NCBI GenBank assembly: GCA_963528475.1
Contig: CAURVP010000002.1
Span: 3,187-67,186 of the forward strand
From: an uncultured Candidatus Saccharibacteria bacterium
Lineage (GTDB): Bacteria; Patescibacteriota; Saccharimonadia; Saccharimonadales; Saccharimonadaceae
DNA: 64,000 bases
Direction: 5' to 3'
In this document: positions 1 to 64,000 of the stretch, one piece after another
How positions within the stretch are numbered: the first letter of the stretch is position 1
How the letters are laid out: each line of letters starts with the position of its first letter
Program-made: the position numbers and the translations under genes
Notes under the pieces: generated by a model
What the model was told of the DNA's origin: nothing
Databases searched by the model: none
The model's input: the letters and a program-made list of their open reading frames with translations, nothing else

Positions 1-88
1 GGATAGAGTACGTAATAATTTCATAATGATTGTGCTATTAGTGTTCCATGTCACTATAGCATAAGCGTCATGAAAGGGGAAGATGAAA

Positions 89-109
89 AAGGATTTTTTG
101 AAAATCCTT
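89..109 (-). terminator. Possible terminator hairpin
   Basis: AAGGATTTT, loop TTG, AAAATCCTT. On the minus strand it is followed by TTTTT. It lies about 270 nt beyond the stop of the 380-1816 gene, so the assignment is uncertain. Confidence 0.3.
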
Positions 110-379
110 GCACGATTGTATATTTATATTTTCTGTAGTGCGATGAGGTCTATATCATCAAGGGTGTAAATTTGCCTAGCTAGAAATAATAAGACCGCCA
201 ACTCTACCCGGAACAACGACTGGCAAAACCAGTGATGATACAAGCTCATCCTCACCCTCCAAAAGGGCGGTATCTATGAAGACAGGATAATCATGACAAG
301 CTGCGTTTCAGAACTATACTAGTACTAGTACTAAAAAATCGTCGGGATAGTGCCAGATTTATACGCATTCACGAGATGA

Positions 380-1816
380 TTACGCCACCGGCGGCACTGG
401 TATCGGCGCGTGGTAAGCCCAATAGGTGCCAAAGGTATAGTACAGCAAAATTGCCCCGCAGCCGAAGAATATAAGGGCATGAAATACCTTAGCCGAGGCG
501 GTGTTGAACCAAACATACTTGCGTAGCCACACCCCACAGGGAATGAGTAACACGAGTAGCGCCGTAAAGTAACGCCCCTGCACTCCATCAGCGTAGTATG
601 CACCAGCACCAAAGCGAATTGGTAGCAGCGCCCAGGCGGTGTACATCGCATATGAAACCGCCGCAATAAAGACGGCAACAGTAGTGAGGTTGGCCGCGGC
701 TAATCGACCAGCAGCTGGCGCTAGTGCTTGTTCCTCAGCCTTATCACGCTTGATGAGTGCAAGAAAGACCAGTAGAAAGAGTGGAATCAAAACAAAGAGC
801 GGCAGGTGATATTTGAAGCTTGAGAAGTCGCCCACACTACCACGTACCACAATGTCGGTGTAGCCAATGTTTGGATTGATATAGGTATTAAAGAGGATGC
901 GGATAAACCCGAGTGGATTATGATGCAGTGGATTATCGGCTGCACCAGATGAAAGGAGCGCACCATCATAGATCTTTTGCCAGACGAGTAGTGCCGCCAG
1001 CGATACAATGCCAGCGCCCGCGATCAGCGCCCATTTATGCAGGTTGAAGGGGAGCTTCTTGAAAAGTGATGGTAGCTTCGGCAGCTCGGTGTTTGGGATG
1101 AAGAGTCGCCCTGGCAAAAACAGCAGTGGAAAGAGCAGCAAACCATTAACCGCCTTGGTCAGTGCCAGCAGTGCCGCTATAGCTAAGAGGCCGGCAACTT
1201 GCTTGCGACGGATCGGCGTTTCTTGGGTGTAGAGATTGAGAGTCATGGCGGTAATGAGGAATATCGCCACGTTCGTCATGACGTCGCTCGAGAGTGAGGC
1301 GGCGAGATGAACCATTAGTGGTAACAGCCCCACTACTGCAAAGACCCACTTACCAATCCGCACCCACTTGATAATGAAAAATACACTCAGCGCATAGAAC
1401 AGTAAGTTTGCAATCCGCCCAAAGAGAATCGTCAAACCCGTCGACCCGTTGAAGAGATTAGCAATAAAAATACCAAGCGTTTGCGGCGCATGCATAATGG
1501 GTGCGTAGCCCACGGCACTGTTACATTTGCTTGTCTTGAGTTCTGAGCGGTTGATAGGGCGCGAATAATCAGCGCTGATATTGCCATGATACACCGATGA
1601 TGCTCGGCCATTAACGTCCACTGGGTAGGTGCAGCGCTTGGACTCGAGGCGACCATCAGCTAGCGCATACGCCCGCAAGTAGTGCATGTTCTCATCACTT
1701 ACTGATAGCTGCGGCACAAAAAACGCCGACAATAAGCCAAACAACAAACACAGCGAAAGAAAGACTCGCTCTGGCCGTGCAATAAATGATTCGAATGATG
1801 CCCAATATTTCTTCAT
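380..1816 (-). CDS. Polytopic membrane protein, DUF2142-like (candidate GT-C type glycosyltransferase of the glycan locus)
   Basis: ORF 380..1885 trimmed to MKKYW (ATG 1816), 10 nt downstream of a minus-strand TATAAT (1827-1832). It has many hydrophobic helices. The N-terminal loop SVSDENMHYLRAYALADG matches my recollection of the DUF2142 signature. Family call is from memory only. Confidence 0.6.
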   Translation of the reverse strand: MKKYWASFESFIARPERVFLSLCLLFGLLSAFFVPQLSVSDENMHYLRAYALADGRLESKRCTYPVDVNGRASSVYHGNISADYSRPINRSELKTSKCNSAVGYAPIMHAPQTLGIFIANLFNGSTGLTILFGRIANLLFYALSVFFIIKWVRIGKWVFAVVGLLPLMVHLAASLSSDVMTNVAIFLITAMTLNLYTQETPIRRKQVAGLLAIAALLALTKAVNGLLLFPLLFLPGRLFIPNTELPKLPSLFKKLPFNLHKWALIAGAGIVSLAALLVWQKIYDGALLSSGAADNPLHHNPLGFIRILFNTYINPNIGYTDIVVRGSVGDFSSFKYHLPLFVLIPLFLLVFLALIKRDKAEEQALAPAAGRLAAANLTTVAVFIAAVSYAMYTAWALLPIRFGAGAYYADGVQGRYFTALLVLLIPCGVWLRKYVWFNTASAKVFHALIFFGCGAILLYYTFGTYWAYHAPIPVPPVA

Positions 1817-1889
1817 AACACGCCTGATTATAGAGCACAAATCACAACAGAGCAAATTATGGTCTAAATCGCAGGAAATAATCAACCAG

Positions 1890-1898
1890 TGGTATACT
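1890..1898 (+). promoter_or_regulatory. Extended -10 box TGgTATACT (flippase gene)
   Basis: 10 nt upstream of ATG 1909. Confidence 0.45.
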
Positions 1899-1908
1899 AA
1901 GTAAGATT

Positions 1909-3135
1909 ATGCAATCTAAAAATTATATCTGGAACTCTATTGGCTCCTTTTTGCAAAGTGCTATCTCGCCAGCACTCCTGCTGCTTATTACGCGGCTTAA
2001 TGGCATTGCCGACTCGGGAATTTTTTCCTTTGCGTTGTCGCTCTCGGTAGTGTTTTGGGCGATTGGTTTGTGGGGTGGGCGTACTTACCAGGTGTCGGAT
2101 GTGCGCAAAGAGTTTAGTAGTAGCAGCTACCTTGCCGTTAAACTCGTGACGTCGATCGTGATGATGGTAGGTGCGGTGCTGTTTTGCGTGGCAAATCACT
2201 ATGATGTCGTGAAGTCGAGTATCATCATCGCGCTCGTACTCTTCAAGGCGCTGGAGGCAGTAGCCGATGCGCTTTACGGCGTACTGCAAATCCACCACAG
2301 GCTCTACGTTGTTGGCTATTCGCTTACTATTAAGGCAGTGGGTGGGTTTGGAGCATTTTTGCTCGTCGATATGCTTGTGCATAGTGTGCTGTGGGGGGTA
2401 GTAGCAATTGTGATGGTCAATGCCCTCATGCTTGTGTTGTACGATTGGCAACAAGTGCAGCGATATGAATCTATTCAGCTTCACATCGACCATCTCGTGC
2501 CTAAGCTACGCCATGTTGGTATGATCATGCGGCGCTGCGCACCAGTGTTCCTTACCACATTTTTGACGATGTTTTCGCTTAATATTCCGCGCTATTTCCT
2601 TGATACATTCCACACACACGAGATCGCTTATTTTGGTATTATGGCTATGCCCATTACCTTACTCTCGCTATTTATTACCTTCATTATTCAGCCTAATATT
2701 GTGCAATTGTCGGAGCTCTATCATCAGCAAAAGCGCCTTGAGTTCCACGCTTTAGTGAGCAAGATTATCCTTATCGTCTTGGGTATTAGTGCACTAACAC
2801 TGATTGCGACGTGGCTAGTTGGGGCACCGCTTCTTACTCTCATTTTCAATGCACGCATTACTGATTACCGCACCGAGCTACTCATCATGGTAGTGGGAGC
2901 GGTGGCTAATGCGCTGGTATCGATTTATATCAATATCCTCACCGTGCTGCGCGAATTTAAGGGGCAGTTCTATATACTTTTGCTGAGTAATATTATACTC
3001 ACAGTCGTGTCATATAGCGTGGTGCAGCACTATGCGATGCTGGGCAGTGTGCTGTGTTTTATGGTGGCAGGCATCATCCAAGCAGTGCTGCTCGCGGTGG
3101 TCTATCGCCGACAACTGCGCTCTATGGCTGCGTAG
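1909..3135 (+). CDS. Wzx-like polysaccharide flippase (MOP superfamily membrane protein)
   Basis: 408 aa and almost entirely hydrophobic helices (about 12). Sits in the glycan locus. A TGgTATACT box lies at 1890-1898. Confidence 0.6.
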   Translation: MQSKNYIWNSIGSFLQSAISPALLLLITRLNGIADSGIFSFALSLSVVFWAIGLWGGRTYQVSDVRKEFSSSSYLAVKLVTSIVMMVGAVLFCVANHYDVVKSSIIIALVLFKALEAVADALYGVLQIHHRLYVVGYSLTIKAVGGFGAFLLVDMLVHSVLWGVVAIVMVNALMLVLYDWQQVQRYESIQLHIDHLVPKLRHVGMIMRRCAPVFLTTFLTMFSLNIPRYFLDTFHTHEIAYFGIMAMPITLLSLFITFIIQPNIVQLSELYHQQKRLEFHALVSKIILIVLGISALTLIATWLVGAPLLTLIFNARITDYRTELLIMVVGAVANALVSIYINILTVLREFKGQFYILLLSNIILTVVSYSVVQHYAMLGSVLCFMVAGIIQAVLLAVVYRRQLRSMAA

Positions 3136-3371
3136 TGTGAGTAGATAGTTTCTACCTCCCCCAATCCCTCCGACAGGGGTACCAAAAGGGTTGAGTCTAT
3201 GAGATACTGACCTCTTATGCTGGGATAAACGATCATTCAATTGACTACAACGATATGAGGGACCTAATGGTGTTATATGAGTTTTTAAAGAGGCAGGGTA
3301 GCTCTTTAGTATATCCTTTGTTTCACATCAACCATACGATTTCATATATTTCAAAAAGCTTACGCTAACTG

Positions 3372-3380
3372 TGCTATAAT
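3372..3380 (+). promoter_or_regulatory. Extended -10 box TGcTATAAT (RmlD paralog 1 / GT8 operon)
   Basis: 21 nt upstream of ATG 3402. The leader contains SD aggaggg. Confidence 0.5.
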
Positions 3381-3401
3381 AGCGGAAACAAAGGAGGGTA
3401 T

Positions 3402-4259
3402 ATGAGCAAGGGGATTGTAATATTGGGTTGTAATGGTCAAGTGGGGCGGGCGCTCCAGGAGATATATCCAAAGGCAACGGCGCTGGGTCACCAGCAGCTC
3501 GACATTGCTGATGAAGAGCAGGTGCTTGGATATGATTGGTCGGGTGTAGATGTCATTATCAACGCAGCGGCGTTCGTCAATGCCGATGGATCCGAAACGC
3601 GTGAAGGTCGCACTAAAGCGTGGCAGGTTAATGCTGTTGGCCCGCGCAACCTTGTCAAGGTAGCGCTGGAGCATGATATTACACTGGTGCACTACTCATC
3701 CGACTATGTCTTTGATGGGACGAACAAAAACCACGGTGAGGATGAGTCACTCTCACCACTGTCGGTCTATGGTGATGTCAAGGCAGCAGGGGATCTACTA
3801 GTTAGCCTTGCGCCACGTCATTATGTACTGCGTGTCTCGTGGGTGATTGGTGATGGGCACAACTTCCCACGGACAATGAAGCGCCTGGCTGACATGCGCA
3901 TCAATCCCAAGGTTGTGGATGATCAATATGGTCGGCCAACCTTTGCGTCGGAGATTGCGCGTGCCACCAAGCATTTGATAGATACCAAGGCTGAGTATGG
4001 CTTGTATCACGTTTCTAACTCTGGGCCGATCAAGTCGTGGGCAGAGCTTGCCGAGGATGTATTCGAATATGCAGGGCACGATCGCGATAGGGTTGTAAAA
4101 GTGTCAACACAAGAGTATAGTAAAGACAAGATTCCGTTTGCACCTCGACCGATGTATAGTGATATGAATTTGTCGAAGTTGCACAACACCGGATTCATCA
4201 GTGAGAGCTATCAGCCATTACTGGAAAACTACGTAAAAAACATAGCAGCGGTGGAATAA
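3402..4259 (+). CDS. RmlD-family dTDP-4-dehydro-6-deoxyhexose reductase (paralog 1)
   Basis: Nucleotide-binding ILGCNGQVG, SSDYVFDG, and a YGDVK Tyr-x3-Lys catalytic pair. Full-length alignable by eye to the ORF at 8617-9480. SD aggaggg lies upstream. Confidence 0.8.
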   Translation: MSKGIVILGCNGQVGRALQEIYPKATALGHQQLDIADEEQVLGYDWSGVDVIINAAAFVNADGSETREGRTKAWQVNAVGPRNLVKVALEHDITLVHYSSDYVFDGTNKNHGEDESLSPLSVYGDVKAAGDLLVSLAPRHYVLRVSWVIGDGHNFPRTMKRLADMRINPKVVDDQYGRPTFASEIARATKHLIDTKAEYGLYHVSNSGPIKSWAELAEDVFEYAGHDRDRVVKVSTQEYSKDKIPFAPRPMYSDMNLSKLHNTGFISESYQPLLENYVKNIAAVE

Positions 4260-4275
4260 AGGAGAGAGGCAGGCC

Positions 4276-5304
4276 ATGCCCAGAGTCAAAAAGAAAATCT
4301 TAAACGTCTTGTATCAGAGTGACGATAACTACGCAGTGGTGAGTGCGATTTCGATCGCATCATTGCTTGAGAATAACAAGACACTCGATGAGATTCATAT
4401 TTTTTATTGTGGGTATAAGCTAAGTAAGCAAAGTAAGGATCGTCTCAAAAAGTTGGTTGAAAAATACCCCAACGCCTATTTAACATTTATCAATCCTAAC
4501 GCGTACCACAAGAAATTACAGAAGCTAGGCGTTAAGCCGTGGCATGGCGTGTATGTGACGTGGCTCAAGATGCTGGCTCTTGCCGATCTTGATATCAAGA
4601 CCGATCGCGTACTCTACCTTAATCCGCATACGATCATTACCAGCTCGCTCGATGGTTTACTGGAGCTTGATTTTGAGAAAAATATCATGGCACTAGCCTA
4701 CGACACTCTCACCAATCAGCACAAAGCAACGATTGGCCTCCAGCCTACCGATGGCTACTACAACTGTGGTATCATGCTCATCAATCACAAAAAATGGCTC
4801 AAAGATGATGTGTCGAGTCAAGTGATAGAGCACCTGTCGAAGAAAAGTGACTATGTCATTGCCGATCAAGACCTCTGTAATGTTATGTTCAGAGGGCAGA
4901 TTAAGACGCTCGATATCGCCTATAATTTCTCTAGTGCGTTTTATGCTTATCGGCCGCAAGATCTGCTGCGCATTAATAATCTTAAGCAGCCGTATTTCTA
5001 TAGTTACGACGAGATTATGACTAACTATTACAGTCCCAAGATTATTCACTCGCTCTATGGCATTCAGGGTAAACCATGGGAAGTTGGCAACAAGCACCCG
5101 AACCGACTGCTGTGGCAAAAGTATTTTGCACTCACTCCGTGGAAAAACACCGAGCTCCCACACGCTAAAAAAACACTGGTGTGGTATCTGTATGATGTCT
5201 TACCTCGCCCAATCTTTATGCAGCTATACATCATGGCAGTGGAGCGCAAGTTTGCCGAGGTCGATAAAGAGAAAACCGAGACTACTGAAGCAAACGTGAG
5301 GTAG
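4276..5304 (+). CDS. Glycosyltransferase family 8-like protein with a non-canonical NxH in place of DxD
   Basis: GT8-type blocks are present: NVLYQSDDNYA, YYNCGIMLINHKKW, ADQDLCN, IIHSLYGIQGKPW. The expected LYLDxD block reads LYLNPH (4621-4629). Visibly AT-rich. Confidence 0.7.
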   Translation: MPRVKKKILNVLYQSDDNYAVVSAISIASLLENNKTLDEIHIFYCGYKLSKQSKDRLKKLVEKYPNAYLTFINPNAYHKKLQKLGVKPWHGVYVTWLKMLALADLDIKTDRVLYLNPHTIITSSLDGLLELDFEKNIMALAYDTLTNQHKATIGLQPTDGYYNCGIMLINHKKWLKDDVSSQVIEHLSKKSDYVIADQDLCNVMFRGQIKTLDIAYNFSSAFYAYRPQDLLRINNLKQPYFYSYDEIMTNYYSPKIIHSLYGIQGKPWEVGNKHPNRLLWQKYFALTPWKNTELPHAKKTLVWYLYDVLPRPIFMQLYIMAVERKFAEVDKEKTETTEANVR

Positions 5305-5319
5305 CGTATATAATAAAAC

Positions 5320-5349
5320 AAACCGGCTCGAGGAAATCGAGCCGGTTTC
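5320..5349. terminator. Hairpin terminator between convergent GT8 and GT2 genes
   Basis: CCGGCTCGA (5323-5331), loop GGAAA, then TCGAGCCGG (5337-5345). Flanked by an upstream A-tract and a downstream TTT. Confidence 0.7.
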
Positions 5350-5687
5350 GTCGTGTGCTGCAAAGGGTAATATTTCTTGATGTAGAATAGTGTAAATTAT
5401 TTATACTCTTACTATCATGTATATTACTCAAAACAGCGCGTTATTCTAAAATTTCTTGATATAAAAATATAAAAAAGTGTTTTATAAAAGTGAAAACCGA
5501 TTTTCGCGTCTATTATCTCATCTATAATAAAACTGAAATGAGCTAATAGAGAAAATAATAAGCGAATTGCTACTAATGAATGTCATTCTCTAGTTTTATT
5601 ATGCAATAGTGCAAGAGCAAAGAGACGCTAATTTACCATAAAATAACCGCTATTTTTATAGAGGTGAGAGGATATTCAAATTACCAA

Positions 5688-6503
5688 CTAAGACAACAAC
5701 TGATGAATGCGCGATGTAATATGGAGCCGCGCTGCCCGAGCGGCTTTATGCCAGCCAACCGATGCGAAACGCTGAGCATAGCTACTATATACTGCATTTT
5801 CTTCTGCAAAGCGCACGCCATCCTTTGACTTTTCCTTGCTTGAGAGCGACTGGGCAAAGCGCCGGTATTGGAATGTCTCAGTCTGATCAAAAGCAAGTAC
5901 TGCTCCGTCAAGAATAAAATCAAATACCAAGACAAGATCTTCTAGTATAGTATACGTCGCATCAAAGGAGTACCGCTTAAGTGTCGCTGTCTTCCAGACA
6001 ATCGATGGGAAGTAGAGCCAGTCGCCATGACTCAGAGACGTTGCGAGCTTTTCGCCTGAGTAAAGCCCCGATTTACGAGGCTGCAAAAATCGCTTAACAC
6101 GGTCAACCAATGGGAGATATAGCTGCCCCTTATCATTAATCACTTGCACTCCTGGCTGATAAAAATCTGCCTCACCAATTGTCTGTAGTGCTACTGCTAC
6201 GCACTCCGGCAAGAGCCGATCATCACACCCCACAATCATACAGTGTGGTGCCGTTACGTGCTGGACGGCAAAGTTGAAGTTATTGGTAATGCCGAGGTTT
6301 TTCTTGTGTCGGATATAGGTGATGCGTGAATCGGCGAGTTTTGTGTAATAATCGCGTGCTTCGGTCGATGGGTAGTGATCATCAAGAATGGTCAGGTGCC
6401 AGTCGTCGCTCGTCTGAGCCAAGACAGAGTCAACCGCTTCTTTGAGAAGAGCGAATTCGCCCCAGTAAGGGATGACGATATCGAGTGATTTATTTTTTGT
6501 CAT
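5688..6503 (-). CDS. Glycosyltransferase family 2
   Basis: ORF 5688..6632 trimmed to MTKNKSLDIVIPYWGE (ATG 6503). It has GT-A N-terminal beta-strand/helix and ILDD acidic motifs. Overlaps the upstream gene stop by 14 nt. Confidence 0.75.
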   Translation of the reverse strand: MTKNKSLDIVIPYWGEFALLKEAVDSVLAQTSDDWHLTILDDHYPSTEARDYYTKLADSRITYIRHKKNLGITNNFNFAVQHVTAPHCMIVGCDDRLLPECVAVALQTIGEADFYQPGVQVINDKGQLYLPLVDRVKRFLQPRKSGLYSGEKLATSLSHGDWLYFPSIVWKTATLKRYSFDATYTILEDLVLVFDFILDGAVLAFDQTETFQYRRFAQSLSSKEKSKDGVRFAEENAVYSSYAQRFASVGWHKAARAARLHITSRIHQLLS

Positions 6504-6849
6504 GAGCCGAGAGTTTAATTGACAATTCTTGATGGAGGTCGCGCACGCGGCGTTCGTTTTGGTCAATCCGCTGGCGCTGCGTGTTGACGATGTAGAAGAG
6601 TAACACAATCGCTGTCGTCTGGACAATATCAAACAAGCTCAATTCCGACGAATCAAACGGTGGGTGGCCAATCGAAATATTATACAACGGGAAGCAGCTT
6701 AGCAGCACTGCCATCACTACCAGCCACATCACCACCTGGTGGCGCAGACGAGTGATAGTGATCTTGCGTAATTTATATTGGGTGATGATATTGACGAGCG
6801 CCAAGAGAATAATTGGCACATTGAGTAAGACAAGGGCAAAGTATCTCAT
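6490..6849 (-). CDS. Small membrane protein, DUF2304/GacJ-like
   Basis: 119 aa with 3-4 TM helices and a charged coiled tail. Overlaps by 4 nt the stop of the GT2 gene upstream of it in the operon (6846-7565). This pairing is known for streptococcal GacI/GacJ. Confidence 0.6.
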   Translation of the reverse strand: MRYFALVLLNVPIILLALVNIITQYKLRKITITRLRHQVVMWLVVMAVLLSCFPLYNISIGHPPFDSSELSLFDIVQTTAIVLLFYIVNTQRQRIDQNERRVRDLHQELSIKLSAHDKK

Positions 6850-7565
6850 TCGAAGAGCTCCGTTAAGCGTTGTTTGAATAAGCGTTTGACGATATTGATG
6901 GCATTCCAGTTGTTTTGACCTTTAGCACGGGAGTAGTCGGTGTAGATTGCCTTGATTGGGTATTCACCAATTGTCATCCCCGCTTGCTTGGCACGCCAGA
7001 TCATCTCCGAGCAAAATTCGTAACCAGTTGACTTCCAGTCGAGGTCATCAATGGCGCGGCGCGAATAGATACGTAGGCCAGACTGTGAGTCCGTCACATT
7101 AATACCAAATAAGAGCTTGGTGATCAAACTCAAGCCTTTATTGCCGAGCACTTTTGTCTTGGACATACCGGTGCTGTCAATGAGACGACTGCCAATGAGC
7201 AAATCGGCTTGGCGCTCATCGATCTGCGTGATGCCTGCCAATACATCTTCTGGCGCGTGCTGGCCATCGGCGTCCATCGTGGCGGCAATGTCATATCCAT
7301 GCTGCCGAGCATACGATAGACCAGTTAATGTTGCGCCGCCCGCACCAGAGTTAAGGATATGATCGATCGTAATGGCACCACCTTTTTTAGCTTGGGTAAG
7401 TGTGTCGTCCTTCGATCCATCATTTACCAGCACAACGTCGATCGTATAGCCAGCCGCCTTGGCTTTGGCAAAGACTCGCTTGGATTGTCTGATCACGTCC
7501 TTGATGACCGTCGCTTCATTGTAGGCTGGGACGATCACGCACACTGTCTTGGTATTCGTTTTCAT
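6846..7565 (-). CDS. GT2 polyprenol-phosphate glycosyltransferase (GacI/GtrB-like)
   Basis: VCVIVPAYNEATVI, NDGSKDDT and MDADGQH motifs typical of dolichol-P/undecaprenol-P sugar synthases. Confidence 0.75.
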   Translation of the reverse strand: MKTNTKTVCVIVPAYNEATVIKDVIRQSKRVFAKAKAAGYTIDVVLVNDGSKDDTLTQAKKGGAITIDHILNSGAGGATLTGLSYARQHGYDIAATMDADGQHAPEDVLAGITQIDERQADLLIGSRLIDSTGMSKTKVLGNKGLSLITKLLFGINVTDSQSGLRIYSRRAIDDLDWKSTGYEFCSEMIWRAKQAGMTIGEYPIKAIYTDYSRAKGQNNWNAINIVKRLFKQRLTELFE

Positions 7566-7580
7566 ATTGGTATTATTATA

Positions 7581-8432
7581 CTACGCCGAGAGGTAATTTC
7601 CGTAGCCTGATTTTTTTAACGGTGCAGCAAGTTCGGCAAGCTGCTTGTCGGTAATCCAACCGTTGATGTGCGCAGTCTTTTCGGGGCTGCCAACGACTTG
7701 GCCGGTGCGATTCTGTACAACGCGCACAAAGTCCTCAGCATCGGTCAGGCTGCTAATCGTCCCAGTATCAAGCCATACATCGCCATTATCCAGTGTCTGG
7801 ACCTTCAGTTTGCCACGACGCAGATACTCAGCGTTCACAGAGGTAATTTCTAACTCGCCACGGTCGCTTGGCTGGACATTCTTCGCAATTTCTACCACAT
7901 CATTGTCGTAGAAATAGAGTCCCACTACTGCAAAGTTCGACTTAGGCTGGGCGGGCTTTTCTTCGATCGACACCGCATGATTGTTATCATCAAAGGCTAC
8001 AACGCCATACCGCTCTGGGTCAGATACTTTGTAAGCAAAGACCACACCACCATCTGGGTCGGTGCAGGCACGCAGCGAATCATCGAGCGCTGCGCCGTAG
8101 AAGATGTTATCGCCCAAGACGAGCGCCACCTTGTCATCACCAATAAACTCCTCACCAATGATAAATGCTTGTGCCAAGCCATCGGGGCTGGGCTGAATGG
8201 CATATTGCAGATTGATACCCCACTGCGCACCATCACCAAGCAAGCGCTGGAAGCCTGCTTGATCAGCTGGGGTAGTGATGATGAGGATGTCGCGAATCCC
8301 TGCTTGCATCAGCGTGGTGAGAGGGTAATAGATCATCGGCTTATCATAGATGGGCATCAGCTGTTTGCTAATTGCTTTAGTAATCGGCCACAGGCGCGAA
8401 CCCGAACCACCTGCCAAAATAATACCTTTCAT
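7581..8432 (-). CDS. rmlA: Glucose-1-phosphate thymidylyltransferase
   Basis: [18 protein letters not shown] signature. Length matches the full-length family. A TGgTATGAT box on the minus strand lies at 8465-8473. Confidence 0.95.
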
Positions 8433-8616
8433 ACGTAAAACTCCTTTGTTCTAACTATATACTTATCATACCAGATAAAGTAATAGTACCATAATACCGA
8501 AGATAATGGGAATATATAACAGTGTACGAAAGAGTCAGTCTAGATAATGCACGAAGTCAAACAGAATTATCCACGTCGTGAGATGATACCCTAAAGCTAT
8601 GACAAATAGTCAAGGG

Positions 8617-9480
8617 CTACTTTAATGGGTTATTTAGAGTAACATATTCACGTAGTGCCTCGCGCCAGTCTTGGCTAACGAAGCCAGTCGCATGAAGTTT
8701 ATCAAGGCTGAGGTCACTATTGAGCGGTCGTGGTGCGACGCCGGGCTTATTAGCAAAATACTCGGCAGTGGTTGTATCTGTTACTAGTAAGTCATCACGC
8801 CCTGCTAAGGCAAAGATCTGCCGTGTAATGTCTGCCCAGCTTACCAGTGGACCACTATTTGTTACATTGTAGGTGCCGTATGGTGCCTTATTCTCTACTA
8901 AGTAGTCAATCGCCCGTGCAATTTCTGGCGTGAAGCTCAGGCGGCCGATTTGGTCTGCTACCACTGTTGGTGCGATATTTTTTGCGGCCAGGCCGAGCAT
9001 CGTTGTCACGAAGTTTTTACCATCGCCGATCACCCAGCTGGTGCGGATAATATAGTGCCGTGGCGTGGTGCTCGCGGCAATGTCGCCTGCTGCTTTGGAT
9101 GCACCATAGACACTTAAAGGGCTAAATAGCTCATCTTCGGTATGTGGTGCTGTCTCACCATCAAAAACATAATCGCTCGACACATGAACCAAGGTAATGT
9201 CTCGCTCAGAGCAGATACGAGCAAGCTGTCCCACCGCTTGGGCATTGATGCGCCAGGCTACTGCGCGGCCCTCCGATGTTTCTGCGCCGTCAACATTGGT
9301 ATAAGCAGCAGTGTTGATGATTGTCGTAATGCTGGACCAGTCGAAGTTCGCAATAGCTGCTGCGCTGCAGAGATCGAGGTCATTGTGTCCAATCGCCCGA
9401 GCGCTAGGGTATTGCTGCTGCATTGCTTTGGCCAATTGCCCGTTGGCACCAATGATGAGGGTAGAGGTGTAATCTGTCAT
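8617..9480 (-). CDS. rmlD: dTDP-4-dehydrorhamnose reductase (paralog 2, in operon with rmlB/rmlC)
   Basis: IIGANGQLA, SSDYVFDG, YGASK. Lies 17 nt downstream of rmlC. Confidence 0.85.
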   Translation of the reverse strand: MTDYTSTLIIGANGQLAKAMQQQYPSARAIGHNDLDLCSAAAIANFDWSSITTIINTAAYTNVDGAETSEGRAVAWRINAQAVGQLARICSERDITLVHVSSDYVFDGETAPHTEDELFSPLSVYGASKAAGDIAASTTPRHYIIRTSWVIGDGKNFVTTMLGLAAKNIAPTVVADQIGRLSFTPEIARAIDYLVENKAPYGTYNVTNSGPLVSWADITRQIFALAGRDDLLVTDTTTAEYFANKPGVAPRPLNSDLSLDKLHATGFVSQDWREALREYVTLNNPLK

Positions 9481-9497
9481 GCACGCTTCCTTTCTTT

Positions 9498-10067
9498 TTA
9501 TAATTCCATTGGCTGTACGTCACGCAGGAGTGGGTGCGCAGCATCTTTGTCAGAGATGATCGCCTGATCTTTGCCAAGTGGCCACGCAATATCGAGCGCT
9601 GGGTCAAAGAGATTGACAAAGGTATACTGCGCATCTGGTGACCAATGGGCGTCAACCAGGTAGGTATATGCCACATTATCGTCCAGTGTCTGATAGCCAT
9701 TTGCCACGCCCTTGGGTACAAACACCGCTGTGCCAGGATTAATTTCTACAGAGAATGTGTGGCCGAAGGTTGGGCCTTGGCGCACATCACACCATGCACC
9801 GAACACGCGGCCATTCGCAGTGCTAATGAACTTGTTCCAGGGCTCGGCGTGTAGCCCACGTGTTGCACCAGCTTTGTCATTAAAGCTGATATTGTTTTGT
9901 ACAATGGTAAAGGCAGGTAGCCCCAGCGCTTCCATCTTCTCCTTCTGGTAATTTTCTTTGAACCACCCACGGTTGTCACCATGGACAGGCAGTTTAATGA
10001 CGAATAGTCCTGGAATTGGTGATTCAGTCACAGTAAGGTCGTTATAGCTTGATGGGTCGAAATTCAT
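9498..10067 (-). CDS. rmlC: dTDP-4-dehydrorhamnose 3,5-epimerase
   Basis: Cupin-type GLFVIKLPVHGDNRGWFKENY. Start set at ATG 10067, which follows SD aaaggag and forms an ATGA overlap with the Nudix stop. Confidence 0.9.
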   Translation of the reverse strand: MNFDPSSYNDLTVTESPIPGLFVIKLPVHGDNRGWFKENYQKEKMEALGLPAFTIVQNNISFNDKAGATRGLHAEPWNKFISTANGRVFGAWCDVRQGPTFGHTFSVEINPGTAVFVPKGVANGYQTLDDNVAYTYLVDAHWSPDAQYTFVNLFDPALDIAWPLGKDQAIISDKDAAHPLLRDVQPMEL

Positions 10068-10612
10068 GCGTTCTCCTTTCGCCATATATGATAATAATGG
10101 AGGCCAGCTAGTGTCTGGCAGTCGTTAATATCGCCTTGGGTAATAAGCTGGTCAATCTCCTCGTTGGTGAAGAACCGCATATCGCTAAATACTTCATCCG
10201 ATTGTTCTTTGTTGCCGCCAAAAGACAGGTCTCGTGCCAAGCACACCGCCATTTTCTCTGTCATTAGGCCGTTGCAGACATATGCTTCACCGAGCTTCTC
10301 CCACGACTGGGCAACAATACCAGTCTCTTCCTCTAGCTCACGCTTGGAGGCGGTGAGCAGATCTTCGCCGTCACCACCGCCACCAGGCAGTTCCCAGCCA
10401 AAACTCTGTGACGGATAACGGAAGCCGCACACCAGGTAGATTCGCTCATGCTCGTCGACAGCGACGACCATACACGAGTTTCGCGACTCCATATAGCCGT
10501 ATACCCCCAGGTTGCCTGCGTGGTCGCGTGTTTGGTCTTCGTGGATGGTGATCCAGGGGTTTTGGTAGGCGATCTTGCTACTCACGCGAGTTTTGCTGGG
10601 GGTATCAGGCAT
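10064..10612 (-). CDS. NUDIX hydrolase embedded in the rml operon
   Basis: Nudix box GGGGDGEDLLTASKRELEEETGI. Starts 4 nt after the rmlB stop and is coupled by ATGA to rmlC. Confidence 0.8.
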   Translation of the reverse strand: MPDTPSKTRVSSKIAYQNPWITIHEDQTRDHAGNLGVYGYMESRNSCMVVAVDEHERIYLVCGFRYPSQSFGWELPGGGGDGEDLLTASKRELEEETGIVAQSWEKLGEAYVCNGLMTEKMAVCLARDLSFGGNKEQSDEVFSDMRFFTNEEIDQLITQGDINDCQTLAGLHYYHIWRKENA

Positions 10613-10616
10613 TGGC

Positions 10617-12167
<1,551 letters not shown>

Positions 12168-12206
12168 TAGGCGTCTAAACCAGACCTTGCTATTTTTACA
12201 GTAACA

Positions 12207-12245
12207 AAACAGCCCAATATCCATGGGCTGTTTATTATTTTTTAT
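12207..12245 (+). terminator. Rho-independent terminator after the cytidylyltransferase-like gene
   Basis: AACAGCCCA (12208-12216), 7-nt loop, TGGGCTGTT (12224-12232), then a T-rich tail TATTATTTTTT. Confidence 0.7.
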
Positions 12246-12390
12246 AGAGTAACCTTTAGCAGACAATAATGGTTTGTATACATTTATTACTCAGAGATGC
12301 AAAAGTACATAGCAAGAAGTCTACGTCCTTGAATAATAAAATTATTGTATGAACAAATAATATACTCAGTTTGAATATAATAAACACTTT

Positions 12391-12422
12391 GTTCATTGCA
12401 TAATACCATCATGGGGTATTAT
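12391..12422. repeat. Second, partial copy of the 26624 palindromic element
   Basis: GTTCATTGCAtAATACC atcat GGGGTATTaT. The left arm is 16/17 identical to the 26624 copy. The one change (A to T at element position 11) is matched by T to A at pairing position 31. Lies just 3' of the galE stop. Confidence 0.7.
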
Positions 12423-12428
12423 CTAAAT

Positions 12429-13451
12429 TTAATTCTTATAGCCGTTTGGGTTGTGAGACTGCCAGCGCCAGGAGTCTTCACAGGCTTGTTCGATGGACAA
12501 TTCTGCTTGCCAACCAAGCTCTTGCTGTGCCTTACTACAGTCGGCATAGCAAGCTGCAATATCACCAGCCCGGCGTGGTTTTATCTCGTATGGAATGTCA
12601 TGCTTGCACGCTTTGCCAAAGGCGCTAATGATCTCCAAAACAGAGGTACCATGGCCAGTGCCAAGGTTATAGGTGTGCTCACCTGGCTGCATGTGTGATA
12701 GGGCGGCTACATGTCCCTTAGCAAGATCGACGACATGAATGTAGTCGCGTACACCAGTGCCATCAGGTGTGTCGTAGTCATTACCAAATACACCAACGCT
12801 TTGCAATTTTCCAACCGCAACTTGTGCAACATAGGGCAGGAGATTATTAGGGATGCCATTTGGATCTTCACCAATCATACCTGACACATGCGCACCAATT
12901 GGATTAAAGTAGCGCAAGATAGTCGCCTGGAAGTCGGGGTGCGCCACGCAATAGTCACGAATGATCTGCTCTATCATATATTTCGTCCAGCCGTATGGAT
13001 TGGTAATACCGGTGCCAGTGCGTGATGATTCAGTGAGTGGCAATGACTCTGGTGTGCCATAGACCGTCGCAGAGCTTGAGAAAATAAGTCGATGCACTCC
13101 ATGTTGTCGCATTGCAGCTAAGAGGGTGAGGGTTGAGCTAAGATTGCAGTCATAGTATTCCAGCGGTTTCTCAACCGACTCACCAACTGCCTTGAGTCCA
13201 GCAAAGTGAATCACAGCACTGATATCATGCTTGGTAAAAATCGCATCGAGTGCCGATCGGTCGCGCACATCAGCCTCGACAAAGGGGATGGTTGTGCCAG
13301 TAATTGTTTCGACACGTCGCAGACTTTCGCGGCTGGCATTGGCGAGGTTGTCAATAACGACGACGTCAAATCCTGCCGCAATAAGCTCAATAATGGTGTG
13401 GCTGCCAATATACCCAGCGCCACCAGTGACTAAAATCGTTTCTCTACTCAT
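12429..13451 (-). CDS. galE: UDP-glucose 4-epimerase
   Basis: ORF trimmed to MSRETILVTGGAGYIGSH (ATG 13451). YGWTK catalytic motif is present. TATACT (13459-13464, minus) lies 7 nt upstream. Confidence 0.9.
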   Translation of the reverse strand: MSRETILVTGGAGYIGSHTIIELIAAGFDVVVIDNLANASRESLRRVETITGTTIPFVEADVRDRSALDAIFTKHDISAVIHFAGLKAVGESVEKPLEYYDCNLSSTLTLLAAMRQHGVHRLIFSSSATVYGTPESLPLTESSRTGTGITNPYGWTKYMIEQIIRDYCVAHPDFQATILRYFNPIGAHVSGMIGEDPNGIPNNLLPYVAQVAVGKLQSVGVFGNDYDTPDGTGVRDYIHVVDLAKGHVAALSHMQPGEHTYNLGTGHGTSVLEIISAFGKACKHDIPYEIKPRRAGDIAACYADCSKAQQELGWQAELSIEQACEDSWRWQSHNPNGYKN

Positions 13452-13746
13452 ATCACCTAGTATACCCCTTCGTCGAAAAAATGTCGAACATATCATATTA
13501 TTCTTTGTCTATAGTATGAACATATCGGCTTAACTATTGCTGAGAATGAACACCGCATTCGTTCTTGCTTTTTTGTCATTTTTCTTTATCTTTTATAGGT
13601 AAAGTACTATTGGTGTAAAAACATCAACACAATCTAACAGAGAAAAATCATTGTAATTTTTACATTCTTGCAAAATTGTTTAAAAATGAGAGTACACTAG
13701 AAGGCAAAGACCAAAGCGCCATAATACAAGAGGAAAGGAAAAACCT

Positions 13747-15573
13747 ATGTGTGGAATAGTTGGATATATCGGAACGCGGCCAGCGCAGGGTGTACTGCTG
13801 ACGGAGCTCAAGCGGCTTGAATATCGCGGATATGATAGTGCTGGTATTGTTACACTCGACAAGGATGCTGCGCCAACGTTGCTCCGAACGAAAGGCAAGG
13901 TGGCTGCGCTGAATGAGCTTACAGCTCGCCACAAGACAACTGATACGGTTGGCATTGGTCACACTCGCTGGGCAACCCACGGGGCACCCAGCAAACGCAA
14001 CGCTCATCCACATCAGGTGGGGCAGGTCTACGTTGTACATAACGGCATTATCGAGAACTATCAGGCGCTCAAGACGATGCTTGCAGCACATGAGTATGAA
14101 TTTAAGAGTGATACTGATACTGAAGTATTGACGGCGCTCATTGACTACCTGCACAAGCAAGCACCAGACCTCTTGGCGGCAGTGCGAGGTGCGCTCAAAA
14201 TGGTGGTAGGCACGTATGGTTTAGCAGTTGTTCAAGCGAATGACCCTGATGAGATTATTGTGGCACGCAAGGGTAGCCCACTCATTGTTGGGCTCGGCGA
14301 TGGCGAAACGTACATTGCCAGTGATGCATCGGCCTTGGTGGGGTATACCAACCAAGTGGTCTATCTGCATGATGGCGAAGTAGGGCGCTGCACTCGCACT
14401 GGCCTCGAGCTCCAAACGACGGATTCGCAAGTGGTTGACGTGCAAGTAGAGACGCTAGAGATGGACTTGCAAGCTATTCAAAAACAAGGGTACGACCACT
14501 TTCTCCTCAAAGAAATATTTGAGCAGCCGACTAGCCTTGCGGCAACGCTGGCCGGGCGTGTGATTGTCGCACAGCGCTATGCCAGGCTGGGCGGCATAGG
14601 TCTGAGTGATACTGCATTGCGGCAGATTAAGCATGTGATGATTGTGGGCTGTGGCACGGCGTATTTTGCGGGGATGCAGGCTAGTTATTTTATTGAGCAA
14701 CTGACTGATGATGTAACAGTAAGTGTAGAGATTGCTAGTGAGCTGCGCTACCGAGCATATAACATCCCCGAGCATACCGTTGCGCTCATTGTGAGCCAGA
14801 GTGGTGAGACGGCCGATACATTGGCCTGTCTGACGGAACTCAAACGACGGGGTGTGACGTGCCTTGGTGTCGTCAATGCAGTGGGGAGCACGATTGCGCG
14901 CGAAGTTGACGGTGGAGTATATGTACACGTGGGGGCGGAGATCAGTGTGGCCAGCACCAAGGCCTTTACTTCGCAAGTGGCGGCAATGACAATTTTTGGC
15001 CTTATGCTCGCAGCGGCCAAGGGAACGAACCCACAGCTGATAGGTGAGTTTATTAACGAGCTTGAGATGCTACCAGCCGAGATCGAAAAGACGCTGGCTA
15101 AGCAAGCTGATAGCATCAAAAATATCGCACATAATTATGCTCACTATAATCATGCGCTTTATATTGGTCGCGATACACTTTACCCAGCTGCACTTGAGGG
15201 CGCACTTAAGCTTAAGGAGGTAAGCTATATTCATGCTGAGGCTTATGCGGCAGGCGAGCTCAAGCATGGGCCAATTGCCCTGATCGACGATCATTTCTTC
15301 GAAATGTGTTATTTGCAGGACAACTGGCTGTACGAAAAATCGCAGAGTAATTTGATCGAGATGAATGCACGTGGTGCTCATGCGATTGTTATTACCGATA
15401 CGGATAAACGCGTACCTGCCGAGACGGTGGTGCGCGTTGCAACTAAGCTGCAACACCTCACGCCAATTTTGTTTAATGTTATATCACAGCTTTTTGCTTA
15501 CTATATGGCAGTGGAGCGGGGACACGACGTCGACCAGCCGCGCAATCTTGCCAAGAGCGTGACGGTGGAGTAA
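13747..15573 (+). CDS. glmS: Glutamine--fructose-6-phosphate aminotransferase
   Basis: N-terminal MCGIVGYIG (Ntn Cys), two SIS domains, and a C-terminal KSVTVE. 608 aa. Confidence 0.95.
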   Translation: MCGIVGYIGTRPAQGVLLTELKRLEYRGYDSAGIVTLDKDAAPTLLRTKGKVAALNELTARHKTTDTVGIGHTRWATHGAPSKRNAHPHQVGQVYVVHNGIIENYQALKTMLAAHEYEFKSDTDTEVLTALIDYLHKQAPDLLAAVRGALKMVVGTYGLAVVQANDPDEIIVARKGSPLIVGLGDGETYIASDASALVGYTNQVVYLHDGEVGRCTRTGLELQTTDSQVVDVQVETLEMDLQAIQKQGYDHFLLKEIFEQPTSLAATLAGRVIVAQRYARLGGIGLSDTALRQIKHVMIVGCGTAYFAGMQASYFIEQLTDDVTVSVEIASELRYRAYNIPEHTVALIVSQSGETADTLACLTELKRRGVTCLGVVNAVGSTIAREVDGGVYVHVGAEISVASTKAFTSQVAAMTIFGLMLAAAKGTNPQLIGEFINELEMLPAEIEKTLAKQADSIKNIAHNYAHYNHALYIGRDTLYPAALEGALKLKEVSYIHAEAYAAGELKHGPIALIDDHFFEMCYLQDNWLYEKSQSNLIEMNARGAHAIVITDTDKRVPAETVVRVATKLQHLTPILFNVISQLFAYYMAVERGHDVDQPRNLAKSVTVE

Positions 15574-15612
15574 GGTATAGGTAAAATCTCTCCTTTGCGC
15601 TACACTGATACT

Positions 15613-16737
15613 ATGAGTAAACAACCCAAAATTGCCATTGTCTGCGACTTCTTGACAACAATGGGTGGTGCCGAGAATGTCGTGTTGGCCATGCACGAAG
15701 CTTTTCCGGATGCGCCGATCTATACCGCAATGTATAATGAGGACAAAATGCCAGCCTTTGCTGAGCTTGATGTTCGGCCGTCGTTTTTGCAAAAAATCCC
15801 GCGCAAGGTGCGCACGTATTATAAGCTGTTTCCAACACTGGCTGTTAAAGCGATGCGGCGACTTGATTTGCGTGAGTTTGATATCATCCTCACTAGTTCA
15901 TATATGCATGGTCATCAGGTGAGAAAGACGCGGCCCGATCAGGTTATTATCAACTATTGTCACACACCACCACGATACTACTGGAGCCACTACAATGAGT
16001 ATCGGCGCGACCCAGGCTATGGTAATCTTAATCCACTCATCCGCACACTCATGCCGCTCATGGTACCACACCAGCGCAAGCTAGACCTTCAAGCGGCCCG
16101 GCAAGTTGATGTTTTCTTGGCAAACTCTACCGAAACACAACAGCGCATTAAAAAATATTACAATCGAAATAGTATAGTTATTCATCCACCAGTAGATATA
16201 AACCGGTTTACGCCTGCTACCGAGCGAGGTGATCATTATGTGACGATTGGCCGGCAGTTGCCATACAAGCGGTACGACTTGGCAGTCACGGCAGCGACGA
16301 AGCTTGGCAAGAAGCTGATCGTCTTTGGTAATGGCCCCGCACACAATAGGCTCGTTGATCTGGCTGGTCCAACAGTTGAGTTTCGCACCGATCGCTTCGG
16401 CGATGCGAGCGATGCCGAATATGAGAAGGCTATTACGACAGCGCGTGGTTTTATCTATCCAGCAGAGGAGGACTTTGGGATTGTCAGTGTTGAAGCGCTA
16501 GCGGCTGGTGCTCCAGTGATTGGCCTAGCGCGTGGTGGGACAACAGATATCGTGACGTCGCCCGAAGTGGGTGTGCTATTCGACCGACAGACGAGCATTA
16601 GCGTTGCTAAAGCAATTGAGCAGGCCGAGAAACGAACCTTTGATCCGACGGTCTTGCGTCGCACCGCACAGCGTTTTGACAAGACGCTATTTCTAACCAA
16701 GCTACGCAAGGTAGTGCGTGACCAGATGATACAGTAG
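15613..16737 (+). CDS. Glycosyltransferase family 4 (GT-B)
   Basis: EDFGIVSVEALAAGAPVI (E-x7-E block). Start set to ATG 15613 (MSKQPKIAIV), 6 nt after TACACT (15601-15606). Confidence 0.8.
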   Translation: MSKQPKIAIVCDFLTTMGGAENVVLAMHEAFPDAPIYTAMYNEDKMPAFAELDVRPSFLQKIPRKVRTYYKLFPTLAVKAMRRLDLREFDIILTSSYMHGHQVRKTRPDQVIINYCHTPPRYYWSHYNEYRRDPGYGNLNPLIRTLMPLMVPHQRKLDLQAARQVDVFLANSTETQQRIKKYYNRNSIVIHPPVDINRFTPATERGDHYVTIGRQLPYKRYDLAVTAATKLGKKLIVFGNGPAHNRLVDLAGPTVEFRTDRFGDASDAEYEKAITTARGFIYPAEEDFGIVSVEALAAGAPVIGLARGGTTDIVTSPEVGVLFDRQTSISVAKAIEQAEKRTFDPTVLRRTAQRFDKTLFLTKLRKVVRDQMIQ

Positions 16738-16816
16738 TACAGTTTGTGACTTAAATAGAGGATGCCTATCGAGGTTACTCTCTTACATAGGACTCACAAT
16801 GATATGGTGCCACGTG

Positions 16817-18253
16817 CTATTTTGCACCTGTCTTGCGTAGCACTACACCAATCGTCTTGAATAGAATCTTGATATCTAGCCAGAAGCTCCAGTTTTGGGC
16901 ATAAAATAGCTCAAGCTCAATTCGCTCATCGAAGCTCAGGTTTGAGCGCCCAGACACCTGCCATAAGCCCGTCACCCCTGACTTCACGCTGTGCAAGAGT
17001 GCCGTACGGGCTGAACTAAACTTCACTTCTTGGGGTAGAATTGGCCGCGGCCCAACTAAGCTCAAATCACCACGAAAGACGTTGAAAATCTGGGGTAATT
17101 CGTCGAGTGATGTTGCCCGCAAAAAATTGCCAAAGCGAGTGATGCGTGGGTCGTGTTCGACCTTGCGGTTTTTTTCATACTCTTCAGCCAGGTCGTCGCG
17201 ACCCATTGCACGGAATTCATCAGCCGCGTCTTGCTTGCCATATTGTGCACCCATACTACGGAACTTGATGAGCTGGATTGGCTCGGAGTAGCGGCTAAGG
17301 CGCTTTGAGATATAAAATGCTGGCCCAGGGTTAAAGATCTTTTGCATAATGATAAGGAGTACAAAAAGCGGGGCAAGGACGATGAGCAGTATGCCAGAAA
17401 TAATTGTGTCGAAAATCCGCTTTGCGATTTCTCCCCAGCCAATGAGTGGTGTTTGACTAACGGTAATCATTGGGTAGCCAAGAAAAACATCAATAGTGTT
17501 TTTGCCAGTATAAAATTCTGGCTCGCCAGGGATGAAGTTGTATTGAATATGGTTGACCTGTGCGGCACCAAGCACTTTTTGATTCTTTTCTTCGTTTTCG
17601 TAGAGGTTGGTTTGGATAATGGTGTCGATCTTGAGCTCCTTGATCTGCGCAAGGGCAGGGTCGAGTGATGCAAAATGAACAACATCGAGTCCGGGTGGCA
17701 CAAAGCGCTTGGGGCCAGCCATTGCCACAACACGAAAACCTGACTTGTAGGTGGTCGAGATCGACTCAGCGATGTCCCGCGTTGCCAGTGATGTCCCGAT
17801 TACCATCACACGGTTCACACCATGGTTGTACTGGAAGAGCCAACTCCGTGTCAGGCGAAATAACTCGCGCACCGTGCCAATTGCCAAGAATGAACCAAGA
17901 AAGACATACATTGCTACCAAGCGGGCTGGAAAGATATACATTCGTGTGCCGTACTCCCAGCCAATCACGAGCAGAATACCCATGAATGTCCCAAGCAGTA
18001 GCCGCCCCCATTCGACGAGTCGCCGGCTATAGACGCTCGCGCTATAGAGCCCAAGTGAGGCATAGAGAATAATCCACACTGGCGCAATGACGACGAAGCC
18101 GAGCAAGTAGTCGCTGGCATAGACAGTATGGAGCAAATCACGGTGATCAATTTGCGTGCGGACATAGTATGCGATGAAAAACACCGCCATCAGCACAACA
18201 AAATCGAGGCCGATGAGAATGAGACTATAAAATTTCGTATTTTTTGACGGCAT
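16817..18253 (-). CDS. Polyprenyl-phosphate hexose-1-phosphate transferase (WbaP/CpsE-type priming sugar transferase)
   Basis: N-terminal TM bundle plus a C-terminal bacterial sugar transferase block PRITRFGNFLRATSLDELPQIFNVFRGDLSLVGPRP. Confidence 0.85.
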   Translation of the reverse strand: MPSKNTKFYSLILIGLDFVVLMAVFFIAYYVRTQIDHRDLLHTVYASDYLLGFVVIAPVWIILYASLGLYSASVYSRRLVEWGRLLLGTFMGILLVIGWEYGTRMYIFPARLVAMYVFLGSFLAIGTVRELFRLTRSWLFQYNHGVNRVMVIGTSLATRDIAESISTTYKSGFRVVAMAGPKRFVPPGLDVVHFASLDPALAQIKELKIDTIIQTNLYENEEKNQKVLGAAQVNHIQYNFIPGEPEFYTGKNTIDVFLGYPMITVSQTPLIGWGEIAKRIFDTIISGILLIVLAPLFVLLIIMQKIFNPGPAFYISKRLSRYSEPIQLIKFRSMGAQYGKQDAADEFRAMGRDDLAEEYEKNRKVEHDPRITRFGNFLRATSLDELPQIFNVFRGDLSLVGPRPILPQEVKFSSARTALLHSVKSGVTGLWQVSGRSNLSFDERIELELFYAQNWSFWLDIKILFKTIGVVLRKTGAK

Positions 18254-18305
18254 AACAACTGTTACTATAACACTTTTTACCGAAAGTTTGCTACACTAGA
18301 AAGAG

Positions 18306-19604
18306 ATGAAGCGGTTATTGCGAGAAAAGATACCGGCTTGGTTTTTGTGTACGATATTTTTCGGACTGGCTATCCATGCGCCGCTGACGGTATGGGTGGG
18401 TGCTCATTGGCCAGATTATGCGCTCTTTGTCAAGGCATGGAAGGAAGTTTTACTTCTCATTGTTTTGCTTCTTGTTGTTATCGACGTGACGCTACGTCGA
18501 CAGTGGCAGCATTGGCTGAGTGATCGCATTATTCAGCTTGCGCTCGCCTTTGCGCTGTGGCACGGCGTGGTGGCGCTGCTTGTGCCAACGTCTGGGTTGG
18601 CTCTGCTATCGGGTTTGTTGATTGATCTGCGTTTTGTGGCGCTTGGTGCGGTAGTCTATGTGTTTGTGAGTAATTATCCGCAGTATCGGCGCTGGTTGCT
18701 GTGTATGCTTGGTGCGGGTGCAGTCGTCGTGATTGGCTTTGCAGCAGCGCAGCTTATCCTGCCGCGTGATGTGCTAGTACCGCTTGGCTACGGGCCGACG
18801 ACAATCGAACCCTACCAAACAGTCGACTCCAACAGTGCCTATATCCGCATTAATAGCACGCTGCGTGGGCCAAACCCACTTGGGGCGTATGCAAGTACTG
18901 TCCTGACGCTTATCGTGGCGTATGGCGCATTGCAATGGCGGCGTATCTCGCATATGTGGCGTTGGGTGCTTGGTGGTATGGTGCTGCTAGCGGCGCTTGC
19001 GGTATGGCAGAGCTATTCGCGAAGTGCGCTGCTCGCGGTGGCGGTTGGTGTTGGCATTGTTGCGATTGTTAGGGCATGGCAGTCGCAGGCATCTCGGTGT
19101 GTCGTACTGTGGGGTGCTGGCGCAGTACTTGGCTGTGGGGTGATTGTTGGTAGCATTGGCTACGCTATGGACCCACACTTTATTGATAATGTTATCTTGC
19201 ATAACGACCCAACGCATGGCCCGACCCAAACATCCGACAGCGACCGAATCACTTCGTTGCAAGCTGGCCTAACGCGCGCCTTGCAGCAACCGCTTGGCAC
19301 TGGCGTAGGGAGTACTGGCTCGGCATCGCTTCTTGGCAATGGGCAGAGCTTAATTATTGAAAACCACTATTTGTTCGTTGCTCACGAAATTGGCTGGATT
19401 GGATTACTATTATTAGTTGCATTAACCACTGGTGTACTGGTAAAATTATGGCATCGCCGGTCATATTGGCTGGCTTTCGGTAGTTTTGCTGGCGGAATCG
19501 GCTTAACTGTGATAGGATTGTTCTTACCAGTTTTTGTTGACGACACTGTGTCGATGCTCTGGTGGGGGCTGGCAGCACTAGCGATAACGGAGGATGGATT
19601 ATGA
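18306..19604 (+). CDS. O-antigen ligase/polymerase-like (Wzy_C) membrane protein
   Basis: About 10-12 TM helices. SYSRSALLAVAVGVG block and a large loop are typical of the Wzy_C family. A TGcTACACT box lies at 18289-18297. Confidence 0.65.
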   Translation: MKRLLREKIPAWFLCTIFFGLAIHAPLTVWVGAHWPDYALFVKAWKEVLLLIVLLLVVIDVTLRRQWQHWLSDRIIQLALAFALWHGVVALLVPTSGLALLSGLLIDLRFVALGAVVYVFVSNYPQYRRWLLCMLGAGAVVVIGFAAAQLILPRDVLVPLGYGPTTIEPYQTVDSNSAYIRINSTLRGPNPLGAYASTVLTLIVAYGALQWRRISHMWRWVLGGMVLLAALAVWQSYSRSALLAVAVGVGIVAIVRAWQSQASRCVVLWGAGAVLGCGVIVGSIGYAMDPHFIDNVILHNDPTHGPTQTSDSDRITSLQAGLTRALQQPLGTGVGSTGSASLLGNGQSLIIENHYLFVAHEIGWIGLLLLVALTTGVLVKLWHRRSYWLAFGSFAGGIGLTVIGLFLPVFVDDTVSMLWWGLAALAITEDGL

Positions 19605-19954
19605 CAAGCCCAACGCGAAAACAACGTGAATTATTGACATTTATAGACACATTTATCAAGAGTAATGGCTATGGCCCAAGCTACCGCGAAATTATGCGTG
19701 CCTTTGATTACAAGTCGGTTAGTACGGTGGCAGCGCATGTCAACGGCCTGATTGTTCGTGGATTTTTGGTCAAGAAGGATAACTCGGCGCGTAGTTTGCA
19801 AGTGGTACCGCCCACTCAGAATGCTGCGGATGTTGTGGTGGCACCAGTTGAGCAGGTGATTCGTGCAAAAATAAGCGCATTAGAGCAGCAGGACAATGCC
19901 GCTGATGATATTGCGGTTTTGCAGCGAGCACTAGAAATTTTGCAGAGCGACTAA
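19601..19954 (+). CDS. LexA N-terminal (winged-helix) DNA-binding domain protein lacking the S24 peptidase domain
   Basis: MTSPTRKQRELLTFIDTFIKSNGYGPSYREIMRAFDYKSVSTVAAHVNGLIVRGFL is a LexA_DNA_bind-type sequence. The protein ends after about 117 aa in a helical tail. The ATG at 19601 overlaps the upstream stop (ATGA). Confidence 0.65.
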   Translation: MTSPTRKQRELLTFIDTFIKSNGYGPSYREIMRAFDYKSVSTVAAHVNGLIVRGFLVKKDNSARSLQVVPPTQNAADVVVAPVEQVIRAKISALEQQDNAADDIAVLQRALEILQSD

Positions 19955-19964
19955 TCATCATAGA

Positions 19965-19973
19965 TGATATAAT
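19965..19973 (+). promoter_or_regulatory. Extended -10 box TGaTATAAT, 6 nt before ATG 19980 (leaderless candidate)
   Basis: Read directly from the sequence. Confidence 0.5.
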
Positions 19974-19979
19974 ATCTAC

Positions 19980-21746
19980 ATGATGTACACTTCTCCGCGC
20001 GCGCAGCGTCCGTACCCTCGACGCCGCAAGGCAACTATTGCCGAGAAACTTCGTTTTGCCGATTGGCGTGTGCCAGTGCTGCGTATTCGCTGGACACGGC
20101 GCAAAACATATATTACTATTGGTATTATTCTTGGGCTCAATGTGCTGTTCCAGCTGGTGTATCCAAGTGATCGATTGCTACCAAATGCGCGGATCGACGG
20201 TGTGTCGCTTGGTTGGCAGACAATGTCAGAAGCCACAGATACGCTTAATCAGGCGTACCAAGAACACTCCGTAAAGCTAGTGGGTGATGGCACAACCATC
20301 GCTTCGCCGACGATTGAGCAACTTGCTATTACAGTAGATAACACGGATCGGCTTGCGCAGGCGCAGTATCCCTTGCTGTGGCGAATTATGCCGTTGTCGT
20401 CGTTCTGGTGGCAGCCAGATGTGCCAAGTTCACCAAAATTAACAACTACGACGCGTACCGAGCAATATATTACTCAGACGATCATGCCAGTCTGTAAGCG
20501 TGCGCCAGTCGATGCGAGTCTCAAGGTCGAACATGGCAAGTTGGTGGTTAATCAAGCGCGGCGCGGTGGTGAGTGTCAGCGTGATGCGGTATCGCATAGT
20601 ATTGGTGCGATTAGCCCACGTCTTGCACAGGGCACGACCGTTGAGATCCCAATGCGCGGCATCGCCCCGGCTATTACAACCGATGCAGCGAAGGCGCTTG
20701 AGCAAAAAATCATAAAGGTTATCGGCAAGGGTGTCGCCCTTAAAGTAAACGACGAGACAGTGACATTGCCAGCGAATGAAGTTATTCAATGGGTTGTTGC
20801 TCAGCCAAAGGATAAGACATTAGTGGCGAGTGTTAGTGCATCACAGGCCTCCGGCTATCTCACAAAGCATGTCACGCCAAAGGTGAATATTGATCCAGGC
20901 ACCACGAAGGTTGCCACGTATGACCTCACCGAAACGTCACGTACAGATGGTAAACCAGGGCGCACGCTCGACATTGACGCAACTGCGCAGCAGCTCACGG
21001 AGTTTATTAATCAAACACGCCCACAGCCAGCTGCAGTAACGAAGACAGTGCCAGCCAAGGTAGAATATGACCGCAATTATAGCTCGACCGAAGACGGGCT
21101 CAACGCTCTTCTCAAACACTATGCTGAGGACCACCCCGGGACGTATGGTGTCTCATTCTTAGAAATTGATGGCAAGAAGCGCAATGCAAGCTACAATGGC
21201 AATAAGCAATTTGTCACTGCCAGTACATACAAACTATTTGTTGGTTATAGCGTGCTTCGGCGAGAGGAAGCGGCAGGCTGGCGCTGGGAGGACAACCAAG
21301 TTTGCTTCAATAAAATGATTAGCCAGAGCGATAACCCATGTGCAGAGAACTACCTTAAGGTTATTGGTTATGACGTTGTGACGAAGGATGTCAATGACAT
21401 TGGCTTCAAAGATACGACCTTCGCCAAGTCTGGCGGGCCATACACCACAGCAAATGATCTCGCACGCTTTATGGCAATGCTTGATGTAGGGCAGAACTTT
21501 AGTAGTGCCAACCGCGACCGATTCCTCTCTGCGCTCAAGGCTAATGTATATCGCAAGGGCATTCCTGCTGGCACGAATGGCACGGTGGCAAATAAGGTTG
21601 GGTTCTTGAATGGTCTCCTGCACGACGCAGCGATCGTCTATGGCTCGAACGGCAAATATGTGCTCGCCATCATGACAGATGGCAGTAGTTGGAACAATAT
21701 CGCTGAGCTAACTAAGCGGATCGAACAATTCCGTAGCCAGCCATAG
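19980..21746 (+). CDS. Membrane-anchored serine hydrolase (class A beta-lactamase / DD-peptidase-like C-terminal domain)
   Basis: N-terminal TM helix. The C-terminal domain has S-x-x-K (ASTYK), SDN (SQSDN) and K-x-G (KVGF) motifs. TGaTATAAT at 19965-19973 lies 6 nt before the ATG. Confidence 0.7.
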   Translation: MMYTSPRAQRPYPRRRKATIAEKLRFADWRVPVLRIRWTRRKTYITIGIILGLNVLFQLVYPSDRLLPNARIDGVSLGWQTMSEATDTLNQAYQEHSVKLVGDGTTIASPTIEQLAITVDNTDRLAQAQYPLLWRIMPLSSFWWQPDVPSSPKLTTTTRTEQYITQTIMPVCKRAPVDASLKVEHGKLVVNQARRGGECQRDAVSHSIGAISPRLAQGTTVEIPMRGIAPAITTDAAKALEQKIIKVIGKGVALKVNDETVTLPANEVIQWVVAQPKDKTLVASVSASQASGYLTKHVTPKVNIDPGTTKVATYDLTETSRTDGKPGRTLDIDATAQQLTEFINQTRPQPAAVTKTVPAKVEYDRNYSSTEDGLNALLKHYAEDHPGTYGVSFLEIDGKKRNASYNGNKQFVTASTYKLFVGYSVLRREEAAGWRWEDNQVCFNKMISQSDNPCAENYLKVIGYDVVTKDVNDIGFKDTTFAKSGGPYTTANDLARFMAMLDVGQNFSSANRDRFLSALKANVYRKGIPAGTNGTVANKVGFLNGLLHDAAIVYGSNGKYVLAIMTDGSSWNNIAELTKRIEQFRSQP

Positions 21747-21775
21747 CATAAAATGCCTATTTTGCGGCGTGACTC

Positions 21776-21805
21776 TTGACGAACCACCCCTTCAACCGGT
21801 ATACT
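21776..21805 (+). promoter_or_regulatory. Sigma70-type promoter of tRNA-Asn: TTGACG-N18-TATACT
   Basis: -35 at 21776-21781 and -10 at 21800-21805. The tRNA 5' end lies 10 nt downstream. Confidence 0.55.
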
Positions 21806-21815
21806 TACAGAGTAA

Positions 21816-21890
21816 TCCGGAGTAGCTCAGTGGTAGAGCGGGTCGCTGTTAACGATTAGGTCGCTGGTTCGAGCCCAGTCTCCGGAGCCA
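21816..21890 (+). tRNA. tRNA-Asn (anticodon GTT), CCA encoded
   Basis: Hand-folded cloverleaf: acceptor TCCGGAG/CTCCGGA, D stem GCTC/GAGC, anticodon loop CTGTTAA, T arm GCTGG-TTCGAGC-CCAGT, discriminator G, CCA. Confidence 0.9.
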
Positions 21891-21902
21891 CGATGTATGA
21901 TA

Positions 21903-21930
21903 AAGACCGATGAAAATCGGTCTTATTTTA
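21903..21930 (+). terminator. Terminator after tRNA-Asn
   Basis: AAGACCGAT, loop GAAA, ATCGGTCTT, then ATTTTA. Confidence 0.65.
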
Positions 21931-22005
21931 TTAAAGCGTATATCGCCCTTGAGTCGCAAAATTCAAATACCGAGAGACTAACCCTAGTAGACAAGCGAGC
22001 TTACA

Positions 22006-22785
22006 CTATAGTGTAAGCTCAACGACGACTGGGTAGTGGTCCGACGCTCGGTCTGATAGTGGTGTCTTGACGACATTGTATGAGGTTAATGCAGGCTGCA
22101 GATCCTTCGAGACAAAGATATAGTCAAGCCGGCTGGTTGGGTGATCGGGGTGTGGCGGCAGCGGTGTTGGAGCTGTCGAGATTGCTTGTTGTTGCAAAGC
22201 AGCTGCTGTATCGACAAGGCCTGCCTGTGCCATAAAACGAGTGACATCATGAACAATTGTGCCATCACGAGTAAATTTGCGCGTCAGGTTTGCATCAAAA
22301 GAATCTACCATATCAGGCGGATATGTATCATAAAACGAAAGTGAATTACAGTCACCCATAACGACAGTATGAGTACTATTCTCACCAATATGTTTGATAA
22401 GCCGGTGCACCTCTTGCAGTCGGTCAGCTTCGCATCGCGGTGAAAGATGAAGGCTACCAATAGAGAAAATGTGGTTGTTTATTTGAACGCGGCTTACTAA
22501 GAGTGATCGGCTACATGGGTAGAGCAATGTTGCATCCAGGATAGGATACCTGGATAGCAATGCTGTATGATACCACGACCCATCACCGCAGAGTGCAAGG
22601 TGAGTATAGGGTATAGCGGTTTGTTCTGAGACGTATGCAAGGCGTTTTCTTGTGTCGTTCTCGAAGCCGTTTGCTTCGTTGAGCGTCAGGATATCTGGCT
22701 TTGCTTCGTTGATAACTGCAATAACGTCATCGATCGTTGTCTCGGCACCATTGTAGATGTTGTATGTCATGAATGTTAATTTCAT
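22006..22785 (-). CDS. Endonuclease/exonuclease/phosphatase (EEP) family protein
   Basis: MTYNIYNG...PDILTLNEAN N-terminal block and a C-terminal SDHYPV block. Confidence 0.8.
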   Translation of the reverse strand: MKLTFMTYNIYNGAETTIDDVIAVINEAKPDILTLNEANGFENDTRKRLAYVSEQTAIPYTHLALCGDGSWYHTALLSRYPILDATLLYPCSRSLLVSRVQINNHIFSIGSLHLSPRCEADRLQEVHRLIKHIGENSTHTVVMGDCNSLSFYDTYPPDMVDSFDANLTRKFTRDGTIVHDVTRFMAQAGLVDTAAALQQQAISTAPTPLPPHPDHPTSRLDYIFVSKDLQPALTSYNVVKTPLSDRASDHYPVVVELTL

Positions 22786-22815
22786 ATAGGGAACTTCCTC
22801 TACTAATTAATTTAA

Positions 22816-25017
22816 TCAATGATTTACAGCTTGGTATAACCGCTCAGCCTGCATCATTACCACGCGAGCGGTCGAAGGGCGGATATTCATAAAGATACGC
22901 CATGGGTTATGAGATGAAGTTGCGTTAGCTCGTGGGAGAGCGAGTGGCTGCAAGCCGTACTTGCCTGTCAGCGCAGCAATCCACGCCAATGGTGTCTTGC
23001 CATAAAGCCCTTCTTCGCTAGCAGAGCCGTCCATGCGCCATGCAGCGTAGGTTTGAGTAATCGTGGTGGTATCGTCTGGGTGAAGAGAATAGCGCTGGGC
23101 GCTGCTGCGAGTAAGTATCTCATTAGCATATGGAGGTGTATCCACGCCAGGTGCAACGATAGCAGTAAAGACATTGAGTGGTGTGCCATTTGCCTCTGCC
23201 GCGGCGTTGATCATATGCAGAGCAGCAAGTACAGCATAATCTTGATCTGGTGATGATGTCGTGGCATCCATCGTAGTATTGGCACGGTAGAGTACATCAC
23301 CACCGGTGTCGATGCCACAAATCGCATCAGCTCCCGTCTCGCGGATGAGAATCTGCAGGTCGTGAGCAATCTGCTCCGGCTCGATTGAATTAAGCAGATA
23401 AACTGGTGCGATTGTCTCGTCCTTAGCAATAATATCCTCGAGGAAGCGCCAGTCACCAACTTTGGTTGTTTCCTTCGTAATCTCTACTGTTGCATTGCTA
23501 ACCTGCCGGCCAGTATGAGCAAGCTGCTTGTTGTTATCGGCGGCGAAGTTGCGCACCGACACGATAGCTGTAGGCTGCACGGCATAGTGCTGCTGATGAA
23601 GCTTACTTAGCATAGCAGCCTGGATACCATCCGAGCCACCACCCATCCCAAGGTAGATGATCCGTTTGCCGCGTAGCTTCTCAGAGTCAAACGCTGGGAG
23701 TGAATCGATAGCAAGCTCCGGTATGCCCTGATATTCTGGCACAAGCGTCTCGCCGCTGTGGCGAAAGCGCAGCTCAGCGTGGTGTGGATCAAGCGTGCCT
23801 TGGTTAGCGGCTTGGGCGATAGTACTGAGGTCTGCCGTGACAACACCTGTCTCGTCTGCTTTACGCGCTGCTTTGTCGGCAATGTGCGCCTCTTGCAAGA
23901 CATGAGCAAAGTAGGTGAGCGCCGTGCTGAGGTTATGATGTTTCTCAAGCCCCTTCAGCAGGGCTGGGCCGTAGTAAGGCAGAGTCGCGCGCTGATGAAT
24001 ACCATCATTGCTGAGCTCTTGAGCAAGAATAGCTTGTACAGGGCCAGGTAGCGTATCTAGCGCCTCGGTCAGTTGCTGATACTCTTCTGGCGAATCGTAG
24101 CGTAGCATACAAGCAAGGCGCACAGTGTGAGTATGTGCTTGGCTGTTGATGAGCTGCTCAATAGCATCGTTATCGAGGCCAAAGCGCTGTGCTCGCTGAG
24201 CGAGGTAGTGAGCGTAGCGTGCGTTGTCGGTCGGGAGGGTGCTATCGGTTAAGACATCGCAGGCTGCTGCCATTTGGTTGTACATAGGAGAAGTGAGGAG
24301 TAGAGAGCTCTCGGTATTAACATGTCCCAGTGCGCCAGCAATATCAAACAAGGTATGCATAATATAGAGCGAGCGCACTGGCTCAGCACTATCCGCAAAG
24401 CCTGCCAGCGCTGCCGGTGGTGCCTCTGCTTGGATAAACTGGCCAAGATTGAGTTCTGTGTTGATGACATCGCGTATGATCGTTTGGTCTGCTTCGCTTA
24501 ATTGGCTGAATGTCGGTAATAACTCTGTGCGCTTTGCAGCGTAATCTGACCTGAGCAAGCGGCGCAACACTTCGTCATGATCGACCGAATCAGCGGCATC
24601 CTCTCCCATAAAGGCACTCGCGAGCGTTTGGTTCTTGCCTAAATCATGAATAAGCATAATATAGCGCATTACATTGGCGCTATGCTCGCCAGGCAAGCTG
24701 CTCGCAACCCACTGATGAAATTCTTCAAATTCTTCGCGCGTGAGGTGATTGGTGTCGTTCTGGCCAGCGGTCAGTTTGTGATAATTCTCATCGCCGCCAT
24801 AATATAGGTAGTCCATAACGTTGAGTGAGCAGACAGTTCGTTGATATTCTGCGCGCTGATTGGCTGCTTCGTCTGCCCCTTGTGACTCTGGTGAGGCTTT
24901 GATATGTTCGCCGATCAGCAGCTTCGCCTCAGGAAGCTGCAGGACGTCAAGCCGCTGCTCCAGATCGAGTGGACTTGAAGAGAGAGAGGTGTTGTTAGGA
25001 AGAAATGGTTGTTGCAT
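22816..25017 (-). CDS. Large hypothetical protein: N-terminal HD-like domain plus C-terminal DUF1152-like domain
   Basis: Start set to ATG 25017 (MQQPFL), 6 nt after a minus-strand TACACT (25024-25029). IMLIHDLGKNQ resembles the HD-domain LLHDIGK block. C-terminal YLGMGGGSDG and ICGIDTGGDVLY resemble the paired GGGxD motifs I associate with DUF1152. Low-confidence family recall. Confidence 0.4.
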   Translation of the reverse strand: MQQPFLPNNTSLSSSPLDLEQRLDVLQLPEAKLLIGEHIKASPESQGADEAANQRAEYQRTVCSLNVMDYLYYGGDENYHKLTAGQNDTNHLTREEFEEFHQWVASSLPGEHSANVMRYIMLIHDLGKNQTLASAFMGEDAADSVDHDEVLRRLLRSDYAAKRTELLPTFSQLSEADQTIIRDVINTELNLGQFIQAEAPPAALAGFADSAEPVRSLYIMHTLFDIAGALGHVNTESSLLLTSPMYNQMAAACDVLTDSTLPTDNARYAHYLAQRAQRFGLDNDAIEQLINSQAHTHTVRLACMLRYDSPEEYQQLTEALDTLPGPVQAILAQELSNDGIHQRATLPYYGPALLKGLEKHHNLSTALTYFAHVLQEAHIADKAARKADETGVVTADLSTIAQAANQGTLDPHHAELRFRHSGETLVPEYQGIPELAIDSLPAFDSEKLRGKRIIYLGMGGGSDGIQAAMLSKLHQQHYAVQPTAIVSVRNFAADNNKQLAHTGRQVSNATVEITKETTKVGDWRFLEDIIAKDETIAPVYLLNSIEPEQIAHDLQILIRETGADAICGIDTGGDVLYRANTTMDATTSSPDQDYAVLAALHMINAAAEANGTPLNVFTAIVAPGVDTPPYANEILTRSSAQRYSLHPDDTTTITQTYAAWRMDGSASEEGLYGKTPLAWIAALTGKYGLQPLALPRANATSSHNPWRIFMNIRPSTARVVMMQAERLYQAVNH

Positions 25018-25023
25018 AGCATT

Positions 25024-25029
25024 AGTGTA
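25024..25029 (-). promoter_or_regulatory. -10 box TACACT, 6 nt before ATG 25017 (leaderless candidate)
   Basis: The minus strand reads CTCTACACTaatgctATG. Confidence 0.35.
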
Positions 25030-25074
25030 GAGGATTACACAGCGGAATGGTAGCATGAGCGGTTTATAAAGACC

Positions 25075-26529
25075 CTACTGCTTATATTGAGAGTATGACT
25101 CGCCAGCGCTGAGGGGATGGCCAAATAGGTTCTTGACCGTGACAAATCTGTACCCTTGCTTTTGTAATGCATCGAGGATACACGGCACGGCATCGACGCT
25201 GGTTTTGTGGATATCGTGCATGAGAATAATCGCACCAGGTGCGGCATTGGCAATGGCACGGCTGCAGACAATTGCTGCATCGTGATCGGCCCAATCACGT
25301 GTATCGATTGACCACATGATGGCTGGCATAGTAAGCTGCTGGAGCTGCGCACGCACCTTGTCATTCATGCCACCATATGGTGGACGGACCATTGTTGGTG
25401 TCACGCCAGTAGCTGCAGCAACGGCACTGTTTGTACTCTCAATCTCTTGGCGGATGACAGCTTCGTCGCGCTTAGGAAGGAGTGGATGATTCCACGTGTG
25501 GTTGCCTATTTGATGTTTGCGTTGAACTGCTTGCTGGAGCGCGATACTGTATGGTGCAACATTTCGCCCCACCACAAAGAAGGTTGCCTTAGCATGATAG
25601 CGATCAAGATGCTCGAGTAGTGTTTGCGTGTATAACCCAGGCCCATCGTCGAAGGTGAGTGCAATACAGCGATAACGCACGCAGTCGGTTGATGATGATA
25701 ATGCTGATGGTGGAATATCAAAAAGCCTCTTGGTGGTTGGGTTTTGGATAAAATGGCTGAGCTGCTTGATTGGCAATTTCAGGCTAATGATTCCATCTAC
25801 ACCAATACCAAGCGAGCGTTTATCGAAGAGAAAGCCAATTGTTTTTCGGTCGTGTACTAAAAAGTTCGTGATAGATTCTGGAGTAATGACTCCCGCTACT
25901 TTTACTGGCTCTGCATGCGGGTAGCGCTGCTGCACCTGTTTACGTAGAGCAATAACAAGCTCATTTGTCCCTGCGATTGATGTATCAACGAGGGCAGACG
26001 ATGTAATTGGCTGGCCGCTCATTTTATCGAATGTCCAGTAGTGAACCGTGTTGGTTGGTAGAGTGTGAGGTATAGTAGTACGGATAAACACAGCGAGAGA
26101 AATCGTCGTGTCATCTTGGTGAATAATGCGATAGGTAATGGTGTTGCTTCGAGCTGCTACATCAGTTGAAGTTATTTGTTGAGATGGAATTGCACTATCG
26201 ATGATTGTGGCAACCGTTTTGTCTATGTTGGCAATGCCTGTTTGTGGATAGGTAATGATTGTTTGGTGCGATGCCGATTGATGCTTCATGATGCGTGAGC
26301 GAACAGCACCACGAGAAGATAGTGTGTAAGTGTGCGTTGTTGATGGTGGTATATGTGTGATGTGTGATGATTCTTGTGATTGTTGGCCATACCAAAGTGA
26401 GCAGATTAGTAGACTAGTAATAATAAGGCAGAGCCATGTATAAAAAAAGCCGCGAGGTTTTGTAGGTGTTGTATCACTTTCAACACCTGAATACACTTGA
26501 GCATCTGTCTCTTCCACCTTATAGAACAT
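25075..26529 (-). CDS. Membrane-anchored polysaccharide deacetylase (NodB domain) with N-terminal accessory domain
   Basis: ALTFDDGP, GNHTWNHP and PPYG motifs. Start set to ATG 26529 (MFYKVEE), 6 nt after a minus-strand TACAAT (26536-26541). Confidence 0.85.
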   Translation of the reverse strand: MFYKVEETDAQVYSGVESDTTPTKPRGFFYTWLCLIITSLLICSLWYGQQSQESSHITHIPPSTTHTYTLSSRGAVRSRIMKHQSASHQTIITYPQTGIANIDKTVATIIDSAIPSQQITSTDVAARSNTITYRIIHQDDTTISLAVFIRTTIPHTLPTNTVHYWTFDKMSGQPITSSALVDTSIAGTNELVIALRKQVQQRYPHAEPVKVAGVITPESITNFLVHDRKTIGFLFDKRSLGIGVDGIISLKLPIKQLSHFIQNPTTKRLFDIPPSALSSSTDCVRYRCIALTFDDGPGLYTQTLLEHLDRYHAKATFFVVGRNVAPYSIALQQAVQRKHQIGNHTWNHPLLPKRDEAVIRQEIESTNSAVAAATGVTPTMVRPPYGGMNDKVRAQLQQLTMPAIMWSIDTRDWADHDAAIVCSRAIANAAPGAIILMHDIHKTSVDAVPCILDALQKQGYRFVTVKNLFGHPLSAGESYSQYKQ

Positions 26530-26535
26530 AGCTAT

Positions 26536-26541
26536 ATTGTA
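26536..26541 (-). promoter_or_regulatory. -10 box TACAAT, 6 nt before ATG 26529 (leaderless candidate)
   Basis: The minus strand reads GCTACAATatagctATG. Confidence 0.4.
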
Positions 26542-26623
26542 GCGCGAACCGAGGTAAGAACAAAATGGGATAAGCGGAGTCTGATACAAAAGACATTATA
26601 AAATAGAATATGCACTACTTTAT

Positions 26624-26664
26624 GTTCATTGCAAAATACCCCATTGGGGTATTTTGCAATGAAC
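26624..26664. repeat. 41-bp perfect palindrome (20-bp arms, 1-nt centre)
   Basis: GTTCATTGCAAAATACCCCA t TGGGGTATTTTGCAATGAAC, in the divergent intergenic region between the deacetylase operon and the Pnkp-like gene. Confidence 0.9.
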
Positions 26665-26830
26665 TATTAATAAATATCATTCATAAAATAAGATAAAATT
26701 GCTACATACCCCTAGTGAGGTAGAAGCCTTTTCTAACAGATGATGATATAATATAAAAACAAGAGTAAATTACTTGAGTTAGATATAGTTAAGCGAAATC
26801 TTGAAAACAACGCTACAGAAAGGAGAAAAT

Positions 26831-29017
26831 ATGCGACATCTTTTTATTACACGTGGAATTCCTGGATCTGGTAAAAGCACCTTTTTGCAATCTGCTGGGC
26901 TTGGCCCATATACACTATCTCCTGATACTCTGCGCCTAGCGTATAGCAGCCCAGTGATGAATGATGCAGGACGCATCGTTATGCCATATCAGGATGATCG
27001 ACGGGTGTGGCAGCAGCTTCACGAGTTGCTTGATATGCGCATGGCTCGTGGTGAGCTTATTGTGGTTGATGCAACACATACAGCGAGCTCGTACTTTCAG
27101 CAGTATGCTCAGCTTGCGCGGAAGTATCGCTACAAGCTGTACGTTATAGATTTTGCGGATGTGCCTCTCAAAGTTTGTCTGGAGCGCAATCGTCAGCGTG
27201 CACCACATAAGATGGTCGATGATGTAGTTCTCGAGAAAATGCACGCTCGTCTCTCCACGTGTGCCATACCAAAACAATACACTGTCATACAACCAGCGGC
27301 AGTAAAAGAGCTTATCGCATCGTACCAGAAACCGATTAATTTGAGCCAGTATGAGCATATTCATCACATTGGTGATATCCAAGGATGCTATACGCCACTG
27401 CGCGAATATTTCGAGCAGCACCCCTATACCGAGCACGATTATTATATCTTTACAGGAGACCTACTTGATCGCGGTACAGAGAATGCAGAAGTGTTGCAGT
27501 ATGTGTGTGATAATTTTGTTGACAAGCCAAATGTGACGTTTATTGAGGGTAACCATGATGGTTATATTTGGCAGTGGCTTACTCACCAGCCGATAAGAGC
27601 GCGAGAGTTTAATGGCCGAACTCGAGCGCAGCTAGAGCGTGCCAATATAGATAAGCGTGCTGTTAGTCGCTTGATGAACTCCATGCAAGATTGCCTCTAC
27701 TACACATGGCATGATAAGCGGGTATTTGTGAGTCATGCGGGAGTGAGCAATTTACCAGAGAATCCTCTGCTGCTTGCTAGTCAGCAGTATATTCGTGGTG
27801 TGGGGCGCTATGATCAAGTTGGTGCTATTGACGATGCTTTTGTTGCTCACACCTCTGATAATATCTATCAAGTGCATGGTCATCGCAATGCTCAGAATTA
27901 TCCAGCACAGTATAATCAGCGGTGCTTTAATCTCGAGGGCAAAGTGGAGTTTGGTGGCACGCTACGGGTTGCTCAGCTTGCCGAGGAGGGTTGGTCGGTC
28001 GTTGAGGTAAGCAACCAGTCGGCTGAAGGCATCCTCCATCCGGAAAACGCACCGCTCATCCATGGTCTGCGTGCCAATAAACTGATTAGTGAACGGTCAC
28101 TGCCGGGTAATATTAGCTCATTTCACTTTAAACCAAAGGTGTTTTATGACAAAAAATGGACGGCGCAAACAGTGCGAGCTCGTGGACTATTTATGAATAC
28201 ACTGACGAACGAGATTGTAATTCGCGCCTATAACAAATTCTTCAATATTGGTGAGCGACGAGAAACTGAATTTGCTGCGCTCAAAGATCAACTTGTTTTT
28301 CCAGTGCGTGCCTGGGTGAAGGAGAATGGTTATCTTGGCTTGGTAGGCTATGATGCGACACTGGGTGACCTCGTTTTTGCGTCGAAAACAACAACGGAGA
28401 GTGAATTTGCTGGGTGGTTTCGCCGCTTGTTTTTGCAGCGCTATGGTAAGCATGTCGATGCGATCCGTCAGTATCTTGCCGAGCACAATGTTTGTTTGGT
28501 CTGCGAGGTGATACTCCCGACAGAGGATCCACACATTATCGAGTATGCACAAGACCGGATTGTTTTGCTCGATATAGTGCATCGCCAGGCGAAATTTGCC
28601 GCAGTTGACCAAGTTGAGCGTGAGCGATTTGCGGCTATGTTTGGCATGGAGACCAAGCGGCTTGCGGCGACGCTCCAGACCTGGGAGGAGTTTGCGGCCT
28701 GGTATGAGCAGGTGCAGGGGCTTGACTACTTGTATGACGGTGTACCAATCGAGGGCTTTGTAATAGAGGATGCTCGGCATTGGCAGGTCAAAGCCAAACT
28801 TGATTATTACTCATTTTGGAAGCGGATGCGTGGTGTGCTTGATGGACTTAAGGAGGGGCGCAGGCCAAGGCGTGCCGCTGCCTACCCGTATCCTGAGTAT
28901 GCAGCACGTGTCATTGCCTATATGCAGGGCATCCCTACTGATGTGTTGGCTCAGATGTCTATTATAGATGTCCGTCGCCGCTGGCAGCGAGAGCAAGAAA
29001 AAGAAAAAGCCGTATAG
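26831..29017 (+). CDS. Pnkp-like trifunctional protein: P-loop polynucleotide kinase, calcineurin-type phosphoesterase, RNA-ligase-like nucleotidyltransferase
   Basis: Start at MRHLFITRGIPGSGKST after SD aaaggag. The phosphoesterase blocks are GDIQG, GDLLDRG, GNHD and HGH. A C-terminal KENGYLG is a ligase motif I candidate. The domain order matches bacterial Pnkp. Confidence 0.7.
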   Translation: MRHLFITRGIPGSGKSTFLQSAGLGPYTLSPDTLRLAYSSPVMNDAGRIVMPYQDDRRVWQQLHELLDMRMARGELIVVDATHTASSYFQQYAQLARKYRYKLYVIDFADVPLKVCLERNRQRAPHKMVDDVVLEKMHARLSTCAIPKQYTVIQPAAVKELIASYQKPINLSQYEHIHHIGDIQGCYTPLREYFEQHPYTEHDYYIFTGDLLDRGTENAEVLQYVCDNFVDKPNVTFIEGNHDGYIWQWLTHQPIRAREFNGRTRAQLERANIDKRAVSRLMNSMQDCLYYTWHDKRVFVSHAGVSNLPENPLLLASQQYIRGVGRYDQVGAIDDAFVAHTSDNIYQVHGHRNAQNYPAQYNQRCFNLEGKVEFGGTLRVAQLAEEGWSVVEVSNQSAEGILHPENAPLIHGLRANKLISERSLPGNISSFHFKPKVFYDKKWTAQTVRARGLFMNTLTNEIVIRAYNKFFNIGERRETEFAALKDQLVFPVRAWVKENGYLGLVGYDATLGDLVFASKTTTESEFAGWFRRLFLQRYGKHVDAIRQYLAEHNVCLVCEVILPTEDPHIIEYAQDRIVLLDIVHRQAKFAAVDQVERERFAAMFGMETKRLAATLQTWEEFAAWYEQVQGLDYLYDGVPIEGFVIEDARHWQVKAKLDYYSFWKRMRGVLDGLKEGRRPRRAAAYPYPEYAARVIAYMQGIPTDVLAQMSIIDVRRRWQREQEKEKAV

Positions 29018-29056
29018 CCGTATTACCAACCGTACCCTTCGCGGTATAATAGAAGT

Positions 29057-30049
29057 ATGAAAATGATTCGTTGGTTGGCGAAGCGGTGGCGTCGCATTGT
29101 GGTAGTGGCTGGGGCGCTCGTTGGGTTGGCTGCACTTCGCCTTATATCGGCACAAACAGGGCAGTGGTCGCTACCTGATCGATTGCAAGACTGGATAACG
29201 CTGAGTTTGAGCGTGATGATCGAGGCACTGCCATTCGTCATGCTGGGGATCTGCATTGCAATTATAGTGCAAGTGTGGCTGCCAGCCGAGCGCTTGCTTA
29301 CCTGTCTGCCGCAGCAGCCATTATTGCGCCGAGCTTGTTTGTCGCTCCTTGGTATTGCGCTGCCAGTCTGTGAGTGTGGCAATGTCCCCTTAGCTCGCGG
29401 CCTGTTAGCAAAAGGGCTTACACCTAGTGAATCTCTCGTCTTTTTGCTTGCTGCACCAATCCTCAACCCAGTGACGATTATCACAACACAGCAAGCATTC
29501 GCTGGCGATGTGACCATTCTCTGGGCGCGAGTGTTTGGTGGCTTCGCTATTGCTAATCTTGTTGGCTGGGTCTATGCGCATCGCCCGGCTGAGGAGTTAT
29601 TGACCAATACGTTTGTTGCTTCGTGCCAGGCAGATCATGTGCAGCAGAGCAAGCGAGTAGCAAGCCTTGCGATATTTCGACGTGAGGTGCAGGCGATGCT
29701 GCCAGCCTTGGTAATTGGCGCAGGGCTCGCGGGTCTTGTGCAAGTGCTGGTGTCGCGCGAGGTATTGGTGTCGCTGGGGAGTCAACCAGTATGGTCGGTA
29801 ATTGCAATGGTGGCATTGGCGTTTATTGTTTCAATTTGCTCTAATGTCGATGCGTTCTTCGCCTTGGCATTTCGCCAGACCTTTATGACCGGGGCGCTTG
29901 TAAGTTTCTTGACCTTTGGTCCAATGATCGATATCAAGATGCTGAGCTTGCTGCGCACAACGTATCGACCGAATGTGTTACTCCAAGTGAGTGCAATCGT
30001 TGGACTGGCATCGATAACATTGGGATTGGTGGTGAATTATGCGTTTTAG
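29057..30049 (+). CDS. Permease, DUF318 family (large subunit of a two-component membrane permease)
   Basis: Multi-TM protein with LPVCECGNVPLARGLL block. TATAAT (29045-29050) lies 6 nt before the ATG. Confidence 0.7.
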   Translation: MKMIRWLAKRWRRIVVVAGALVGLAALRLISAQTGQWSLPDRLQDWITLSLSVMIEALPFVMLGICIAIIVQVWLPAERLLTCLPQQPLLRRACLSLLGIALPVCECGNVPLARGLLAKGLTPSESLVFLLAAPILNPVTIITTQQAFAGDVTILWARVFGGFAIANLVGWVYAHRPAEELLTNTFVASCQADHVQQSKRVASLAIFRREVQAMLPALVIGAGLAGLVQVLVSREVLVSLGSQPVWSVIAMVALAFIVSICSNVDAFFALAFRQTFMTGALVSFLTFGPMIDIKMLSLLRTTYRPNVLLQVSAIVGLASITLGLVVNYAF

Positions 30050-30791
30050 GCTATTCTTGTCCCGAGTTGCACAGCAACAAAGTATAATACTCCTTTTTAT
30101 CATTGCCGTGGCGACGCTGTGGCTAGCTGTGACTGGTCGTTTGACGCTCTATATTCATCAGCGGTATATCGTCTTTACGACTAGTATGGCAGTGGTTGCT
30201 CTTGTGATGGCGAGTGCGAGTGTTATTACGCAATCACGTGCCTACCAGCAGACACACTTCATTTGGTGGCGTCGCGCTACCGCGTGTGTGATGGTGTGTA
30301 TGGTCGCAGGCATGGCGCTACTTGTCCCACCGACAGCACTAACGACAACAACTGCCACGCAACGTGGCATCAACAAAGGGGCAGTAACTCGGCTATCTAC
30401 CGACAAGCTATCACAAGCATCTATCTTTGCTCAGCGAGATTATTCGCACCTCACGATCAAAGAATGGGCAGGGTTACTCGCGCAAATGCATGATAGCGGG
30501 TTTTATCGTGGCAAGACAGTCAACTTGACAGGGTTTGTCACGCCAGATACAGCGGATTCGCAAATTTTTTATGTATCTCGATTTGTCGTGACGTGTTGTG
30601 CGGTCGATGCACAGGCGGTTGGCGTGCCAGTCTATGCACCTGGGTGGCGTGAGCGCTACCAGCCTAATAGTTGGGTAACGGTGACGGGTGACTTTGCCGC
30701 GCATCCACAGCAACATCGTCAGCAGCCGATTGTCATCATGCCGCGTTCGGTTACGTCAACCACCCAGCCAAAGGAGCCCTATGAATACTAA
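30039..30791 (+). CDS. DUF1980/TIGR03943-like partner subunit of the permease
   Basis: Overlaps the permease by 11 nt. Has three N-terminal TM helices and a C-terminal domain with VVTCCAVDA. Confidence 0.65.
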   Translation: MRFRLFLSRVAQQQSIILLFIIAVATLWLAVTGRLTLYIHQRYIVFTTSMAVVALVMASASVITQSRAYQQTHFIWWRRATACVMVCMVAGMALLVPPTALTTTTATQRGINKGAVTRLSTDKLSQASIFAQRDYSHLTIKEWAGLLAQMHDSGFYRGKTVNLTGFVTPDTADSQIFYVSRFVVTCCAVDAQAVGVPVYAPGWRERYQPNSWVTVTGDFAAHPQQHRQQPIVIMPRSVTSTTQPKEPYEY

Positions 30792-32124
30792 AAGCTGGCG
30801 GTGGGTGCGTCAGCGATGGCGATTTTTGCTTGTTGCGATTGGATTATTAATTACACTGAGTATACTCACGGTCCTGAGCTATCAACAGGGCCCGCGCTTG
30901 CGTCATGCAGTGCTAGCAGACGATCCGAATGTAGGCTACCAGACACTGCAGTTGCAGTTTAATCAGCCAGTCAAGCCGGTTGAAACTCATGCAATACGAA
31001 TCTCGCCGCGCGCAGACTTTACCGTTACAACAAGCAACGCAACTGTGACGATTCAGTTCCGGCATCGTTTGCAAAGTAACTCGCAGTATCACGTGGCGAT
31101 CGATCAGGTAGCTAGCGCCTATACACAGCAGCTCGCGGCAGCCAGTTACCGCTTTGATACACCACCAGCACAGCTCTACTACCTCAAGCACCACGATCTC
31201 ACAGAGACAAAAACAGAATTCTACGTCGCACAAGCGACAGATGCTATCGTGCAGATGAATCTGGCAACAAAGCATGAGAAGACACTCTATCAAGCAGCAC
31301 AAATTATCGACTATGCAGTAGTGGGCTCTCGTATCGTTGTTCATACAATAAATGATGCGAAAACCAGTGAATTGCATCAGGTTGATATAGAGACTGGTGC
31401 TGTATCGCCGTTACCGTTGCCTGGTAAGGGTACAGTGTCTCGCTTGCGAGCGATGGATAATGGGACGGTAGGATATCTCTTTGCAAAGGTGGATAACAAA
31501 GACAAAACTAACAATCTCATCGTGCATGATATTGCAGCGCAGCGCCACCACACTATACTCGGTCTTAATGGACAGCCATTACCAGTGTATGATTGGCGCC
31601 CAGTATCACGTGGTGCAGCAGTTGTGGTGCGAACTCGCGGTGATGATGTACTGCTTATTGACCCGACTGGCAAGCACGTTATGCAGCCACTTGGCCAGGC
31701 AGCAGTGCTTGGCGATGTATCATATGATGGCAAGAATATTATCATGATGAAAACGGGGGATGGGTATTTTGCATTCAACCTAGAAAATAGCAAAAAATCA
31801 CCCATTACTCACCAACAAGGAAATGACGTCATATCACTAGCTGCTTCCTTGCATACCCACAGTGGCTATGCTATGGAGATAACGAGTGTTAATAAGCAGC
31901 ACATCCTGCAGCGTCAAACAATACTCACCCACCCAGCCAAACAAGTGATTCACCGGACAACACCACCGGCGTACACAACGAACATCACTGTATCGCCAAA
32001 CGATCAGTATACCGCCATTGAGCAAAAAATCACTACTGATAGCTCCACCAAAACGCACATTATCGATAATAAAACTGGCCATATAGTGCACACACTCGAT
32101 GGTAAAGCAGTGGTTTGGTTATAA
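30781..32124 (+). CDS. Membrane-anchored hypothetical protein (Ig-like N-domain, beta-rich C-terminal region)
   Basis: Start set at MNTKSWRWV (ATG 30781), overlapping the upstream stop by 11 nt. Has a single N-terminal TM helix. No catalytic motif recognised. Confidence 0.55.
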   Translation: MNTKSWRWVRQRWRFLLVAIGLLITLSILTVLSYQQGPRLRHAVLADDPNVGYQTLQLQFNQPVKPVETHAIRISPRADFTVTTSNATVTIQFRHRLQSNSQYHVAIDQVASAYTQQLAAASYRFDTPPAQLYYLKHHDLTETKTEFYVAQATDAIVQMNLATKHEKTLYQAAQIIDYAVVGSRIVVHTINDAKTSELHQVDIETGAVSPLPLPGKGTVSRLRAMDNGTVGYLFAKVDNKDKTNNLIVHDIAAQRHHTILGLNGQPLPVYDWRPVSRGAAVVVRTRGDDVLLIDPTGKHVMQPLGQAAVLGDVSYDGKNIIMMKTGDGYFAFNLENSKKSPITHQQGNDVISLAASLHTHSGYAMEITSVNKQHILQRQTILTHPAKQVIHRTTPPAYTTNITVSPNDQYTAIEQKITTDSSTKTHIIDNKTGHIVHTLDGKAVVWL

Positions 32125-32260
32125 AACAGGTGATAGAGTCTGAAGTGACTCCAGTCTGTATCTTGAGAGCAGGAATCGCATCTATGCCACGCAACGACAA
32201 TACGTAATTAGTGTTTGCACAATGTTCTGATATACTATAAAAGATATAGCATAAAGGGAG

Positions 32261-32923
32261 ATGATGCCAATGCGAATGCGTGACAGACGACCAAGTGACC
32301 GCCCGCGGGAGAAACTTGCGCGAGATGGAGCGGCTCGCCTGAGTGACCTTGAGCTCCTTATGGCGATTATCGGCAGCGGTAATGCACAAGCTGACGTTGG
32401 CAAAATTGCGCGCTGTGTGCTTAAAGCCTTGCGCACACATGGAGGTGACCTAACTCATGAGGAGCTCTCCAAGATAACTGGCCTTGGTGCGGCTAAGGTG
32501 ACAGTGATTCTCGCGAATTTTGAGCTTGCGCGGCGCTACCTACTCAAAAGTGACCAGCCTATCATTGATGAACCAAGCAAAGCAGCAGAGCAACTCACCG
32601 ATATTCGCGACAAACGGCAGGAGCATTTTGTCTGCTTAACGCTCGATGGAGCACATCGCTTGATTGCTAAACGCACGATTACCATTGGTACGCTAACTGC
32701 TAGCTTGGTGCACCCACGAGAAGTCTTTACAGATGCAATTGCCGACCGAGCAGCGGGGGTCATTGTAGCACATAATCATCCTAGCGGGCAGCTTATTGCA
32801 AGCCAGGCCGATCGAGAGACGACGCAGCGCCTCGCCGAGGCGGGCAAGCTGCTTGGCATCCAGTTGCTCGACCACCTTATCGTTACGAAACACGACTACA
32901 TATCGATCATCGCCGAAACATAA
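32261..32923 (+). CDS. radC: RadC-family JAB/MPN domain protein
   Basis: RPREKL...LSDLELLMAIIGSG N-terminal block and a HNHPSG JAMM motif. TGaTATACT at 32228-32236 and SD agggag are upstream. Confidence 0.85.
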   Translation: MMPMRMRDRRPSDRPREKLARDGAARLSDLELLMAIIGSGNAQADVGKIARCVLKALRTHGGDLTHEELSKITGLGAAKVTVILANFELARRYLLKSDQPIIDEPSKAAEQLTDIRDKRQEHFVCLTLDGAHRLIAKRTITIGTLTASLVHPREVFTDAIADRAAGVIVAHNHPSGQLIASQADRETTQRLAEAGKLLGIQLLDHLIVTKHDYISIIAET

Positions 32924-32981
32924 GGAATGATCTGTTAGCACTCTTGCAATTAGAGTGCCAATTGGCTATACTAAGACAGAT

Positions 32982-34103
32982 ATGGCGAAGCGAGATTATT
33001 ATGAGGTGCTTGGTGTTGCCAAAAGCGCCAGCGATGATGACATTAAGCGGGCATTCCGCAAATTGGCAGTGAAGTACCACCCAGATAAAGCGGGTGGGAG
33101 TGAAGAGAAATTCAAAGAGATCAACGAAGCGTATGAGGTCCTGAAGGACAAGCAAAAGCGCCAGCGGTATGACCAATTTGGCCATGCGGGCGTTGGTGGT
33201 GCTGCCAGCGGTAGTGGTGGCGGTAACCCATTTGCTGGCTTTGGCGACTTTGGCCAGGGGCAGAATATCCACTTTGATTTTGGTGATGGTGGTCTAGGAG
33301 ATATCTTTGGCCAGTTCTTTGGTGGTGCTGCTGGTGGCAGTGCAAGCCAAGGCCCGTCACGCGGTCGTGATGTTGAGACGAGTGTGACGCTCGAATTTGA
33401 AGAAGCGATCTTTGGCAAAGAAGTTGCTCTTGCACTAACACTTGATGACGAATGTGAGCATTGCCACGGTAGTACCGTCGAGCCCGGCTCAAGCCTTAAG
33501 AGCTGTCCAGATTGTAAAGGCACTGGCCAGCGCGTGCGGACAATGAATACAATGTTTGGCCCCATTCAGCAGGCGGTAACGTGTGAGACATGCCAAGGCC
33601 GGGGGAAGATTCCTGAGAAGGCCTGTACAGTCTGCCAAGGTAGCGGTGTGCAGCGCCGCGAGCAAACGATTACCGTCAAGATTCCCGCTGGTATCGATAA
33701 TGGCTCGACGATTCGTCTCCGTGGTCGTGGTGAAGCTGTCGGTGGTGGCAGCAAGGGCGACCTCTATGTGCAGGTGCGAGTCAATCCACACAAGACGTTT
33801 AGCCGTGAAGGTGATGTGATCCTGAGTGAGGAGCATATTGGTATGGCAGATGCAGCGCTTGGTGCCGAGCTCGACGTTAAGACAGTCGATGGGACGATTA
33901 CAATGAAGGTGCCAGCTGGTACGCAATCGGGCACTGACTTCAAGTTATCTGGTCACGGCGTGCCACACATGCGAAGCGACAAGCGTGGGCCTCATATCGT
34001 GACAGTAGTGGTCGACACCCCAACCAAACTAAACCGCCGCCAGAAGGAAATCCTCCGCGAGTTTAATGACACATTAGGGCGGAAGGGGATATTTGGGTTG
34101 TAA
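32982..34103 (+). CDS. dnaJ: Molecular chaperone DnaJ
   Basis: [12 protein letters not shown], a KYHPDK (HPD) motif, a G/F-rich linker, and four CxxCxGxG repeats. No dnaK or grpE lies adjacent. Confidence 0.95.
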
Positions 34104-34281
34104 CTCCAGGTAGGTACTGGTGTAGAATTAAACTACTTGTGGTGAAGGGTTTGATTCTAATCTGTTTGCTGGGTGGTGTAACTTTGCTAGATCATTTCAA
34201 AATTCGATAACGGAAACGTGGCTTTGCTCACAGTGCTCTGCAAATATAAGAGAAAGAGTCTTGATTTATACGGTGGTTTAT

Positions 34282-34290
34282 TGCTAAAAT
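34282..34290 (+). promoter_or_regulatory. Extended -10 box TGcTAAAAT in front of the ATP-grasp/peptidase cassette
   Basis: 9 nt upstream of ATG 34300. Confidence 0.45.
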
Positions 34291-34299
34291 AGCCTCACT

Positions 34300-35877
34300 A
34301 TGATGACGAGTTATACTCCCGAGAATAGACCACTTCCATCTCATGGTATGCAGGTGAAAGAAGCTCGGCGTAGCCAGAATAGCTCTGTCGATATAGATCC
34401 TGAAGTGTTCCGAGGAAAGTACCAGGAACTTGTCGAGCGATCACCGAAAGTTATTGAATCACTTGTTCCCGATCAAGAAAGCAAAGAAGTGGCAATTGAC
34501 AGTCTAATTACAGGTAGTACCACGTCTTTTCAGCAAAAGTATCCGGTCATTGAGAAGTATTCCGACGAAGATTATACAACCATGCAAGATACTGCAGAAA
34601 CGCTGATGTCTATGGCTGAGTCTATGTCAGAGCCAGAGAGGACAGTCTATCTCCAGGCGATTGAGGCTCGCAAGCAAGAGGCGAACTTGATAGTAGCGAT
34701 GAGGGATTATAAAGCAGCAGCAGATCCAATAGCAAGAGAAGCAGCAGCACAACGTTTTATGGAGATAAATATTACGCTCTATGGTGAGCCAGATAAAACA
34801 ACATATGAGTCATTACTCGGCGAAAAAATTGCCAACATCTTTCATAAAAAGCGCAGTCAAAGCGCCGAGATAATCTTTCAGGAGCTTCGGAATCTTCTTC
34901 CAGAAAATGTAATAGATGGTACACGTGCACAAGATCGATTTCGTCCATCTACTGAGACTATGAGATGGATGAACGAAGTTGTTCATGGATTGTATGACAA
35001 TATGCTTCGACATGTTGATAGCTATGTAGAAGCGCATAAATCGGAGCTTCAAATAGAATCACACGATGAGACGGTTATAAAAATCCAGCCGACACACCTT
35101 CAAGATATCTTTCGGAATATCTTGACTGAGGAATTCCTTGCGTCATCCAAAGAGACTGAAGAAAGTAGCCAGACAGGTGATACACAGGGTGCACAAGCTG
35201 CGACAGACTGGGATAATACCGAGACGAGAAGTGCTGAGAAAGATACGGGTTGGAAGATTGAGGTGACAGAGGCAAAATCGATCAATGTTGATCCAGATAC
35301 GAGACATATCAGAATACCCCAAGACCGAGAAGCTATGTCTGTTAATGAAGTAAAACGGCTAGTTGTGCACGAAATAGGCGTGCATGTCTTAACGCGAATG
35401 ACTGGTGGTTCAACAAACCTTGAGCCGCTCGCACAGGGCTTAGCTGGTTTTAATGATACACAAGAAGGGCTTGGGAAAGCAATGGAACACGCCCTTGAAG
35501 GAGAATATCAAGAAGCTGGTATAGATCACTATATTACTGCTGGGCTTGCCTATTTTGACAACAAGGATTTCAAAGGTGCTTATGATGTGAAGTGGCGTCT
35601 CAAACTTCTCGAGAGCCTCAAGCCTGATCAAACACCAACACAAGCACAGATTGACAAAGCCAAGCAATGGGCAGCAAACACAACAATGCGTATCTACCGG
35701 GGTACTGATGATCTGCCACTCTTTAAGGATCTCTGCTATTACAATGGGTCGAAAGAAGTATGGGAGTATCTAGAGAAAATTTGTGGTGATGATTTGCAGC
35801 TGAGTTTATTATTAGCTGGTAAAATTAATACCTCAAAGAAGCACCAGAGAGTCATACTTGAATCACATAGTACTTAA
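34300..35877 (+). CDS. DUF1704/MATCAP-like putative metallocarboxypeptidase (HExxxH + QEGL motif)
   Basis: VHEIGVH (35368-35385) is followed about 25 residues later by TQEGLG (35461-35475). This pairing defines the 'QEGLA motif' DUF1704 family as I recall it. The N-terminal half is long, acidic and unrecognised. Confidence 0.6.
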   Translation: MMTSYTPENRPLPSHGMQVKEARRSQNSSVDIDPEVFRGKYQELVERSPKVIESLVPDQESKEVAIDSLITGSTTSFQQKYPVIEKYSDEDYTTMQDTAETLMSMAESMSEPERTVYLQAIEARKQEANLIVAMRDYKAAADPIAREAAAQRFMEINITLYGEPDKTTYESLLGEKIANIFHKKRSQSAEIIFQELRNLLPENVIDGTRAQDRFRPSTETMRWMNEVVHGLYDNMLRHVDSYVEAHKSELQIESHDETVIKIQPTHLQDIFRNILTEEFLASSKETEESSQTGDTQGAQAATDWDNTETRSAEKDTGWKIEVTEAKSINVDPDTRHIRIPQDREAMSVNEVKRLVVHEIGVHVLTRMTGGSTNLEPLAQGLAGFNDTQEGLGKAMEHALEGEYQEAGIDHYITAGLAYFDNKDFKGAYDVKWRLKLLESLKPDQTPTQAQIDKAKQWAANTTMRIYRGTDDLPLFKDLCYYNGSKEVWEYLEKICGDDLQLSLLLAGKINTSKKHQRVILESHST

Positions 35878-35891
35878 ACTAAATACGAGCA

Positions 35892-37259
35892 ATGAAAGTT
35901 CAATACGATAAAAGTTTAAAGATAGCAGGCGTTAGTATACAACCATGGGCAAGAATTGGGCCTGAGCAGTGGTTTGATAATTACAAAATTGCTTCACTAG
36001 CTGGCTGGAATATGCGCAGTCAGAATGTAGAGCACATGAATAGTCTCGCTTATATGCGCGATCAGTGCGAGAGACCTTATACAGGTGAACTGACTACACA
36101 GGCTCTTTTGCAAGATCCAATATTCCAAGACATGATAATAACTCATTTACCTGAGTACCGTATTTTTACGTATAAACCTTTTATAATTCCTGAGCGATTG
36201 AAACAAAGCAGTTTGCATTTTTTGCCTAGAAACGATATGTACGTGTTGGCTCAGAAGTTTGAGAATAAATCACGGTTTCGGCGTATTTTTGCAGAGCGTC
36301 TTTGCAATATTCCACCACATAAAATATACCCTTGGCGAGAAATGTTATCGGATGAGGGATATTTTTCTAATCTCTGTGATGGACGTAGTAAGATTGTTTT
36401 GCAGGATGCTGCACTTGGTGGAGGGAAGGGGTCGTTTATTATCGATAGCTTCGAGTCGTTCTGTTCTGCAATAAATACAATGCAAAATAGCAATGGTTTG
36501 GTTGGTGAAGTAGTTGTATCAGACTACATTGCTGATGGCCGTGATTGGTCGGTGCAGGGCGTTGTAACGCGCTATGGGGTCTTCGTAGGGCCAGTGCAGC
36601 GGCAGATTATTGCAGACCCGAATTTATCAAATACAAGTATTCCTGGTACTGAGAAGTTTTGCGGTATTGAAATATTGGCAGATGATCAACACACATGGCA
36701 GAGTAGTCAATTAACGAAAAATGCACGCGTCATAGGCCAGGAATTATACGACAGAGGGTATCGTGGTATTTTTGGTGTTGATTCTTTGGTAACGGATGAT
36801 GCAGTGTATACTATCGAAGTTAACGCACGCATTACGGGTGCAACGCCGCTTCTTACAATGAGCTATAATGCAAAGAAGCATATCCCCTTCTATCTTCTTC
36901 ATATTTTAGAACTAACGAATGCTGATTATACTATTGAAGACAGCTCATACAGTAATGACTATAATGATTGCGCGCTGATGGTTCTCCATCAACGAGACAG
37001 TGAGACAGGTGTCGCTGACAGCCCTCGGTCGGGATTATATAATGAAAAGATGCAAATCATAGGCGATATAATGTCATTCGATAGGTCTTCCTATGCAAAA
37101 CAGGTTTTTGTACAGGATTATACAAGGAGCGAGAGGTCTATTGCGCAAGGGTCTCGATTGGCGTCTATATTTACTAATTTTCGTGTTATGGATGAGGAGG
37201 GTGTGCTTATGAGAGAATCAAGAAATATTATTGATATAATTGAAAATAGTTCGAAGTAA
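35892..37259 (+). CDS. ATP-grasp ligase, uncharacterised subfamily
   Basis: Glycine loop LGGGKGSFII and a Mg/ATP block GIFGVDSLVTDDAVYTIEVNARITG (E-x-N intact). Starts 14 nt after the upstream stop. Confidence 0.6.
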   Translation: MKVQYDKSLKIAGVSIQPWARIGPEQWFDNYKIASLAGWNMRSQNVEHMNSLAYMRDQCERPYTGELTTQALLQDPIFQDMIITHLPEYRIFTYKPFIIPERLKQSSLHFLPRNDMYVLAQKFENKSRFRRIFAERLCNIPPHKIYPWREMLSDEGYFSNLCDGRSKIVLQDAALGGGKGSFIIDSFESFCSAINTMQNSNGLVGEVVVSDYIADGRDWSVQGVVTRYGVFVGPVQRQIIADPNLSNTSIPGTEKFCGIEILADDQHTWQSSQLTKNARVIGQELYDRGYRGIFGVDSLVTDDAVYTIEVNARITGATPLLTMSYNAKKHIPFYLLHILELTNADYTIEDSSYSNDYNDCALMVLHQRDSETGVADSPRSGLYNEKMQIIGDIMSFDRSSYAKQVFVQDYTRSERSIAQGSRLASIFTNFRVMDEEGVLMRESRNIIDIIENSSK

Positions 37260-37273
37260 ATAAATGTATCGCT

Positions 37274-38782
37274 ATGAATATGGAGCAAGAAAGCAATAAT
37301 AATATCAAAAAAGCAGACCTGTCACGGTATAGCATTACCTCTCGATTACTAATGAAGGAGGCACTTCGAAAAGGGTACCAGGTCACAACAGTTCCAGGTC
37401 GTTTAGCAACATCACATGTGGTGCGCTGTGAAAAGGACGGCAAAGAGCTTTACTTTTATAATCTTAATACTGCACTAAACCCTTCATATGCAGTTCAGGT
37501 GAATGAGGACAAGATCTGGACGAATAACATATTACACCAATCGCATATACAAATACCAGATACATATCCATTAAAAATAAATAGACCCGAAGACGTGGTA
37601 ATTGACGATACACTTCGAAAAATGCTAGAGTCTCATGAGTATCTTGTAGTTAAACCTGCTACAGCAAACTACAGCGATGATACTCCTGTTAGCGCTGGTG
37701 ACGAAGAAAGTTTGCTTCGTGCAATACACCATGTGTATCAGAATAGTGGTGGACAGCCTGAGGTGATTGTTCAGCAAATGGTTTTTGGGCAAGAATATCG
37801 CTTCTTGGTGTTAAATAAAAAAGTCATTGCAGTAGCATATCGTCGACCACCATATGTTGTTGGAGATGGAGTATCAACAATACGAACCTTGATAAGTAGA
37901 AAAAATAATAATTGCTTAAAGCATGACAACAGACACGCTAGTTTAGTAGCAAAAATAAACATCGAAGATGTGTCGAGACATGAAGGTGCTCACTTTTTGC
38001 AACAAGTTCCCGAGAAAGGTCGTGCTGTTGAGGTTTTAGATACATTGAATCTGAGCAGGGGTGGTGAAGCGGTTGATGTCACGAGTTATGTGTCTGATGA
38101 ACTCAAAACCATAGCAATTCAAGCGGCATCAGCATGTTTTCTTGGTATTGCTGGTATTGATATTGTAACGGATAACATTAGTGGCGATGGAAATGATAGC
38201 TATGTCGTAAGAGTGAAGGCATCTCCAGGGATACGAATGCACCAATTTCCAACAGAAGGCAAACCTCGGAATGTTGCACGAAAACTATTTCATGCTATTG
38301 AAAAAACGGCGCATCCTATCGGCAAAAAGATAGTTATGATTGGCCGAGTTGAAAAGGTTGCTTTGCCTGATCTTGTTAACGAAAAATTTAAAGCTCGGAT
38401 AGATACAGGGGCAACAGTCTCGTCTATATGGGCAAGTGATATTCGAGTTGATAAGACAGGCCTCTATTGCAAACTATTTGGTGAAGGCTCCCCAGTGTAT
38501 ACTGGTGAGGAGTTGCATTTTTCTGAGTATTCCATGCGCTCTGTTCGGAGTTCGAATGGTTATGAGGAATTGCGGTATCAAGTTGTCATTAATGTAAGTT
38601 TGGCAGGAAGGCGAGTGAAAGCAAAAGTTACACTAGCAGACAGATCGGGGCAGATCTACCCAATGCTGATTGGAAGAAATATTTTGCGTAATAAATTCAT
38701 CGTTCATGTTGCAGAGGGTGATATTGATAAGAAGGCCGAAAGTAGTAATCGTCAAGAACTACGCCAAAATGGACTACAATAG
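37274..38782 (+). CDS. Fusion: cyanophycin-synthetase-like ATP-grasp module with degenerate catalytic motifs + DUF785/RimB-like retropepsin aspartic peptidase
   Basis: EYRFLVLNKKVIAVAYRRPPYVVGDGVSTIRTLI and NLSRGG resemble the cyanophycin synthetase/GshAB ATP-grasp. The E-x-N block reads VVRVKASPGIRMH, and the Gly loop reads KPATANYSDD. The C-terminal part has RIDTGAT (D-T-G 38402-38410) and LIGRNIL. Confidence 0.65.
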   Translation: MNMEQESNNNIKKADLSRYSITSRLLMKEALRKGYQVTTVPGRLATSHVVRCEKDGKELYFYNLNTALNPSYAVQVNEDKIWTNNILHQSHIQIPDTYPLKINRPEDVVIDDTLRKMLESHEYLVVKPATANYSDDTPVSAGDEESLLRAIHHVYQNSGGQPEVIVQQMVFGQEYRFLVLNKKVIAVAYRRPPYVVGDGVSTIRTLISRKNNNCLKHDNRHASLVAKINIEDVSRHEGAHFLQQVPEKGRAVEVLDTLNLSRGGEAVDVTSYVSDELKTIAIQAASACFLGIAGIDIVTDNISGDGNDSYVVRVKASPGIRMHQFPTEGKPRNVARKLFHAIEKTAHPIGKKIVMIGRVEKVALPDLVNEKFKARIDTGATVSSIWASDIRVDKTGLYCKLFGEGSPVYTGEELHFSEYSMRSVRSSNGYEELRYQVVINVSLAGRRVKAKVTLADRSGQIYPMLIGRNILRNKFIVHVAEGDIDKKAESSNRQELRQNGLQ

Positions 38783-38836
38783 AGACAGAGAGCATATAAT
38801 AAGCAAAATCGATAAAATAATAGTACGAGGTATGGA

Positions 38837-39754
38837 GTGAAAATCGCAATACTCAGTAACGGCAATGTGAACTACTCAACGCTTCGCCTCAAGGAAGAGG
38901 CGGAGAGGCGCGGACACAGTGTGAGAGTGATTAAATACCGCAAATGTTATGTGACGATTGATGAGAAGAATCCAACGGTGATGTATGATGGTGAAGCAAT
39001 TGATCAGTACGATGCAATAATTCCGCGCATTGCAAGCTATATGACTCGCTACGGCACAGCAGTAGCACGTCAGTTAGAAATGGCGTATCCACGCACACTT
39101 TTTGTTAATCGCTCGATTGCGATTACCCGGGCGCGCGATAAACTGCGCTCGACACAGCTGTTAGCTCGAGGCGGGGTAGCTATTCCTAAGACAGTGTTTA
39201 GTCGTAACTCAGCCGATATAGACGATCTCCTTAACGAACTTGGTGGTACGCCAGTTATCATCAAGCTAGCTCGTGGTACTCATGGCAATGGTGTAGTGTT
39301 GGCAGAGACGAAGAAGGCGGCAAAGTCGGTGCTCCAGGCGCTGTACCTCACCAATGAGGATGGGACGAATATTCTCTTGCAAGAATTTATTCGTGAGTCG
39401 GCTGGAGTGGATATCCGTGCCTTTGTGGTGGGGAGCCGTGTGGTGGCGAGTATGAAGCGCCAGAGCCTAGATGACGACTTTCGCTCTAATCTCCACAAAG
39501 GAGGCGAAGGAACGCCGATCCGCTTAACGGATACCGAGCGTCGCATGTGTTTGCGGGCAGCTAAGGCGATGGGCTTGACGGTGGCGGGTGTTGACTTTAT
39601 GCGCTCGAGTCGTGGGCCGCTAGTGCTTGAGGTCAATGCGAGCCCAGGCTTTGGGATAGAGAAAATTACGCGGCGTAATGTAGCCAAACCGATCATTGAA
39701 TATATTGAGCGCAATGCCAAGCGGCAGCACAAGAAGGATCGTGTTGGGGCATAA
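38837..39754 (+). CDS. rimK: RimK-type alpha-L-glutamate ligase (ribosomal protein S6 modification family)
   Basis: GTG start. VIIKLARGTHGNGVVL, LLQEFI and GPLVLEVNASPGF are all canonical. 305 aa. Confidence 0.85.
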   Translation: MKIAILSNGNVNYSTLRLKEEAERRGHSVRVIKYRKCYVTIDEKNPTVMYDGEAIDQYDAIIPRIASYMTRYGTAVARQLEMAYPRTLFVNRSIAITRARDKLRSTQLLARGGVAIPKTVFSRNSADIDDLLNELGGTPVIIKLARGTHGNGVVLAETKKAAKSVLQALYLTNEDGTNILLQEFIRESAGVDIRAFVVGSRVVASMKRQSLDDDFRSNLHKGGEGTPIRLTDTERRMCLRAAKAMGLTVAGVDFMRSSRGPLVLEVNASPGFGIEKITRRNVAKPIIEYIERNAKRQHKKDRVGA

Positions 39755-39805
39755 CCATTCAAACGTATTTGCTTTTCTCATAACGCTTATGTTGAATTGG
39801 TGTCA

Positions 39806-39814
39806 TGGTATAAT
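39806..39814 (+). promoter_or_regulatory. Extended -10 box TGgTATAAT, 6 nt before ATG 39821
   Basis: Read directly from the sequence. Confidence 0.5.
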
Positions 39815-39820
39815 GATGGC

Positions 39821-40303
39821 ATGATGTTGCTTGGATTGCTTGCTGGCATGGCTGTGGTTTTGGCTGGTTTGGTATATGTAGCGAAGCGGCATTTTGGGCT
39901 ACCAGTCATAGGCCTGGCGGTTGGTATGGTAATGACACAGCTGTGGGCGGCAGATGTCGTGCCGTATGCTGCTGGGGTTGGCATAGGCATTGACCGGTCT
40001 GCTTTGCTTGCGATGGTGACGATTGTGCTGACGGTGCTACCAGCTGTGGTGCTGGTGTGTTGCGGCTCGGTGGTGAGTCAGCGCTGGTGGCGAATTGGTG
40101 GCTCGCTTGTCTTTGGTATTATGGCGGTGTATGTGCTGTTTGGTGCGCTGAGTAGCTTCGTGCCAGTTGATGAGACAAGCAAGACGGTTGTGGCAGCACT
40201 GGACGGGTCTCATGCAGCGGTTGTAACGATAGGGTTTGCATGTGCACTTGTTGACACGCTCGTGGCTTGCGCAAAGGGCGCAAAACCACACAAGAAAAAG
40301 TAG
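39821..40303 (+). CDS. Small integral membrane protein, unknown function
   Basis: Start set to ATG 39821 because TGgTATAAT (39806-39814) lies inside the longer ORF, 6 nt upstream. Has 4-5 TM helices and a basic tail. Confidence 0.55.
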   Translation: MMLLGLLAGMAVVLAGLVYVAKRHFGLPVIGLAVGMVMTQLWAADVVPYAAGVGIGIDRSALLAMVTIVLTVLPAVVLVCCGSVVSQRWWRIGGSLVFGIMAVYVLFGALSSFVPVDETSKTVVAALDGSHAAVVTIGFACALVDTLVACAKGAKPHKKK

Positions 40304-40361
40304 AAAGCTATTGTCTCAGCGTAGGTCTCAGACCTGCAGTGCGTCCTGTTTGTTATATAAA

Positions 40362-40384
40362 ACGACCCTCGAGCTGAGGGTCGT
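40362..40384. terminator. Hairpin between the convergent membrane-protein gene and yebC
   Basis: ACGACCCTC (40362-40370), loop GAGCT, GAGGGTCGT (40376-40384). The U-tract is weak. Confidence 0.45.
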
Positions 40385-40437
40385 AATACAACTATGCGTA
40401 TAAGCAAACACTTGCTGGGTATTGTTCGGTAGTATGA

Positions 40438-41142
40438 TTACGCGGCATTTGTCGCAACGTTTGTTACATCATCGAGTGCTTCAAGTGCGTCGATAATTTT
40501 GGTAAGCTTGCGGGCGGTCTCATCATCCTCGATAGCAACGGTGTTGTTGGGCACATACTGGAGCTCTGCATCTTCAACGGTCATGCCAGCTGCGAGCAAA
40601 GCTTCGCGAACTTTGGCGAGCTCCTTTTTGTCGGTGTAGACAGTGAGGCCACCATCTTCTTCTGTTGCATCTTCAGCACCAGCATCAAGCACAGTAAGGA
40701 GCGCTTCTTCACCACTAGCTGCTACGCGGATCACGCCCTTGCGCGCAAACTGAAACATCACACTGCCGCTATCTGCCATGGTGCCACCATTCTTGGTGAG
40801 AGCGGTGCGGACCTCTGGATAGGTGCGGTTTTTGTTGTCGGTTGCTGTCTCGATAATGATGCCAACACCACCTGGGCCGTAGCCCTCATAGACTGCTTCT
40901 TCGAGTGCGGCAGCATTTTTATCATTGATGCGATCAATTGCTCGCTGGATGTTAGCGTTGGGCATGTTAGCTGCCCGAGCTTTCTCGATGGCCAATGCGA
41001 GACTTGAGTTGGTTGTTGGATCGGTGCCGCCACGGGCTGCGATGGCAATCATATTGCCAAGCTTGGTAAAGGCTGCGCCGCGCTTTGCATCAACCACGGC
41101 CTTTTGGCGATGGGTCGTGGCCCATTTACTGTGTCCAGACAT
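40438..41142 (-). CDS. yebC: YebC/PmpR family DNA-binding regulator
   Basis: MSGHSKWATTHRQKAVVDAKRG N-terminus. 234 aa. SD aaggaga is present, and TGcTACAAT (minus) lies at 41175-41183. Confidence 0.9.
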   Translation of the reverse strand: MSGHSKWATTHRQKAVVDAKRGAAFTKLGNMIAIAARGGTDPTTNSSLALAIEKARAANMPNANIQRAIDRINDKNAAALEEAVYEGYGPGGVGIIIETATDNKNRTYPEVRTALTKNGGTMADSGSVMFQFARKGVIRVAASGEEALLTVLDAGAEDATEEDGGLTVYTDKKELAKVREALLAAGMTVEDAELQYVPNNTVAIEDDETARKLTKIIDALEALDDVTNVATNAA

Positions 41143-41196
41143 AGGTTCTCCTTGATTGTTCTATCTTTCAACTCATTGTAGCATATTGAGCAGCTG

Positions 41197-42639
41197 TTAT
41201 TCTACGAGCGAGGCATCGCGCAGCGAGTAGCCAGTTGCTCGCCAGAGCCACCAGCAGAGGCCAATGAGCCCGCTATACCACAGCGCCACACCCCACCATG
41301 GCAACGCGAAATCGAGCTGCGCCCAGGGAAAGGCGGCGCATTGCTGGACGACCCACAACATTGCATCAAGCAACCATTGTGCTGGTGCGCCAAACACCGC
41401 TGCTGCCGCTGGCCACACAAGCGCCCCAACCCCAGCAATGCACGTGAGAAGCATTGCTAGCGGCACCCATGGCACAATGAGTAGATTGGCTGGCAGTGCC
41501 ACGAGCGATAATTGCCCAAATGCTGCGAGGCTAATTGGTAGTGTAGCAAGCTGTGCAGAGACTGTCTCACCCAAGACTTGGCGGCCGATTGATGGCTCTG
41601 CTGGGCCAAAGAAATAGCGCTGCAACAGCGGTGCAAGAATCATCACTCCAGCAAAGGACGCAAAGCTTAGCTGCCAGCCAATATCTCCCCAAATATAGCT
41701 TGGGTTCCATAGTACTGTGGCGGCACTTGCTACTGCCAGCAGTGTAATGGGGTGAAACGCACGACCATAGGCCCAAGCCCAAATGCTGAGTCCAGCCACA
41801 AGACCAGCGCGCGTCATGCTTGGGCTGAGCCCAGTAATAGCGACAAAACCAAGGACAAGACTTACACTGGTAAGCACCGCAAGGTAGCGCGACACCTTGG
41901 CAAACAAGCGCCGAGCGAGGCGGACGAGGATCGTGAGGTTGTATCCACTTGCCACAACGATATGGGTGAGGCCAGTAGTACGCATTGCTTCTTGGATATC
42001 ATGCGGCAGGGCGCGCTTTTGGCCAAGGACGTAGCCGCTGCCAAGGCTAGCTGCTGGCTCATGAATTGCATGGCGAATATGCTCAGCAAACCAATCGCGC
42101 ACCTGCAGGGCAACATCGCCAGGTTGCGGCTGAACAATGCGTTCCACATGGGCACGCTGCACAACAGCGGCAAAGTTACCAAAGCCAGGTTTGAGCTTGC
42201 CTCGCACAACCAGCCAGTCGCTGCGATGGACTGCAGGGTTGCCGTGCAGACTCACCCATACTGTGCCAGGTAGTGAGTGGCCATCAAGGCGGATAGCGCT
42301 CAGCCTCACGACGAGCTGATTGCGTTGATTTGTATCAGGGTCATCCTGCACCTGCCCGGTGATTGTCGCTATGTGCCCAAATAATGTCGCGTAGGAGCGC
42401 TGTTGCTGCTGATCACTCCCACCACGCACTAGGCCAACCATAAGCCCAGCAATCAATATGACAATAAGGCACCACCGCCGGCTTTGGCGTAGTGCACAGA
42501 TAATCCCGCCGCTAGCTACAATAAGCCACCACCACGCAGCGTACGGCCACCACTGGGCTAGTGCTACTCCACCAACAATGCCGCCGCAGCACATTGTGAG
42601 CTGCCATGTTGGGTGAATTCGCCGTTGCCACCACGTCAT
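41197..42639 (-). CDS. comEC: ComEC/Rec2-like DNA internalisation channel (no C-terminal metallo-beta-lactamase domain)
   Basis: An N-terminal OB/DUF4131-like region is followed by a polytopic competence domain (GLTHIVVASGYNLTIL). The ORF ends at 480 aa. Confidence 0.75.
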   Translation of the reverse strand: MTWWQRRIHPTWQLTMCCGGIVGGVALAQWWPYAAWWWLIVASGGIICALRQSRRWCLIVILIAGLMVGLVRGGSDQQQQRSYATLFGHIATITGQVQDDPDTNQRNQLVVRLSAIRLDGHSLPGTVWVSLHGNPAVHRSDWLVVRGKLKPGFGNFAAVVQRAHVERIVQPQPGDVALQVRDWFAEHIRHAIHEPAASLGSGYVLGQKRALPHDIQEAMRTTGLTHIVVASGYNLTILVRLARRLFAKVSRYLAVLTSVSLVLGFVAITGLSPSMTRAGLVAGLSIWAWAYGRAFHPITLLAVASAATVLWNPSYIWGDIGWQLSFASFAGVMILAPLLQRYFFGPAEPSIGRQVLGETVSAQLATLPISLAAFGQLSLVALPANLLIVPWVPLAMLLTCIAGVGALVWPAAAAVFGAPAQWLLDAMLWVVQQCAAFPWAQLDFALPWWGVALWYSGLIGLCWWLWRATGYSLRDASLVE

Positions 42640-42938
42640 TGATTATCATTAAACTATTGTGTTGCTGGTGTGTCAATTTATTACGTCTAAATCGCGGCTT
42701 TTCTGTCAATTTTATGCTGTTTGCTCTGCTTTTTATAGGGTTTATCAAGGAGGCTAGAATTTTTATGTAATTTGTTTTCTTAGGGTGAAATTATTGAATT
42801 TTTTGCGTTTAGCAAGAGATTTTTATACATTTACCAGGTGAGGTGGCAAGGGAGAGCCTCTTACAGAGGAGAAAGGTGAATTTTGCTATAGATAGTAGAA
42901 TTTTGGAAGAGTGATGATGAATCCAGTGTTTGCTCCGC

Positions 42939-42968
42939 TTGACAGTCTACCACGACCAGTGCTATACT
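42939..42968 (+). promoter_or_regulatory. Sigma70-type promoter of tRNA-Lys: TTGACA-N18-(TGc)TATACT
   Basis: -35 at 42939-42944 and -10 at 42963-42968. The tRNA 5' end is at 42981. Confidence 0.6.
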
Positions 42969-42980
42969 CGCAGAGTCTAC

Positions 42981-43057
42981 GGGCCCATAGCTCAGCAGGT
43001 TAGAGCACCTGCCTTTTAAGCAGGGTGTCGTGAGTTCGAGCCTCACTGGGCCCTCCA
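42981..43057 (+). tRNA. tRNA-Lys (anticodon TTT), CCA encoded
   Basis: Hand-folded cloverleaf: acceptor GGGCCCA/TGGGCCC, D stem GCTC/GAGC, anticodon stem CCTGC/GCAGG with loop CTTTTAA, T arm GTGAG-TTCGAGC-CTCAC. Confidence 0.9.
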
Positions 43058-43067
43058 TTGATCAATT

Positions 43068-43091
43068 AGCAGGCGAGATAGCCTGTTTTTT
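43068..43091 (+). terminator. Terminator after tRNA-Lys
   Basis: AGCAGGC, loop GAGATA, GCCTGTT, with the T-run TTTTTT. Confidence 0.6.
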
Positions 43092-43276
43092 GTTGTATCT
43101 GTTTGAAACCCTAAAGATCCGCATTATAAAATCTTAATTCCTATTTCTCGCTATTATTGTGCGGTAGAGAACAAAATCCGACCACCGTATTAGTTTGCGC
43201 AATTAACAAAACAATGTGCTTGTGCTTGACCAAGAGGATTGCTTTGCGCATAATCGTGGCGAGGAGGAAAAACAAA

Positions 43277-45052
43277 ATGCAAACTATGCGGAATTATGCC
43301 CAGCGAATCGTTGCATATGGGCTTGCCGTTACCATGATGATACCAGGAATAGCTGGAGCTTCTGCGCTTGGTGTTGATTCTTCCACTGCTCATTTCGCCA
43401 CCATCGGCGATTTTTTATTTGAGCGGGCAGTAGCGCGTGATGCTGTTGCTAGCAGTGAACCGACAGCAGCACAGCCTGTAGTGCGTCTTGCCGCTCATAC
43501 TGAACACGATGCATTGATGATTGGAGCACTCCACACAACAGACCGGCGTACGGTGAGTGCAGTTGAGCTGCATAATACTACGCGTCAGTTTGCACCGCTT
43601 AGTGATGTCGCGCTTGTTGTCAGTGTTAGCACAAACCACACCGACTACACGTGCCGCGTCAATCTACAAGGATATGCACCACCCCAGTCGTCGGTGCGCT
43701 ACTACCATCCAGCAGTGGCCCCGGCAGATGGCGCACAGCTCCAGGGTTGCCCAAGTGTACCAAATGATGAGCAAATCACGCGGTATGATGTGACGCTGGA
43801 GAGATCTGGTGCAACTATTGACAAAGCAAGCGCAGCCGTAGACGAGCTTGCAGGTGCACTCGTCTGGGAGCGTGCACGCTGGACGGCAGCGGCACGGACT
43901 GGGATATTCGCCAAGGACTTTCGAGCACGAGCTGGCGAAGCTGAGGTAACTGCGCCGTACGAAACGCCAGGCGAGCCATCATTGCAAATTCTTGAGGTCT
44001 TGCCTCATCCACACACCTGCGACGCAGCACCAGATAATTGTCAAAAATATGTCAAGATCAAAAATACCGGCGACCAGCCAATCGACCTTGCTACCTATCG
44101 TTTGCGTAGTGGTACGTCTGGCAGCAATAGTACTGTGCGAAATACCTCGTCTCTTGCGGGGACTATTGCGCCAGGCCAGGTGCTGACGATCCGGACTCAG
44201 GCAAATGGTGCGGAACTTGCAATATTGCGTAGTGGTACACTGTGGTTTGAGGACCAGTATGGCCTAGTGAGCTTTTCGCCGCGCATTGATGCATATAGCG
44301 GTGCAGGACAGGCTGCGCACCAGGGTAAGTCTTGGGCATACAATTCGCAAACTGGCGCGTGGCAATGGACAACGCCAAGCCCCGACCAAGCCAATAATAT
44401 CATCACTGATACACCAGCCTCACCTCATCAGCCATCGGGCAAACCGTGCCCCGCTGGCCAAGAACGCAACCCAGCAACAAATCGTTGTCGGAAAATCAAC
44501 AGTAGTGAGAAACAGTCAAGACAAACAACCGGTAATGCAAAGGTGGCGCGCAGCACTTCTCATGCTCAAAAGCTAACCATCTGCAAACCAGGCCAAGAGC
44601 GCAACCCCGCAACGGGCCGTTGCCGCGCAGCATCTGCCACTGGCCAGCAATTGGCCGTGTGCAAGGCGGGGCAGTATCGCAATCCTGCCACAGGGCGCTG
44701 CCGAGCGCTCGCTGGTGGTAAGACACCAGCTGCTGTATGTCAAGCAGGGTACTATCGCAACCCCGCGACTGGCCGCTGCAAAAAGCTTGGCGCAGCAAAT
44801 AGTCGCCAGCTGACGCCCTGCAAGCCAGGCTGGGAGCGTAATCCATCGACCAATCGCTGCCGCAAATCGACGAGCAAGAATAGCAAAGCACCAGCCGCAG
44901 GCTACGCTGTTGAGCCGGGTAGTTATAATGGGCAGACAGAGATTATCTGGTGGATGATTGGTGGGGTAGCCATCGTGGCGGTGGGCTATGCTGGCTGGGA
45001 GTGGCGTAGTGAGATTGGCCAGTGGCTACGCCGGATGGTGCGCAAAGGTTAG
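43277..45052 (+). CDS. Secreted, C-terminally anchored surface protein with a lamin-tail-like domain and five Cys-bracketed basic repeats
   Basis: Start set to MQTMRNY after SD ggagga. Has a signal-like N-terminus. LQILEVLPHP...YVKIKNTGDQPIDLATYRL resembles an LTD. There are five C-x2-G-x2-RNP-x-T-x-RC-[RK] units and a terminal TM helix. Confidence 0.6.
   Translation: MQTMRNYAQRIVAYGLAVTMMIPGIAGASALGVDSSTAHFATIGDFLFERAVARDAVASSEPTAAQPVVRLAAHTEHDALMIGALHTTDRRTVSAVELHNTTRQFAPLSDVALVVSVSTNHTDYTCRVNLQGYAPPQSSVRYYHPAVAPADGAQLQGCPSVPNDEQITRYDVTLERSGATIDKASAAVDELAGALVWERARWTAAARTGIFAKDFRARAGEAEVTAPYETPGEPSLQILEVLPHPHTCDAAPDNCQKYVKIKNTGDQPIDLATYRLRSGTSGSNSTVRNTSSLAGTIAPGQVLTIRTQANGAELAILRSGTLWFEDQYGLVSFSPRIDAYSGAGQAAHQGKSWAYNSQTGAWQWTTPSPDQANNIITDTPASPHQPSGKPCPAGQERNPATNRCRKINSSEKQSRQTTGNAKVARSTSHAQKLTICKPGQERNPATGRCRAASATGQQLAVCKAGQYRNPATGRCRALAGGKTPAAVCQAGYYRNPATGRCKKLGAANSRQLTPCKPGWERNPSTNRCRKSTSKNSKAPAAGYAVEPGSYNGQTEIIWWMIGGVAIVAVGYAGWEWRSEIGQWLRRMVRKG
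44447..44866 (+). repeat. Five in-frame coding repeats, C-x2-G-x2-RNP-x-T-x-RC-[RK]
   Basis: The first Cys codons are at 44447, 44582, 44660, 44738 and 44819. The spacings are 45, 26, 26 and 27 codons. Confidence 0.85.
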
Positions 45053-45116
45053 AGTCTCATTAGCTATACCATAGCGGTATATAGCAGAAGCTCTCAGATT
45101 CAGCTATACTAGCATC

Positions 45117-45593
45117 ATGCGAATCATTGGTATAGATCCAGGCACTGGCATCCTTGGCTTTGGCGTCATTGACGCTCATGGTGGTGCAACGCGACTCGTC
45201 ACGGCCGGTGTCATTACAACGCCAGCACATACTCCAATACCAGAGCGCCTTGGTGAGATATTCGATGGTCTCACGAGTATTATTGCAGAGGCACAGCCCA
45301 CAATGATGGCAATCGAAAAACTCTTCTTTGCGCGTAATATTACCACCGCTATGAGCGTAGCTGAAGCACGTGGCGTAGCGCTGCTGACTGGTCAGCGGGC
45401 AGGGCTGCGGATTGAGGAATATACACCACTCCAGATCAAGCAAACAATCACTGGCTATGGCAAAGCAGACAAAAAGCAAGTGCAAGAGATGGTGCGGCTC
45501 CAACTAGGCCTTCAGACGGTACCCAAGCCAGACGACTGTGCAGATGCTCTCGCGGCAGCGATTATGGCAGCATTTATGACGCGGCAGGGCTAG
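45117..45593 (+). CDS. ruvC: Holliday junction resolvase RuvC
   Basis: MRIIGIDPGTGILGFGVI. 158 aa. TATACT (45105-45110) lies 6 nt before the ATG. Confidence 0.9.
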   Translation: MRIIGIDPGTGILGFGVIDAHGGATRLVTAGVITTPAHTPIPERLGEIFDGLTSIIAEAQPTMMAIEKLFFARNITTAMSVAEARGVALLTGQRAGLRIEEYTPLQIKQTITGYGKADKKQVQEMVRLQLGLQTVPKPDDCADALAAAIMAAFMTRQG

Positions 45594-45728
45594 TGAGCTG
45601 CTGCTAGGCGCAGCTACACTGACAAGGTTAGAAATTAGATTATAAAAAGGCTTACGCTTGTGCTCTATCAGAGATGAGAAAGAGAAAAGCGCTAAGATTG
45701 GTGTTTTCAGCACATTGCGCCAGAACGA

Positions 45729-45737
45729 TGGTATAAT
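45729..45737 (+). promoter_or_regulatory. Extended -10 box TGgTATAAT, 6 nt before ATG 45744 (PBP1A)
   Basis: Read directly from the sequence. Confidence 0.5.
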
Positions 45738-45743
45738 TAAACT

Positions 45744-48272
45744 ATGCAACTACCTCGAGGAAGACAACAACCAGCCCGAATGGGCAGATATGCCAACTTT
45801 GGAGAAGTTCGCCAGTCGAAGCCGCCGCGCCGAAGACGCGAGCATAAACATTTCTTGTGGTTTTGGAATATGAGCAAAAAGAAGAAGGCGATGGTGATCT
45901 TGACGCCGTTTTTGCTGTTTTTGCTGATTGTGCCGATCTTGACATACCTATATTATGCACGTGATATCTCTGACCAAGAGCGGCTGATGAACCGCAACAA
46001 CACTGGTATTGTCCTCAATGATGTCAACAACAAGCCACTCTATAGTGTGGGGCGAGCCCAGCACCGCAATATGGTGAAACTAGCTGACATCTCAGACAGT
46101 ATGAAAAATGCGCTACTGGCTAGTGAGGATAAAGACTTCTATAAACACCCTGGGTTCAGTCTAATTGGTATCTTCCGGGCAGCCTTCCAGCGTCATGGTG
46201 GTGGCTCGACCATCACGCAGCAGCTCGCTAAGAACACCGTCCTCACAAGTGAGCAGACCTTTATGCGTAAGTACCAGGAGCTGTTCGTAGCGCTCGCGAT
46301 CGAGCAGAACTATACGAAGGACCAAATCCTCGAGATGTATCTCAACTCTGTGTACTATGGTGAAGACTCATTTGGTATCGAGGAGGCAGCCAAGATTTAC
46401 TTTGGTAAAGCACCAAAGGACCTCACGTTGGCTGAGAGCGCTATGCTTGTTGGTGTGCTGCCAGCACCAACCGCTTACTCACCAATCAGCGGCAGTCCAG
46501 AATTGGCCAAGCAGCGCCAAAAGACAGTGCTCGGCCGCATGGTTGACGTAGGTGCTATCACTAATGAGCAAAAAGACGCAGCATATGCGCAGCAGCTCTC
46601 GTATGCGTCGACGGCAAATACCGTTAAGTCGATTGCGCCACACTTTGCCCAGATGGTTATAAACCAACTCAAACAGAAACTATACAGTGCGGAAGACAAA
46701 AATGCGTATGATAAGTTAATGCGCTCGGGCTATCAGGTGAAGACAACGCTCAATATGGATACGCAGCAGATGCTGATCGATAATGTCTCCAAGCAGATTC
46801 CATACCTCAACAACCGTGGTGGGACGAATGCGAGCGGTGTTGTGATAGACGTCAAGACAGGTCGAGTACGCGCACTAGTGGGTAGTGCCGACTACAACAA
46901 CCCACAGTGGGGTAATGTCAATATGGCAACAACGCCACGCCAGCCAGGCAGTAGCTTCAAGCCGATCTACTATGCAGGAGCACTAGCCGAGGGGGTTATT
47001 ACACCAGCGACAATTTTCCAAGATAAGCCAACGGACTTTGGCGGTGGCTACCAGCCGCTCAACGCTGACAAACGTTGGCATGGGAGTGTGACGACGCGTC
47101 GAGCAATTAGCTGGTCGCTCAATATCCCGAGCGTGGAGATCATGAAGAAGTTTGGTATTAGTAAGTCGGTTCAAACGGCTAATAATCTTGGTATCTCGTC
47201 GATTACTCAAGCAACAGGTGAGAAGAATGGTTTGTCTCTCGCACTTGGCTCGGGTGAGGCATCGCTAACGCAAATGACTAATGCCTATGCAGCATTTGGC
47301 AACCAAGGGCAGCAATTTGAGCTGGGACTCATCGAGCAGGTTAATGACAAATACAACAAGAAAGTTAGCTGGCCCAACGCAACAAGCAAGCGGGCAATTA
47401 GCGAAGGTGGTGCCTACTTGATCTCAAATATTTTGTCCGATAATTCGGCACGAGCGAGCGTATTTGGTTCAACCCTCACAGTGCCTGGCCATACTGCGGC
47501 TGTCAAGACAGGGACGACGAATGATAACAAAGATGCGTGGACGATTGGCTATAACCCAGAGTATGCCGTTGGCGTTTGGGTTGGTAATAATGACAATACA
47601 CCAATGAAAAATGGTGGCTCAGACATGGCAGGACCAATCTGGCGCAACACAATGACGAAACTCTTGGCGGGCCAGTCGAATACCCAATTCCCTGTGCCAA
47701 GTGGTGTTGTGCAGCGCTCGGTCTGTACGAGCGACGGTGGCCTGGCTACTACCGAGAATGCCAAGGGGACGTACAAAGAATACTTCCTAACTGGCGCGTT
47801 GCCAACTAAGCAGTGTAATGTTGTGCGCACCAAGATCGAAGTTTGTAACCTCAGTGATAAAAAGATGGAGTCTATCTACGAAGATGACTTCGACAGCACG
47901 AAGTACTCAAAGAATAGTTCAGACTGCTCCACGACGAAACAGCAAATCCGTGTCTGTGACGTTGAGCAAAAGCGCATCATTACCATCGATGAAAAAGACT
48001 TTGACAGCAGTCGTTACTCAAAGAACATCGCAAGCTGCCGATCGTCAAGTAGTAGAGGAAGCTCTGGCAGTACAAGCGACGACAGCGATAATAGCTCAAC
48101 TATCAACGGTAATACTCGCCGCCGCAATAATACCGGCAACAGTGGTAACACTGGTGGTACGAGTGGTGATAGTTCTGGTACCGGTGGTACAAGCGATGAT
48201 GATAGCTCTGGGCAGAATAACCAGAACAATACTGGTGGCAATAACAATAACTTCTTCAGGACTAACTTTTAG
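45744..48272 (+). CDS. Class A penicillin-binding protein (PBP1A-type transglycosylase/transpeptidase) with an unusual C-terminal extension
   Basis: EDKDFYKHPG and GGSTITQQLAKN form the GT51 part. SSFK, SWSLN and KTGTT form the transpeptidase part. TGgTATAAT (45729-45737) lies 6 nt before ATG 45744. An alternative start is ATG 45870 (MSKKKK). Confidence 0.9.
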   Translation: MQLPRGRQQPARMGRYANFGEVRQSKPPRRRREHKHFLWFWNMSKKKKAMVILTPFLLFLLIVPILTYLYYARDISDQERLMNRNNTGIVLNDVNNKPLYSVGRAQHRNMVKLADISDSMKNALLASEDKDFYKHPGFSLIGIFRAAFQRHGGGSTITQQLAKNTVLTSEQTFMRKYQELFVALAIEQNYTKDQILEMYLNSVYYGEDSFGIEEAAKIYFGKAPKDLTLAESAMLVGVLPAPTAYSPISGSPELAKQRQKTVLGRMVDVGAITNEQKDAAYAQQLSYASTANTVKSIAPHFAQMVINQLKQKLYSAEDKNAYDKLMRSGYQVKTTLNMDTQQMLIDNVSKQIPYLNNRGGTNASGVVIDVKTGRVRALVGSADYNNPQWGNVNMATTPRQPGSSFKPIYYAGALAEGVITPATIFQDKPTDFGGGYQPLNADKRWHGSVTTRRAISWSLNIPSVEIMKKFGISKSVQTANNLGISSITQATGEKNGLSLALGSGEASLTQMTNAYAAFGNQGQQFELGLIEQVNDKYNKKVSWPNATSKRAISEGGAYLISNILSDNSARASVFGSTLTVPGHTAAVKTGTTNDNKDAWTIGYNPEYAVGVWVGNNDNTPMKNGGSDMAGPIWRNTMTKLLAGQSNTQFPVPSGVVQRSVCTSDGGLATTENAKGTYKEYFLTGALPTKQCNVVRTKIEVCNLSDKKMESIYEDDFDSTKYSKNSSDCSTTKQQIRVCDVEQKRIITIDEKDFDSSRYSKNIASCRSSSSRGSSGSTSDDSDNSSTINGNTRRRNNTGNSGNTGGTSGDSSGTGGTSDDDSSGQNNQNNTGGNNNNFFRTNF
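47832..48038 (+). repeat. Two about 35-aa Cys-bracketed repeats in the PBP1A C-terminal extension
   Basis: KIEVCNLSDKKMESIYEDDFDSTKYSKNSSDC and QIRVCDVEQKRIITIDEKDFDSSRYSKNIASC. They are followed by an S/G/N/T/D low-complexity tail (48039-48269). Confidence 0.8.
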
Positions 48273-48290
48273 TGCTTTGAGGAGGCGCGG

Positions 48291-48866
48291 ATGATTGCTC
48301 ATATTGCTGGCCAAGTTGATGAGAAGTTTGCGGGTAGTGTCATCATTGATGTGCAGGGGGTTGGCTATGAGATAGCGGTCGCAGCGCATGATTATGATGC
48401 GATGCAGCTTGGTGAGACAGTCAAGCTCTATACATACCACCATATCCGAGAGCAAGCTCAGGAACTGTTTGGCTTTTCGTCACGGGCGGCCAAGAAACTG
48501 TTTGAGCTGCTCATCACAGTGCAAGGCGTAGGCCCCAAGGCGGCACTGGCTATCCTCAGCCTTGGTGAGGCTGAGCAGGTGCGTAATGCCTTAGCCAATG
48601 CCGATGCGGCCTTTATCCAAAAAGCTAGTGGGGTAGGCAAAAAGACTGCTGAGCGCGTGGTGGTAGACCTGCGAGATAAGGTGGGCGTGCCAACGTACTA
48701 TGCTGCTCACGACGCGCCTGTGCAGGCAGAGCTTGATACAAACGACGAAGCACTCGAAGCGTTGGTTGCGCTAGGCTATACACTGGCAGATGCCACCAAA
48801 GCACTTGCTCATATCGATACGAGTTTACCCACAGCGCAGCGAGTGACAATGGCTTTGAAGCAGTAA
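48291..48866 (+). CDS. ruvA: Holliday junction DNA helicase subunit RuvA
   Basis: MIAHIAGQV, HhH motifs GVGPKAALAIL and GVGKKTAERVV, and a C-terminal domain III. SD gaggagg is present. Confidence 0.9.
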   Translation: MIAHIAGQVDEKFAGSVIIDVQGVGYEIAVAAHDYDAMQLGETVKLYTYHHIREQAQELFGFSSRAAKKLFELLITVQGVGPKAALAILSLGEAEQVRNALANADAAFIQKASGVGKKTAERVVVDLRDKVGVPTYYAAHDAPVQAELDTNDEALEALVALGYTLADATKALAHIDTSLPTAQRVTMALKQ

Positions 48867-49174
48867 GCCACATTGATATCAACAGAGGATAGTGTTGTAA
48901 ATTGCCAAAACTCTTGGTGATGAAGAGGTATTTCTTGTGTTAAACAAGTAAAACGTTATTTTCTTGGGCTAATATCTTCTCCTGTAATTCTTTTTGGGGA
49001 GTCAATTATCTTTCTTAAAATACCAATCTCCGAGTATTAGAACCAAACCTTGCTATTATACAAAGGGATCATACTCTATCAAGAAAATAGTGAGAAGTGT
49101 AATAGTTGCTGAGGATTTGGCATAATATCAGCAACTTGACATACTGACAACAGTGGAATACGATAGTAGCTATT

Positions 49175-49831
49175 ATGAATAGCACCCCTTTATTGTCAGC
49201 TACAGTGCGGCGTGCTCGTCAGGCTTATCCATCGCTACCGTACCATAATGTACAACATATGGATGATGTAGTGAGAATGACAAAAGAGTTTATTGCCCTT
49301 ATCCCGCAGCATGTATTTTCGGTCGAGCAGCATGAACTTCTCGTTATAGCAGCGGCCTGGCATGATGCTGGTTACAACCATACTGCAGCCAACGAATACT
49401 GGTGCAAAGAGGCATACTCGATTGCATTGTTTGTACAAGACAGCCAAAGAGAAGGGCTTGAGCTAGATAGCGAGGCCTATGCCTTTGTGGAGCGAGCAAT
49501 TCTTGGCACGATTGTCGTACCGCCACTGCAGCGCAGCACCCTTGAGGCTAAGTTGCTTCATTTGGCTGACATCGGGTTTCTCTTTGCAGATTGGCAGACA
49601 TTTTGGCGGGGGAGTATGAATTATCGGGTAGAGGAGCAACCAGATACTCCATGGGTAGAGTTTTTGCAGAGGCAGCAGCGCTTCTTTGCAATGTGTTTAG
49701 CAGAGATGCAGACGGATGGTTTGTTATTAGGTATTGCTCCATCTGTTATTAGCCAGTATTGCGCGGCACTGCAGCAGCATATGGAGCAATTTGCGCGTAT
49801 GCCAGAGCCAGTAGATCATACTGCACAATAA
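49175..49831 (+). CDS. HD-like predicted phosphohydrolase (paralog A)
   Basis: LPYHNVQHMDDV ... AAAWHDAGY (H...HD pattern). Clear paralog of 50583-51320. Confidence 0.5.
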   Translation: MNSTPLLSATVRRARQAYPSLPYHNVQHMDDVVRMTKEFIALIPQHVFSVEQHELLVIAAAWHDAGYNHTAANEYWCKEAYSIALFVQDSQREGLELDSEAYAFVERAILGTIVVPPLQRSTLEAKLLHLADIGFLFADWQTFWRGSMNYRVEEQPDTPWVEFLQRQQRFFAMCLAEMQTDGLLLGIAPSVISQYCAALQQHMEQFARMPEPVDHTAQ

Positions 49832-49882
49832 TATTTCATGTAGTAGTAACAATGCAAAAAATATGAGATACTAGCACATAGT

Positions 49883-50452
49883 GTGAAAAATCCTGAGCAG
49901 AAAAATTCGGAGAAGCCTGATGTGCAACACGTGTCTCGCCTAAGAGAAGTGGCGAGTGTGGGGCTGACGGCCCTGCGCTATGGTGGCGTAGAATATATTG
50001 CCCGGCAGGCGCGTGACGGTAAGCCGATTGGGCTCTCACTTGCAGCTTTTATGGCAGCTGATGTTGCTGATGGGCAAATTCTTGACGATACGCCTCTGCG
50101 CCGTGTAACTGATGGTGTGGTGGACACAGCTGCTGTAGTACGCGTGATGTATGAGCTAGGCAAGCGCTATCCTGAGGCGCGAGCGGGGATTGCCGCCGTT
50201 GCCCTTGGGCAGGCAGCAACTGGCGCAGCCAATGCCTACCACCTGGCAAAAACTGGTGAGGTGACCAAGGGTGGGCGCTACAAACGAGCCGCTAATATCG
50301 CTACGGCGGCTTTTGCCATTGTAGCGGCACGTGGTAACCCTGGGTGGACGCGCTTCGCAGGCGGTATAGCGGCTGGCATTGTTGCAGCTACAACAGTACC
50401 GCACTTACGTGGAATTGGCAAGCCGACTGGTAAGCAAGTTCGTCGATTGTAA
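49883..50452 (+). CDS. Ala/Gly-rich hypothetical protein
   Basis: GTG start 10 nt after TGaGATACT. 189 aa and locally GC-rich. Only a partial DxxDG motif is present, so no family is assigned. Confidence 0.4.
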   Translation: MKNPEQKNSEKPDVQHVSRLREVASVGLTALRYGGVEYIARQARDGKPIGLSLAAFMAADVADGQILDDTPLRRVTDGVVDTAAVVRVMYELGKRYPEARAGIAAVALGQAATGAANAYHLAKTGEVTKGGRYKRAANIATAAFAIVAARGNPGWTRFAGGIAAGIVAATTVPHLRGIGKPTGKQVRRL

Positions 50453-50544
50453 TAAGCATGGGCGAGAGTTTAGATTATATTTTGCCTACGTTTCAAGCTT
50501 GGTTGAGTACTATTGTGAATCTATTGAGGACTAGCCCCCCTCTG

Positions 50545-50573
50545 TTGACAATAGATAGAATGGCTTGTATAAT
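50545..50573 (+). promoter_or_regulatory. Consensus promoter TTGACA-N17-TATAAT (HD-like paralog B)
   Basis: -35 at 50545-50550 and -10 at 50568-50573. ATG 50583 lies 9 nt downstream. Confidence 0.6.
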
Positions 50574-50582
50574 GGTGAAATT

Positions 50583-51320
50583 ATGTGTAATAAAAACCAC
50601 TACCTTGGGTCTGCTCCTGAGCTTAAGACGAAGAAAGACCCAGAGCATTATAACGATGCTTTTTGTAAGTCGGCAGATCGTGCCTGTAAGCGCTACCCCC
50701 AGCTACCTTACCATCACCCTGGACACATGAAAGATGTAATGCAAGCAGTTAGCGAGCTTGTGGAGCTTTTGCCTGGTGATGGCTATCGGCGGGTGATCGG
50801 CCCATGGCAAGAATCCTTGCTTGTATTAGCAGCAGCCTGGCATGATGCTGGTTTTGATGAAAAGGCAGCTCAAGAATATCCGACAAAAGAAGAATATGCA
50901 AGTGCACTACTACTAAAAGACATAGAGGATAACGGGATTGAACTAGACGATAGCGATAAGGCTTTTCTCGATCGAGCTATCAAGGGTACAATTATGGTGC
51001 CCGCACTCCAGCAACGTGATACGCCCGAGGCGAAACTGCTCCATTACGCTGATATGGCCTATATGACAGCTGACTGGGAGACATTCTGGCGCGGTGCTGA
51101 GGCATTTCACGATGAGGAGCACCCGGACATGTCCTGGGAAAAATTCCAGCAGTTTGAGGAAGATTTCTTGCCAAAATATAAGGAGTCATTGAGGAATGAC
51201 TTTCAATCACTTGGCATTGCTGAGGACGAAATCCAAAAACGATTGGATACCCTTGAATCTCATCGTAAGCGCATTATGGAAATGAGCAACCCATGGCTTA
51301 AGCGACAGGATAATCAGTAA
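50583..51320 (+). CDS. HD-like predicted phosphohydrolase (paralog B)
   Basis: LPYHHPGHMKDV ... AAAWHDAGF ... AKLLHYADMAYMTADWETFWRG. Start moved to ATG 50583 because a TTGACA-N17-TATAAT promoter (50545-50573) overlaps the longer ORF. Confidence 0.5.
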   Translation: MCNKNHYLGSAPELKTKKDPEHYNDAFCKSADRACKRYPQLPYHHPGHMKDVMQAVSELVELLPGDGYRRVIGPWQESLLVLAAAWHDAGFDEKAAQEYPTKEEYASALLLKDIEDNGIELDDSDKAFLDRAIKGTIMVPALQQRDTPEAKLLHYADMAYMTADWETFWRGAEAFHDEEHPDMSWEKFQQFEEDFLPKYKESLRNDFQSLGIAEDEIQKRLDTLESHRKRIMEMSNPWLKRQDNQ

Positions 51321-51373
51321 TGACAAGCATTATCTTCTCCTCTATAATAGAGCAAGAGAAGGAGGTGATAAAA

Positions 51374-51841
51374 ATGAAAAACTGTGACATTTGCCCATTC
51401 GTGGCAGAACAAACAATTGATGACCCGGCGGTGGTCATGCAAACCGATCGATGGAATGTGGTGCTCGATCGCAATCAGCTATATCTTGGCAAGGGGTTTG
51501 TGACGCTACGTGAACATAAGTCGTCGCTTGGTGAGCTCGATGAGACCGATTGGCGCGAGCTCCACATAGTGATCCGCAGCATGGAGCACGCAATTACCCA
51601 GGCATTTGGTGCAGACGTGTGCAACTGGGAATGCCTGATGAACAATGCCGTCAAGGCCGGACAGTCGACCCATGTGCACTGGCACCTCTACCCACGCTAT
51701 GCTAATGGTACGCACTTTGCGGGGGAGGAATTTCCTGACCCAAAGTGGCCACGGCACCTAGAGAGTGGTGAGCACCGTGTGAGTGAGGAGCTATTTGGCA
51801 AGATTGTCCGAGCGGTACAAGAGAACTTACCGCAGTCTTAA
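51374..51841 (+). CDS. HIT family hydrolase
   Basis: Start at MKNCDICPF after SD ggagg. Histidine triad HVHWHLYPR. Confidence 0.8.
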   Translation: MKNCDICPFVAEQTIDDPAVVMQTDRWNVVLDRNQLYLGKGFVTLREHKSSLGELDETDWRELHIVIRSMEHAITQAFGADVCNWECLMNNAVKAGQSTHVHWHLYPRYANGTHFAGEEFPDPKWPRHLESGEHRVSEELFGKIVRAVQENLPQS

Positions 51842-51918
51842 GGCGACCAGCGGAAGTAATATAGGATACCTTTTATCTTCGTAAAAAATCGCATAGATAA
51901 TTTATCATGCATCACCAA

Positions 51919-51927
51919 TGCTATAAT
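51919..51927 (+). promoter_or_regulatory. Extended -10 box TGcTATAAT, 6 nt before ruvB ATG 51934
   Basis: Read directly from the sequence. Confidence 0.5.
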
Positions 51928-51933
51928 AAACCT

Positions 51934-52941
51934 ATGGCGATAGAACGAATTGTTGATACCAGTAGCCACGCGGATGATAGCGAGGAGCAGCGCATTGAGG
52001 TGACGCTGCGACCACAGCGCTTTGCAGAGTATGTGGGGCAGGAGCGACTGAAGAAGAATTTGCAGTTGGCAATTACGGCAGCCAAGAAGCGTGGTGAGCC
52101 AATCGACCATGTTTTGCTCTATGGCCCACCTGGCCTTGGCAAGACGACGATGGCGGCGGTGATTGCCAATGAGATGGGGGCTGGCTTGCGAGTCACCAGT
52201 GGCCCGGCAATCGAGAAAGCGGGCGATTTAGCATCGATCTTGACCAATCTTAACGATGGCGATGTGTTGTTTATCGATGAAATCCACCGCTTGGGGCGAG
52301 CTGTGGAAGAGATCTTATACTCGGCGATGGAGGATTTTAAGCTCGATATTGTCATCGGCAAAGGACCAGCGGCCCGCAGTGTCCGGCTTGACCTACCGCG
52401 CTTTACGGTAATTGGCGCGACGACACGGACAGGGAGTCTTGCAGCGCCACTGCGCGACCGATTTGGGCATATCTATCGTTTGGAATTTTACACTCCAGAG
52501 GAGATCGCACAGATCATCACGCGGGCAGCGACTATCCTCGAGACGCGCATCAAGCCAGAGGCGTCGCGATTACTCTCCACGAGGGCGCGTCTCACGCCAC
52601 GGATTGCCAACCGCTTGCTTAAGCGGGTGCGTGACTATGCGGATGTAAACGGTGATGGTATTATTGATGTAACAACAACAACACAGGCGCTAACCCTGCT
52701 GGAAGTTGACGAGCTTGGCCTCGACCCAGCCGACCGTAACCTGCTGCTCTCGATGCTCGATACCTATGGCGATAGCCCGGTTGGCCTGACGACAATTGCT
52801 GCTCTGACAGGTGATGAAACAACGACGATCGAAGACTTCTATGAGCCATATCTCCTGCAGATTGGTTTTATAGAGCGAACGCCGCGAGGCCGGCGGGTGA
52901 CACCACGAGCACGACAGCATCTTGGCCGCGCAATGGAGTAA
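51934..52941 (+). CDS. ruvB: Holliday junction DNA helicase RuvB
   Basis: GPPGLGKTT (Walker A) and [10 protein letters not shown] (Walker B). Start at ATG 51934, 6 nt after TGcTATAAT (51919-51927). Confidence 0.95.
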
Positions 52942-52968
52942 GAGGCATGGGGTGATGAGCCCAAGATA

Positions 52969-52977
52969 TGCTACAAT
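52969..52977 (+). promoter_or_regulatory. Extended -10 box TGcTACAAT, 6 nt before ATG 52984
   Basis: Read directly from the sequence. Confidence 0.45.
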
Positions 52978-52983
52978 ATACCC

Positions 52984-53748
52984 ATGAATTCACAACGATT
53001 GCAACGCAATGATCCACCACGGCCCGTCGCCTATGATGTCGATGGCAACCCACTCTACGCCGAGCCGCCTACGGCACCACGCGCGAGCAGCACACTCTAT
53101 GATGTGAGCGGCAAAGAAGGTGCTCCTCACTACCATGCGCCGCGCCCAGAAGCGAACCTGCCACGGATGTCATCAGAAGTGCGCCGCCGCCATGATGAAT
53201 CAGTTATGGCCTTCCCGAATCTCAATCTGAGCGAGCAAGAATACATCATTAGTGTGGTGCGTCGCCACCCGATTGGTATGCTGCCAGCGATTGTTATGTC
53301 GACCTTGATGACAAGCATTGTCTTAGCACTGATGTTTAATTACGACTATATTTTTGACCTCCTCCACCTGCCAGCTTCTGCTTCTGGGTCATTTATGTTG
53401 CTGTGTATGGCGCTCATCTTGGCCTTTGTTCTTGGTGGCTATGTGTCGGTCTGGGTTTATACGCGCAATATGTTTTACCTAACAAATGAGAGTGTTATCC
53501 AGGAGATCCAGACGAGTATTTTTTCACACACCGAGCAAACGGTTAGCTTAATGAATATTGAAGATGCCAGCTACAACCAGCGTGGTGTCCTCCAAGCAAT
53601 GTTTAATTATGGCTCAATTCGCCTTAGTACGGAGGGTGACGAGACGACTTATCGCTTCTCATTCGTAGCTAACCCCAAGCAAGAAATCGCGACACTTAAT
53701 AACGCAGTAGAGGACTTCAAGAACGGCCGGCCAGTGGCAAATGACTAA
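52984..53748 (+). CDS. Membrane protein with bacterial PH (YdbS/YdbT-like) domain
   Basis: EQEYIISVVRRHPIG is followed by two TM helices, then a beta-rich domain. TGcTACAAT (52969-52977) lies 6 nt before the ATG. Confidence 0.55.
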   Translation: MNSQRLQRNDPPRPVAYDVDGNPLYAEPPTAPRASSTLYDVSGKEGAPHYHAPRPEANLPRMSSEVRRRHDESVMAFPNLNLSEQEYIISVVRRHPIGMLPAIVMSTLMTSIVLALMFNYDYIFDLLHLPASASGSFMLLCMALILAFVLGGYVSVWVYTRNMFYLTNESVIQEIQTSIFSHTEQTVSLMNIEDASYNQRGVLQAMFNYGSIRLSTEGDETTYRFSFVANPKQEIATLNNAVEDFKNGRPVAND

Positions 53749-53766
53749 TGTGAGCAGCGTTGATGA

Positions 53767-53801
53767 TAAAAAACACCGAGCAGATAAGGCTCGGTGTTTT
53801 T
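53767..53801. terminator. Bidirectional terminator between the PH-domain gene and the pilin gene
   Basis: An A-tract, ACACCGAGC (53773-53781), 7-nt loop, GCTCGGTGT (53789-53797), then TTTT. Confidence 0.75.
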
Positions 53802-53822
53802 GCATATCTATCCAATAGAGAT

Positions 53823-54221
53823 TTAGGTATTATTGCGGTTGGTCTTGGTGTAGTCTGCCTCACGCTCTAAGTTGGCGGTGAGTTTGTAGCCTTTACACTG
53901 GTTGTCGGTGGTGCAGTCGGTGCCACTGTAGTGGTAGCTAGACTGGGCGCTGCCAAGCTTGTGGCCATTTGGATCGGTAAAGAGCGATGGGTCAACCGAG
54001 CGCAGTGTCTTGCTATCGATCGTGTTAGGGTAGTGGTTATTTTTCTCAAAATACACTTCTTCCAGGCTATAGTACATTGCGTTAATGGCAGTTTTGCGCT
54101 GATTGTCGCGCTGCGTTGCTTCGGTTGCGATTTTCTCGCTGAAAAAGAGCCAGCTGCCCGTTGCAAGGAGAGCGATCACAACGATGAGCTCAATAACGGT
54201 AAATCCTTTACGTGCCTTCAT
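53823..54221 (-). CDS. Type IV pilin / pseudopilin (prepilin N-terminal methylation motif)
   Basis: MKARKGFTVIELIVVIALLA (G/FTxxE class III signal). 132 aa, with paired Cys near the C-terminus. Confidence 0.8.
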   Translation of the reverse strand: MKARKGFTVIELIVVIALLATGSWLFFSEKIATEATQRDNQRKTAINAMYYSLEEVYFEKNNHYPNTIDSKTLRSVDPSLFTDPNGHKLGSAQSSYHYSGTDCTTDNQCKGYKLTANLEREADYTKTNRNNT

Positions 54222-54392
54222 GGTGTTATTATAGCATGTCTACCACGAAAATTTCTTTAGAAGATTGTTGCTGTTTCGTACTCCACATTGATAGAGCAGT
54301 GGAAGCTGGAGGCTAATAAAAATAAATAAATCGGTGATATTGATTCTTCGTAAATACAAACTAATCTCCACGCGGACAACGGCAAGAGATTC

Positions 54393-54401
54393 TGGTATAA
54401 T
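54393..54401 (+). promoter_or_regulatory. Extended -10 box TGgTATAAT of recA
   Basis: 24 nt upstream of ATG 54426, with SD aaggagag in between. Confidence 0.55.
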
Positions 54402-54425
54402 AAATTCTTGAAGGAGAGGGGACGT

Positions 54426-55451
54426 ATGACCAAACAATCGAATACGACACAAACCACAGACGACGGCAAGCTCAAAGCGCTTGGCCTCGCGATGGATCAG
54501 ATTACAAAACAATTTGGCGATGGTGCCATTATGAAGCTTGGTGAATTCCATCAGGCAGATGTAGCGGTGATTCCGTCTGGCTCGCTGAGCCTCGATCTTG
54601 CGCTGGGCGGCGGCTACCCCAAGGGGCGCATTATCGAGATTTATGGGCCAGAGAGTAGCGGTAAGACGACGCTGACGCTGCATGCTATTGCTGAGATTCA
54701 GAAGCAGGGTGGCACAGCGGCCTTTGTTGATGCCGAGCATGCGCTCGACCCGAGCTATGCCAAGAAGCTTGGTGTCGATACAGACAACCTTTTGGTGTCG
54801 CAGCCAGATAATGGTGAGCAAGCACTGGAGATTACGGAGACGCTGGTGCGGTCGAACGCCGTTGACCTTATTGTCGTAGACTCGGTGGCAGCACTAACAC
54901 CTCAGGCTGAGATTGATGGTGATATGGGTGACTCGCATATGGGTCTCCAGGCTCGCTTGATGAGCCAAGCACTGCGTAAGTTAACGGGGATTATCAACAA
55001 GAGCAAAGCAACTGTCATTTTCATCAACCAGATCCGCATGAAAATCGGCGTAATGTTTGGCAACCCCGAGACGACAACTGGTGGTAATGCGCTCAAGTTC
55101 TATGCCTCGCAGCGGGTGGATATCCGCCGCATCGGGCAGATCAAAGTGGGTGATGACATTCGCGGTAACCGGACGAAGGTAAAGGTGGTGAAGAACAAGA
55201 TTGCGCCGCCCTTCCGCGTTGCTGAGTTTGATATCATGTACAACGAAGGCATTTCCAAGACAGGGGATATTCTCGACCTAGCGGTGCAGCATGGCATTGT
55301 TGATAAGTCTGGCGCTTTCTTCAAATACGGTGGCGAGACAATTGGTCAAGGCCGCGACAAGACTAAAGAGTATCTCAAAGAGCATGCCGATACCTTGGCT
55401 GAAATTGATAGTAAAGTTCGTGAGGCAGTGAAGGCAGCGGAAGAAGCGTAG
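54426..55451 (+). CDS. recA: Recombinase RecA
   Basis: GPESSGKTT Walker A and a full-length RecA pattern. Start at MTKQSN after SD aaggagag. TGgTATAAT lies at 54393-54401. Confidence 0.97.
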
Positions 55452-55453
55452 CG

Positions 55454-55915
55454 TTGAAAACCTCAGTTTTTACAACTGTTGTGCGAGATGAGGGTCGGGT
55501 TTTTGCAGAGACAACACATTCATTTGCGTTCTTAGCCAACATACCAATTACACCTGGACATAGCTTGGTTGCGCCACGGCGTATTGTTGCGACAGTTGAT
55601 GAGTTGGCACCAGAGGAACTTACTGATTTGTTTGCTTTGGTGAAACAGGTGAAAACTGTACTACGCCAAGCGGTTGGCGCTCAAGGGTTTAACTGCGCTT
55701 GGAATGAGGGTCGTGCCTACGGCCAGTCGGTGCCGCACCTCCACATTCACATTGTGCCACGAACACAAGGTGACGCTGGTATTACTCAATATGAACCACG
55801 CCAGTTCTTGTATCGCCCAGGGAGCCGTGCCGAGTCGCCAACAACTGAGCTGGCTGACCTAGCGCAGCACATGCGAAAAGTAGTAACTGATATAAAGAAC
55901 AACACACAGGAGTAA
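55454..55915 (+). CDS. HIT family hydrolase
   Basis: TTG start 2 nt after the recA stop. Histidine triad HLHIHIVPR. Confidence 0.75.
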   Translation: MKTSVFTTVVRDEGRVFAETTHSFAFLANIPITPGHSLVAPRRIVATVDELAPEELTDLFALVKQVKTVLRQAVGAQGFNCAWNEGRAYGQSVPHLHIHIVPRTQGDAGITQYEPRQFLYRPGSRAESPTTELADLAQHMRKVVTDIKNNTQE

Positions 55916-56467
55916 GTGATGCATAATGATCTATGGCAGAGTTATCGCCCAAATGGAGCGCCAAAACAGGGTGAAGGCCTTGCCCGCAAAGATTTGACCA
56001 AGGATACTATTGTCGCGGCAGCGCATGTTTGGTTGTGGCGGCGTAGTAGTGATGGTGGGTGTGACATATTGCTTCAGCGCCGAGCTGACCAGGTCAAAAA
56101 CTGGCCAGGCTATTGGGATATTTCGACAGCAGGGCACGTGAGCCTTGGTGAAACACCGCTTGATGCGGCACTGCGTGAGGCTCAAGAAGAAATTGGTATG
56201 ACGCTTGATACTTCTCGAGTGAAGTTTATTGGGAGTTTACCAAAGCGCAAATCAGCATATAGCGAGTTTCACTTTGTTTATACTTATGAATATCACGATG
56301 AGCCGCTCGATATGGTTGATGGTGAAGCAGCGGCACTGCGCTGGGTGCCGTATGACACATTCCGTCAGATGATCGAACAGCCAGAAGATGTGATGCTTGT
56401 GCCGCATCGACCACTCTATTTTGCACTGTTAATGGAAGAACTAGGACAAATATTGCGCGAGTCATGA
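55916..56467 (+). CDS. NUDIX hydrolase
   Basis: Nudix box GHVSLGETPLDAALREAQEEIGM. Starts immediately after the HIT stop (GTG 55916 or ATG 55919). Confidence 0.8.
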   Translation: MMHNDLWQSYRPNGAPKQGEGLARKDLTKDTIVAAAHVWLWRRSSDGGCDILLQRRADQVKNWPGYWDISTAGHVSLGETPLDAALREAQEEIGMTLDTSRVKFIGSLPKRKSAYSEFHFVYTYEYHDEPLDMVDGEAAALRWVPYDTFRQMIEQPEDVMLVPHRPLYFALLMEELGQILRES

Positions 56468-56533
56468 AATAGGGGTAGAAAAAAGACCAAGGCAACGAGT
56501 CTAGAGTCGACACTAGAGGAGTAAAGATAAAGC

Positions 56534-57147
56534 ATGGATACCGAAAACCACTCCAGAAACGACACTCCGTTTACCCGGGCAATCATCCTCCATGGACGAC
56601 CAGACTATGACGAGTACTATAATATCCAGGGTGACAGCTCAAGCAACTCTCATTGGTTGCCTTGGCTTCAGCAACAACTCTTGATACGTGGGATACTAAC
56701 GCAAACACCTGAGATGCCTCGCCCATACGAGCCACGCTACGAGGCATGGTGTCAGGAATTTGCTCATCTGCCAGTGGATGAGCGCACATTGCTAGTGGGT
56801 CATAGTTGTGGTGGAGGTTTTTGCTTCGTTGGTTGAGTGAGGGAAACTGCCGTGTTGGCCGGGTCGTACTGGTGGCACCGTGGCTGGATGTTGAGGGAGA
56901 GGCAGGAGATTTCTTTCGCTTTGCACTCGACCGCCAGATAGACCGCAAAGCAGTGCACGACATTGATGTACTCTACTCTACTAATGACTACTCACACCTA
57001 CAAAGCTCCACGGCAAAGCTCCGCCGTGAGCTACCCCAGCTACGCTACCATCGATTTGTCAACTATGGCCACTTCACCTTCAGCGCGATGCAGACGCGAG
57101 CGTTTCCAGAGCTGGTAGAGATTTGTTTAAGAGAGGAGAAGAAATGA
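56534..57147 (+). pseudogene. Alpha/beta serine hydrolase (YdeN/RBBP9-like) split by a frameshift in a T5 run
   Basis: ORFs 56534..56836 and 56806..57147 read as one protein (…LLVGHSCGGGF|LLRWLSEGN…) if the T5 run at 56818-56822 were T6. The GHSCG nucleophile elbow sits just before the break. Confidence 0.6.
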
Positions 57148-58172
57148 CTAAAAATGACGACTTGAAAGACAAAAGTAGCGTGCTAGATGCGCTCCCCACG
57201 ACACAGATTGATATAACGCGCGTAGCGAATCTGCGCGAGATACTCAAAGAGTACGGGCACAAGACTACAGAAATATGTAGCATGCAGCTTGGCTATGATA
57301 ATCATCTCTATGTTTTGCTCTCGAGTAATATTCCAAGGAGAGATGGATGGGCTTGTTTTACAGAAATCAAGGTAGATAGTGTCTTTTCGGTTCTTGAATT
57401 TGTCATTGATTGGGAGAAGGAGGCGGTTAAACAGGTAATACACCTTGACCTTGGTCAGCATTTTATTAATTTTCGCTACGTTCAGCCGATTGGCGATAAG
57501 CTGCTGCTGGTTTGCCCACGGATGGACTATGAGGAGCCGTCTATGAGTAACAACGCAGAGATTGTTGATAGAACTGGCAAGGGGATCATGCTGGGGTGCT
57601 TGGGTGACGCGGTCGGCGGGGTGATTGTCACAGAGAGTAGCGATATCATCACTAGTTATTTTGATGAAGGTGTATATGCGTGGTATAACCCAATCAGTGG
57701 CCTTGGAGTGAGAGTGTGGGATGATAAACTGCGAGAGAACTCTGATAAGATTCCAACGTTCACACGAGATGAAGTCATCTATATGTTCTTTGATGAGTGC
57801 AAGAATTTTTGGTACAAAGATATATCTGATTTTAAGCTAAGAAAGGTTAGTCCAGCAGGTGTATACACAGTATACGAACCTATTAATAGTATGAGAGCTT
57901 TTCTTGCCTATAATAATACTAATAAATTGCTTGCTGATGGAGGGTATGACCAAGAGAATACGTTTTATGTTATTGATGTATCCCCCGCTCGAGATGAGCA
58001 CACACGCCGACCAGCTGTCCTGATTGGACATATGGTACCAGTAGCAAAAATTGATTTTATTTCTAATGGCGAGAACGTCGAGGACATAAATAGCGATCAA
58101 TCAGCCTTTCGTACTAATAAAGCTGTCTTCATCGATGAAGCATATAACATCTATCTCAAAGCATTTCAGTAG
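57144..58172 (+). CDS. Hypothetical protein, AT-rich orphan
   Basis: Start at MTKNDD (ATG 57144), forming an ATGA overlap with the upstream stop. 342 aa. No motif recognised. Confidence 0.55.
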   Translation: MTKNDDLKDKSSVLDALPTTQIDITRVANLREILKEYGHKTTEICSMQLGYDNHLYVLLSSNIPRRDGWACFTEIKVDSVFSVLEFVIDWEKEAVKQVIHLDLGQHFINFRYVQPIGDKLLLVCPRMDYEEPSMSNNAEIVDRTGKGIMLGCLGDAVGGVIVTESSDIITSYFDEGVYAWYNPISGLGVRVWDDKLRENSDKIPTFTRDEVIYMFFDECKNFWYKDISDFKLRKVSPAGVYTVYEPINSMRAFLAYNNTNKLLADGGYDQENTFYVIDVSPARDEHTRRPAVLIGHMVPVAKIDFISNGENVEDINSDQSAFRTNKAVFIDEAYNIYLKAFQ

Positions 58173-58246
58173 TGGGGTTGGCGTAGCTCATTTCTAGAGA
58201 GGTGAGCTAGGTGACATGACTAAATAAATTTGCGTATAATAAATAT

Positions 58247-58918
58247 ATGCCGACAGAAAAAACCTACACCATTACTGCGCTCACTGCACAGGTGCGGAAT
58301 GCCGATCGAGTGAATGTATTTATTGATGGCACGTATGATTTTAGCCTTGATGTGGCGCAGGTGGTGGATTGTGGCGTGAAGGTGGGGCGAATACTAACTG
58401 AAGCCGAGCTGACTGAGCTACGCCACGAGGGGGAGTTTGGTAAGCTCTACGCACGGGCGCTTGAGTACACTCTGATGCGGCCGCACAGTGCGCGCGAAAT
58501 CCGTGACTATCTCCAGCGCAAAACACTGCCACGCAAGTATAGACAACGCAAAACTGGCACGCTGGTTGAGAAGCCTGGTGCTTCACTAGCGGTTGTGCAA
58601 CGGGTGTTTGCGCGTCTTAGGCAGCGTGGTCATATCGATGATGAGGCATTTGCCCAGTGGTGGGTGGAGAATCGCCACCAGAGTAAGGGTGCGTCGCGCC
58701 GCAAGTTGGAGGCAGAACTACGTGCTAAGGGCGTTGCACCGGAGGTGATAAACCAAGCATTAGCGCAGTCGAGGCGGACTGATGAAGACGAGCTAGCTAA
58801 GGTGATTGCTAAAAAACGCCCCCGCTACCCAGACGAGCAAAAGCTTATCGCGTATCTTTTGCGTCAAGGCTTTGCCTATGATGACATCCGAGCCGCTTTG
58901 GCGGGTGATGAATACTGA
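58247..58918 (+). CDS. recX: RecX-like regulator
   Basis: Helical repeat protein with an ALEYTLMRPHSAREIRDYLQRK-type block. TATAAT (58235-58240) lies 6 nt before the ATG. Confidence 0.75.
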   Translation: MPTEKTYTITALTAQVRNADRVNVFIDGTYDFSLDVAQVVDCGVKVGRILTEAELTELRHEGEFGKLYARALEYTLMRPHSAREIRDYLQRKTLPRKYRQRKTGTLVEKPGASLAVVQRVFARLRQRGHIDDEAFAQWWVENRHQSKGASRRKLEAELRAKGVAPEVINQALAQSRRTDEDELAKVIAKKRPRYPDEQKLIAYLLRQGFAYDDIRAALAGDEY

Positions 58919-58924
58919 TGTGTG

Positions 58925-59527
58925 TTAGCGACGTTCGTCGCTCTTAATTGATTCTCGGGCTTGCGATGGCTTACGGAAGGGGTTGACGTATTCGCCACTA
59001 CTCATGGCCGGTTGGGTGGCCTTTTGCTCGGACTTTTTGGTCTCAGCCTGCGACTGGACAATGATAGCATCGTTATTGATCTCGATAATTTGCGACCGAT
59101 GGATAACCAGCTCAGCATCATTGAGGCGGTGGAGCCACGAGCGTCGGACGATGAGCTGCTGGATGACAAAATTACCCGTCTCGATCGTATAGTCGCTAAT
59201 CTTACCGAGGCGTCGCCCGCGCTTGTCTTGGACGGGCATACCCAAAAGGTGAAACTTGAGCTCGTAGAGGCGCTGGATCTTGATGACGTCGGTAGGGGTG
59301 ATGAGTTCGTCGACAGAGTCGATGATCATGCCGAGTTCACTCATCTCACGTACATCAGCGAGGCGGAGCAGCATGGTTGTGTCGTTAGCAAATGAGCCAT
59401 CTACGGTGTAGGCAACGATGGTTAAGGTTGCTGGATCGACAAGCGGCTGGGCTAGGCTGCCAACTTTGCCGCCCATTTGTAAGCTCATCACGGGATAGTT
59501 GGCGAGTGCAGATCCGAGCAGTATCAT
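58925..59527 (-). CDS. PRC-barrel domain protein (two repeats)
   Basis: Start set at MILLGSALANYPVMSL. Two similar beta-barrel-like halves (…PVMSLQMGGKVG… / …GMPVQDKRGRRLGKI…). Confidence 0.5.
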   Translation of the reverse strand: MILLGSALANYPVMSLQMGGKVGSLAQPLVDPATLTIVAYTVDGSFANDTTMLLRLADVREMSELGMIIDSVDELITPTDVIKIQRLYELKFHLLGMPVQDKRGRRLGKISDYTIETGNFVIQQLIVRRSWLHRLNDAELVIHRSQIIEINNDAIIVQSQAETKKSEQKATQPAMSSGEYVNPFRKPSQARESIKSDERR

Positions 59528-59580
59528 ATGTGTAGTATAGCATTGCGCCGCAAAAAGCTCCACTACGGCTGTAAAAAATG

Positions 59581-59865
59581 TTACTCAACAAATGGGTTAC
59601 GCGAGCTAATCGGTAGTTGGCTGGCGCTTTGGTCGGATTCGCTGGCGGTTTTGAGTTGCTCGATTTTTTTGATGGTCGCTTGGTCGATACCATTAGTGGG
59701 CTGGGGTGGAGCAGCCTCTGACGCCTTGGAGATGGTGGCATTAAGCAAGAAGGTAATAACAGCTAAGCCGCCGAAGGCAATAACGACAAAGAGAATAATG
59801 TGGTAGCGGTGGAGAAATTTACTACTGGCGCGCCCAAGCGCGGCGAGTGAGAGATCGCTGTTCAT
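59581..59865 (-). CDS. Small single-pass membrane protein, last gene of the pilMNO block
   Basis: 94 aa with one TM helix. Overlaps the upstream stop by 4 nt. Confidence 0.5.
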   Translation of the reverse strand: MNSDLSLAALGRASSKFLHRYHIILFVVIAFGGLAVITFLLNATISKASEAAPPQPTNGIDQATIKKIEQLKTASESDQSASQLPISSRNPFVE

Positions 59866-60503
59866 GATCGGAGATATACCTCGATGGTTAATGTGTTGCT
59901 AGTAATACTATCGGGTGGCTGGCCCTGAGCGGTGCTGCGCGAGAGGTCAACATTGGCTATGCGCATCTTTGTCAGGCTTTGCTCGACGAGATACATGAAG
60001 GTGAGAAGTTTGCGATACTCGACGGGATTCTTGACGGTGACAGATGCAGTAGTCGCTTTGAGTCCGGCAATAGTAGGCAGGGATGTGCCTGTCTTGCTGC
60101 TACTCGATGAGCTACTTGACGAATTGCTCGATGAGCCGCCCTTGGCATTGTTATCGGCAAAGGTGATGTCTGAAATAGTAATGCCAGCTTTGCGGGCAAA
60201 GTCGTTAAGGTCGTTGATAATCTGATCCTGATATTGGTAGCTTTTACTTTCGGCAGCGATCTTGGAGGCGCGCTCGACGGCATGATGCTGCGTTTTGAGC
60301 ATCTTTTCGGTCTGGGAGAGCTCTTGCAGTTCAGACTCACTGGCGGCAGCGTGCGAGGCAACAGTGCTAGCATCGGCCGCAAAGCCATCAAGCCAGTTGT
60401 AGGCAAGGGTAAAACCACCGGCTCCAATTGCAGTAATAACTACTAGCGACACGGCAAGGATAATCCGGAGGTTTGTCGCCGTTAGCGTGAATTTTTTGCT
60501 CAT
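59862..60503 (-). CDS. PilO-like pilus assembly membrane protein
   Basis: N-terminal TM helix, then a coiled-coil, then a Ser-rich linker. Overlaps pilN by 4 nt. Assigned by position and architecture. Confidence 0.5.
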   Translation of the reverse strand: MSKKFTLTATNLRIILAVSLVVITAIGAGGFTLAYNWLDGFAADASTVASHAAASESELQELSQTEKMLKTQHHAVERASKIAAESKSYQYQDQIINDLNDFARKAGITISDITFADNNAKGGSSSNSSSSSSSSSKTGTSLPTIAGLKATTASVTVKNPVEYRKLLTFMYLVEQSLTKMRIANVDLSRSTAQGQPPDSITSNTLTIEVYLRS

Positions 60504-61066
60504 TGTTGGCCGATTCCTTTCTTGAATGTGACACTGTAGGTTGAGGTGTAGGGATAACTACCGGCGTCTTTGTCTTGCAGTGTGATGGATTGGAAGCTGA
60601 CACTGGAGAAGATGGCGGAGTCATTGAGGCGGTTGCGTAGAGCAATAGCATCGTTGTAGCCTTTGGCGCGGATACTCAGCGTAGTGGGGGTGCCAAAGGT
60701 GGTTGGGTCAATATTAAGCTGCTCGATGATAACGTTGGGCGGAAGGCGATCGGCAATAAGCTTGATGAGGCGGGTGTACGAGACCTGTTGGTCGAGGATG
60801 GCTTTGGCAGTGGTAAGGTTAGCTTTGAACTCAGTAGCCTCACGCTTGACGGTGGCGTATTCGGCAGTTTTGTTGTGGTTACGCTCTACGGCGGCTTGGT
60901 TGCGGCTACGCTCGGTTGCGATGAAAAAGTACACGCCGCCAATTTCAGCCAAAACGATAAAGACTAAGACAAACAGGAGCACGACATAGCGGCGCAGCAA
61001 GGTGTTGGTGCGGCTCGCAGTGAGCTGCTTTTTATACGCTGGTGGCAATAGATTAATCATTTCCAA
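60500..61066 (-). CDS. pilN: PilN-like fimbrial assembly protein
   Basis: MEMINLLP start, a single TM helix, and a periplasmic alpha/beta domain. Overlaps pilM by 10 nt. Confidence 0.7.
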   Translation of the reverse strand: MEMINLLPPAYKKQLTASRTNTLLRRYVVLLFVLVFIVLAEIGGVYFFIATERSRNQAAVERNHNKTAEYATVKREATEFKANLTTAKAILDQQVSYTRLIKLIADRLPPNVIIEQLNIDPTTFGTPTTLSIRAKGYNDAIALRNRLNDSAIFSSVSFQSITLQDKDAGSYPYTSTYSVTFKKGIGQQ

Positions 61067-62115
61067 ATCTCCCCACTACTAAGGCTAGCCAGGCCTGCAA
61101 CACTGATATACCGAGGCCGAAACTGCTTTTGTGGCTGCTGGAGCTTGCCAAAGTCGAGCTTTTGCCATGGATTAACGACGCGCACTGGCATGACGAGGTC
61201 GTTGGTGAAGAAGTCACCCATGCCTGGTACATTGCTACCACCACCGACGATGACGATTTGCTCGATCTTACGTTCATCGCCAATCCGGTCGTTATAATAG
61301 CGGATCACTTTGCGAATTTCGGTGCTAATGCGCTTGAGGCTTGGTTTGAGTGCCTCAGTGATGCCAGCTTGGCGTGGCCCAGGCGAGAGGCCATTGAGCA
61401 CCTTGAGCTGGTGGGCATTCTCGAGTGTGATGTTAAGATGCTTCGAGATATCGATGGTGAAGGTATTACCGCCAATTGCCACCCCACCAGTGAGGCGGAC
61501 GGCGCTTTTATCTAGCACAGCGATATCGGTACTCGCTGGGCCAATATCGACGACGAGTGTGAGAAGGTTGCCAGCATCAGCGCTATCGAGCACGCGCGCA
61601 ATAGCGTTGATATTGGGCTCAACAACCACTGGCACGAGTCCCACCGCTTCGGCTGCTTGCAAACAAGCGTCGACCAGCTGCTTAGGCACGGCCGACATCA
61701 CGACGTTGAGCTGCTCTTTGGTGTGCTCGATCACTTCATAATCAACGTAAAGTGAATCGAGCGGCAAGGGGATATACTGATCGACCTCTACCTGGATAGC
61801 GCCATCGAGGTGTGCTGCCTCTTTGGCTGGGATCATGAAGGTGCGCGAGTAGGTGCGACTAGTCGGCACGCCAATCACCACGTGGTCGCTACCGAGGTTG
61901 CCAATGAGATGTTCGTTGATGAGTGAGCTGAGGCGCTCGGCCAGGTAGGAGTCATCAGGGTTGTCGAGGGACGTTTGGACTTCCTTTGGGTCAAGGTCGA
62001 GCGAACCATAGCCCAGTACGAGCCAGCGCTTGGAGTCGATCGACATGATTTTGATGCCTGTCTGACTAATGTCGAGACCAATGATTGGTTTGTCGCGATA
62101 AAATAACTTTGCCAT
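61057..62115 (-). CDS. pilM: Type IV pilus assembly protein PilM (actin-like ATPase fold)
   Basis: IIGLDISQTGIKIMSI, VDIGPASTDIAV and IVIVGGGSNVPG blocks. TGcTATAAT (minus) lies at 62134-62142. Confidence 0.85.
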   Translation of the reverse strand: MAKLFYRDKPIIGLDISQTGIKIMSIDSKRWLVLGYGSLDLDPKEVQTSLDNPDDSYLAERLSSLINEHLIGNLGSDHVVIGVPTSRTYSRTFMIPAKEAAHLDGAIQVEVDQYIPLPLDSLYVDYEVIEHTKEQLNVVMSAVPKQLVDACLQAAEAVGLVPVVVEPNINAIARVLDSADAGNLLTLVVDIGPASTDIAVLDKSAVRLTGGVAIGGNTFTIDISKHLNITLENAHQLKVLNGLSPGPRQAGITEALKPSLKRISTEIRKVIRYYNDRIGDERKIEQIVIVGGGSNVPGMGDFFTNDLVMPVRVVNPWQKLDFGKLQQPQKQFRPRYISVAGLASLSSGEIWK

Positions 62116-62312
62116 GATACGTTCGTTTCCGTCATTATAGCATAAGCGATATGATAAACGCTAGCGTTTTGAGGAGGATTGTCATGGATCGGTAGACTGT
62201 TGCGCGTGGTGTGACGATGGTAGGGAGGGCAGGCTGATACAAAGCTGGTATAGCTGTAGATTTACCAGGTAATTAGTGGTTGAAACGCTGACGGAGAATA
62301 GGGAATCTAGCC

Positions 62313-63530
62313 TTACTTAATCTGGTTTGCCATATTCGAGATTGGCAACATCACCGAGGCGGCAATGAGCCCAACCATGCCGCCCATGATGACGATCATG
62401 ACGGGCTCGATGATGGAGCTGATGCCATCGATCGCGACGTCCACTTCCTCCTCATAATAATCTGCCACCTTTACAAGCACGGTATCGGTCTGGCCAGTCT
62501 CTTCGCCAACGGAGAGCATTTGCGCTACGATGGGTGGGAAGAGTGGATTTTTTTCGATGATGCTTGAGAGGTTGCGCCCATTTTTGACTTGCTCGGCAGC
62601 ATCATTGAGGGCATTTTCGTAGACTTTGTTACCCACTGCCCGGGCAGTCACGCGGAGGGATTCGAGTACTGCTACTCCCGACCCCATCAACGCCGAGAAC
62701 GTGCGAGCAAAGCGAGCAACGGCGATCTTAGTGATGATATCGTTGATTTTTGGTATTTTGAGAATGATGGTGTGGAGCCAGAGTTTGCCTGCTGGTGTCT
62801 TGATATAGCGGCGGAAGAAGTATATCCCCGCACCGAGCGCAGCAATGATAAAGATCCCATATTGGATGATAAACGCGCTCAGTCCAAGCATAAACTCGGT
62901 AATAGCGGGTAATTTGGCGTCCGGTCCGCCGAGGCCGCGCACAATGCTGCCGATTTGCGGAATAACAAAGATCATCAAGCCAAAAAAGGCAGCAATGGTG
63001 ATAACGATGAGCACGGTAGGGTATGTCATGGCGCTTTTGATCTTTTTGCGCATACTGGCGTTTTTTTCTTGTTGCATGGCCAGGCGCTTGAGGATATCAT
63101 CGAGAATACCAGCCGCCTCGCCCGCGCGTACCATGTTAATAAAAACGGTGTTGAAGGTCTCTGGGTGCTTTTCGAGTGCGTCGGCGAGTGCCATACCGCC
63201 CTCGACATCGCGTAGCAGGTCGCCTGTCACCATTTGGAGGGCTTTACTACTGGTGTGGTCGTGCAGCGAACCCATGGCGCGCAGCAACGGCACACCAGCC
63301 GACACCATGGCACTGAGCTGGCGGGTAAACATCACCAAATCCTCACTCTTGACCTTGTTGCCACCAAAGAGAGCAAAGCTGGCGCGCTTTGGCTTGACCT
63401 CTTCAGCACTAATTGGTCGCAGGCCTTGACGGCTCAAGCTGGCTAGGGCGCTGGCGCGATCGGGAGCGTCGATCGTTCCATTGATGGAGTCGTTTTTGTT
63501 CGTGATGGCGATGTAGCGAAATTGTGGCAT
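62313..63530 (-). CDS. pilC: Type IV pilus platform protein PilC (T2SS F family)
   Basis: Two GspF-type repeats with 3 TM helices. 405 aa. Confidence 0.9.
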   Translation of the reverse strand: MPQFRYIAITNKNDSINGTIDAPDRASALASLSRQGLRPISAEEVKPKRASFALFGGNKVKSEDLVMFTRQLSAMVSAGVPLLRAMGSLHDHTSSKALQMVTGDLLRDVEGGMALADALEKHPETFNTVFINMVRAGEAAGILDDILKRLAMQQEKNASMRKKIKSAMTYPTVLIVITIAAFFGLMIFVIPQIGSIVRGLGGPDAKLPAITEFMLGLSAFIIQYGIFIIAALGAGIYFFRRYIKTPAGKLWLHTIILKIPKINDIITKIAVARFARTFSALMGSGVAVLESLRVTARAVGNKVYENALNDAAEQVKNGRNLSSIIEKNPLFPPIVAQMLSVGEETGQTDTVLVKVADYYEEEVDVAIDGISSIIEPVMIVIMGGMVGLIAASVMLPISNMANQIK

Positions 63531-63531
63531 G

Positions 63532-64000
63532 TTATTCCTTTGTGACGCGGAGCACTTCTTCTACAGTGGTGTTGCCGCGGATTGCTTTTATTAATCCATC
63601 GGTGAGCATAGTGGTCATCCCCTCGGCGACGGCTTGGTCTTGGATTTCGTTGCTGGTATTGCCGCCGATAATCATCTTTTGGATTTCGCGCGAAGTGCCG
63701 AGGACTTCGTAGATGCCCACCCGACCCTTGAAGCCGGTGTGATTACACTCATCGCAGCCGTTTGGGTTTGGCTGCCAGAGGGCGGCGATAGTGGTGTCCG
63801 TCGTGCCCCAGGGTGTCTCACCGCCGACTTTTTGGACGATAGCCTGGGCTTCAAGTTGGTGGATGTAATAGAAATTTTGACCTGGTGCAAGGTGGAAGAG
63901 GCGGACGATTTCCGCGACTTCTGTTTGGTCGGGTTCATAACTCTGGCGGCAGTTCATACAGAGGCGGCGCACCAAGCGCTGGCCTACCACGGCCTTAACG
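63532..64000 (-). CDS. pilB: PilB/GspE-type assembly ATPase, C-terminal part (runs off the window)
   Basis: VGQRLVRRLCMNCRQ...CDECNHTGFKGRVGIYEVL is the tetracysteine C-terminal domain of GspE/PilB. The reading frame is open to position 64000. Confidence 0.85.
   Translation of the reverse strand, partial: VKAVVGQRLVRRLCMNCRQSYEPDQTEVAEIVRLFHLAPGQNFYYIHQLEAQAIVQKVGGETPWGTTDTTIAALWQPNPNGCDECNHTGFKGRVGIYEVLGTSREIQKMIIGGNTSNEIQDQAVAEGMTTMLTDGLIKAIRGNTTVEEVLRVTKE

Follow-up and report, generated by a model that had tools for sequence, protein, structure and literature searches.

A saccharibacterial dnaJ-rimK locus encodes a probable uncharacterised variant of the RimB-RimK system with an exchangeable accessory module

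Described counterparts of the locus presented here are the RimB-RimK systems, in which RimK glutamylates RpsF and also makes poly-α-glutamate, and RimB cuts runs of at least five to six glutamates in a manner requiring the aspartate (D31) of its DTG motif (PMC11957791). In these systems, free polyglutamate was seen in vitro only with RimB and RimK together, and the chains tended to be longer in vivo at higher temperature (PMC11957791). In CphA1, ligase and primer-making hydrolase activities reside on one polypeptide (PMC9262961). The MATCAP-family peptidases TMCP1 and TMCP2, whose catalysis involves HExxxH plus the Glu of an EEG motif, strip C-terminal Tyr, and also Glu, off acidic tails (PMC10499314). 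Two annotated cases, namely VV2_1203/1204 of Vibrio vulnificus with DUF1704 and RimK-like neighbors (PMC3091676) and the QEGLA/ATP-grasp pair RS17025/RS17020 of Photobacterium, which is induced by low salinity along with rimK (PMC10308900), lend support to the statement in an earlier note on this DNA that DUF1704 genes lie near RimK-like ligases in Proteobacteria. The same note knew of no characterisation of the four-part arrangement described below, and none of the papers in the literature library searched describes it.

The window, i.e., the whole stretch of 64,000 nucleotides that was analyzed, comes from the Saccharibacteria/TM7, in this case a tiny oral bacterium; the small genome that had been supposed for it is in keeping with the 706,973 bp of the complete genome of its relative Ca. 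Minimicrobia vallesae. ORF calling recovered four co-oriented ORFs exactly as first delimited (Table 1), with gaps of 14, 14, and 54 nt. These tiny gaps, the lack of any internal terminator found between the cassette genes, and the recurrence of the cassette in relatives support the earlier view that the ORFs form a functional unit, all of whose genes are under purifying selection (dN/dS 0.00-0.40), which marks them as real genes. The protein encoded immediately downstream has five hydrophobic segments, suggestive of approximately five TM helices, with a dN/dS of 0.18-0.31 and neither a Pfam match nor a known family, and its membership of the system is uncertain.

Table 1. Features of the dnaJ-rimK locus, in coordinates of the window
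Feature	Position	Strand	Basis and remarks
CIRCE operator	32935..32961	+	TTAGCACTC-N9-GAGTGCCAA; one mismatch vs consensus; at dnaJ start
dnaJ	32955..34103	+	Pfam DnaJ, DnaJ_C, CXXCXGXG domains
Exchangeable low-GC accessory module	34104..38835	+	Homology breakpoints, GC; holds ORF1, ORF2, ORF3 (including RimB)
Promoter-like site	34261..34290	+	TTGATT-18 nt-TAAAAT with TG extension
ORF1, MATCAP/DUF1704-family zinc metallopeptidase (predicted)	34300..35877	+	525 aa; Pfam MATCAP PF08014, 73.8 bits (cut-off 27)
ORF2, orphan ATP-grasp ligase (predicted)	35892..37259	+	455 aa; ATP-grasp_3, 41.3 bits (cut-off 23.2)
ORF3 N-terminal domain (ORF3N), cyanophycin-synthetase G-domain/GshB-like ATP-grasp	37274..38308	+	ORF3 502 aa; residues 71-342, TIGR02068, E 9e-57
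ORF3 C-terminal domain, RimB-type retropepsin-like aspartic endopeptidase	38309..38782	+	Residues 355-486, PF05618/RimB-like, 58.1 bits (cut-off 27)
rimK, α-L-glutamate ligase	38837..39754	+	305 aa, GTG start; RimK PF08443, 186.6 bits; Rimk_N, 106.9 bits; TIGR00768, 249.7 bits (cut-off 143.4)
Multi-TM protein, 168 aa	39797..40303	+	Always 3' of rimK

The first gene product is a MATCAP-family zinc peptidase with predicted carboxypeptidase activity. Its translation contains the motifs VHEIGVH and TQEGLG, and H357, E358, H362, E389, and G390 are invariant or nearly so across 28 homologs. Its earlier assignment to the DUF1704 ‘QEGLA’ family stands at the level of the Pfam profile and the motifs, but not at that of the proteobacterial QEGLA equivalog, against which it scores 59.8 bits, far under the cut-off of 338.65. 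It is a relative of the human tubulin-trimming MATCAP by family profile, whereas the fold match is weak: human MATCAP (7z5g) is the top PDB match of the AF2 model (pLDDT 82.4) with a probability of 0.98, an E-value of 0.023, and TM scores of 0.25/0.37, and a profile of the ORF1 family retrieved none of the MATCAP sequences in the PDB. The N-terminal part of ORF1 forms a long helical stretch, and residues 282-310 are an acidic, disordered insert; the gene evolves with a dN/dS of 0.15-0.27.

As the earlier note had read it, ORF2 is an ATP-grasp protein with an intact E-x-N signature (E-V-N; E309-x-N311), and K126, E309, N311, and R313 are invariant in its homologs (dN/dS 0.12-0.22). Its model (pLDDT 90.8), with structure matches at TM 0.5-0.63 and 10-14% identity, places it among the three-domain ATP-grasps of the PurT/PurK/biotin-carboxylase structural class. 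From its genomic context we predict it to be an amino-acid or peptide ligase, although this fold class also includes carboxylases and purine enzymes; a weak NCBIfam match is to the Asp-Met ligase LdmS.

Both halves of ORF3, which had been described as a cyanophycin-synthetase-like ATP-grasp module fused to a retropepsin, are recovered by homology; the N-terminal domain also matches CphA1 (7lgn, E 4e-29) and ORF3 matches N-acetylglutaminylglutamine synthetase (E 2e-31). However, a point absent from the earlier note is that the E-x-N metal ligands are lost, with RVK, GVK, or RVM in their place in 18/18 full-cassette loci (R-V-K in this one, where the Gly-rich loop has been lost too and reads NYSDD), whereas all other members of the ORF3N ligase family retain them. 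The ligase domain, with the highest dN/dS of the gene set (0.23-0.40), is therefore probably catalytically dead in the full-cassette allele, which would leave two ligases and two peptidases as the working set. The RimB domain, in contrast, displays the motifs DTGA and LIGRN, with its DTGA falling on the DTGA of the RloA-type structures 9g59 and 2pma, and has a dN/dS of 0.00-0.04. The fusion of ligase and endopeptidase in ORF3 parallels the arrangement of CphA1. The fourth gene is a canonical RimK-family gene, as had been claimed: its product contains the motif LEVNASPG, is matched over its full length by Pseudomonas RimK (7qyr, E 2e-85), and scores just below the cut-off of the S6-ligase equivalog NF007764 (320.3 vs 331 bits).

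The locus has two tiers, namely a conserved dnaJ and rimK backbone and, between them, a module of low GC that is swapped en bloc between strains. In comparison with the related locus L002, homology breaks sharply at 34103 and 38836, with DNA identity of ~93% stopping exactly at the dnaJ stop codon. The module has a GC content of 0.413, against 0.509/0.518 in the flanks, and other alleles have 0.39-0.40. At least four alternative modules occupy this site in close relatives or near-identical genomes; the cassette is not a fixed four-part machine, the three upstream genes being replaced wholesale. The backbone gene rimK (GC 0.512), which forms the right boundary of the module, shows 96-100% identity among some 30 species representatives, with dN about 0 and dS 0.23-0.39 (omega ~0), and dnaJ, the left boundary, has a dN/dS of 0.01-0.02. 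Every module contains a RimB whose DTG is intact, either alone or with one to several accessory enzymes, and each of the alternative modules examined has ATP-grasp genes, MATCAP-like genes, or both. The type of RimB tracks the module and not RimK, being 32-42% identical between most alleles while RimK is 97-100% identical. The four-gene cassette is common to 18/30 closely related species representatives, and parallel cassettes of MATCAP, ligase, (ligase::)RimB, and RimK occur in distant lineages (L094, L108-112, L133/134/140). RimB and RimK alone are near-universal across the loci examined. RimB is fused to CphA-like domains in about 100 clusters, to RimK-like domains in L031 and L079, and to ORF2-type domains in P0160, P0170, and P0215; among 44 ORF2 homologs (at least about 30% identity), RimB adjoins 41 and RimK 40. 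These fusions and adjacencies point to a functional link between the accessory enzymes and RimB-RimK.

The TGcTAAAAT-type box reported earlier upstream of ORF1 is present (TGCTAAAAT, 34282-34290, with TTGATT 18 nt upstream; 9/12 matches, TG present) and is kept in 17/17 aligned full-cassette sequences, including L014 and L040 with their diverged upstream spacer. With 9 nt between the end of the -10 box and the ATG of ORF1, transcription may yield an mRNA with little or no leader. Further upstream, the CIRCE element at dnaJ, for which 0.03 matches are expected by chance, marks a predicted HrcA-controlled promoter; it lies at most 200 nt from the dnaJ start in 64/65 related loci, and this persistent precedence of a CIRCE-controlled dnaJ suggests that the locus is linked to heat shock. 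In L005, L007, and L050, the next gene follows dnaJ after a gap of about 22-39 nt, while the gap in the window measures 196 nt and holds its own promoter. Expression would probably draw on two sources, the conserved promoter of the module and transcription running on from the heat-shock promoter of dnaJ. These small genomes, however, keep their gene order to a high degree, so that the position after dnaJ could reflect history rather than regulation.

We consider it moderately probable that this uncharacterised RimBK variant is an expanded, modular RimB-RimK system, found specifically in Saccharibacteria and related lineages of the candidate phyla radiation (CPR), and that it probably builds short tails or polymers of amino acids and trims them back. 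In an ATP-dependent reaction, RimK would extend a C-terminal carboxylate with α-linked glutamates. Possible acceptors are ribosomal protein S6, a different protein with an acidic tail, or free glutamate, the last of which would give poly-α-glutamate. ORF2 would place a further residue or residues on the same chain as initiator, extender, or cap; the MATCAP-like enzyme would remove residues one by one from the C-terminus; and RimB would cleave inside the acidic run and, like Pseudomonas RimB, may stimulate polymerization too, with the dead ORF3N domain serving as a tether or substrate-binding adaptor. The scheme of the earlier note, in which a protein tail would be built, capped, uncapped, and trimmed, and its analogy with the tubulin code remain hypothetical. 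Against the proposed system, no rpsF was found within the window or any fetched locus, nor any ORF there that ends in an acidic tail.

An unlikely, though by no means negligible, alternative is that the ligases make a free cytoplasmic poly-amino acid, i.e., poly-α-glutamate possibly decorated or capped by ORF2, which the peptidases mobilize; it would either supply an auxotrophic epibiont with stored amino acids or be of use as a polyanion under heat stress. Saccharibacteria are known to lack amino-acid biosynthesis, the ORF3 family is nearest to the polymerizing domain of cyanophycin synthetase, and the locus follows the heat-shock gene dnaJ; the RimB-dependent free polyglutamate, its longer chains in the heat, and the joined activities of CphA1 also speak for it, as does the finding of no ORF with an acidic C-terminus in the window or fetched loci. 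However, the cyanophycin-synthetase-like domain of this allele has probably lost its activity, the locus lacks a Mur-ligase-type side-chain domain, a cyanophycinase, and an isoaspartyl dipeptidase, and strain-level swaps of ligase type are not obviously expected of a simple storage polymer. Moreover, this alternative overlaps with the expanded RimB-RimK system, the chemistry being identical. The same data fit protein-tail modification and free-polymer synthesis.

It is improbable that ORF2 and the accessory ATP-grasps are instead L-amino-acid ligases whose product, differing between strains, is a di- or oligopeptide used as an osmolyte, a signal, or an antibiotic, with the peptidases acting in maturation or self-protection. 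The PurT/biotin-carboxylase class also includes L-amino-acid ligases, and the LdmS and N-acetylglutaminylglutamine synthetase matches, a GNAT gene inside the L007 locus, the low-salinity induction in Photobacterium, and an allelic diversity between strains typical of secondary-metabolite loci are compatible with such a product; yet exporter, precursor peptide, and tailoring enzyme are all absent, inspection of the N-termini of the four proteins revealed no signal peptides, RimB and MATCAP-type enzymes are known for acting on acidic polypeptide tails, and the protein that accompanies them almost everywhere is a canonical RimK, as constrained as a housekeeping protein, rather than a metabolite-cluster enzyme. 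Least probable is that nothing beyond RimB-RimK forms a unit, the dnaJ-rimK interval being a recombination hot spot with ORF1 to ORF3N as passengers, some of them decaying. The sharp-edged replacements, the low GC of all alleles, the degenerate ORF3N, the occasional splitting of MATCAP or G3 genes in relatives, the direct abutment of dnaJ on rimB-rimK in L050, L057, L063, and L068, and an unrelated 1044-aa membrane protein at the site in many sister-clade genomes would all accord with this. Nevertheless, barring that protein, an unassigned 365-aa protein in L010-type loci, and the GNAT of L007, all cargo examined is ATP-grasp ligase or MATCAP-like peptidase, ORF1 and ORF2 keep intact catalytic motifs and an omega of 0.12-0.27, and searches of defence and phage libraries gave no matches. 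The passenger reading is largely refuted by the repeated fusion of ligases to RimB and by the ORF2 family almost never occurring apart from RimB and RimK.

Returning to the expanded RimB-RimK system, since the type of RimB tracks the accessory ligases rather than RimK, it is probably the module that determines what the tail or polymer is composed of and how it is turned over, in which case both would differ between strains.

The source organism, a Candidatus Saccharibacteria (TM7) member of the oral Nanosynbacter group, carries four ORFs that an earlier note had read as a rimK-centred candidate cassette for writing and erasing protein C-terminal tails. ORF listing recovered all four at the coordinates it had proposed, on the plus strand throughout and with the same intergenic gaps (14, 14 and 54 nt), and profile scans agreed with each of its domain assignments (see table). 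The motifs it had named are likewise present, viz., VHEIGVH and TQEGLG in ORF1, E-x-N in ORF2, and DTG and GRN in ORF3. Terminator-like sites are absent from the plus strand of the dnaJ-ORF1 spacer and the cassette interior, and the 196-nt and 54-nt spacers, when read for a precursor-peptide (RiPP) gene, yielded nothing convincing.

Features of the rim locus and of other segments of the window (window coordinates)
Feature	Position	Strand	Description
Low-GC patches	4001-6000; 12001-14000; 26001-28000		GC 0.42-0.45 against about 0.50
738-aa protein	26801-29017	+	AAA_33 kinase, calcineurin-like phosphoesterase and T4 RNA-ligase-1 domains
CIRCE (HrcA operator)	32935-32961		one mismatch; overlaps the dnaJ start
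Exchangeable module	34104-38835		dnaJ stop to rimK start; ORF1-ORF3
Extended -10 box	34282-34290		TGCTAAAAT
-10 box to ORF1 ATG	34282-34302		9 nt between box and ATG
ORF1	34300-35877	+	MATCAP/PF08014 profile match
ORF2	35892-37259	+	ATP-grasp_3 profile match
ORF3	37274-38782	+	CphA-like ATP-grasp (residues 71-342), PF05618 (residues 355-486)
ORF4 (rimK)	38837-39754	+	RimK profile matches
168-aa protein	39797-40303	+	about five TM helices; no family

The anchor of the locus is ORF4, which displays the pre-ATP-grasp and ATP-grasp domains with an E-x-N motif (as LEVNASPG) and aligns over its full length (residues 1-294) with the Pseudomonas RimK 7qyr (E 2e-85). It scores 249.7 bits against TIGR00768 (cut-off 143.4), 186.6 bits against PF08443 and 106.9 bits against PF18030 (Rimk_N), and narrowly misses the S6-ligase equivalog (320.3 bits against 331). 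Where upstream sequence exists, all 80 loci of our genome scan have a RimB gene or domain directly upstream of RimK, as do 40 of 44 metagenome loci, and L031 and L079 have RimK-like::RimB fusions. To our knowledge, RimB-RimK is among the very few bacterial peptide-tail write/erase systems known, and it has been studied in Proteobacteria only. There, RimK appends α-Glu to the RpsF C-terminus and also makes free poly-α-Glu, whereas RimB cuts stretches of at least five to six Glu, binds RimK and raises its ATPase activity, with free poly-Glu being seen solely when RimB is present (PMC11957791).

The genome scan, which covered species-representative genomes with RimK as the query, gave loci labelled nearly throughout as Saccharibacteria (two only as 'uncultured bacterium'), and these were typed by tblastn and Pfam. 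Among 30 loci with a RimK identity to the window of 96-100%, 18 have all four genes, at identities of 84-98% for both ORF1 and ORF2, 83-100% for the ORF3 N-domain, and 97-100% for the RimB domain. This co-conservation did not extend to the rest, which place other gene sets before RimK: MATCAP and RimB (one locus), a 303-aa RimK-like ATP-grasp and RimB (five), or a 311-aa ATP-grasp and a 459-aa ATP-grasp::RimB fusion (five, with the RimB type of the latter shared by a sixth, truncated locus, L034). In a sister clade (RimK 79-82% identical), dnaJ directly abuts rimB-rimK in four loci, while in other loci the two are separated by more ATP-grasp genes or by a gene for a polytopic membrane protein of 1044 aa, the latter alone or together with a MATCAP-like gene. 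Across divergent homologs the recurring order is dnaJ, variable genes, RimB-like, rimK, a small membrane protein (sometimes accompanied by DUF192), comEC and yebC; a MAG labelled Nomurabacteria (L094) has a parallel cassette of dnaJ, MATCAP, ATP-grasp, CphA-like::RimB and RimK. The membrane protein of the sister clade (1037-1044 aa; L044:6337-9471 and about 27 other loci, in the dnaJ-to-rimB interval) is predicted to have approximately 25-29 TM helices, matches nothing in Pfam, PADLOC or PHROGs, and is encoded by Nanosynbacter-type genomes with a RimK 80-82% identical to that of the window. The 168-aa membrane protein of the window is likewise encoded downstream of rimK in the majority of the lineages examined, at times with a DUF192 gene in between, and its rate of evolution is fairly high (ω 0.18-0.31).

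Comparison with a close relative, L002, delimits the variable part of the locus. The DNA of the two is about 93% identical up to the dnaJ stop codon (34103), and the match sets in again at 38836, a single base ahead of rimK; inside these limits ORF1 is only 58% identical at the protein level and RimB 41-42%, and L002 lacks both ORF2 and the ORF3 ligase domain. The variable segment has a GC content of 0.41 (0.39-0.40 in the other three alleles) against 0.51 in the flanks and in rimK. Since RimK is near-identical (97-100%) between most alleles while RimB diverges (32-42% identical), RimB belongs to an exchangeable module that is swapped as a block, and RimK to the backbone; the alleles of L002 and L028 have a RimB type in common (92% identical). 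The low-GC patches elsewhere in the window may mark other exchanged segments. The 738-aa protein, a Pnkp-like RNA repair enzyme, is kept at the same position in the relatives L001 and L002. A reading of the variable module as a defense island was rejected: PADLOC returned no match for five window proteins and the 1044-aa neighbor, and the sole PHROGs match was to a RimK-like family.

Pairwise comparisons of the window with five full-cassette genomes gave dN/dS values of ~0.00 for RimK (dS 0.23-0.39) and 0.00-0.04 for the RimB domain, comparable to the 0.01-0.02 of DnaJ, and of 0.15-0.27 for ORF1, 0.12-0.22 for ORF2 and 0.23-0.40 for the ORF3 ligase domain. All ORFs of the cassette are real genes, with a core constrained like a chaperone and faster-evolving accessories. 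That organisms with genomes of ~0.7-1 Mb hold RimK at a housekeeping level of constraint argues that its product matters to them.

Among the accessories, ORF1 matches the Pfam MATCAP profile PF08014 in two stretches with 73.8 bits (cut-off 27; E 1.6e-20), and the same domain is present in all 120 of its homologs listed. The residues H357, E358, H362, E389 and G390 are invariant or at least 90% conserved among 28 homologs. This pattern, seen in the window as VHEIGVH...TQEGLG, agrees with the layout reported for MATCAP-family enzymes (there termed TMCPs), in which HExxxH is joined by a downstream Glu of an E-E/Q-E-G motif as the third ligand, and which strip C-terminal Tyr and also Glu (PMC10499314). 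The earlier assignment of ORF1 to the DUF1704 'QEGLA' family stands at the level of Pfam but not of the equivalog: its motif reads QEGLG, and its score against TIGR02421 is 59.8 bits against a cut-off of 338.65, so that by profile comparison it belongs to a different subfamily. The structure model is confident (pLDDT 82.4) and its top PDB match is human MATCAP (7z5g), albeit a weak one (probability 0.98, E 0.023, TM 0.25/0.37, rmsd ~17 Å); a direct PDB sequence search with ORF1 gave no match, and the sequence profile of its family searched against the PDB did not recover MATCAP. We know of no function established for the bacterial MATCAP/DUF1704 members, and the present locus ties such a peptidase genetically to Glu-tail ligases; we predict ORF1 to be a carboxypeptidase for acidic tails or oligo-Glu. 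MATCAP-like or CphA-like genes appear to be split into two ORFs in six loci (L017, L024, L051, L077, L083, L091), through frameshifting, pseudogene formation or misassembly, a picture that would fit accessory genes decaying now and then.

ORF2 belongs to an orphan ATP-grasp family. Its model (pLDDT 90.8) adopts the three-domain ATP-grasp fold and matches PurT, PurK and biotin carboxylase with a probability of 1.00 at 10-14% sequence identity, and all 29 sequences compared share K126, E309, N311 and R313. The features expected of an active ATP-grasp enzyme, viz., the ATP-binding Lys, the E-x-N motif and the three-domain fold, are present in its sequence and model. An identification with PurT, PurK or biotin carboxylase was rejected in view of the low identity, the tie of the gene to RimB/RimK and scores far under the cut-offs (purT equivalog, 19.1 bits where 502 are needed; PRK06524, 86.6 where 684 are needed); a direct PDB sequence search with ORF2 gave no match. 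In a metagenome scan with this family, independent of the genome scan and comprising 44 loci with a homolog of at least ~30% identity, RimB adjoins 41 and RimK 40 of the 44, the exceptions being contig ends. Fusions of an ORF2-type ligase to RimB are also known (P0160, P0170, P0215). A 365-aa protein without a Pfam match recurs directly upstream of ORF2-type ligases (L010:5890-6987, L122, L123, L143, L144, L148, L155) and may be a further accessory component; its L010 version was rejected as a divergent MATCAP (hhalign probability 0.2%), in contrast to a 450-aa protein of L087, which is MATCAP-like (98%).

The N-terminal ligase domain of ORF3 resembles the ATP-grasp domain of cyanophycin synthetase (E 9e-57). 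Against TIGR02068 it scores 192.7 bits (cut-off 850), with only profile positions 205-470, the G domain, being aligned; cyanophycin synthetase itself was rejected as an identity for ORF3, given the isolated G domain and the decayed active site. The Mg-binding E-x-N is replaced by R-V-K and the Gly-rich loop reads NYSDD. All 18 full-cassette loci have RVK, GVK or RVM in place of E-x-N, yet the motif is kept by all members of the ORF3-ligase family of 59% identity or less, by CphA1 and GshAB, and by the accessory ligases of other alleles, for which reason this domain is most likely a dead enzyme retained as an adaptor. Hence, of the ligases and peptidases that the earlier note had combined into a writer-eraser set, ORF2 and RimK keep an intact E-x-N, whereas the ligase part of ORF3 has lost it. 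The CphA-like::RimB fusion forms a family of ~100 clusters, the few organism-labelled ones of which are from CPR bacteria. The CphA-like domain is dispensable, as five metagenome loci (L108-112) have the order dnaJ, MATCAP, ORF2-type ligase, stand-alone RimB and RimK. The RimB domain itself scores 58.1 bits against PF05618 (cut-off 27) and 45.9 bits against the RimB equivalog NF052261, below its cut-off of 200. Its DTGA aligns on the DTGA of the solved RloA-type structures 9g59 and 2pma and is shared by all 14 readable RimB variants; in Pseudomonas RimB, D31E at the DTG aspartate abolished proteolysis (PMC11957791).

The locus also has a conserved regulatory context. Of 65 related loci, 64 have a CIRCE no farther than 200 nt from the start of dnaJ; in the window its spacer holds a -35-like TTGCAA, and in the clade of the window dnaJ has kept CIRCE despite standing apart from dnaK/grpE, after radC. 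In L005, L007 and L050 just ~22-39 nt separate dnaJ from the gene that follows, which implies a heat-shock operon including the rim genes in lineages of this type. The corresponding gap in the window is 196 nt and holds a promoter-like TTGATT-18-TGCTAAAAT that recurs in each of the 17 full-cassette sequences of our alignment. The proximity of its -10 box to the ATG suggests that ORF1 is read from a leaderless or near-leaderless message, or else by SD-independent initiation; ORF1, ORF2 and ORF3 all lack an evident Shine-Dalgarno-like sequence. We infer expression both via the heat-shock dnaJ operon and via the cassette's own promoter, and the position after CIRCE-dnaJ suggests a hitherto unnoticed tie of the heat-shock regulon to peptide-tail or poly-Glu chemistry.

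The closest known system is the RimABK/RimBK S6 glutamylation system of Pseudomonas (PMC11957791, PMC7343187, PMC10092738), with which the cassette shares a canonical RimK, a RimB-type DTG domain directly upstream, apparently cytoplasmic proteins and the expected chemistry, i.e., ATP-dependent α-Glu addition and endoproteolytic removal. It differs in lacking the EAL phosphodiesterase RimA, in adding the MATCAP-family peptidase, the orphan ATP-grasp and the dead CphA-like domain on a RimB that falls below the equivalog cut-off, in placing that RimB, which diverges between most alleles sharing RimK, in a low-GC exchangeable module, and in following a CIRCE-controlled dnaJ. The RimBK hybrids of Desulfotalea, Flavobacteriales and Rhodobacterales (PMC11957791) likewise join retropepsin and ATP-grasp in one polypeptide, but with RimB N-terminal to RimK; in ORF3 the order is reversed, the ATP-grasp is degenerate and CphA/GshB-like rather than RimK, and a separate intact RimK follows. 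The DUF1704-ATP-grasp neighborhoods of Proteobacteria that the earlier note had mentioned do exist in two annotated but uncharacterised Vibrionaceae cases, in which a DUF1704/COG3930 QEGLA gene adjoins a RimK/GshB-type COG0189 ATP-grasp, viz., VV2_1203/VV2_1204 (PMC3091676) and A0J47_RS17025/RS17020, the latter pair being induced, along with rimK, at low salinity (PMC10308900); an adjoining RimB is not reported for them.

Three further systems each share a part of the logic of the cassette. RloABC of Pseudomonas aeruginosa (secreted retropepsin RloA, 7TM inactive transglutaminase RloB, ATP-grasp RloC; PMC12239564) pairs, in one operon, a RimK-related ATP-grasp with a retropepsin from the Pfam family found here, and its link to osmotic stress tolerance is comparable to the heat-shock context here; however, the protease of the window has no signal peptide and scores far under the NCBIfam cut-offs for RloA1-3, and a transglutaminase-like membrane protein is missing. 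In cyanophycin synthetases (CphA1/CphA2; PMC9262961, PMC10273328) the backbone-polymerising G domain is the nearest relative of the ORF3 N-domain, and the primer-generating site of CphA1 is a precedent for ligase and chain-cutting activities in one protein, but ORF3 has only the G-domain core with the E-x-N lost, and neither the N domain nor the Mur-ligase M domain. The tubulin-tail enzymes TTL/TTLL, MATCAP and CCP (PMC10499314) pair ATP-grasp ligases with an HExxxH/E-G metallopeptidase, as here, and the target of the window cassette would similarly be an acidic Glu-rich tail; some accessory ligases of sister alleles even give weak matches to the Pfam TTL profile. In this case the differences are the absence of tubulin, ligases of the RimK, CphA and PurT classes instead of the TTL family, the great distance of ORF1 from human MATCAP, and the additional aspartic endopeptidase. 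Our literature search, outside which the 2009 survey of Iyer et al. lay, found nothing on RimK in Saccharibacteria or on DUF1704 plus ATP-grasp enzymes.

As to substrates, rpsF is absent from the window and all fetched loci, where tblastn searches with the S6, S18 and SSB proteins of E. coli and B. subtilis gave no match, and neither the window nor any of 12 related loci yielded an acidic-tailed ORF. The DnaK proteins of relatives have acidic C-termini of the form ...PVEGEVVDD/E plus a few residues (L005:681-2573, L007:3455-5353, L008:3561-5462, L010:560-2527), which recall the EEVD of eukaryotic Hsp70, yet end in Lys, Ser or similar and not in Glu. The interpretation put forward in the earlier note is borne out in part. 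Going beyond the directly observed gene content, linkage, modular two-tier structure, active-site states and CIRCE position, we lean towards a modular RimBK-type system that writes and erases a peptide tail or polymer. RimK would extend an acidic C-terminus or free Glu, ORF2 would add a further residue type, the MATCAP-like ORF1 would trim from the C-terminus and RimB, tethered by the dead ORF3 ligase domain, would cut internally, with the module setting a strain-specific composition of the tail or polymer; the data fit protein tagging as well as free-polymer synthesis.

As Nanosynbacter strains can be co-cultured and the enzymes of the cassette are small and soluble-looking, these predictions are within reach of testing, and the allelic series with the same RimK and different ligase/RimB modules offers natural experiments that could reveal the determinants of substrate and product specificity. 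A farther-reaching proposal, which we regard as improbable, is that ultra-small CPR bacteria have a C-terminal tail code that is linked to heat shock, varies between strains and includes a bacterial MATCAP eraser. In such a code the fixed RimK would provide ribosomal protein S6, or a different target, with a Glu tail, the composition and length of which would be set in each strain by swappable modules of accessory ATP-grasp writers, the RimB that goes with them and an eraser of the MATCAP type. If true, this would be the first bacterial system coupling a MATCAP-family carboxypeptidase with ATP-grasp tail ligases, and a prokaryotic counterpart, possibly the evolutionary source, of the logic of the tubulin tyrosination/glutamylation cycle, and the code would tune translation or proteostasis under stress or during life on the host.

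Follow-up and report, generated by a model that had tools for sequence, protein, structure and literature searches.

A putative pseudo-ligase fused to a RimB-like protease in one human-oral clade of Saccharibacteria

Introduction

Why would a genome keep a ligase domain whose active site appears to be gone? This question is raised by an open reading frame (ORF) at positions 37274..38782 that encodes 502 amino acids and lies within a 64,000-nucleotide stretch of DNA (here referred to as the window) from an uncultured Candidatus Saccharibacteria bacterium; this ORF and all of the features described below are on the + strand. Domain matches and an AF2 model indicate that the ORF joins an ATP-grasp module, apparently dead, to a RimB-like protease. 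Elaborate rimB-rimK cassettes are widespread in Saccharibacteria; they can include as many as three or four ATP-grasp ligases and often have a MATCAP-type carboxypeptidase. When the literature was searched, no paper pairing "Saccharibacteria" with "RimK" was found, and a text search returned no match for DUF785, COG4067, or DUF1704, nor for MATCAP together with ATP-grasp. The locus provides a natural case in which one half of a fusion enzyme is seemingly dead and the other is strongly selected, with intact sister lineages available for comparison, a pairing well suited to the question of what use a dead ATP-grasp domain still has.

Results

The ATP-grasp half spans residues 1 to 345 (37274..38308), with the module itself at residues ~15 to 345, and was identified by matches to NCBIfam TIGR02068 and PRK02471. 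The cyanophycin synthetase model TIGR02068 aligned with residues 71 to 342 (NCBIfam; E = 8.6e-57), and GshAB aligned with residues 20 to 341 (E = 1.6e-43), whereas rimK_fam scored just 46.2 bits against this half of the protein, relative to 192.7 bits for TIGR02068. The latter match was limited to the G-like part of the profile (positions 205 to 470 of 862), its score was well below the curated cutoff of 850, and the N, G, and M architecture was not found. The AF2 model of the 502-residue protein had a pLDDT of 89.4 and a pTM of 0.80, and its best Foldseek matches in the PDB were CphA1 (7wac, E = 3e-25; 7lgq) and GshAB (3ln6, E = 5e-23; 3ln7). Since the model, the Foldseek matches, and HMM matches to residues 20 to 342 all point to an ATP-grasp fold over the whole module, the original prediction of an N-terminal ATP-grasp of the cyanophycin synthetase/GshAB type was borne out, and the alignments and model indicate that the fold is kept in residues 1 to 345 while catalysis is lost.

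The remaining residues, 346 to 502 (38309..38782), form a RimB-like retropepsin-type aspartic endopeptidase domain based on PF05618 and on alignment to the RloA structures 9g59 and 2pma. PF05618 (Pfam; Zn_protease/RimB-like) matched residues 355 to 486 (E = 1.2e-15) over profile positions 1 to 136 of 138, with 58.1 bits against a gathering threshold of 27, and the NCBIfam RimB match had an E value of 4.9e-12. The score for the RimB equivalog NF052261 was 45.9 bits, relative to a cutoff of 200, and we class the domain from these scores as RimB-like rather than as a RimB equivalog. Both of the retropepsin signatures that had been noted originally are intact, namely, the catalytic DTGA motif (38402..38413), which aligns to the DTGA of 9g59, and the LIGRNIL motif of the retropepsin-like fold (38666..38686; placed by alignment). 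The D-T/S-G catalytic motif includes D377, which, like G379 and A380, is invariant in the family; the essential residue of RimB itself is D31 (PMC11957791).

Motifs in the ATP-grasp half were placed by residue-by-residue HMMER alignments to solved CphA1 structures, with residue roles taken from TeCphA1 (PMC9427784). KPATANYSDD aligned opposite KPLDGNHGRG of CphA1, and vvRvKAsPG aligned opposite vEvNAaPG, such that the proposed losses of the Gly-rich loop and of the E-x-N site proved to be genuine rather than shifted motifs. The degenerate phosphate loop, ATANYSDD (37658..37681; alignments), carries the changes H133Y, G134S, and G136D relative to the family sequence xTNHGDG, and so reads ANYSDD in place of the NHGxG of the P-loopG, which comprises residues 263 to 269 in TeCphA1 (PMC9427784). 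On its own, the His-to-Tyr change would not abolish activity, since Tyr or Phe occupies this position in GshF (PMC9427784). In the alignments, R313-V314-K315 (38210..38218) replaces the E-x-N Mg site, with R313 at 38210-38212 and K315 at 38216-38218 exactly as predicted; the corresponding residues in TeCphA1 are E450, a Mg ligand, and N452 (PMC9427784). The Mg-binding triad D...E-x-N is consequently incomplete: two of the three Mg ligands are lost from the ATP-grasp half, and the sole one retained is D296 (38159..38161), which aligns with TeCphA1 D431.

Six positions that are 100% invariant across 92 intact family members (H133, G134, G136, R217, E313, and N315) are replaced in the window protein, with His at position 217 (37922..37924) standing in place of the invariant Arg of the DPRRG motif in the family alignment. 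In all, 14 of 111 family-conserved columns are changed, every one of them within the ATP-grasp half. One residue that the original prediction had counted as a lost acidic residue does not belong with these changes: although VIVQ aligned opposite VIVE of CphA1, Q167 (37772..37774) occupies an invariant column in the fusion family, and this position is Gln in 56 and Glu in 66 of 122 mostly intact relatives. The Gln is accordingly a family-wide state and not inactivating. Even with this correction, the replaced columns support the assignment of the ATP-grasp half as a catalytically dead pseudo-ligase, which would be unable to form the acyl-phosphate.

Several functional positions nevertheless persist in the window protein. 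Both phosphate-binding lysines align with Lys, with K80 (37511..37513) corresponding to the beta-phosphate Lys K220 of TeCphA1 and K127 (37652..37654) to the alpha-phosphate Lys K261. By alignment, R176 of E174-Y175-R176 (37793..37801) is the equivalent of R309, which stabilizes the acyl-phosphate in TeCphA1, and N259 in the NLSRGG loop (38048..38065) is the equivalent of N394, a substrate contact (PMC9427784). Given that K80, K127, Q167, E174, R176, and D296 are kept and that positive side chains occupy the former metal site, the domain could conceivably still be an enzyme, either a noncanonical ligase or a protein with another nucleotide-dependent activity in which, for example, Arg and Lys replace the Mg ions. 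We consider this highly improbable. Both phosphate-loop glycines are gone, an Asp has been introduced at position 136, R-x-K is absent from all 117 intact relatives, and R313 and K315 are themselves not conserved within the clade, position 313 being Gly in L016, L087, and L088 (G-V-K) and position 315 being Met in L018 (R-V-M). The kept residues also vary across the clade, with K80R in 4 of 13 members, R176H in L001, and P128S.

The ATP-grasp-RimB fusion singled out in the original prediction proved to be widespread in Saccharibacteria, where it is as a rule catalytically intact, whereas the dead state was confined to one human-oral Saccharibacteria clade of ~16 assemblies. The same substitutions were found in 12 GTDB species representatives and four further assemblies, which rules out an assembly artifact or a strain-specific mutation. 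When 122 relatives, each representing a 50%-identity cluster, were compared, E-x-N was intact in 117, and R-x-K was found solely in the dead clade; other members of the fusion family keep E-V-N and NHGDG, in contrast with the dead clade. Judging from these alignments, the dead state is lineage specific and derived. Members of the clade additionally carry N259D, G264A, and G319E.

Degradation has also occurred in a second, independent lineage (P0079, P0083, P0232, and L006), in which the loop is degraded and the NLSRGG region is deleted but the protease is kept. Of the 16 dead-clade assemblies, 15 have a full-length ORF, and no large deletions were observed; the exception, L017, has a 10-bp frameshifting deletion at the degenerate phosphate loop in its one assembly. 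In many Saccharibacteria, RimB stands alone or the gene is split. The L017 frameshift and these stand-alone or split genes imply that the dead domain is dispensable in principle, an observation that slow decay would fit equally.

The two halves differ markedly in their selection. Within the clade, pN/pS (dN/dS) was 0.317 for the ATP-grasp half (bootstrap confidence interval [CI], 0.23 to 0.43) and 0.056 (0.02 to 0.11) for the protease half, relative to a dN/dS of 0.01 for RimK. None of the 31 conserved columns in the protease half varied in the dead clade, and this half showed no excess divergence to outgroups. Purifying selection on it is strong, and it is probably the part of the protein that works. 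In contrast, the divergence of the ATP-grasp half to outgroups was 0.90 to 0.93 in the window protein's lineage versus 0.68 to 0.75 to the same outgroups, and its variable columns in the dead clade were spread evenly over family-conserved (19 of 80) and nonconserved (71 of 265) positions (P = 0.66), whereas conserved columns were variable at only 0 to 5% in intact groups. Relative to the deeper sister L088, the dead half had a dN/dS of 0.23 at a dS of 0.37, similar to the values of 0.18 for ORF2 and 0.15 for MATCAP, two neighboring genes described below. The family's site-specific constraints on the dead half have therefore been lifted since the loss of catalysis, and constraint is relaxed but not absent.

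These measurements bear directly on the original prediction that the domain is retained as a recognition module. According to this proposal, the dead ATP-grasp half would bind the acidic tail or polymer produced by RimK or ORF2 and present it to the fused protease. A broader version, which we add here, is that the domain has acquired a different function as a true pseudo-enzyme and would be either a tail or polymer reader or an allosteric partner of the neighboring active ligases RimK and ORF2, physically coupled to the RimB eraser. A dN/dS of 0.23 to 0.32 that is clearly below 1 and sustained to a dS of 0.37 is consistent with such a role, as are the presence of R176, N259, the NLSRGG loop, and R321 in the window protein and the positive charges that E313R and N315K bring to the former Mg positions. 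In the dead clade, the ATP-grasp half likewise carries a net charge of +1 to +11, relative to a mean of −2 (standard deviation, 4.8) in intact members, although this shift does not exceed the spread seen among intact members and the charge in the window protein is just +1. Moreover, an added tail-binding module is plausible, since RimB recognizes only the poly-Glu tail (PMC11957791).

However, the pocket positions conserved in the family are not preferentially preserved, and an old-pocket reader is unlikely because the conserved columns, the equivalents of substrate contacts (R176H, N259D, G264A, and G319E), K80 and P128 (K80R and P128S), and R313 and K315 (replaced by Gly in three assemblies and by Met in one, respectively) all vary within the clade. 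In Pseudomonas and many Saccharibacteria, moreover, RimB functions with no module of this sort. Because dN/dS is still 0.23 to 0.32, a different binding role under a different pattern of constraint is conceivable, but overall we regard any reader or allosteric role as quite unlikely. If it were true, oral Saccharibacteria would carry a writer-reader-eraser cassette for C-terminal amino acid tails, in which the pseudo-ligase would stand beside two active ATP-grasp ligases, a MATCAP-like carboxypeptidase, and a retropepsin-like protease.

Relaxed constraint could instead reflect slow decay, in which a functionless ligase half persists because it is in frame ahead of a needed protease and the residual constraint reflects the need for translation without misfolding. 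The disappearance of the ancestral site pattern, the similar variability of strands and coil, the frameshift inside the dead loop of L017, the loss of the NLSRGG region with retention of the protease in the second degraded lineage, and the commonness of stand-alone RimB genes would all be expected if this were the case. Nevertheless, the bootstrap interval for pN/pS excludes 1, the dN/dS relative to L088 is near that of neighboring and presumably active enzymes, and 15 of 16 assemblies, as well as clusters with >250 member sequences, have maintained the full ~1 kb of sequence, without large deletions in the dead clade. Genomes of this kind are typically small and streamlined, which also argues against the prolonged retention of a functionless domain. 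We consider slow decay unlikely.

The genes surrounding the fusion gene suggest how its ligase half might have become superfluous. Upstream lie a homolog of the MATCAP/QEGLA-type metallocarboxypeptidases (34300..35877), recognized by profile matches and its HEIGVH and QEGLG motifs, and ORF2 (35892..37259), a 455-amino-acid ATP-grasp_3-type ligase by the same types of evidence. Downstream, RimK (305 amino acids; 38837..39754; NCBIfam PRK10446, 1.2e-95) starts 54 nucleotides 3' of the fusion ORF. As originally noted, both ligases keep E-x-N, in the form of an intact E-V-N (IEVNAR in ORF2 and LEVNASPG in RimK). RimK is extremely conserved, with one and the same protein sequence in 9 of 13 related assemblies, and linkage of the fusion to rimK is conserved across Saccharibacteria loci. 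RimK is followed by a gene for a 168-amino-acid hydrophobic protein (39797..40303) at a position that, in the locus comparison, is occupied by DUF192 in other Saccharibacteria. No rpsF was found within the window with Escherichia coli S6 as the query, and a promoter and terminator scan of 33900-40500 gave counts no higher than those of shuffled sequences.

In the closest intact relatives, the slot 5' of the fusion gene holds a small GSH-S/RimK-type ligase; in the closest intact sisters (L002, L090, L005, and L023), this gene, GRASP330, overlaps the fusion gene at its start. In every dead-clade genome, ORF2 stands in place of GRASP330. Elsewhere, ORF2-family ligases occur as fusions to RimB (P0160, P0170, and P0215), such that these loci contain RimB domains behind two or more different ATP-grasp ligases, and in L069 a member of the ORF2 family adjoins a stand-alone RimB while the CphA-like domain is absent. 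ORF2 is probably a functional replacement partner of RimB, and it may have taken over from the dead ligase half.

The pairing of GRASP330 loss with catalytic death holds in both degenerate lineages and in the closest sisters, which is suggestive. A strict co-loss, in which loss of GRASP330 leads to catalytic death, was rejected on the basis of L019, where the gene immediately upstream of an intact fusion is DnaJ, and is further contradicted by L004, which has another upstream partner. We also considered whether the 382-amino-acid gene upstream of the fusion in L006 might be a relative of GRASP330, but it is not related and has no Pfam match.

Discussion

The reading that best accounts for these data overall is a structural or scaffolding one, in which the RimB protease is functional and the ligase has been made redundant; we put its probability at roughly 55%. 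According to this reading, a CphA1-G/GshF-like ligase ahead of a RimB-type endopeptidase, directly upstream of a highly conserved rimK, forms a Saccharibacteria-wide family, in one human-oral clade of which the ligase half has lost its phosphate-loop glycines and two of three Mg ligands. The job of the ligase probably became redundant once ORF2 took the upstream slot, an order of events suggested by synteny. RimB cleaves poly-Glu tails, stimulates RimK, and is a homodimer (PMC11957791); by analogy, the protease here presumably works as a dimer, trimming tails of the poly-glutamate type and modulating RimK. The dead half would most likely be kept as a folded structural module and could act for the protease as an N-terminal scaffold or as an element for dimerization or docking.

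A scaffold role for the dead half would be in keeping with the residual purifying selection upon it. With respect to what is being constrained, beta-strand positions in the dead half are as variable as coil positions (33% versus 29%), an observation that runs against a strict fold-only constraint.

We view this protein as a pseudo-enzyme specific to one lineage rather than as an evidently new type of system. The RimB fusions suggest where new RimB substrates might be sought.

The closest known counterpart of the C-terminal 157 amino acids, which score above the PF05618 cutoff, is RimB of Pseudomonas fluorescens (RimABK), which shares the DTGA and L-x-G-R motifs and is likewise encoded directly upstream of rimK (PMC11957791). 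The domain described here differs in being fused behind a 345-residue ATP-grasp module, in lacking a rimA neighbor, and in falling below the NF052261 cutoff. A RimBK hybrid that combines RimB with an ATP-grasp ligase, RimK, in a single polypeptide is already known from other bacteria (Desulfotalea psychrophila DP2392); its protease part is active, although no RpsF glutamylation by it was seen (PMC11957791). Unlike RimBK, in which RimB is N-terminal, the Saccharibacteria fusion has its RimB domain at the C terminus, its ATP-grasp half resembles CphA1-G/GshF rather than RimK, a separate intact RimK is encoded downstream, and the Mg and phosphate sites of the ATP-grasp half are lost in this clade.

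For residues ~20 to 345, the best sequence and structure matches are the G domain of CphA1 and the ATP-grasp of GshF/GshAB, with which the fusion family shares the His-containing P-loop, the Mg ligands, and the equivalents of R309, N394, and R458. In contrast to CphA1, the window protein has neither an N domain nor a Mur-ligase-like M domain, and its P-loop glycines and the equivalents of E450 and N452 are replaced, its TIGR02068 score remaining at 192.7 versus 850. A precedent for a ligase domain that is kept after its reaction is no longer required is provided by CphA2, which retains a truncated, inactive M domain (PMC10273328); that domain, however, has a Mur-ligase-like fold and is truncated family-wide, whereas the dead domain described here is full length and restricted to one clade. 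TTLL12, a multidomain tubulin-tyrosine-ligase-like pseudoenzyme, similarly retains a domain of the ATP-grasp fold for which ligase activity was not detectable (PMC3520985), but it is eukaryotic, has an unrelated sequence context, and is not fused to a protease.

Loss of ATP and Mg binding residues from the ATP-grasp half

The ATP-grasp half (residues 1 to 345) of the flagged 502-aa protein (37274-38782, plus strand) was aligned with solved CphA1 chains using HMMER, and roles were assigned to residues from those of TeCphA1 (PMC9427784). The by-eye ATP-grasp alignment of the original prediction was borne out, and every coordinate quoted in it was exact. KPATANYSDD aligned opposite KPLDGNHGRG and vvRvKAsPG opposite vEvNAaPG of the CphA1 chains, confirming both the degradation of the phosphate loop and the replacement of E-x-N, a motif that reads E-V-N in the neighboring RimK and ORF2, as had been stated. 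In TeCphA1 terms, the phosphate loop (P-loopG 263-269; window 129-135) is degraded, with H267 becoming Y133, and the Mg ligand E450 is replaced by R313, while the beta-phosphate Lys K220 (K80), alpha-phosphate Lys K261 (K127), acyl-phosphate stabilizer R309 (R176), substrate contact N394 (N259), Mg ligand D431 (D296), oxyanion residue G456 (G319), and substrate carboxylate-binding R458 (R321) are retained (PMC9427784). Since GshF carries Tyr or Phe at the P-loop His position (PMC9427784), the His-to-Tyr change is harmless by itself. What remains in the protein is thus the two lysines, R176, the NLSRGG loop, and a single Mg ligand; neither loop glycine nor the E-x-N pair is left. TeCphA1 N452, which we take to be the Asn of the E-x-N Mg site, is replaced by K315. 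The ATP-grasp half lacks residues that never vary among its relatives and are essential to their mechanism. Residual noncanonical catalysis seems very improbable.

Residues ~20 to 342 match the cyanophycin synthetase G domain (TIGR02068, 8.6e-57) and the GshAB ATP-grasp module (1.6e-43) far more strongly than RimK (rimK_fam, 3.6e-12). Residues 355 to 486, within the protease half (residues 346 to 502), match Pfam PF05618 (RimB-like) with 58 bits against a cutoff of 27 and also the NCBIfam RimB and RloA models, the latter with scores under the equivalog cutoffs. The best PDB matches of a confident AlphaFold2 model (93 homologs; pLDDT, 89.4; pTM, 0.80) were CphA1 (7wac, 7lgq) and GshAB (3ln6, 3ln7), followed by RimK; the C-terminal half aligned to the RloA-type structures 9g59 and 2pma via the DTGA and L-x-G-R motifs.

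A common fusion, its ATP/Mg site lost in one oral clade

A survey for the same fusion, proposed with the original prediction, returned 177 relatives from 5.8 billion proteins. Fusion is frequent: ATP-grasp precedes RimB in more than 90 among the 120 matches listed, and the named hosts are Saccharibacteria or another CPR lineage. Among the matches listed, nearly all relatives have an NHGDG loop and E-V-N, and the degraded loop with R-V-K occurs only in the query and relatives of at least 89% identity (P0001 to P0007). This "dead clade" has 12 species-level representatives in the genome collection (loci L007 to L018), and look-ups with neighboring proteins added L001, L087, and L088, the last from a human oral metagenome. 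When 1.84 billion cluster representatives were searched with a profile, the ATP-grasp domain was aligned in 122, and 117 of these have an intact E-x-N; R-x-K occurs in the query only, and the other fusion-type representatives all keep E-x-N (22/22). The change in VIVQ had also been counted as a loss. It does align opposite VIVE, but Q167 is invariant across the fusion family, and this position is Q in 56 and E in 66 of the 122 representatives, so VIVQ is not inactivating.

Among the 111 columns whose conservation reaches 90% or more across 92 intact fusion-family members, the dead clade deviates at 14, all in the ATP-grasp half; six of these (H133, G134, G136, R217, E313, and N315) are 100% invariant in the intact members. 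The pseudo-ligase assignment is sound, but as a clade-level event. A second, independent degenerate fusion lineage (P0079, P0083, and P0232; locus L006, with P0083 at 6001-7290) has ARRGN or ARHGN in the loop and a deletion of ~70 aa that includes the NLSRGG loop; it retains E-V-N and the protease domain.

Unequal constraint on the two halves

Within the clade, pN/pS pooled over 13 full-length genes was 0.317 for the ATP-grasp half (bootstrap confidence interval [CI], 0.23 to 0.43) and 0.056 for the protease half (CI, 0.02 to 0.11), with values of 0.010 for RimK, 0.020 for DnaJ, 0.157 for ORF2, and 0.248 for MATCAP. Relative to the deeper sister L088, dN/dS was 0.23 for the ATP-grasp half (dS, 0.37), 0.03 for the protease half, 0 for RimK (identical protein), 0.18 for ORF2, and 0.15 for MATCAP. 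Constraint is strong on both the protease half and RimK; on the dead half it is weaker, though still real. The ratio of amino acid divergence between the ATP-grasp and protease halves is 2 to 10 in the dead clade versus 0.4 to 2.0 in 51 intact pairs, and with the same outgroups, the ATP-grasp half of the query lineage has an excess of ~0.2 substitutions per site, which its protease half does not share.

Nine of the 13 related assemblies (L001 and L007 to L018), and L088 as well, encode the same RimK protein (100% identity). Its synonymous divergence is 0.2 to 0.39, yet dN/dS is 0 to 0.01, a constraint much above that on the adjacent DnaJ or YebC.

The site pattern is the most telling evolutionary result on the dead half. 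In the dead clade, 19/80 family-conserved and 71/265 nonconserved columns of this half vary (Fisher P = 0.66), whereas in seven intact groups whose divergence is comparable or larger, 0 to 5% of conserved versus 9 to 52% of nonconserved columns vary (in one group, 4/80 versus 97/265; P = 3e-9). Changes at the freed positions include K80R, P128S, R176H, N259D, G264A, and G319E; R-V-K itself varies, reading G-V-K in L016, L087, and L088 and R-V-M in L018. None of the 31 conserved protease columns varies. The proposed reader role, were it to use the former substrate pocket, is unlikely, since preferential conservation of the pocket residues has been lost. A novel binding role under a different pattern of constraint would be compatible with the remaining constraint but strikes us as rather improbable.

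In one assembly (L017, ~7390-7400), a 10-bp deletion, as assembled, coincides exactly with the degraded phosphate loop and throws the ATP-grasp half out of frame; an ORF starts again at the equivalent of residue 147. Slow decay, tolerated as the domain lies in frame ahead of the protease, might be read from such a lesion; set beside the real constraint on this half, we consider it unlikely. Our preferred reading is that the dead half would be a folded structural module serving as a scaffold, dimerization, or docking element. By analogy with RimB (PMC11957791), the protease half would be a dimeric endopeptidase acting on poly-Glu-type tails and modulating RimK.

The cassette and a possible origin of the dead state

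Five closely spaced genes run in one direction at 34300-40303. A MATCAP/QEGLA-type metallopeptidase homolog (34300-35877, plus strand; PF08014, 1.6e-20; motifs HEIGVH and QEGLG) and the 455-aa ATP-grasp_3-type ligase ORF2 (35892-37259, plus strand) precede the fusion gene, which is followed by RimK (38837-39754, plus strand; NCBIfam PRK10446, 1.2e-95) and a 168-aa hydrophobic protein (39797-40303, plus strand). Saccharibacteria loci share a stable core in which RimB, encoded as a domain or as a gene of its own, is followed by RimK and, in the usual case, DUF192; the ligases upstream are interchangeable. DUF192 (PF02643) follows rimK in L002, L004, L005, L019, L025, L028, L042, L058, L066, L069, L081, and L085, often with a ~160-aa protein after it; in the dead clade, the hydrophobic protein (160 to 185 aa) stands in its place.

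The closest intact relatives (L002, L090, L005, and L023) have upstream a ~330-aa GSH-S/RimK-type ATP-grasp gene whose 3' end overlaps the fusion-gene start. This slot holds a CphA-G-like paralog in L004, two RimK-like genes in L025, and none in L019. In every dead-clade genome, it holds ORF2, preceded by MATCAP. The ORF2 family is widespread in Saccharimonadales; in L069, its gene adjoins stand-alone RimB and RimK, with the CphA-like domain absent. Since ORF2-type ATP-grasp (~455 aa) is also fused in front of RimB (P0160 and P0170, 604 aa each; P0215, 595 aa; L089 2654-4468), RimB occurs behind at least two ligase types besides the published RimBK. The simplest reading of this synteny is that ORF2 displaced an earlier ligase pair as the RimB partner, whereupon catalysis by the CphA-like half would have become redundant and its ATP/Mg site would have been lost. 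L019 is an exception, so the association does not hold strictly.

The MATCAP, ORF2, and fusion genes (34000-38000) have a G+C of 0.40 to 0.43 versus ~0.50 in the flanks and a between-species pS of 0.12 to 0.14 versus 0.19 to 0.23 for RimK, DnaJ, and YebC, which could reflect foreign origin or newer cassette exchange within the clade. In L013 (4070-5500), the MATCAP homolog is a truncated 476-aa ORF, of which only the first ~446 aa are alignable to the window protein. Divergent MATCAP-like proteins (419 to 518 aa) recur upstream of ligase/RimB/RimK cassettes in L005 (1498-4139), L021 (2385-3644), and L024 (5402-6958); in L005, one is followed by a Mur-ligase-like gene (416 aa) that recalls the cyanophycin synthetase M domain. 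Farther along the window, a 631-aa protein (43157-45052), whose orthologs have a lamin-tail-domain match, carries about six tandem Cys-bracketed motifs (C-x-x-G-x-x-R-N-P-x-T-x-R-C-R) near its C terminus, before a transmembrane segment.

Comparison with known systems

NCBI annotates the relatives only as "RimK/LysX family protein," and our literature search found no paper covering both Saccharibacteria and RimK; TTLL12 was the only ATP-grasp pseudo-enzyme noted in it. The multi-ligase, two-peptidase cassettes of Saccharibacteria may merit more attention than the dead domain. RimB and a RimBK hybrid, which has an N-terminal protease and RimK as its ligase, have been described (PMC11957791). The present fusion has the opposite domain order and a ligase of the CphA1-G/GshF subfamily, dead in this clade, and a separate RimK follows. 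Keeping a dead ligase domain has a precedent in CphA2, which retains a truncated, inactive M domain whose reaction has ceased to be required (PMC10273328).
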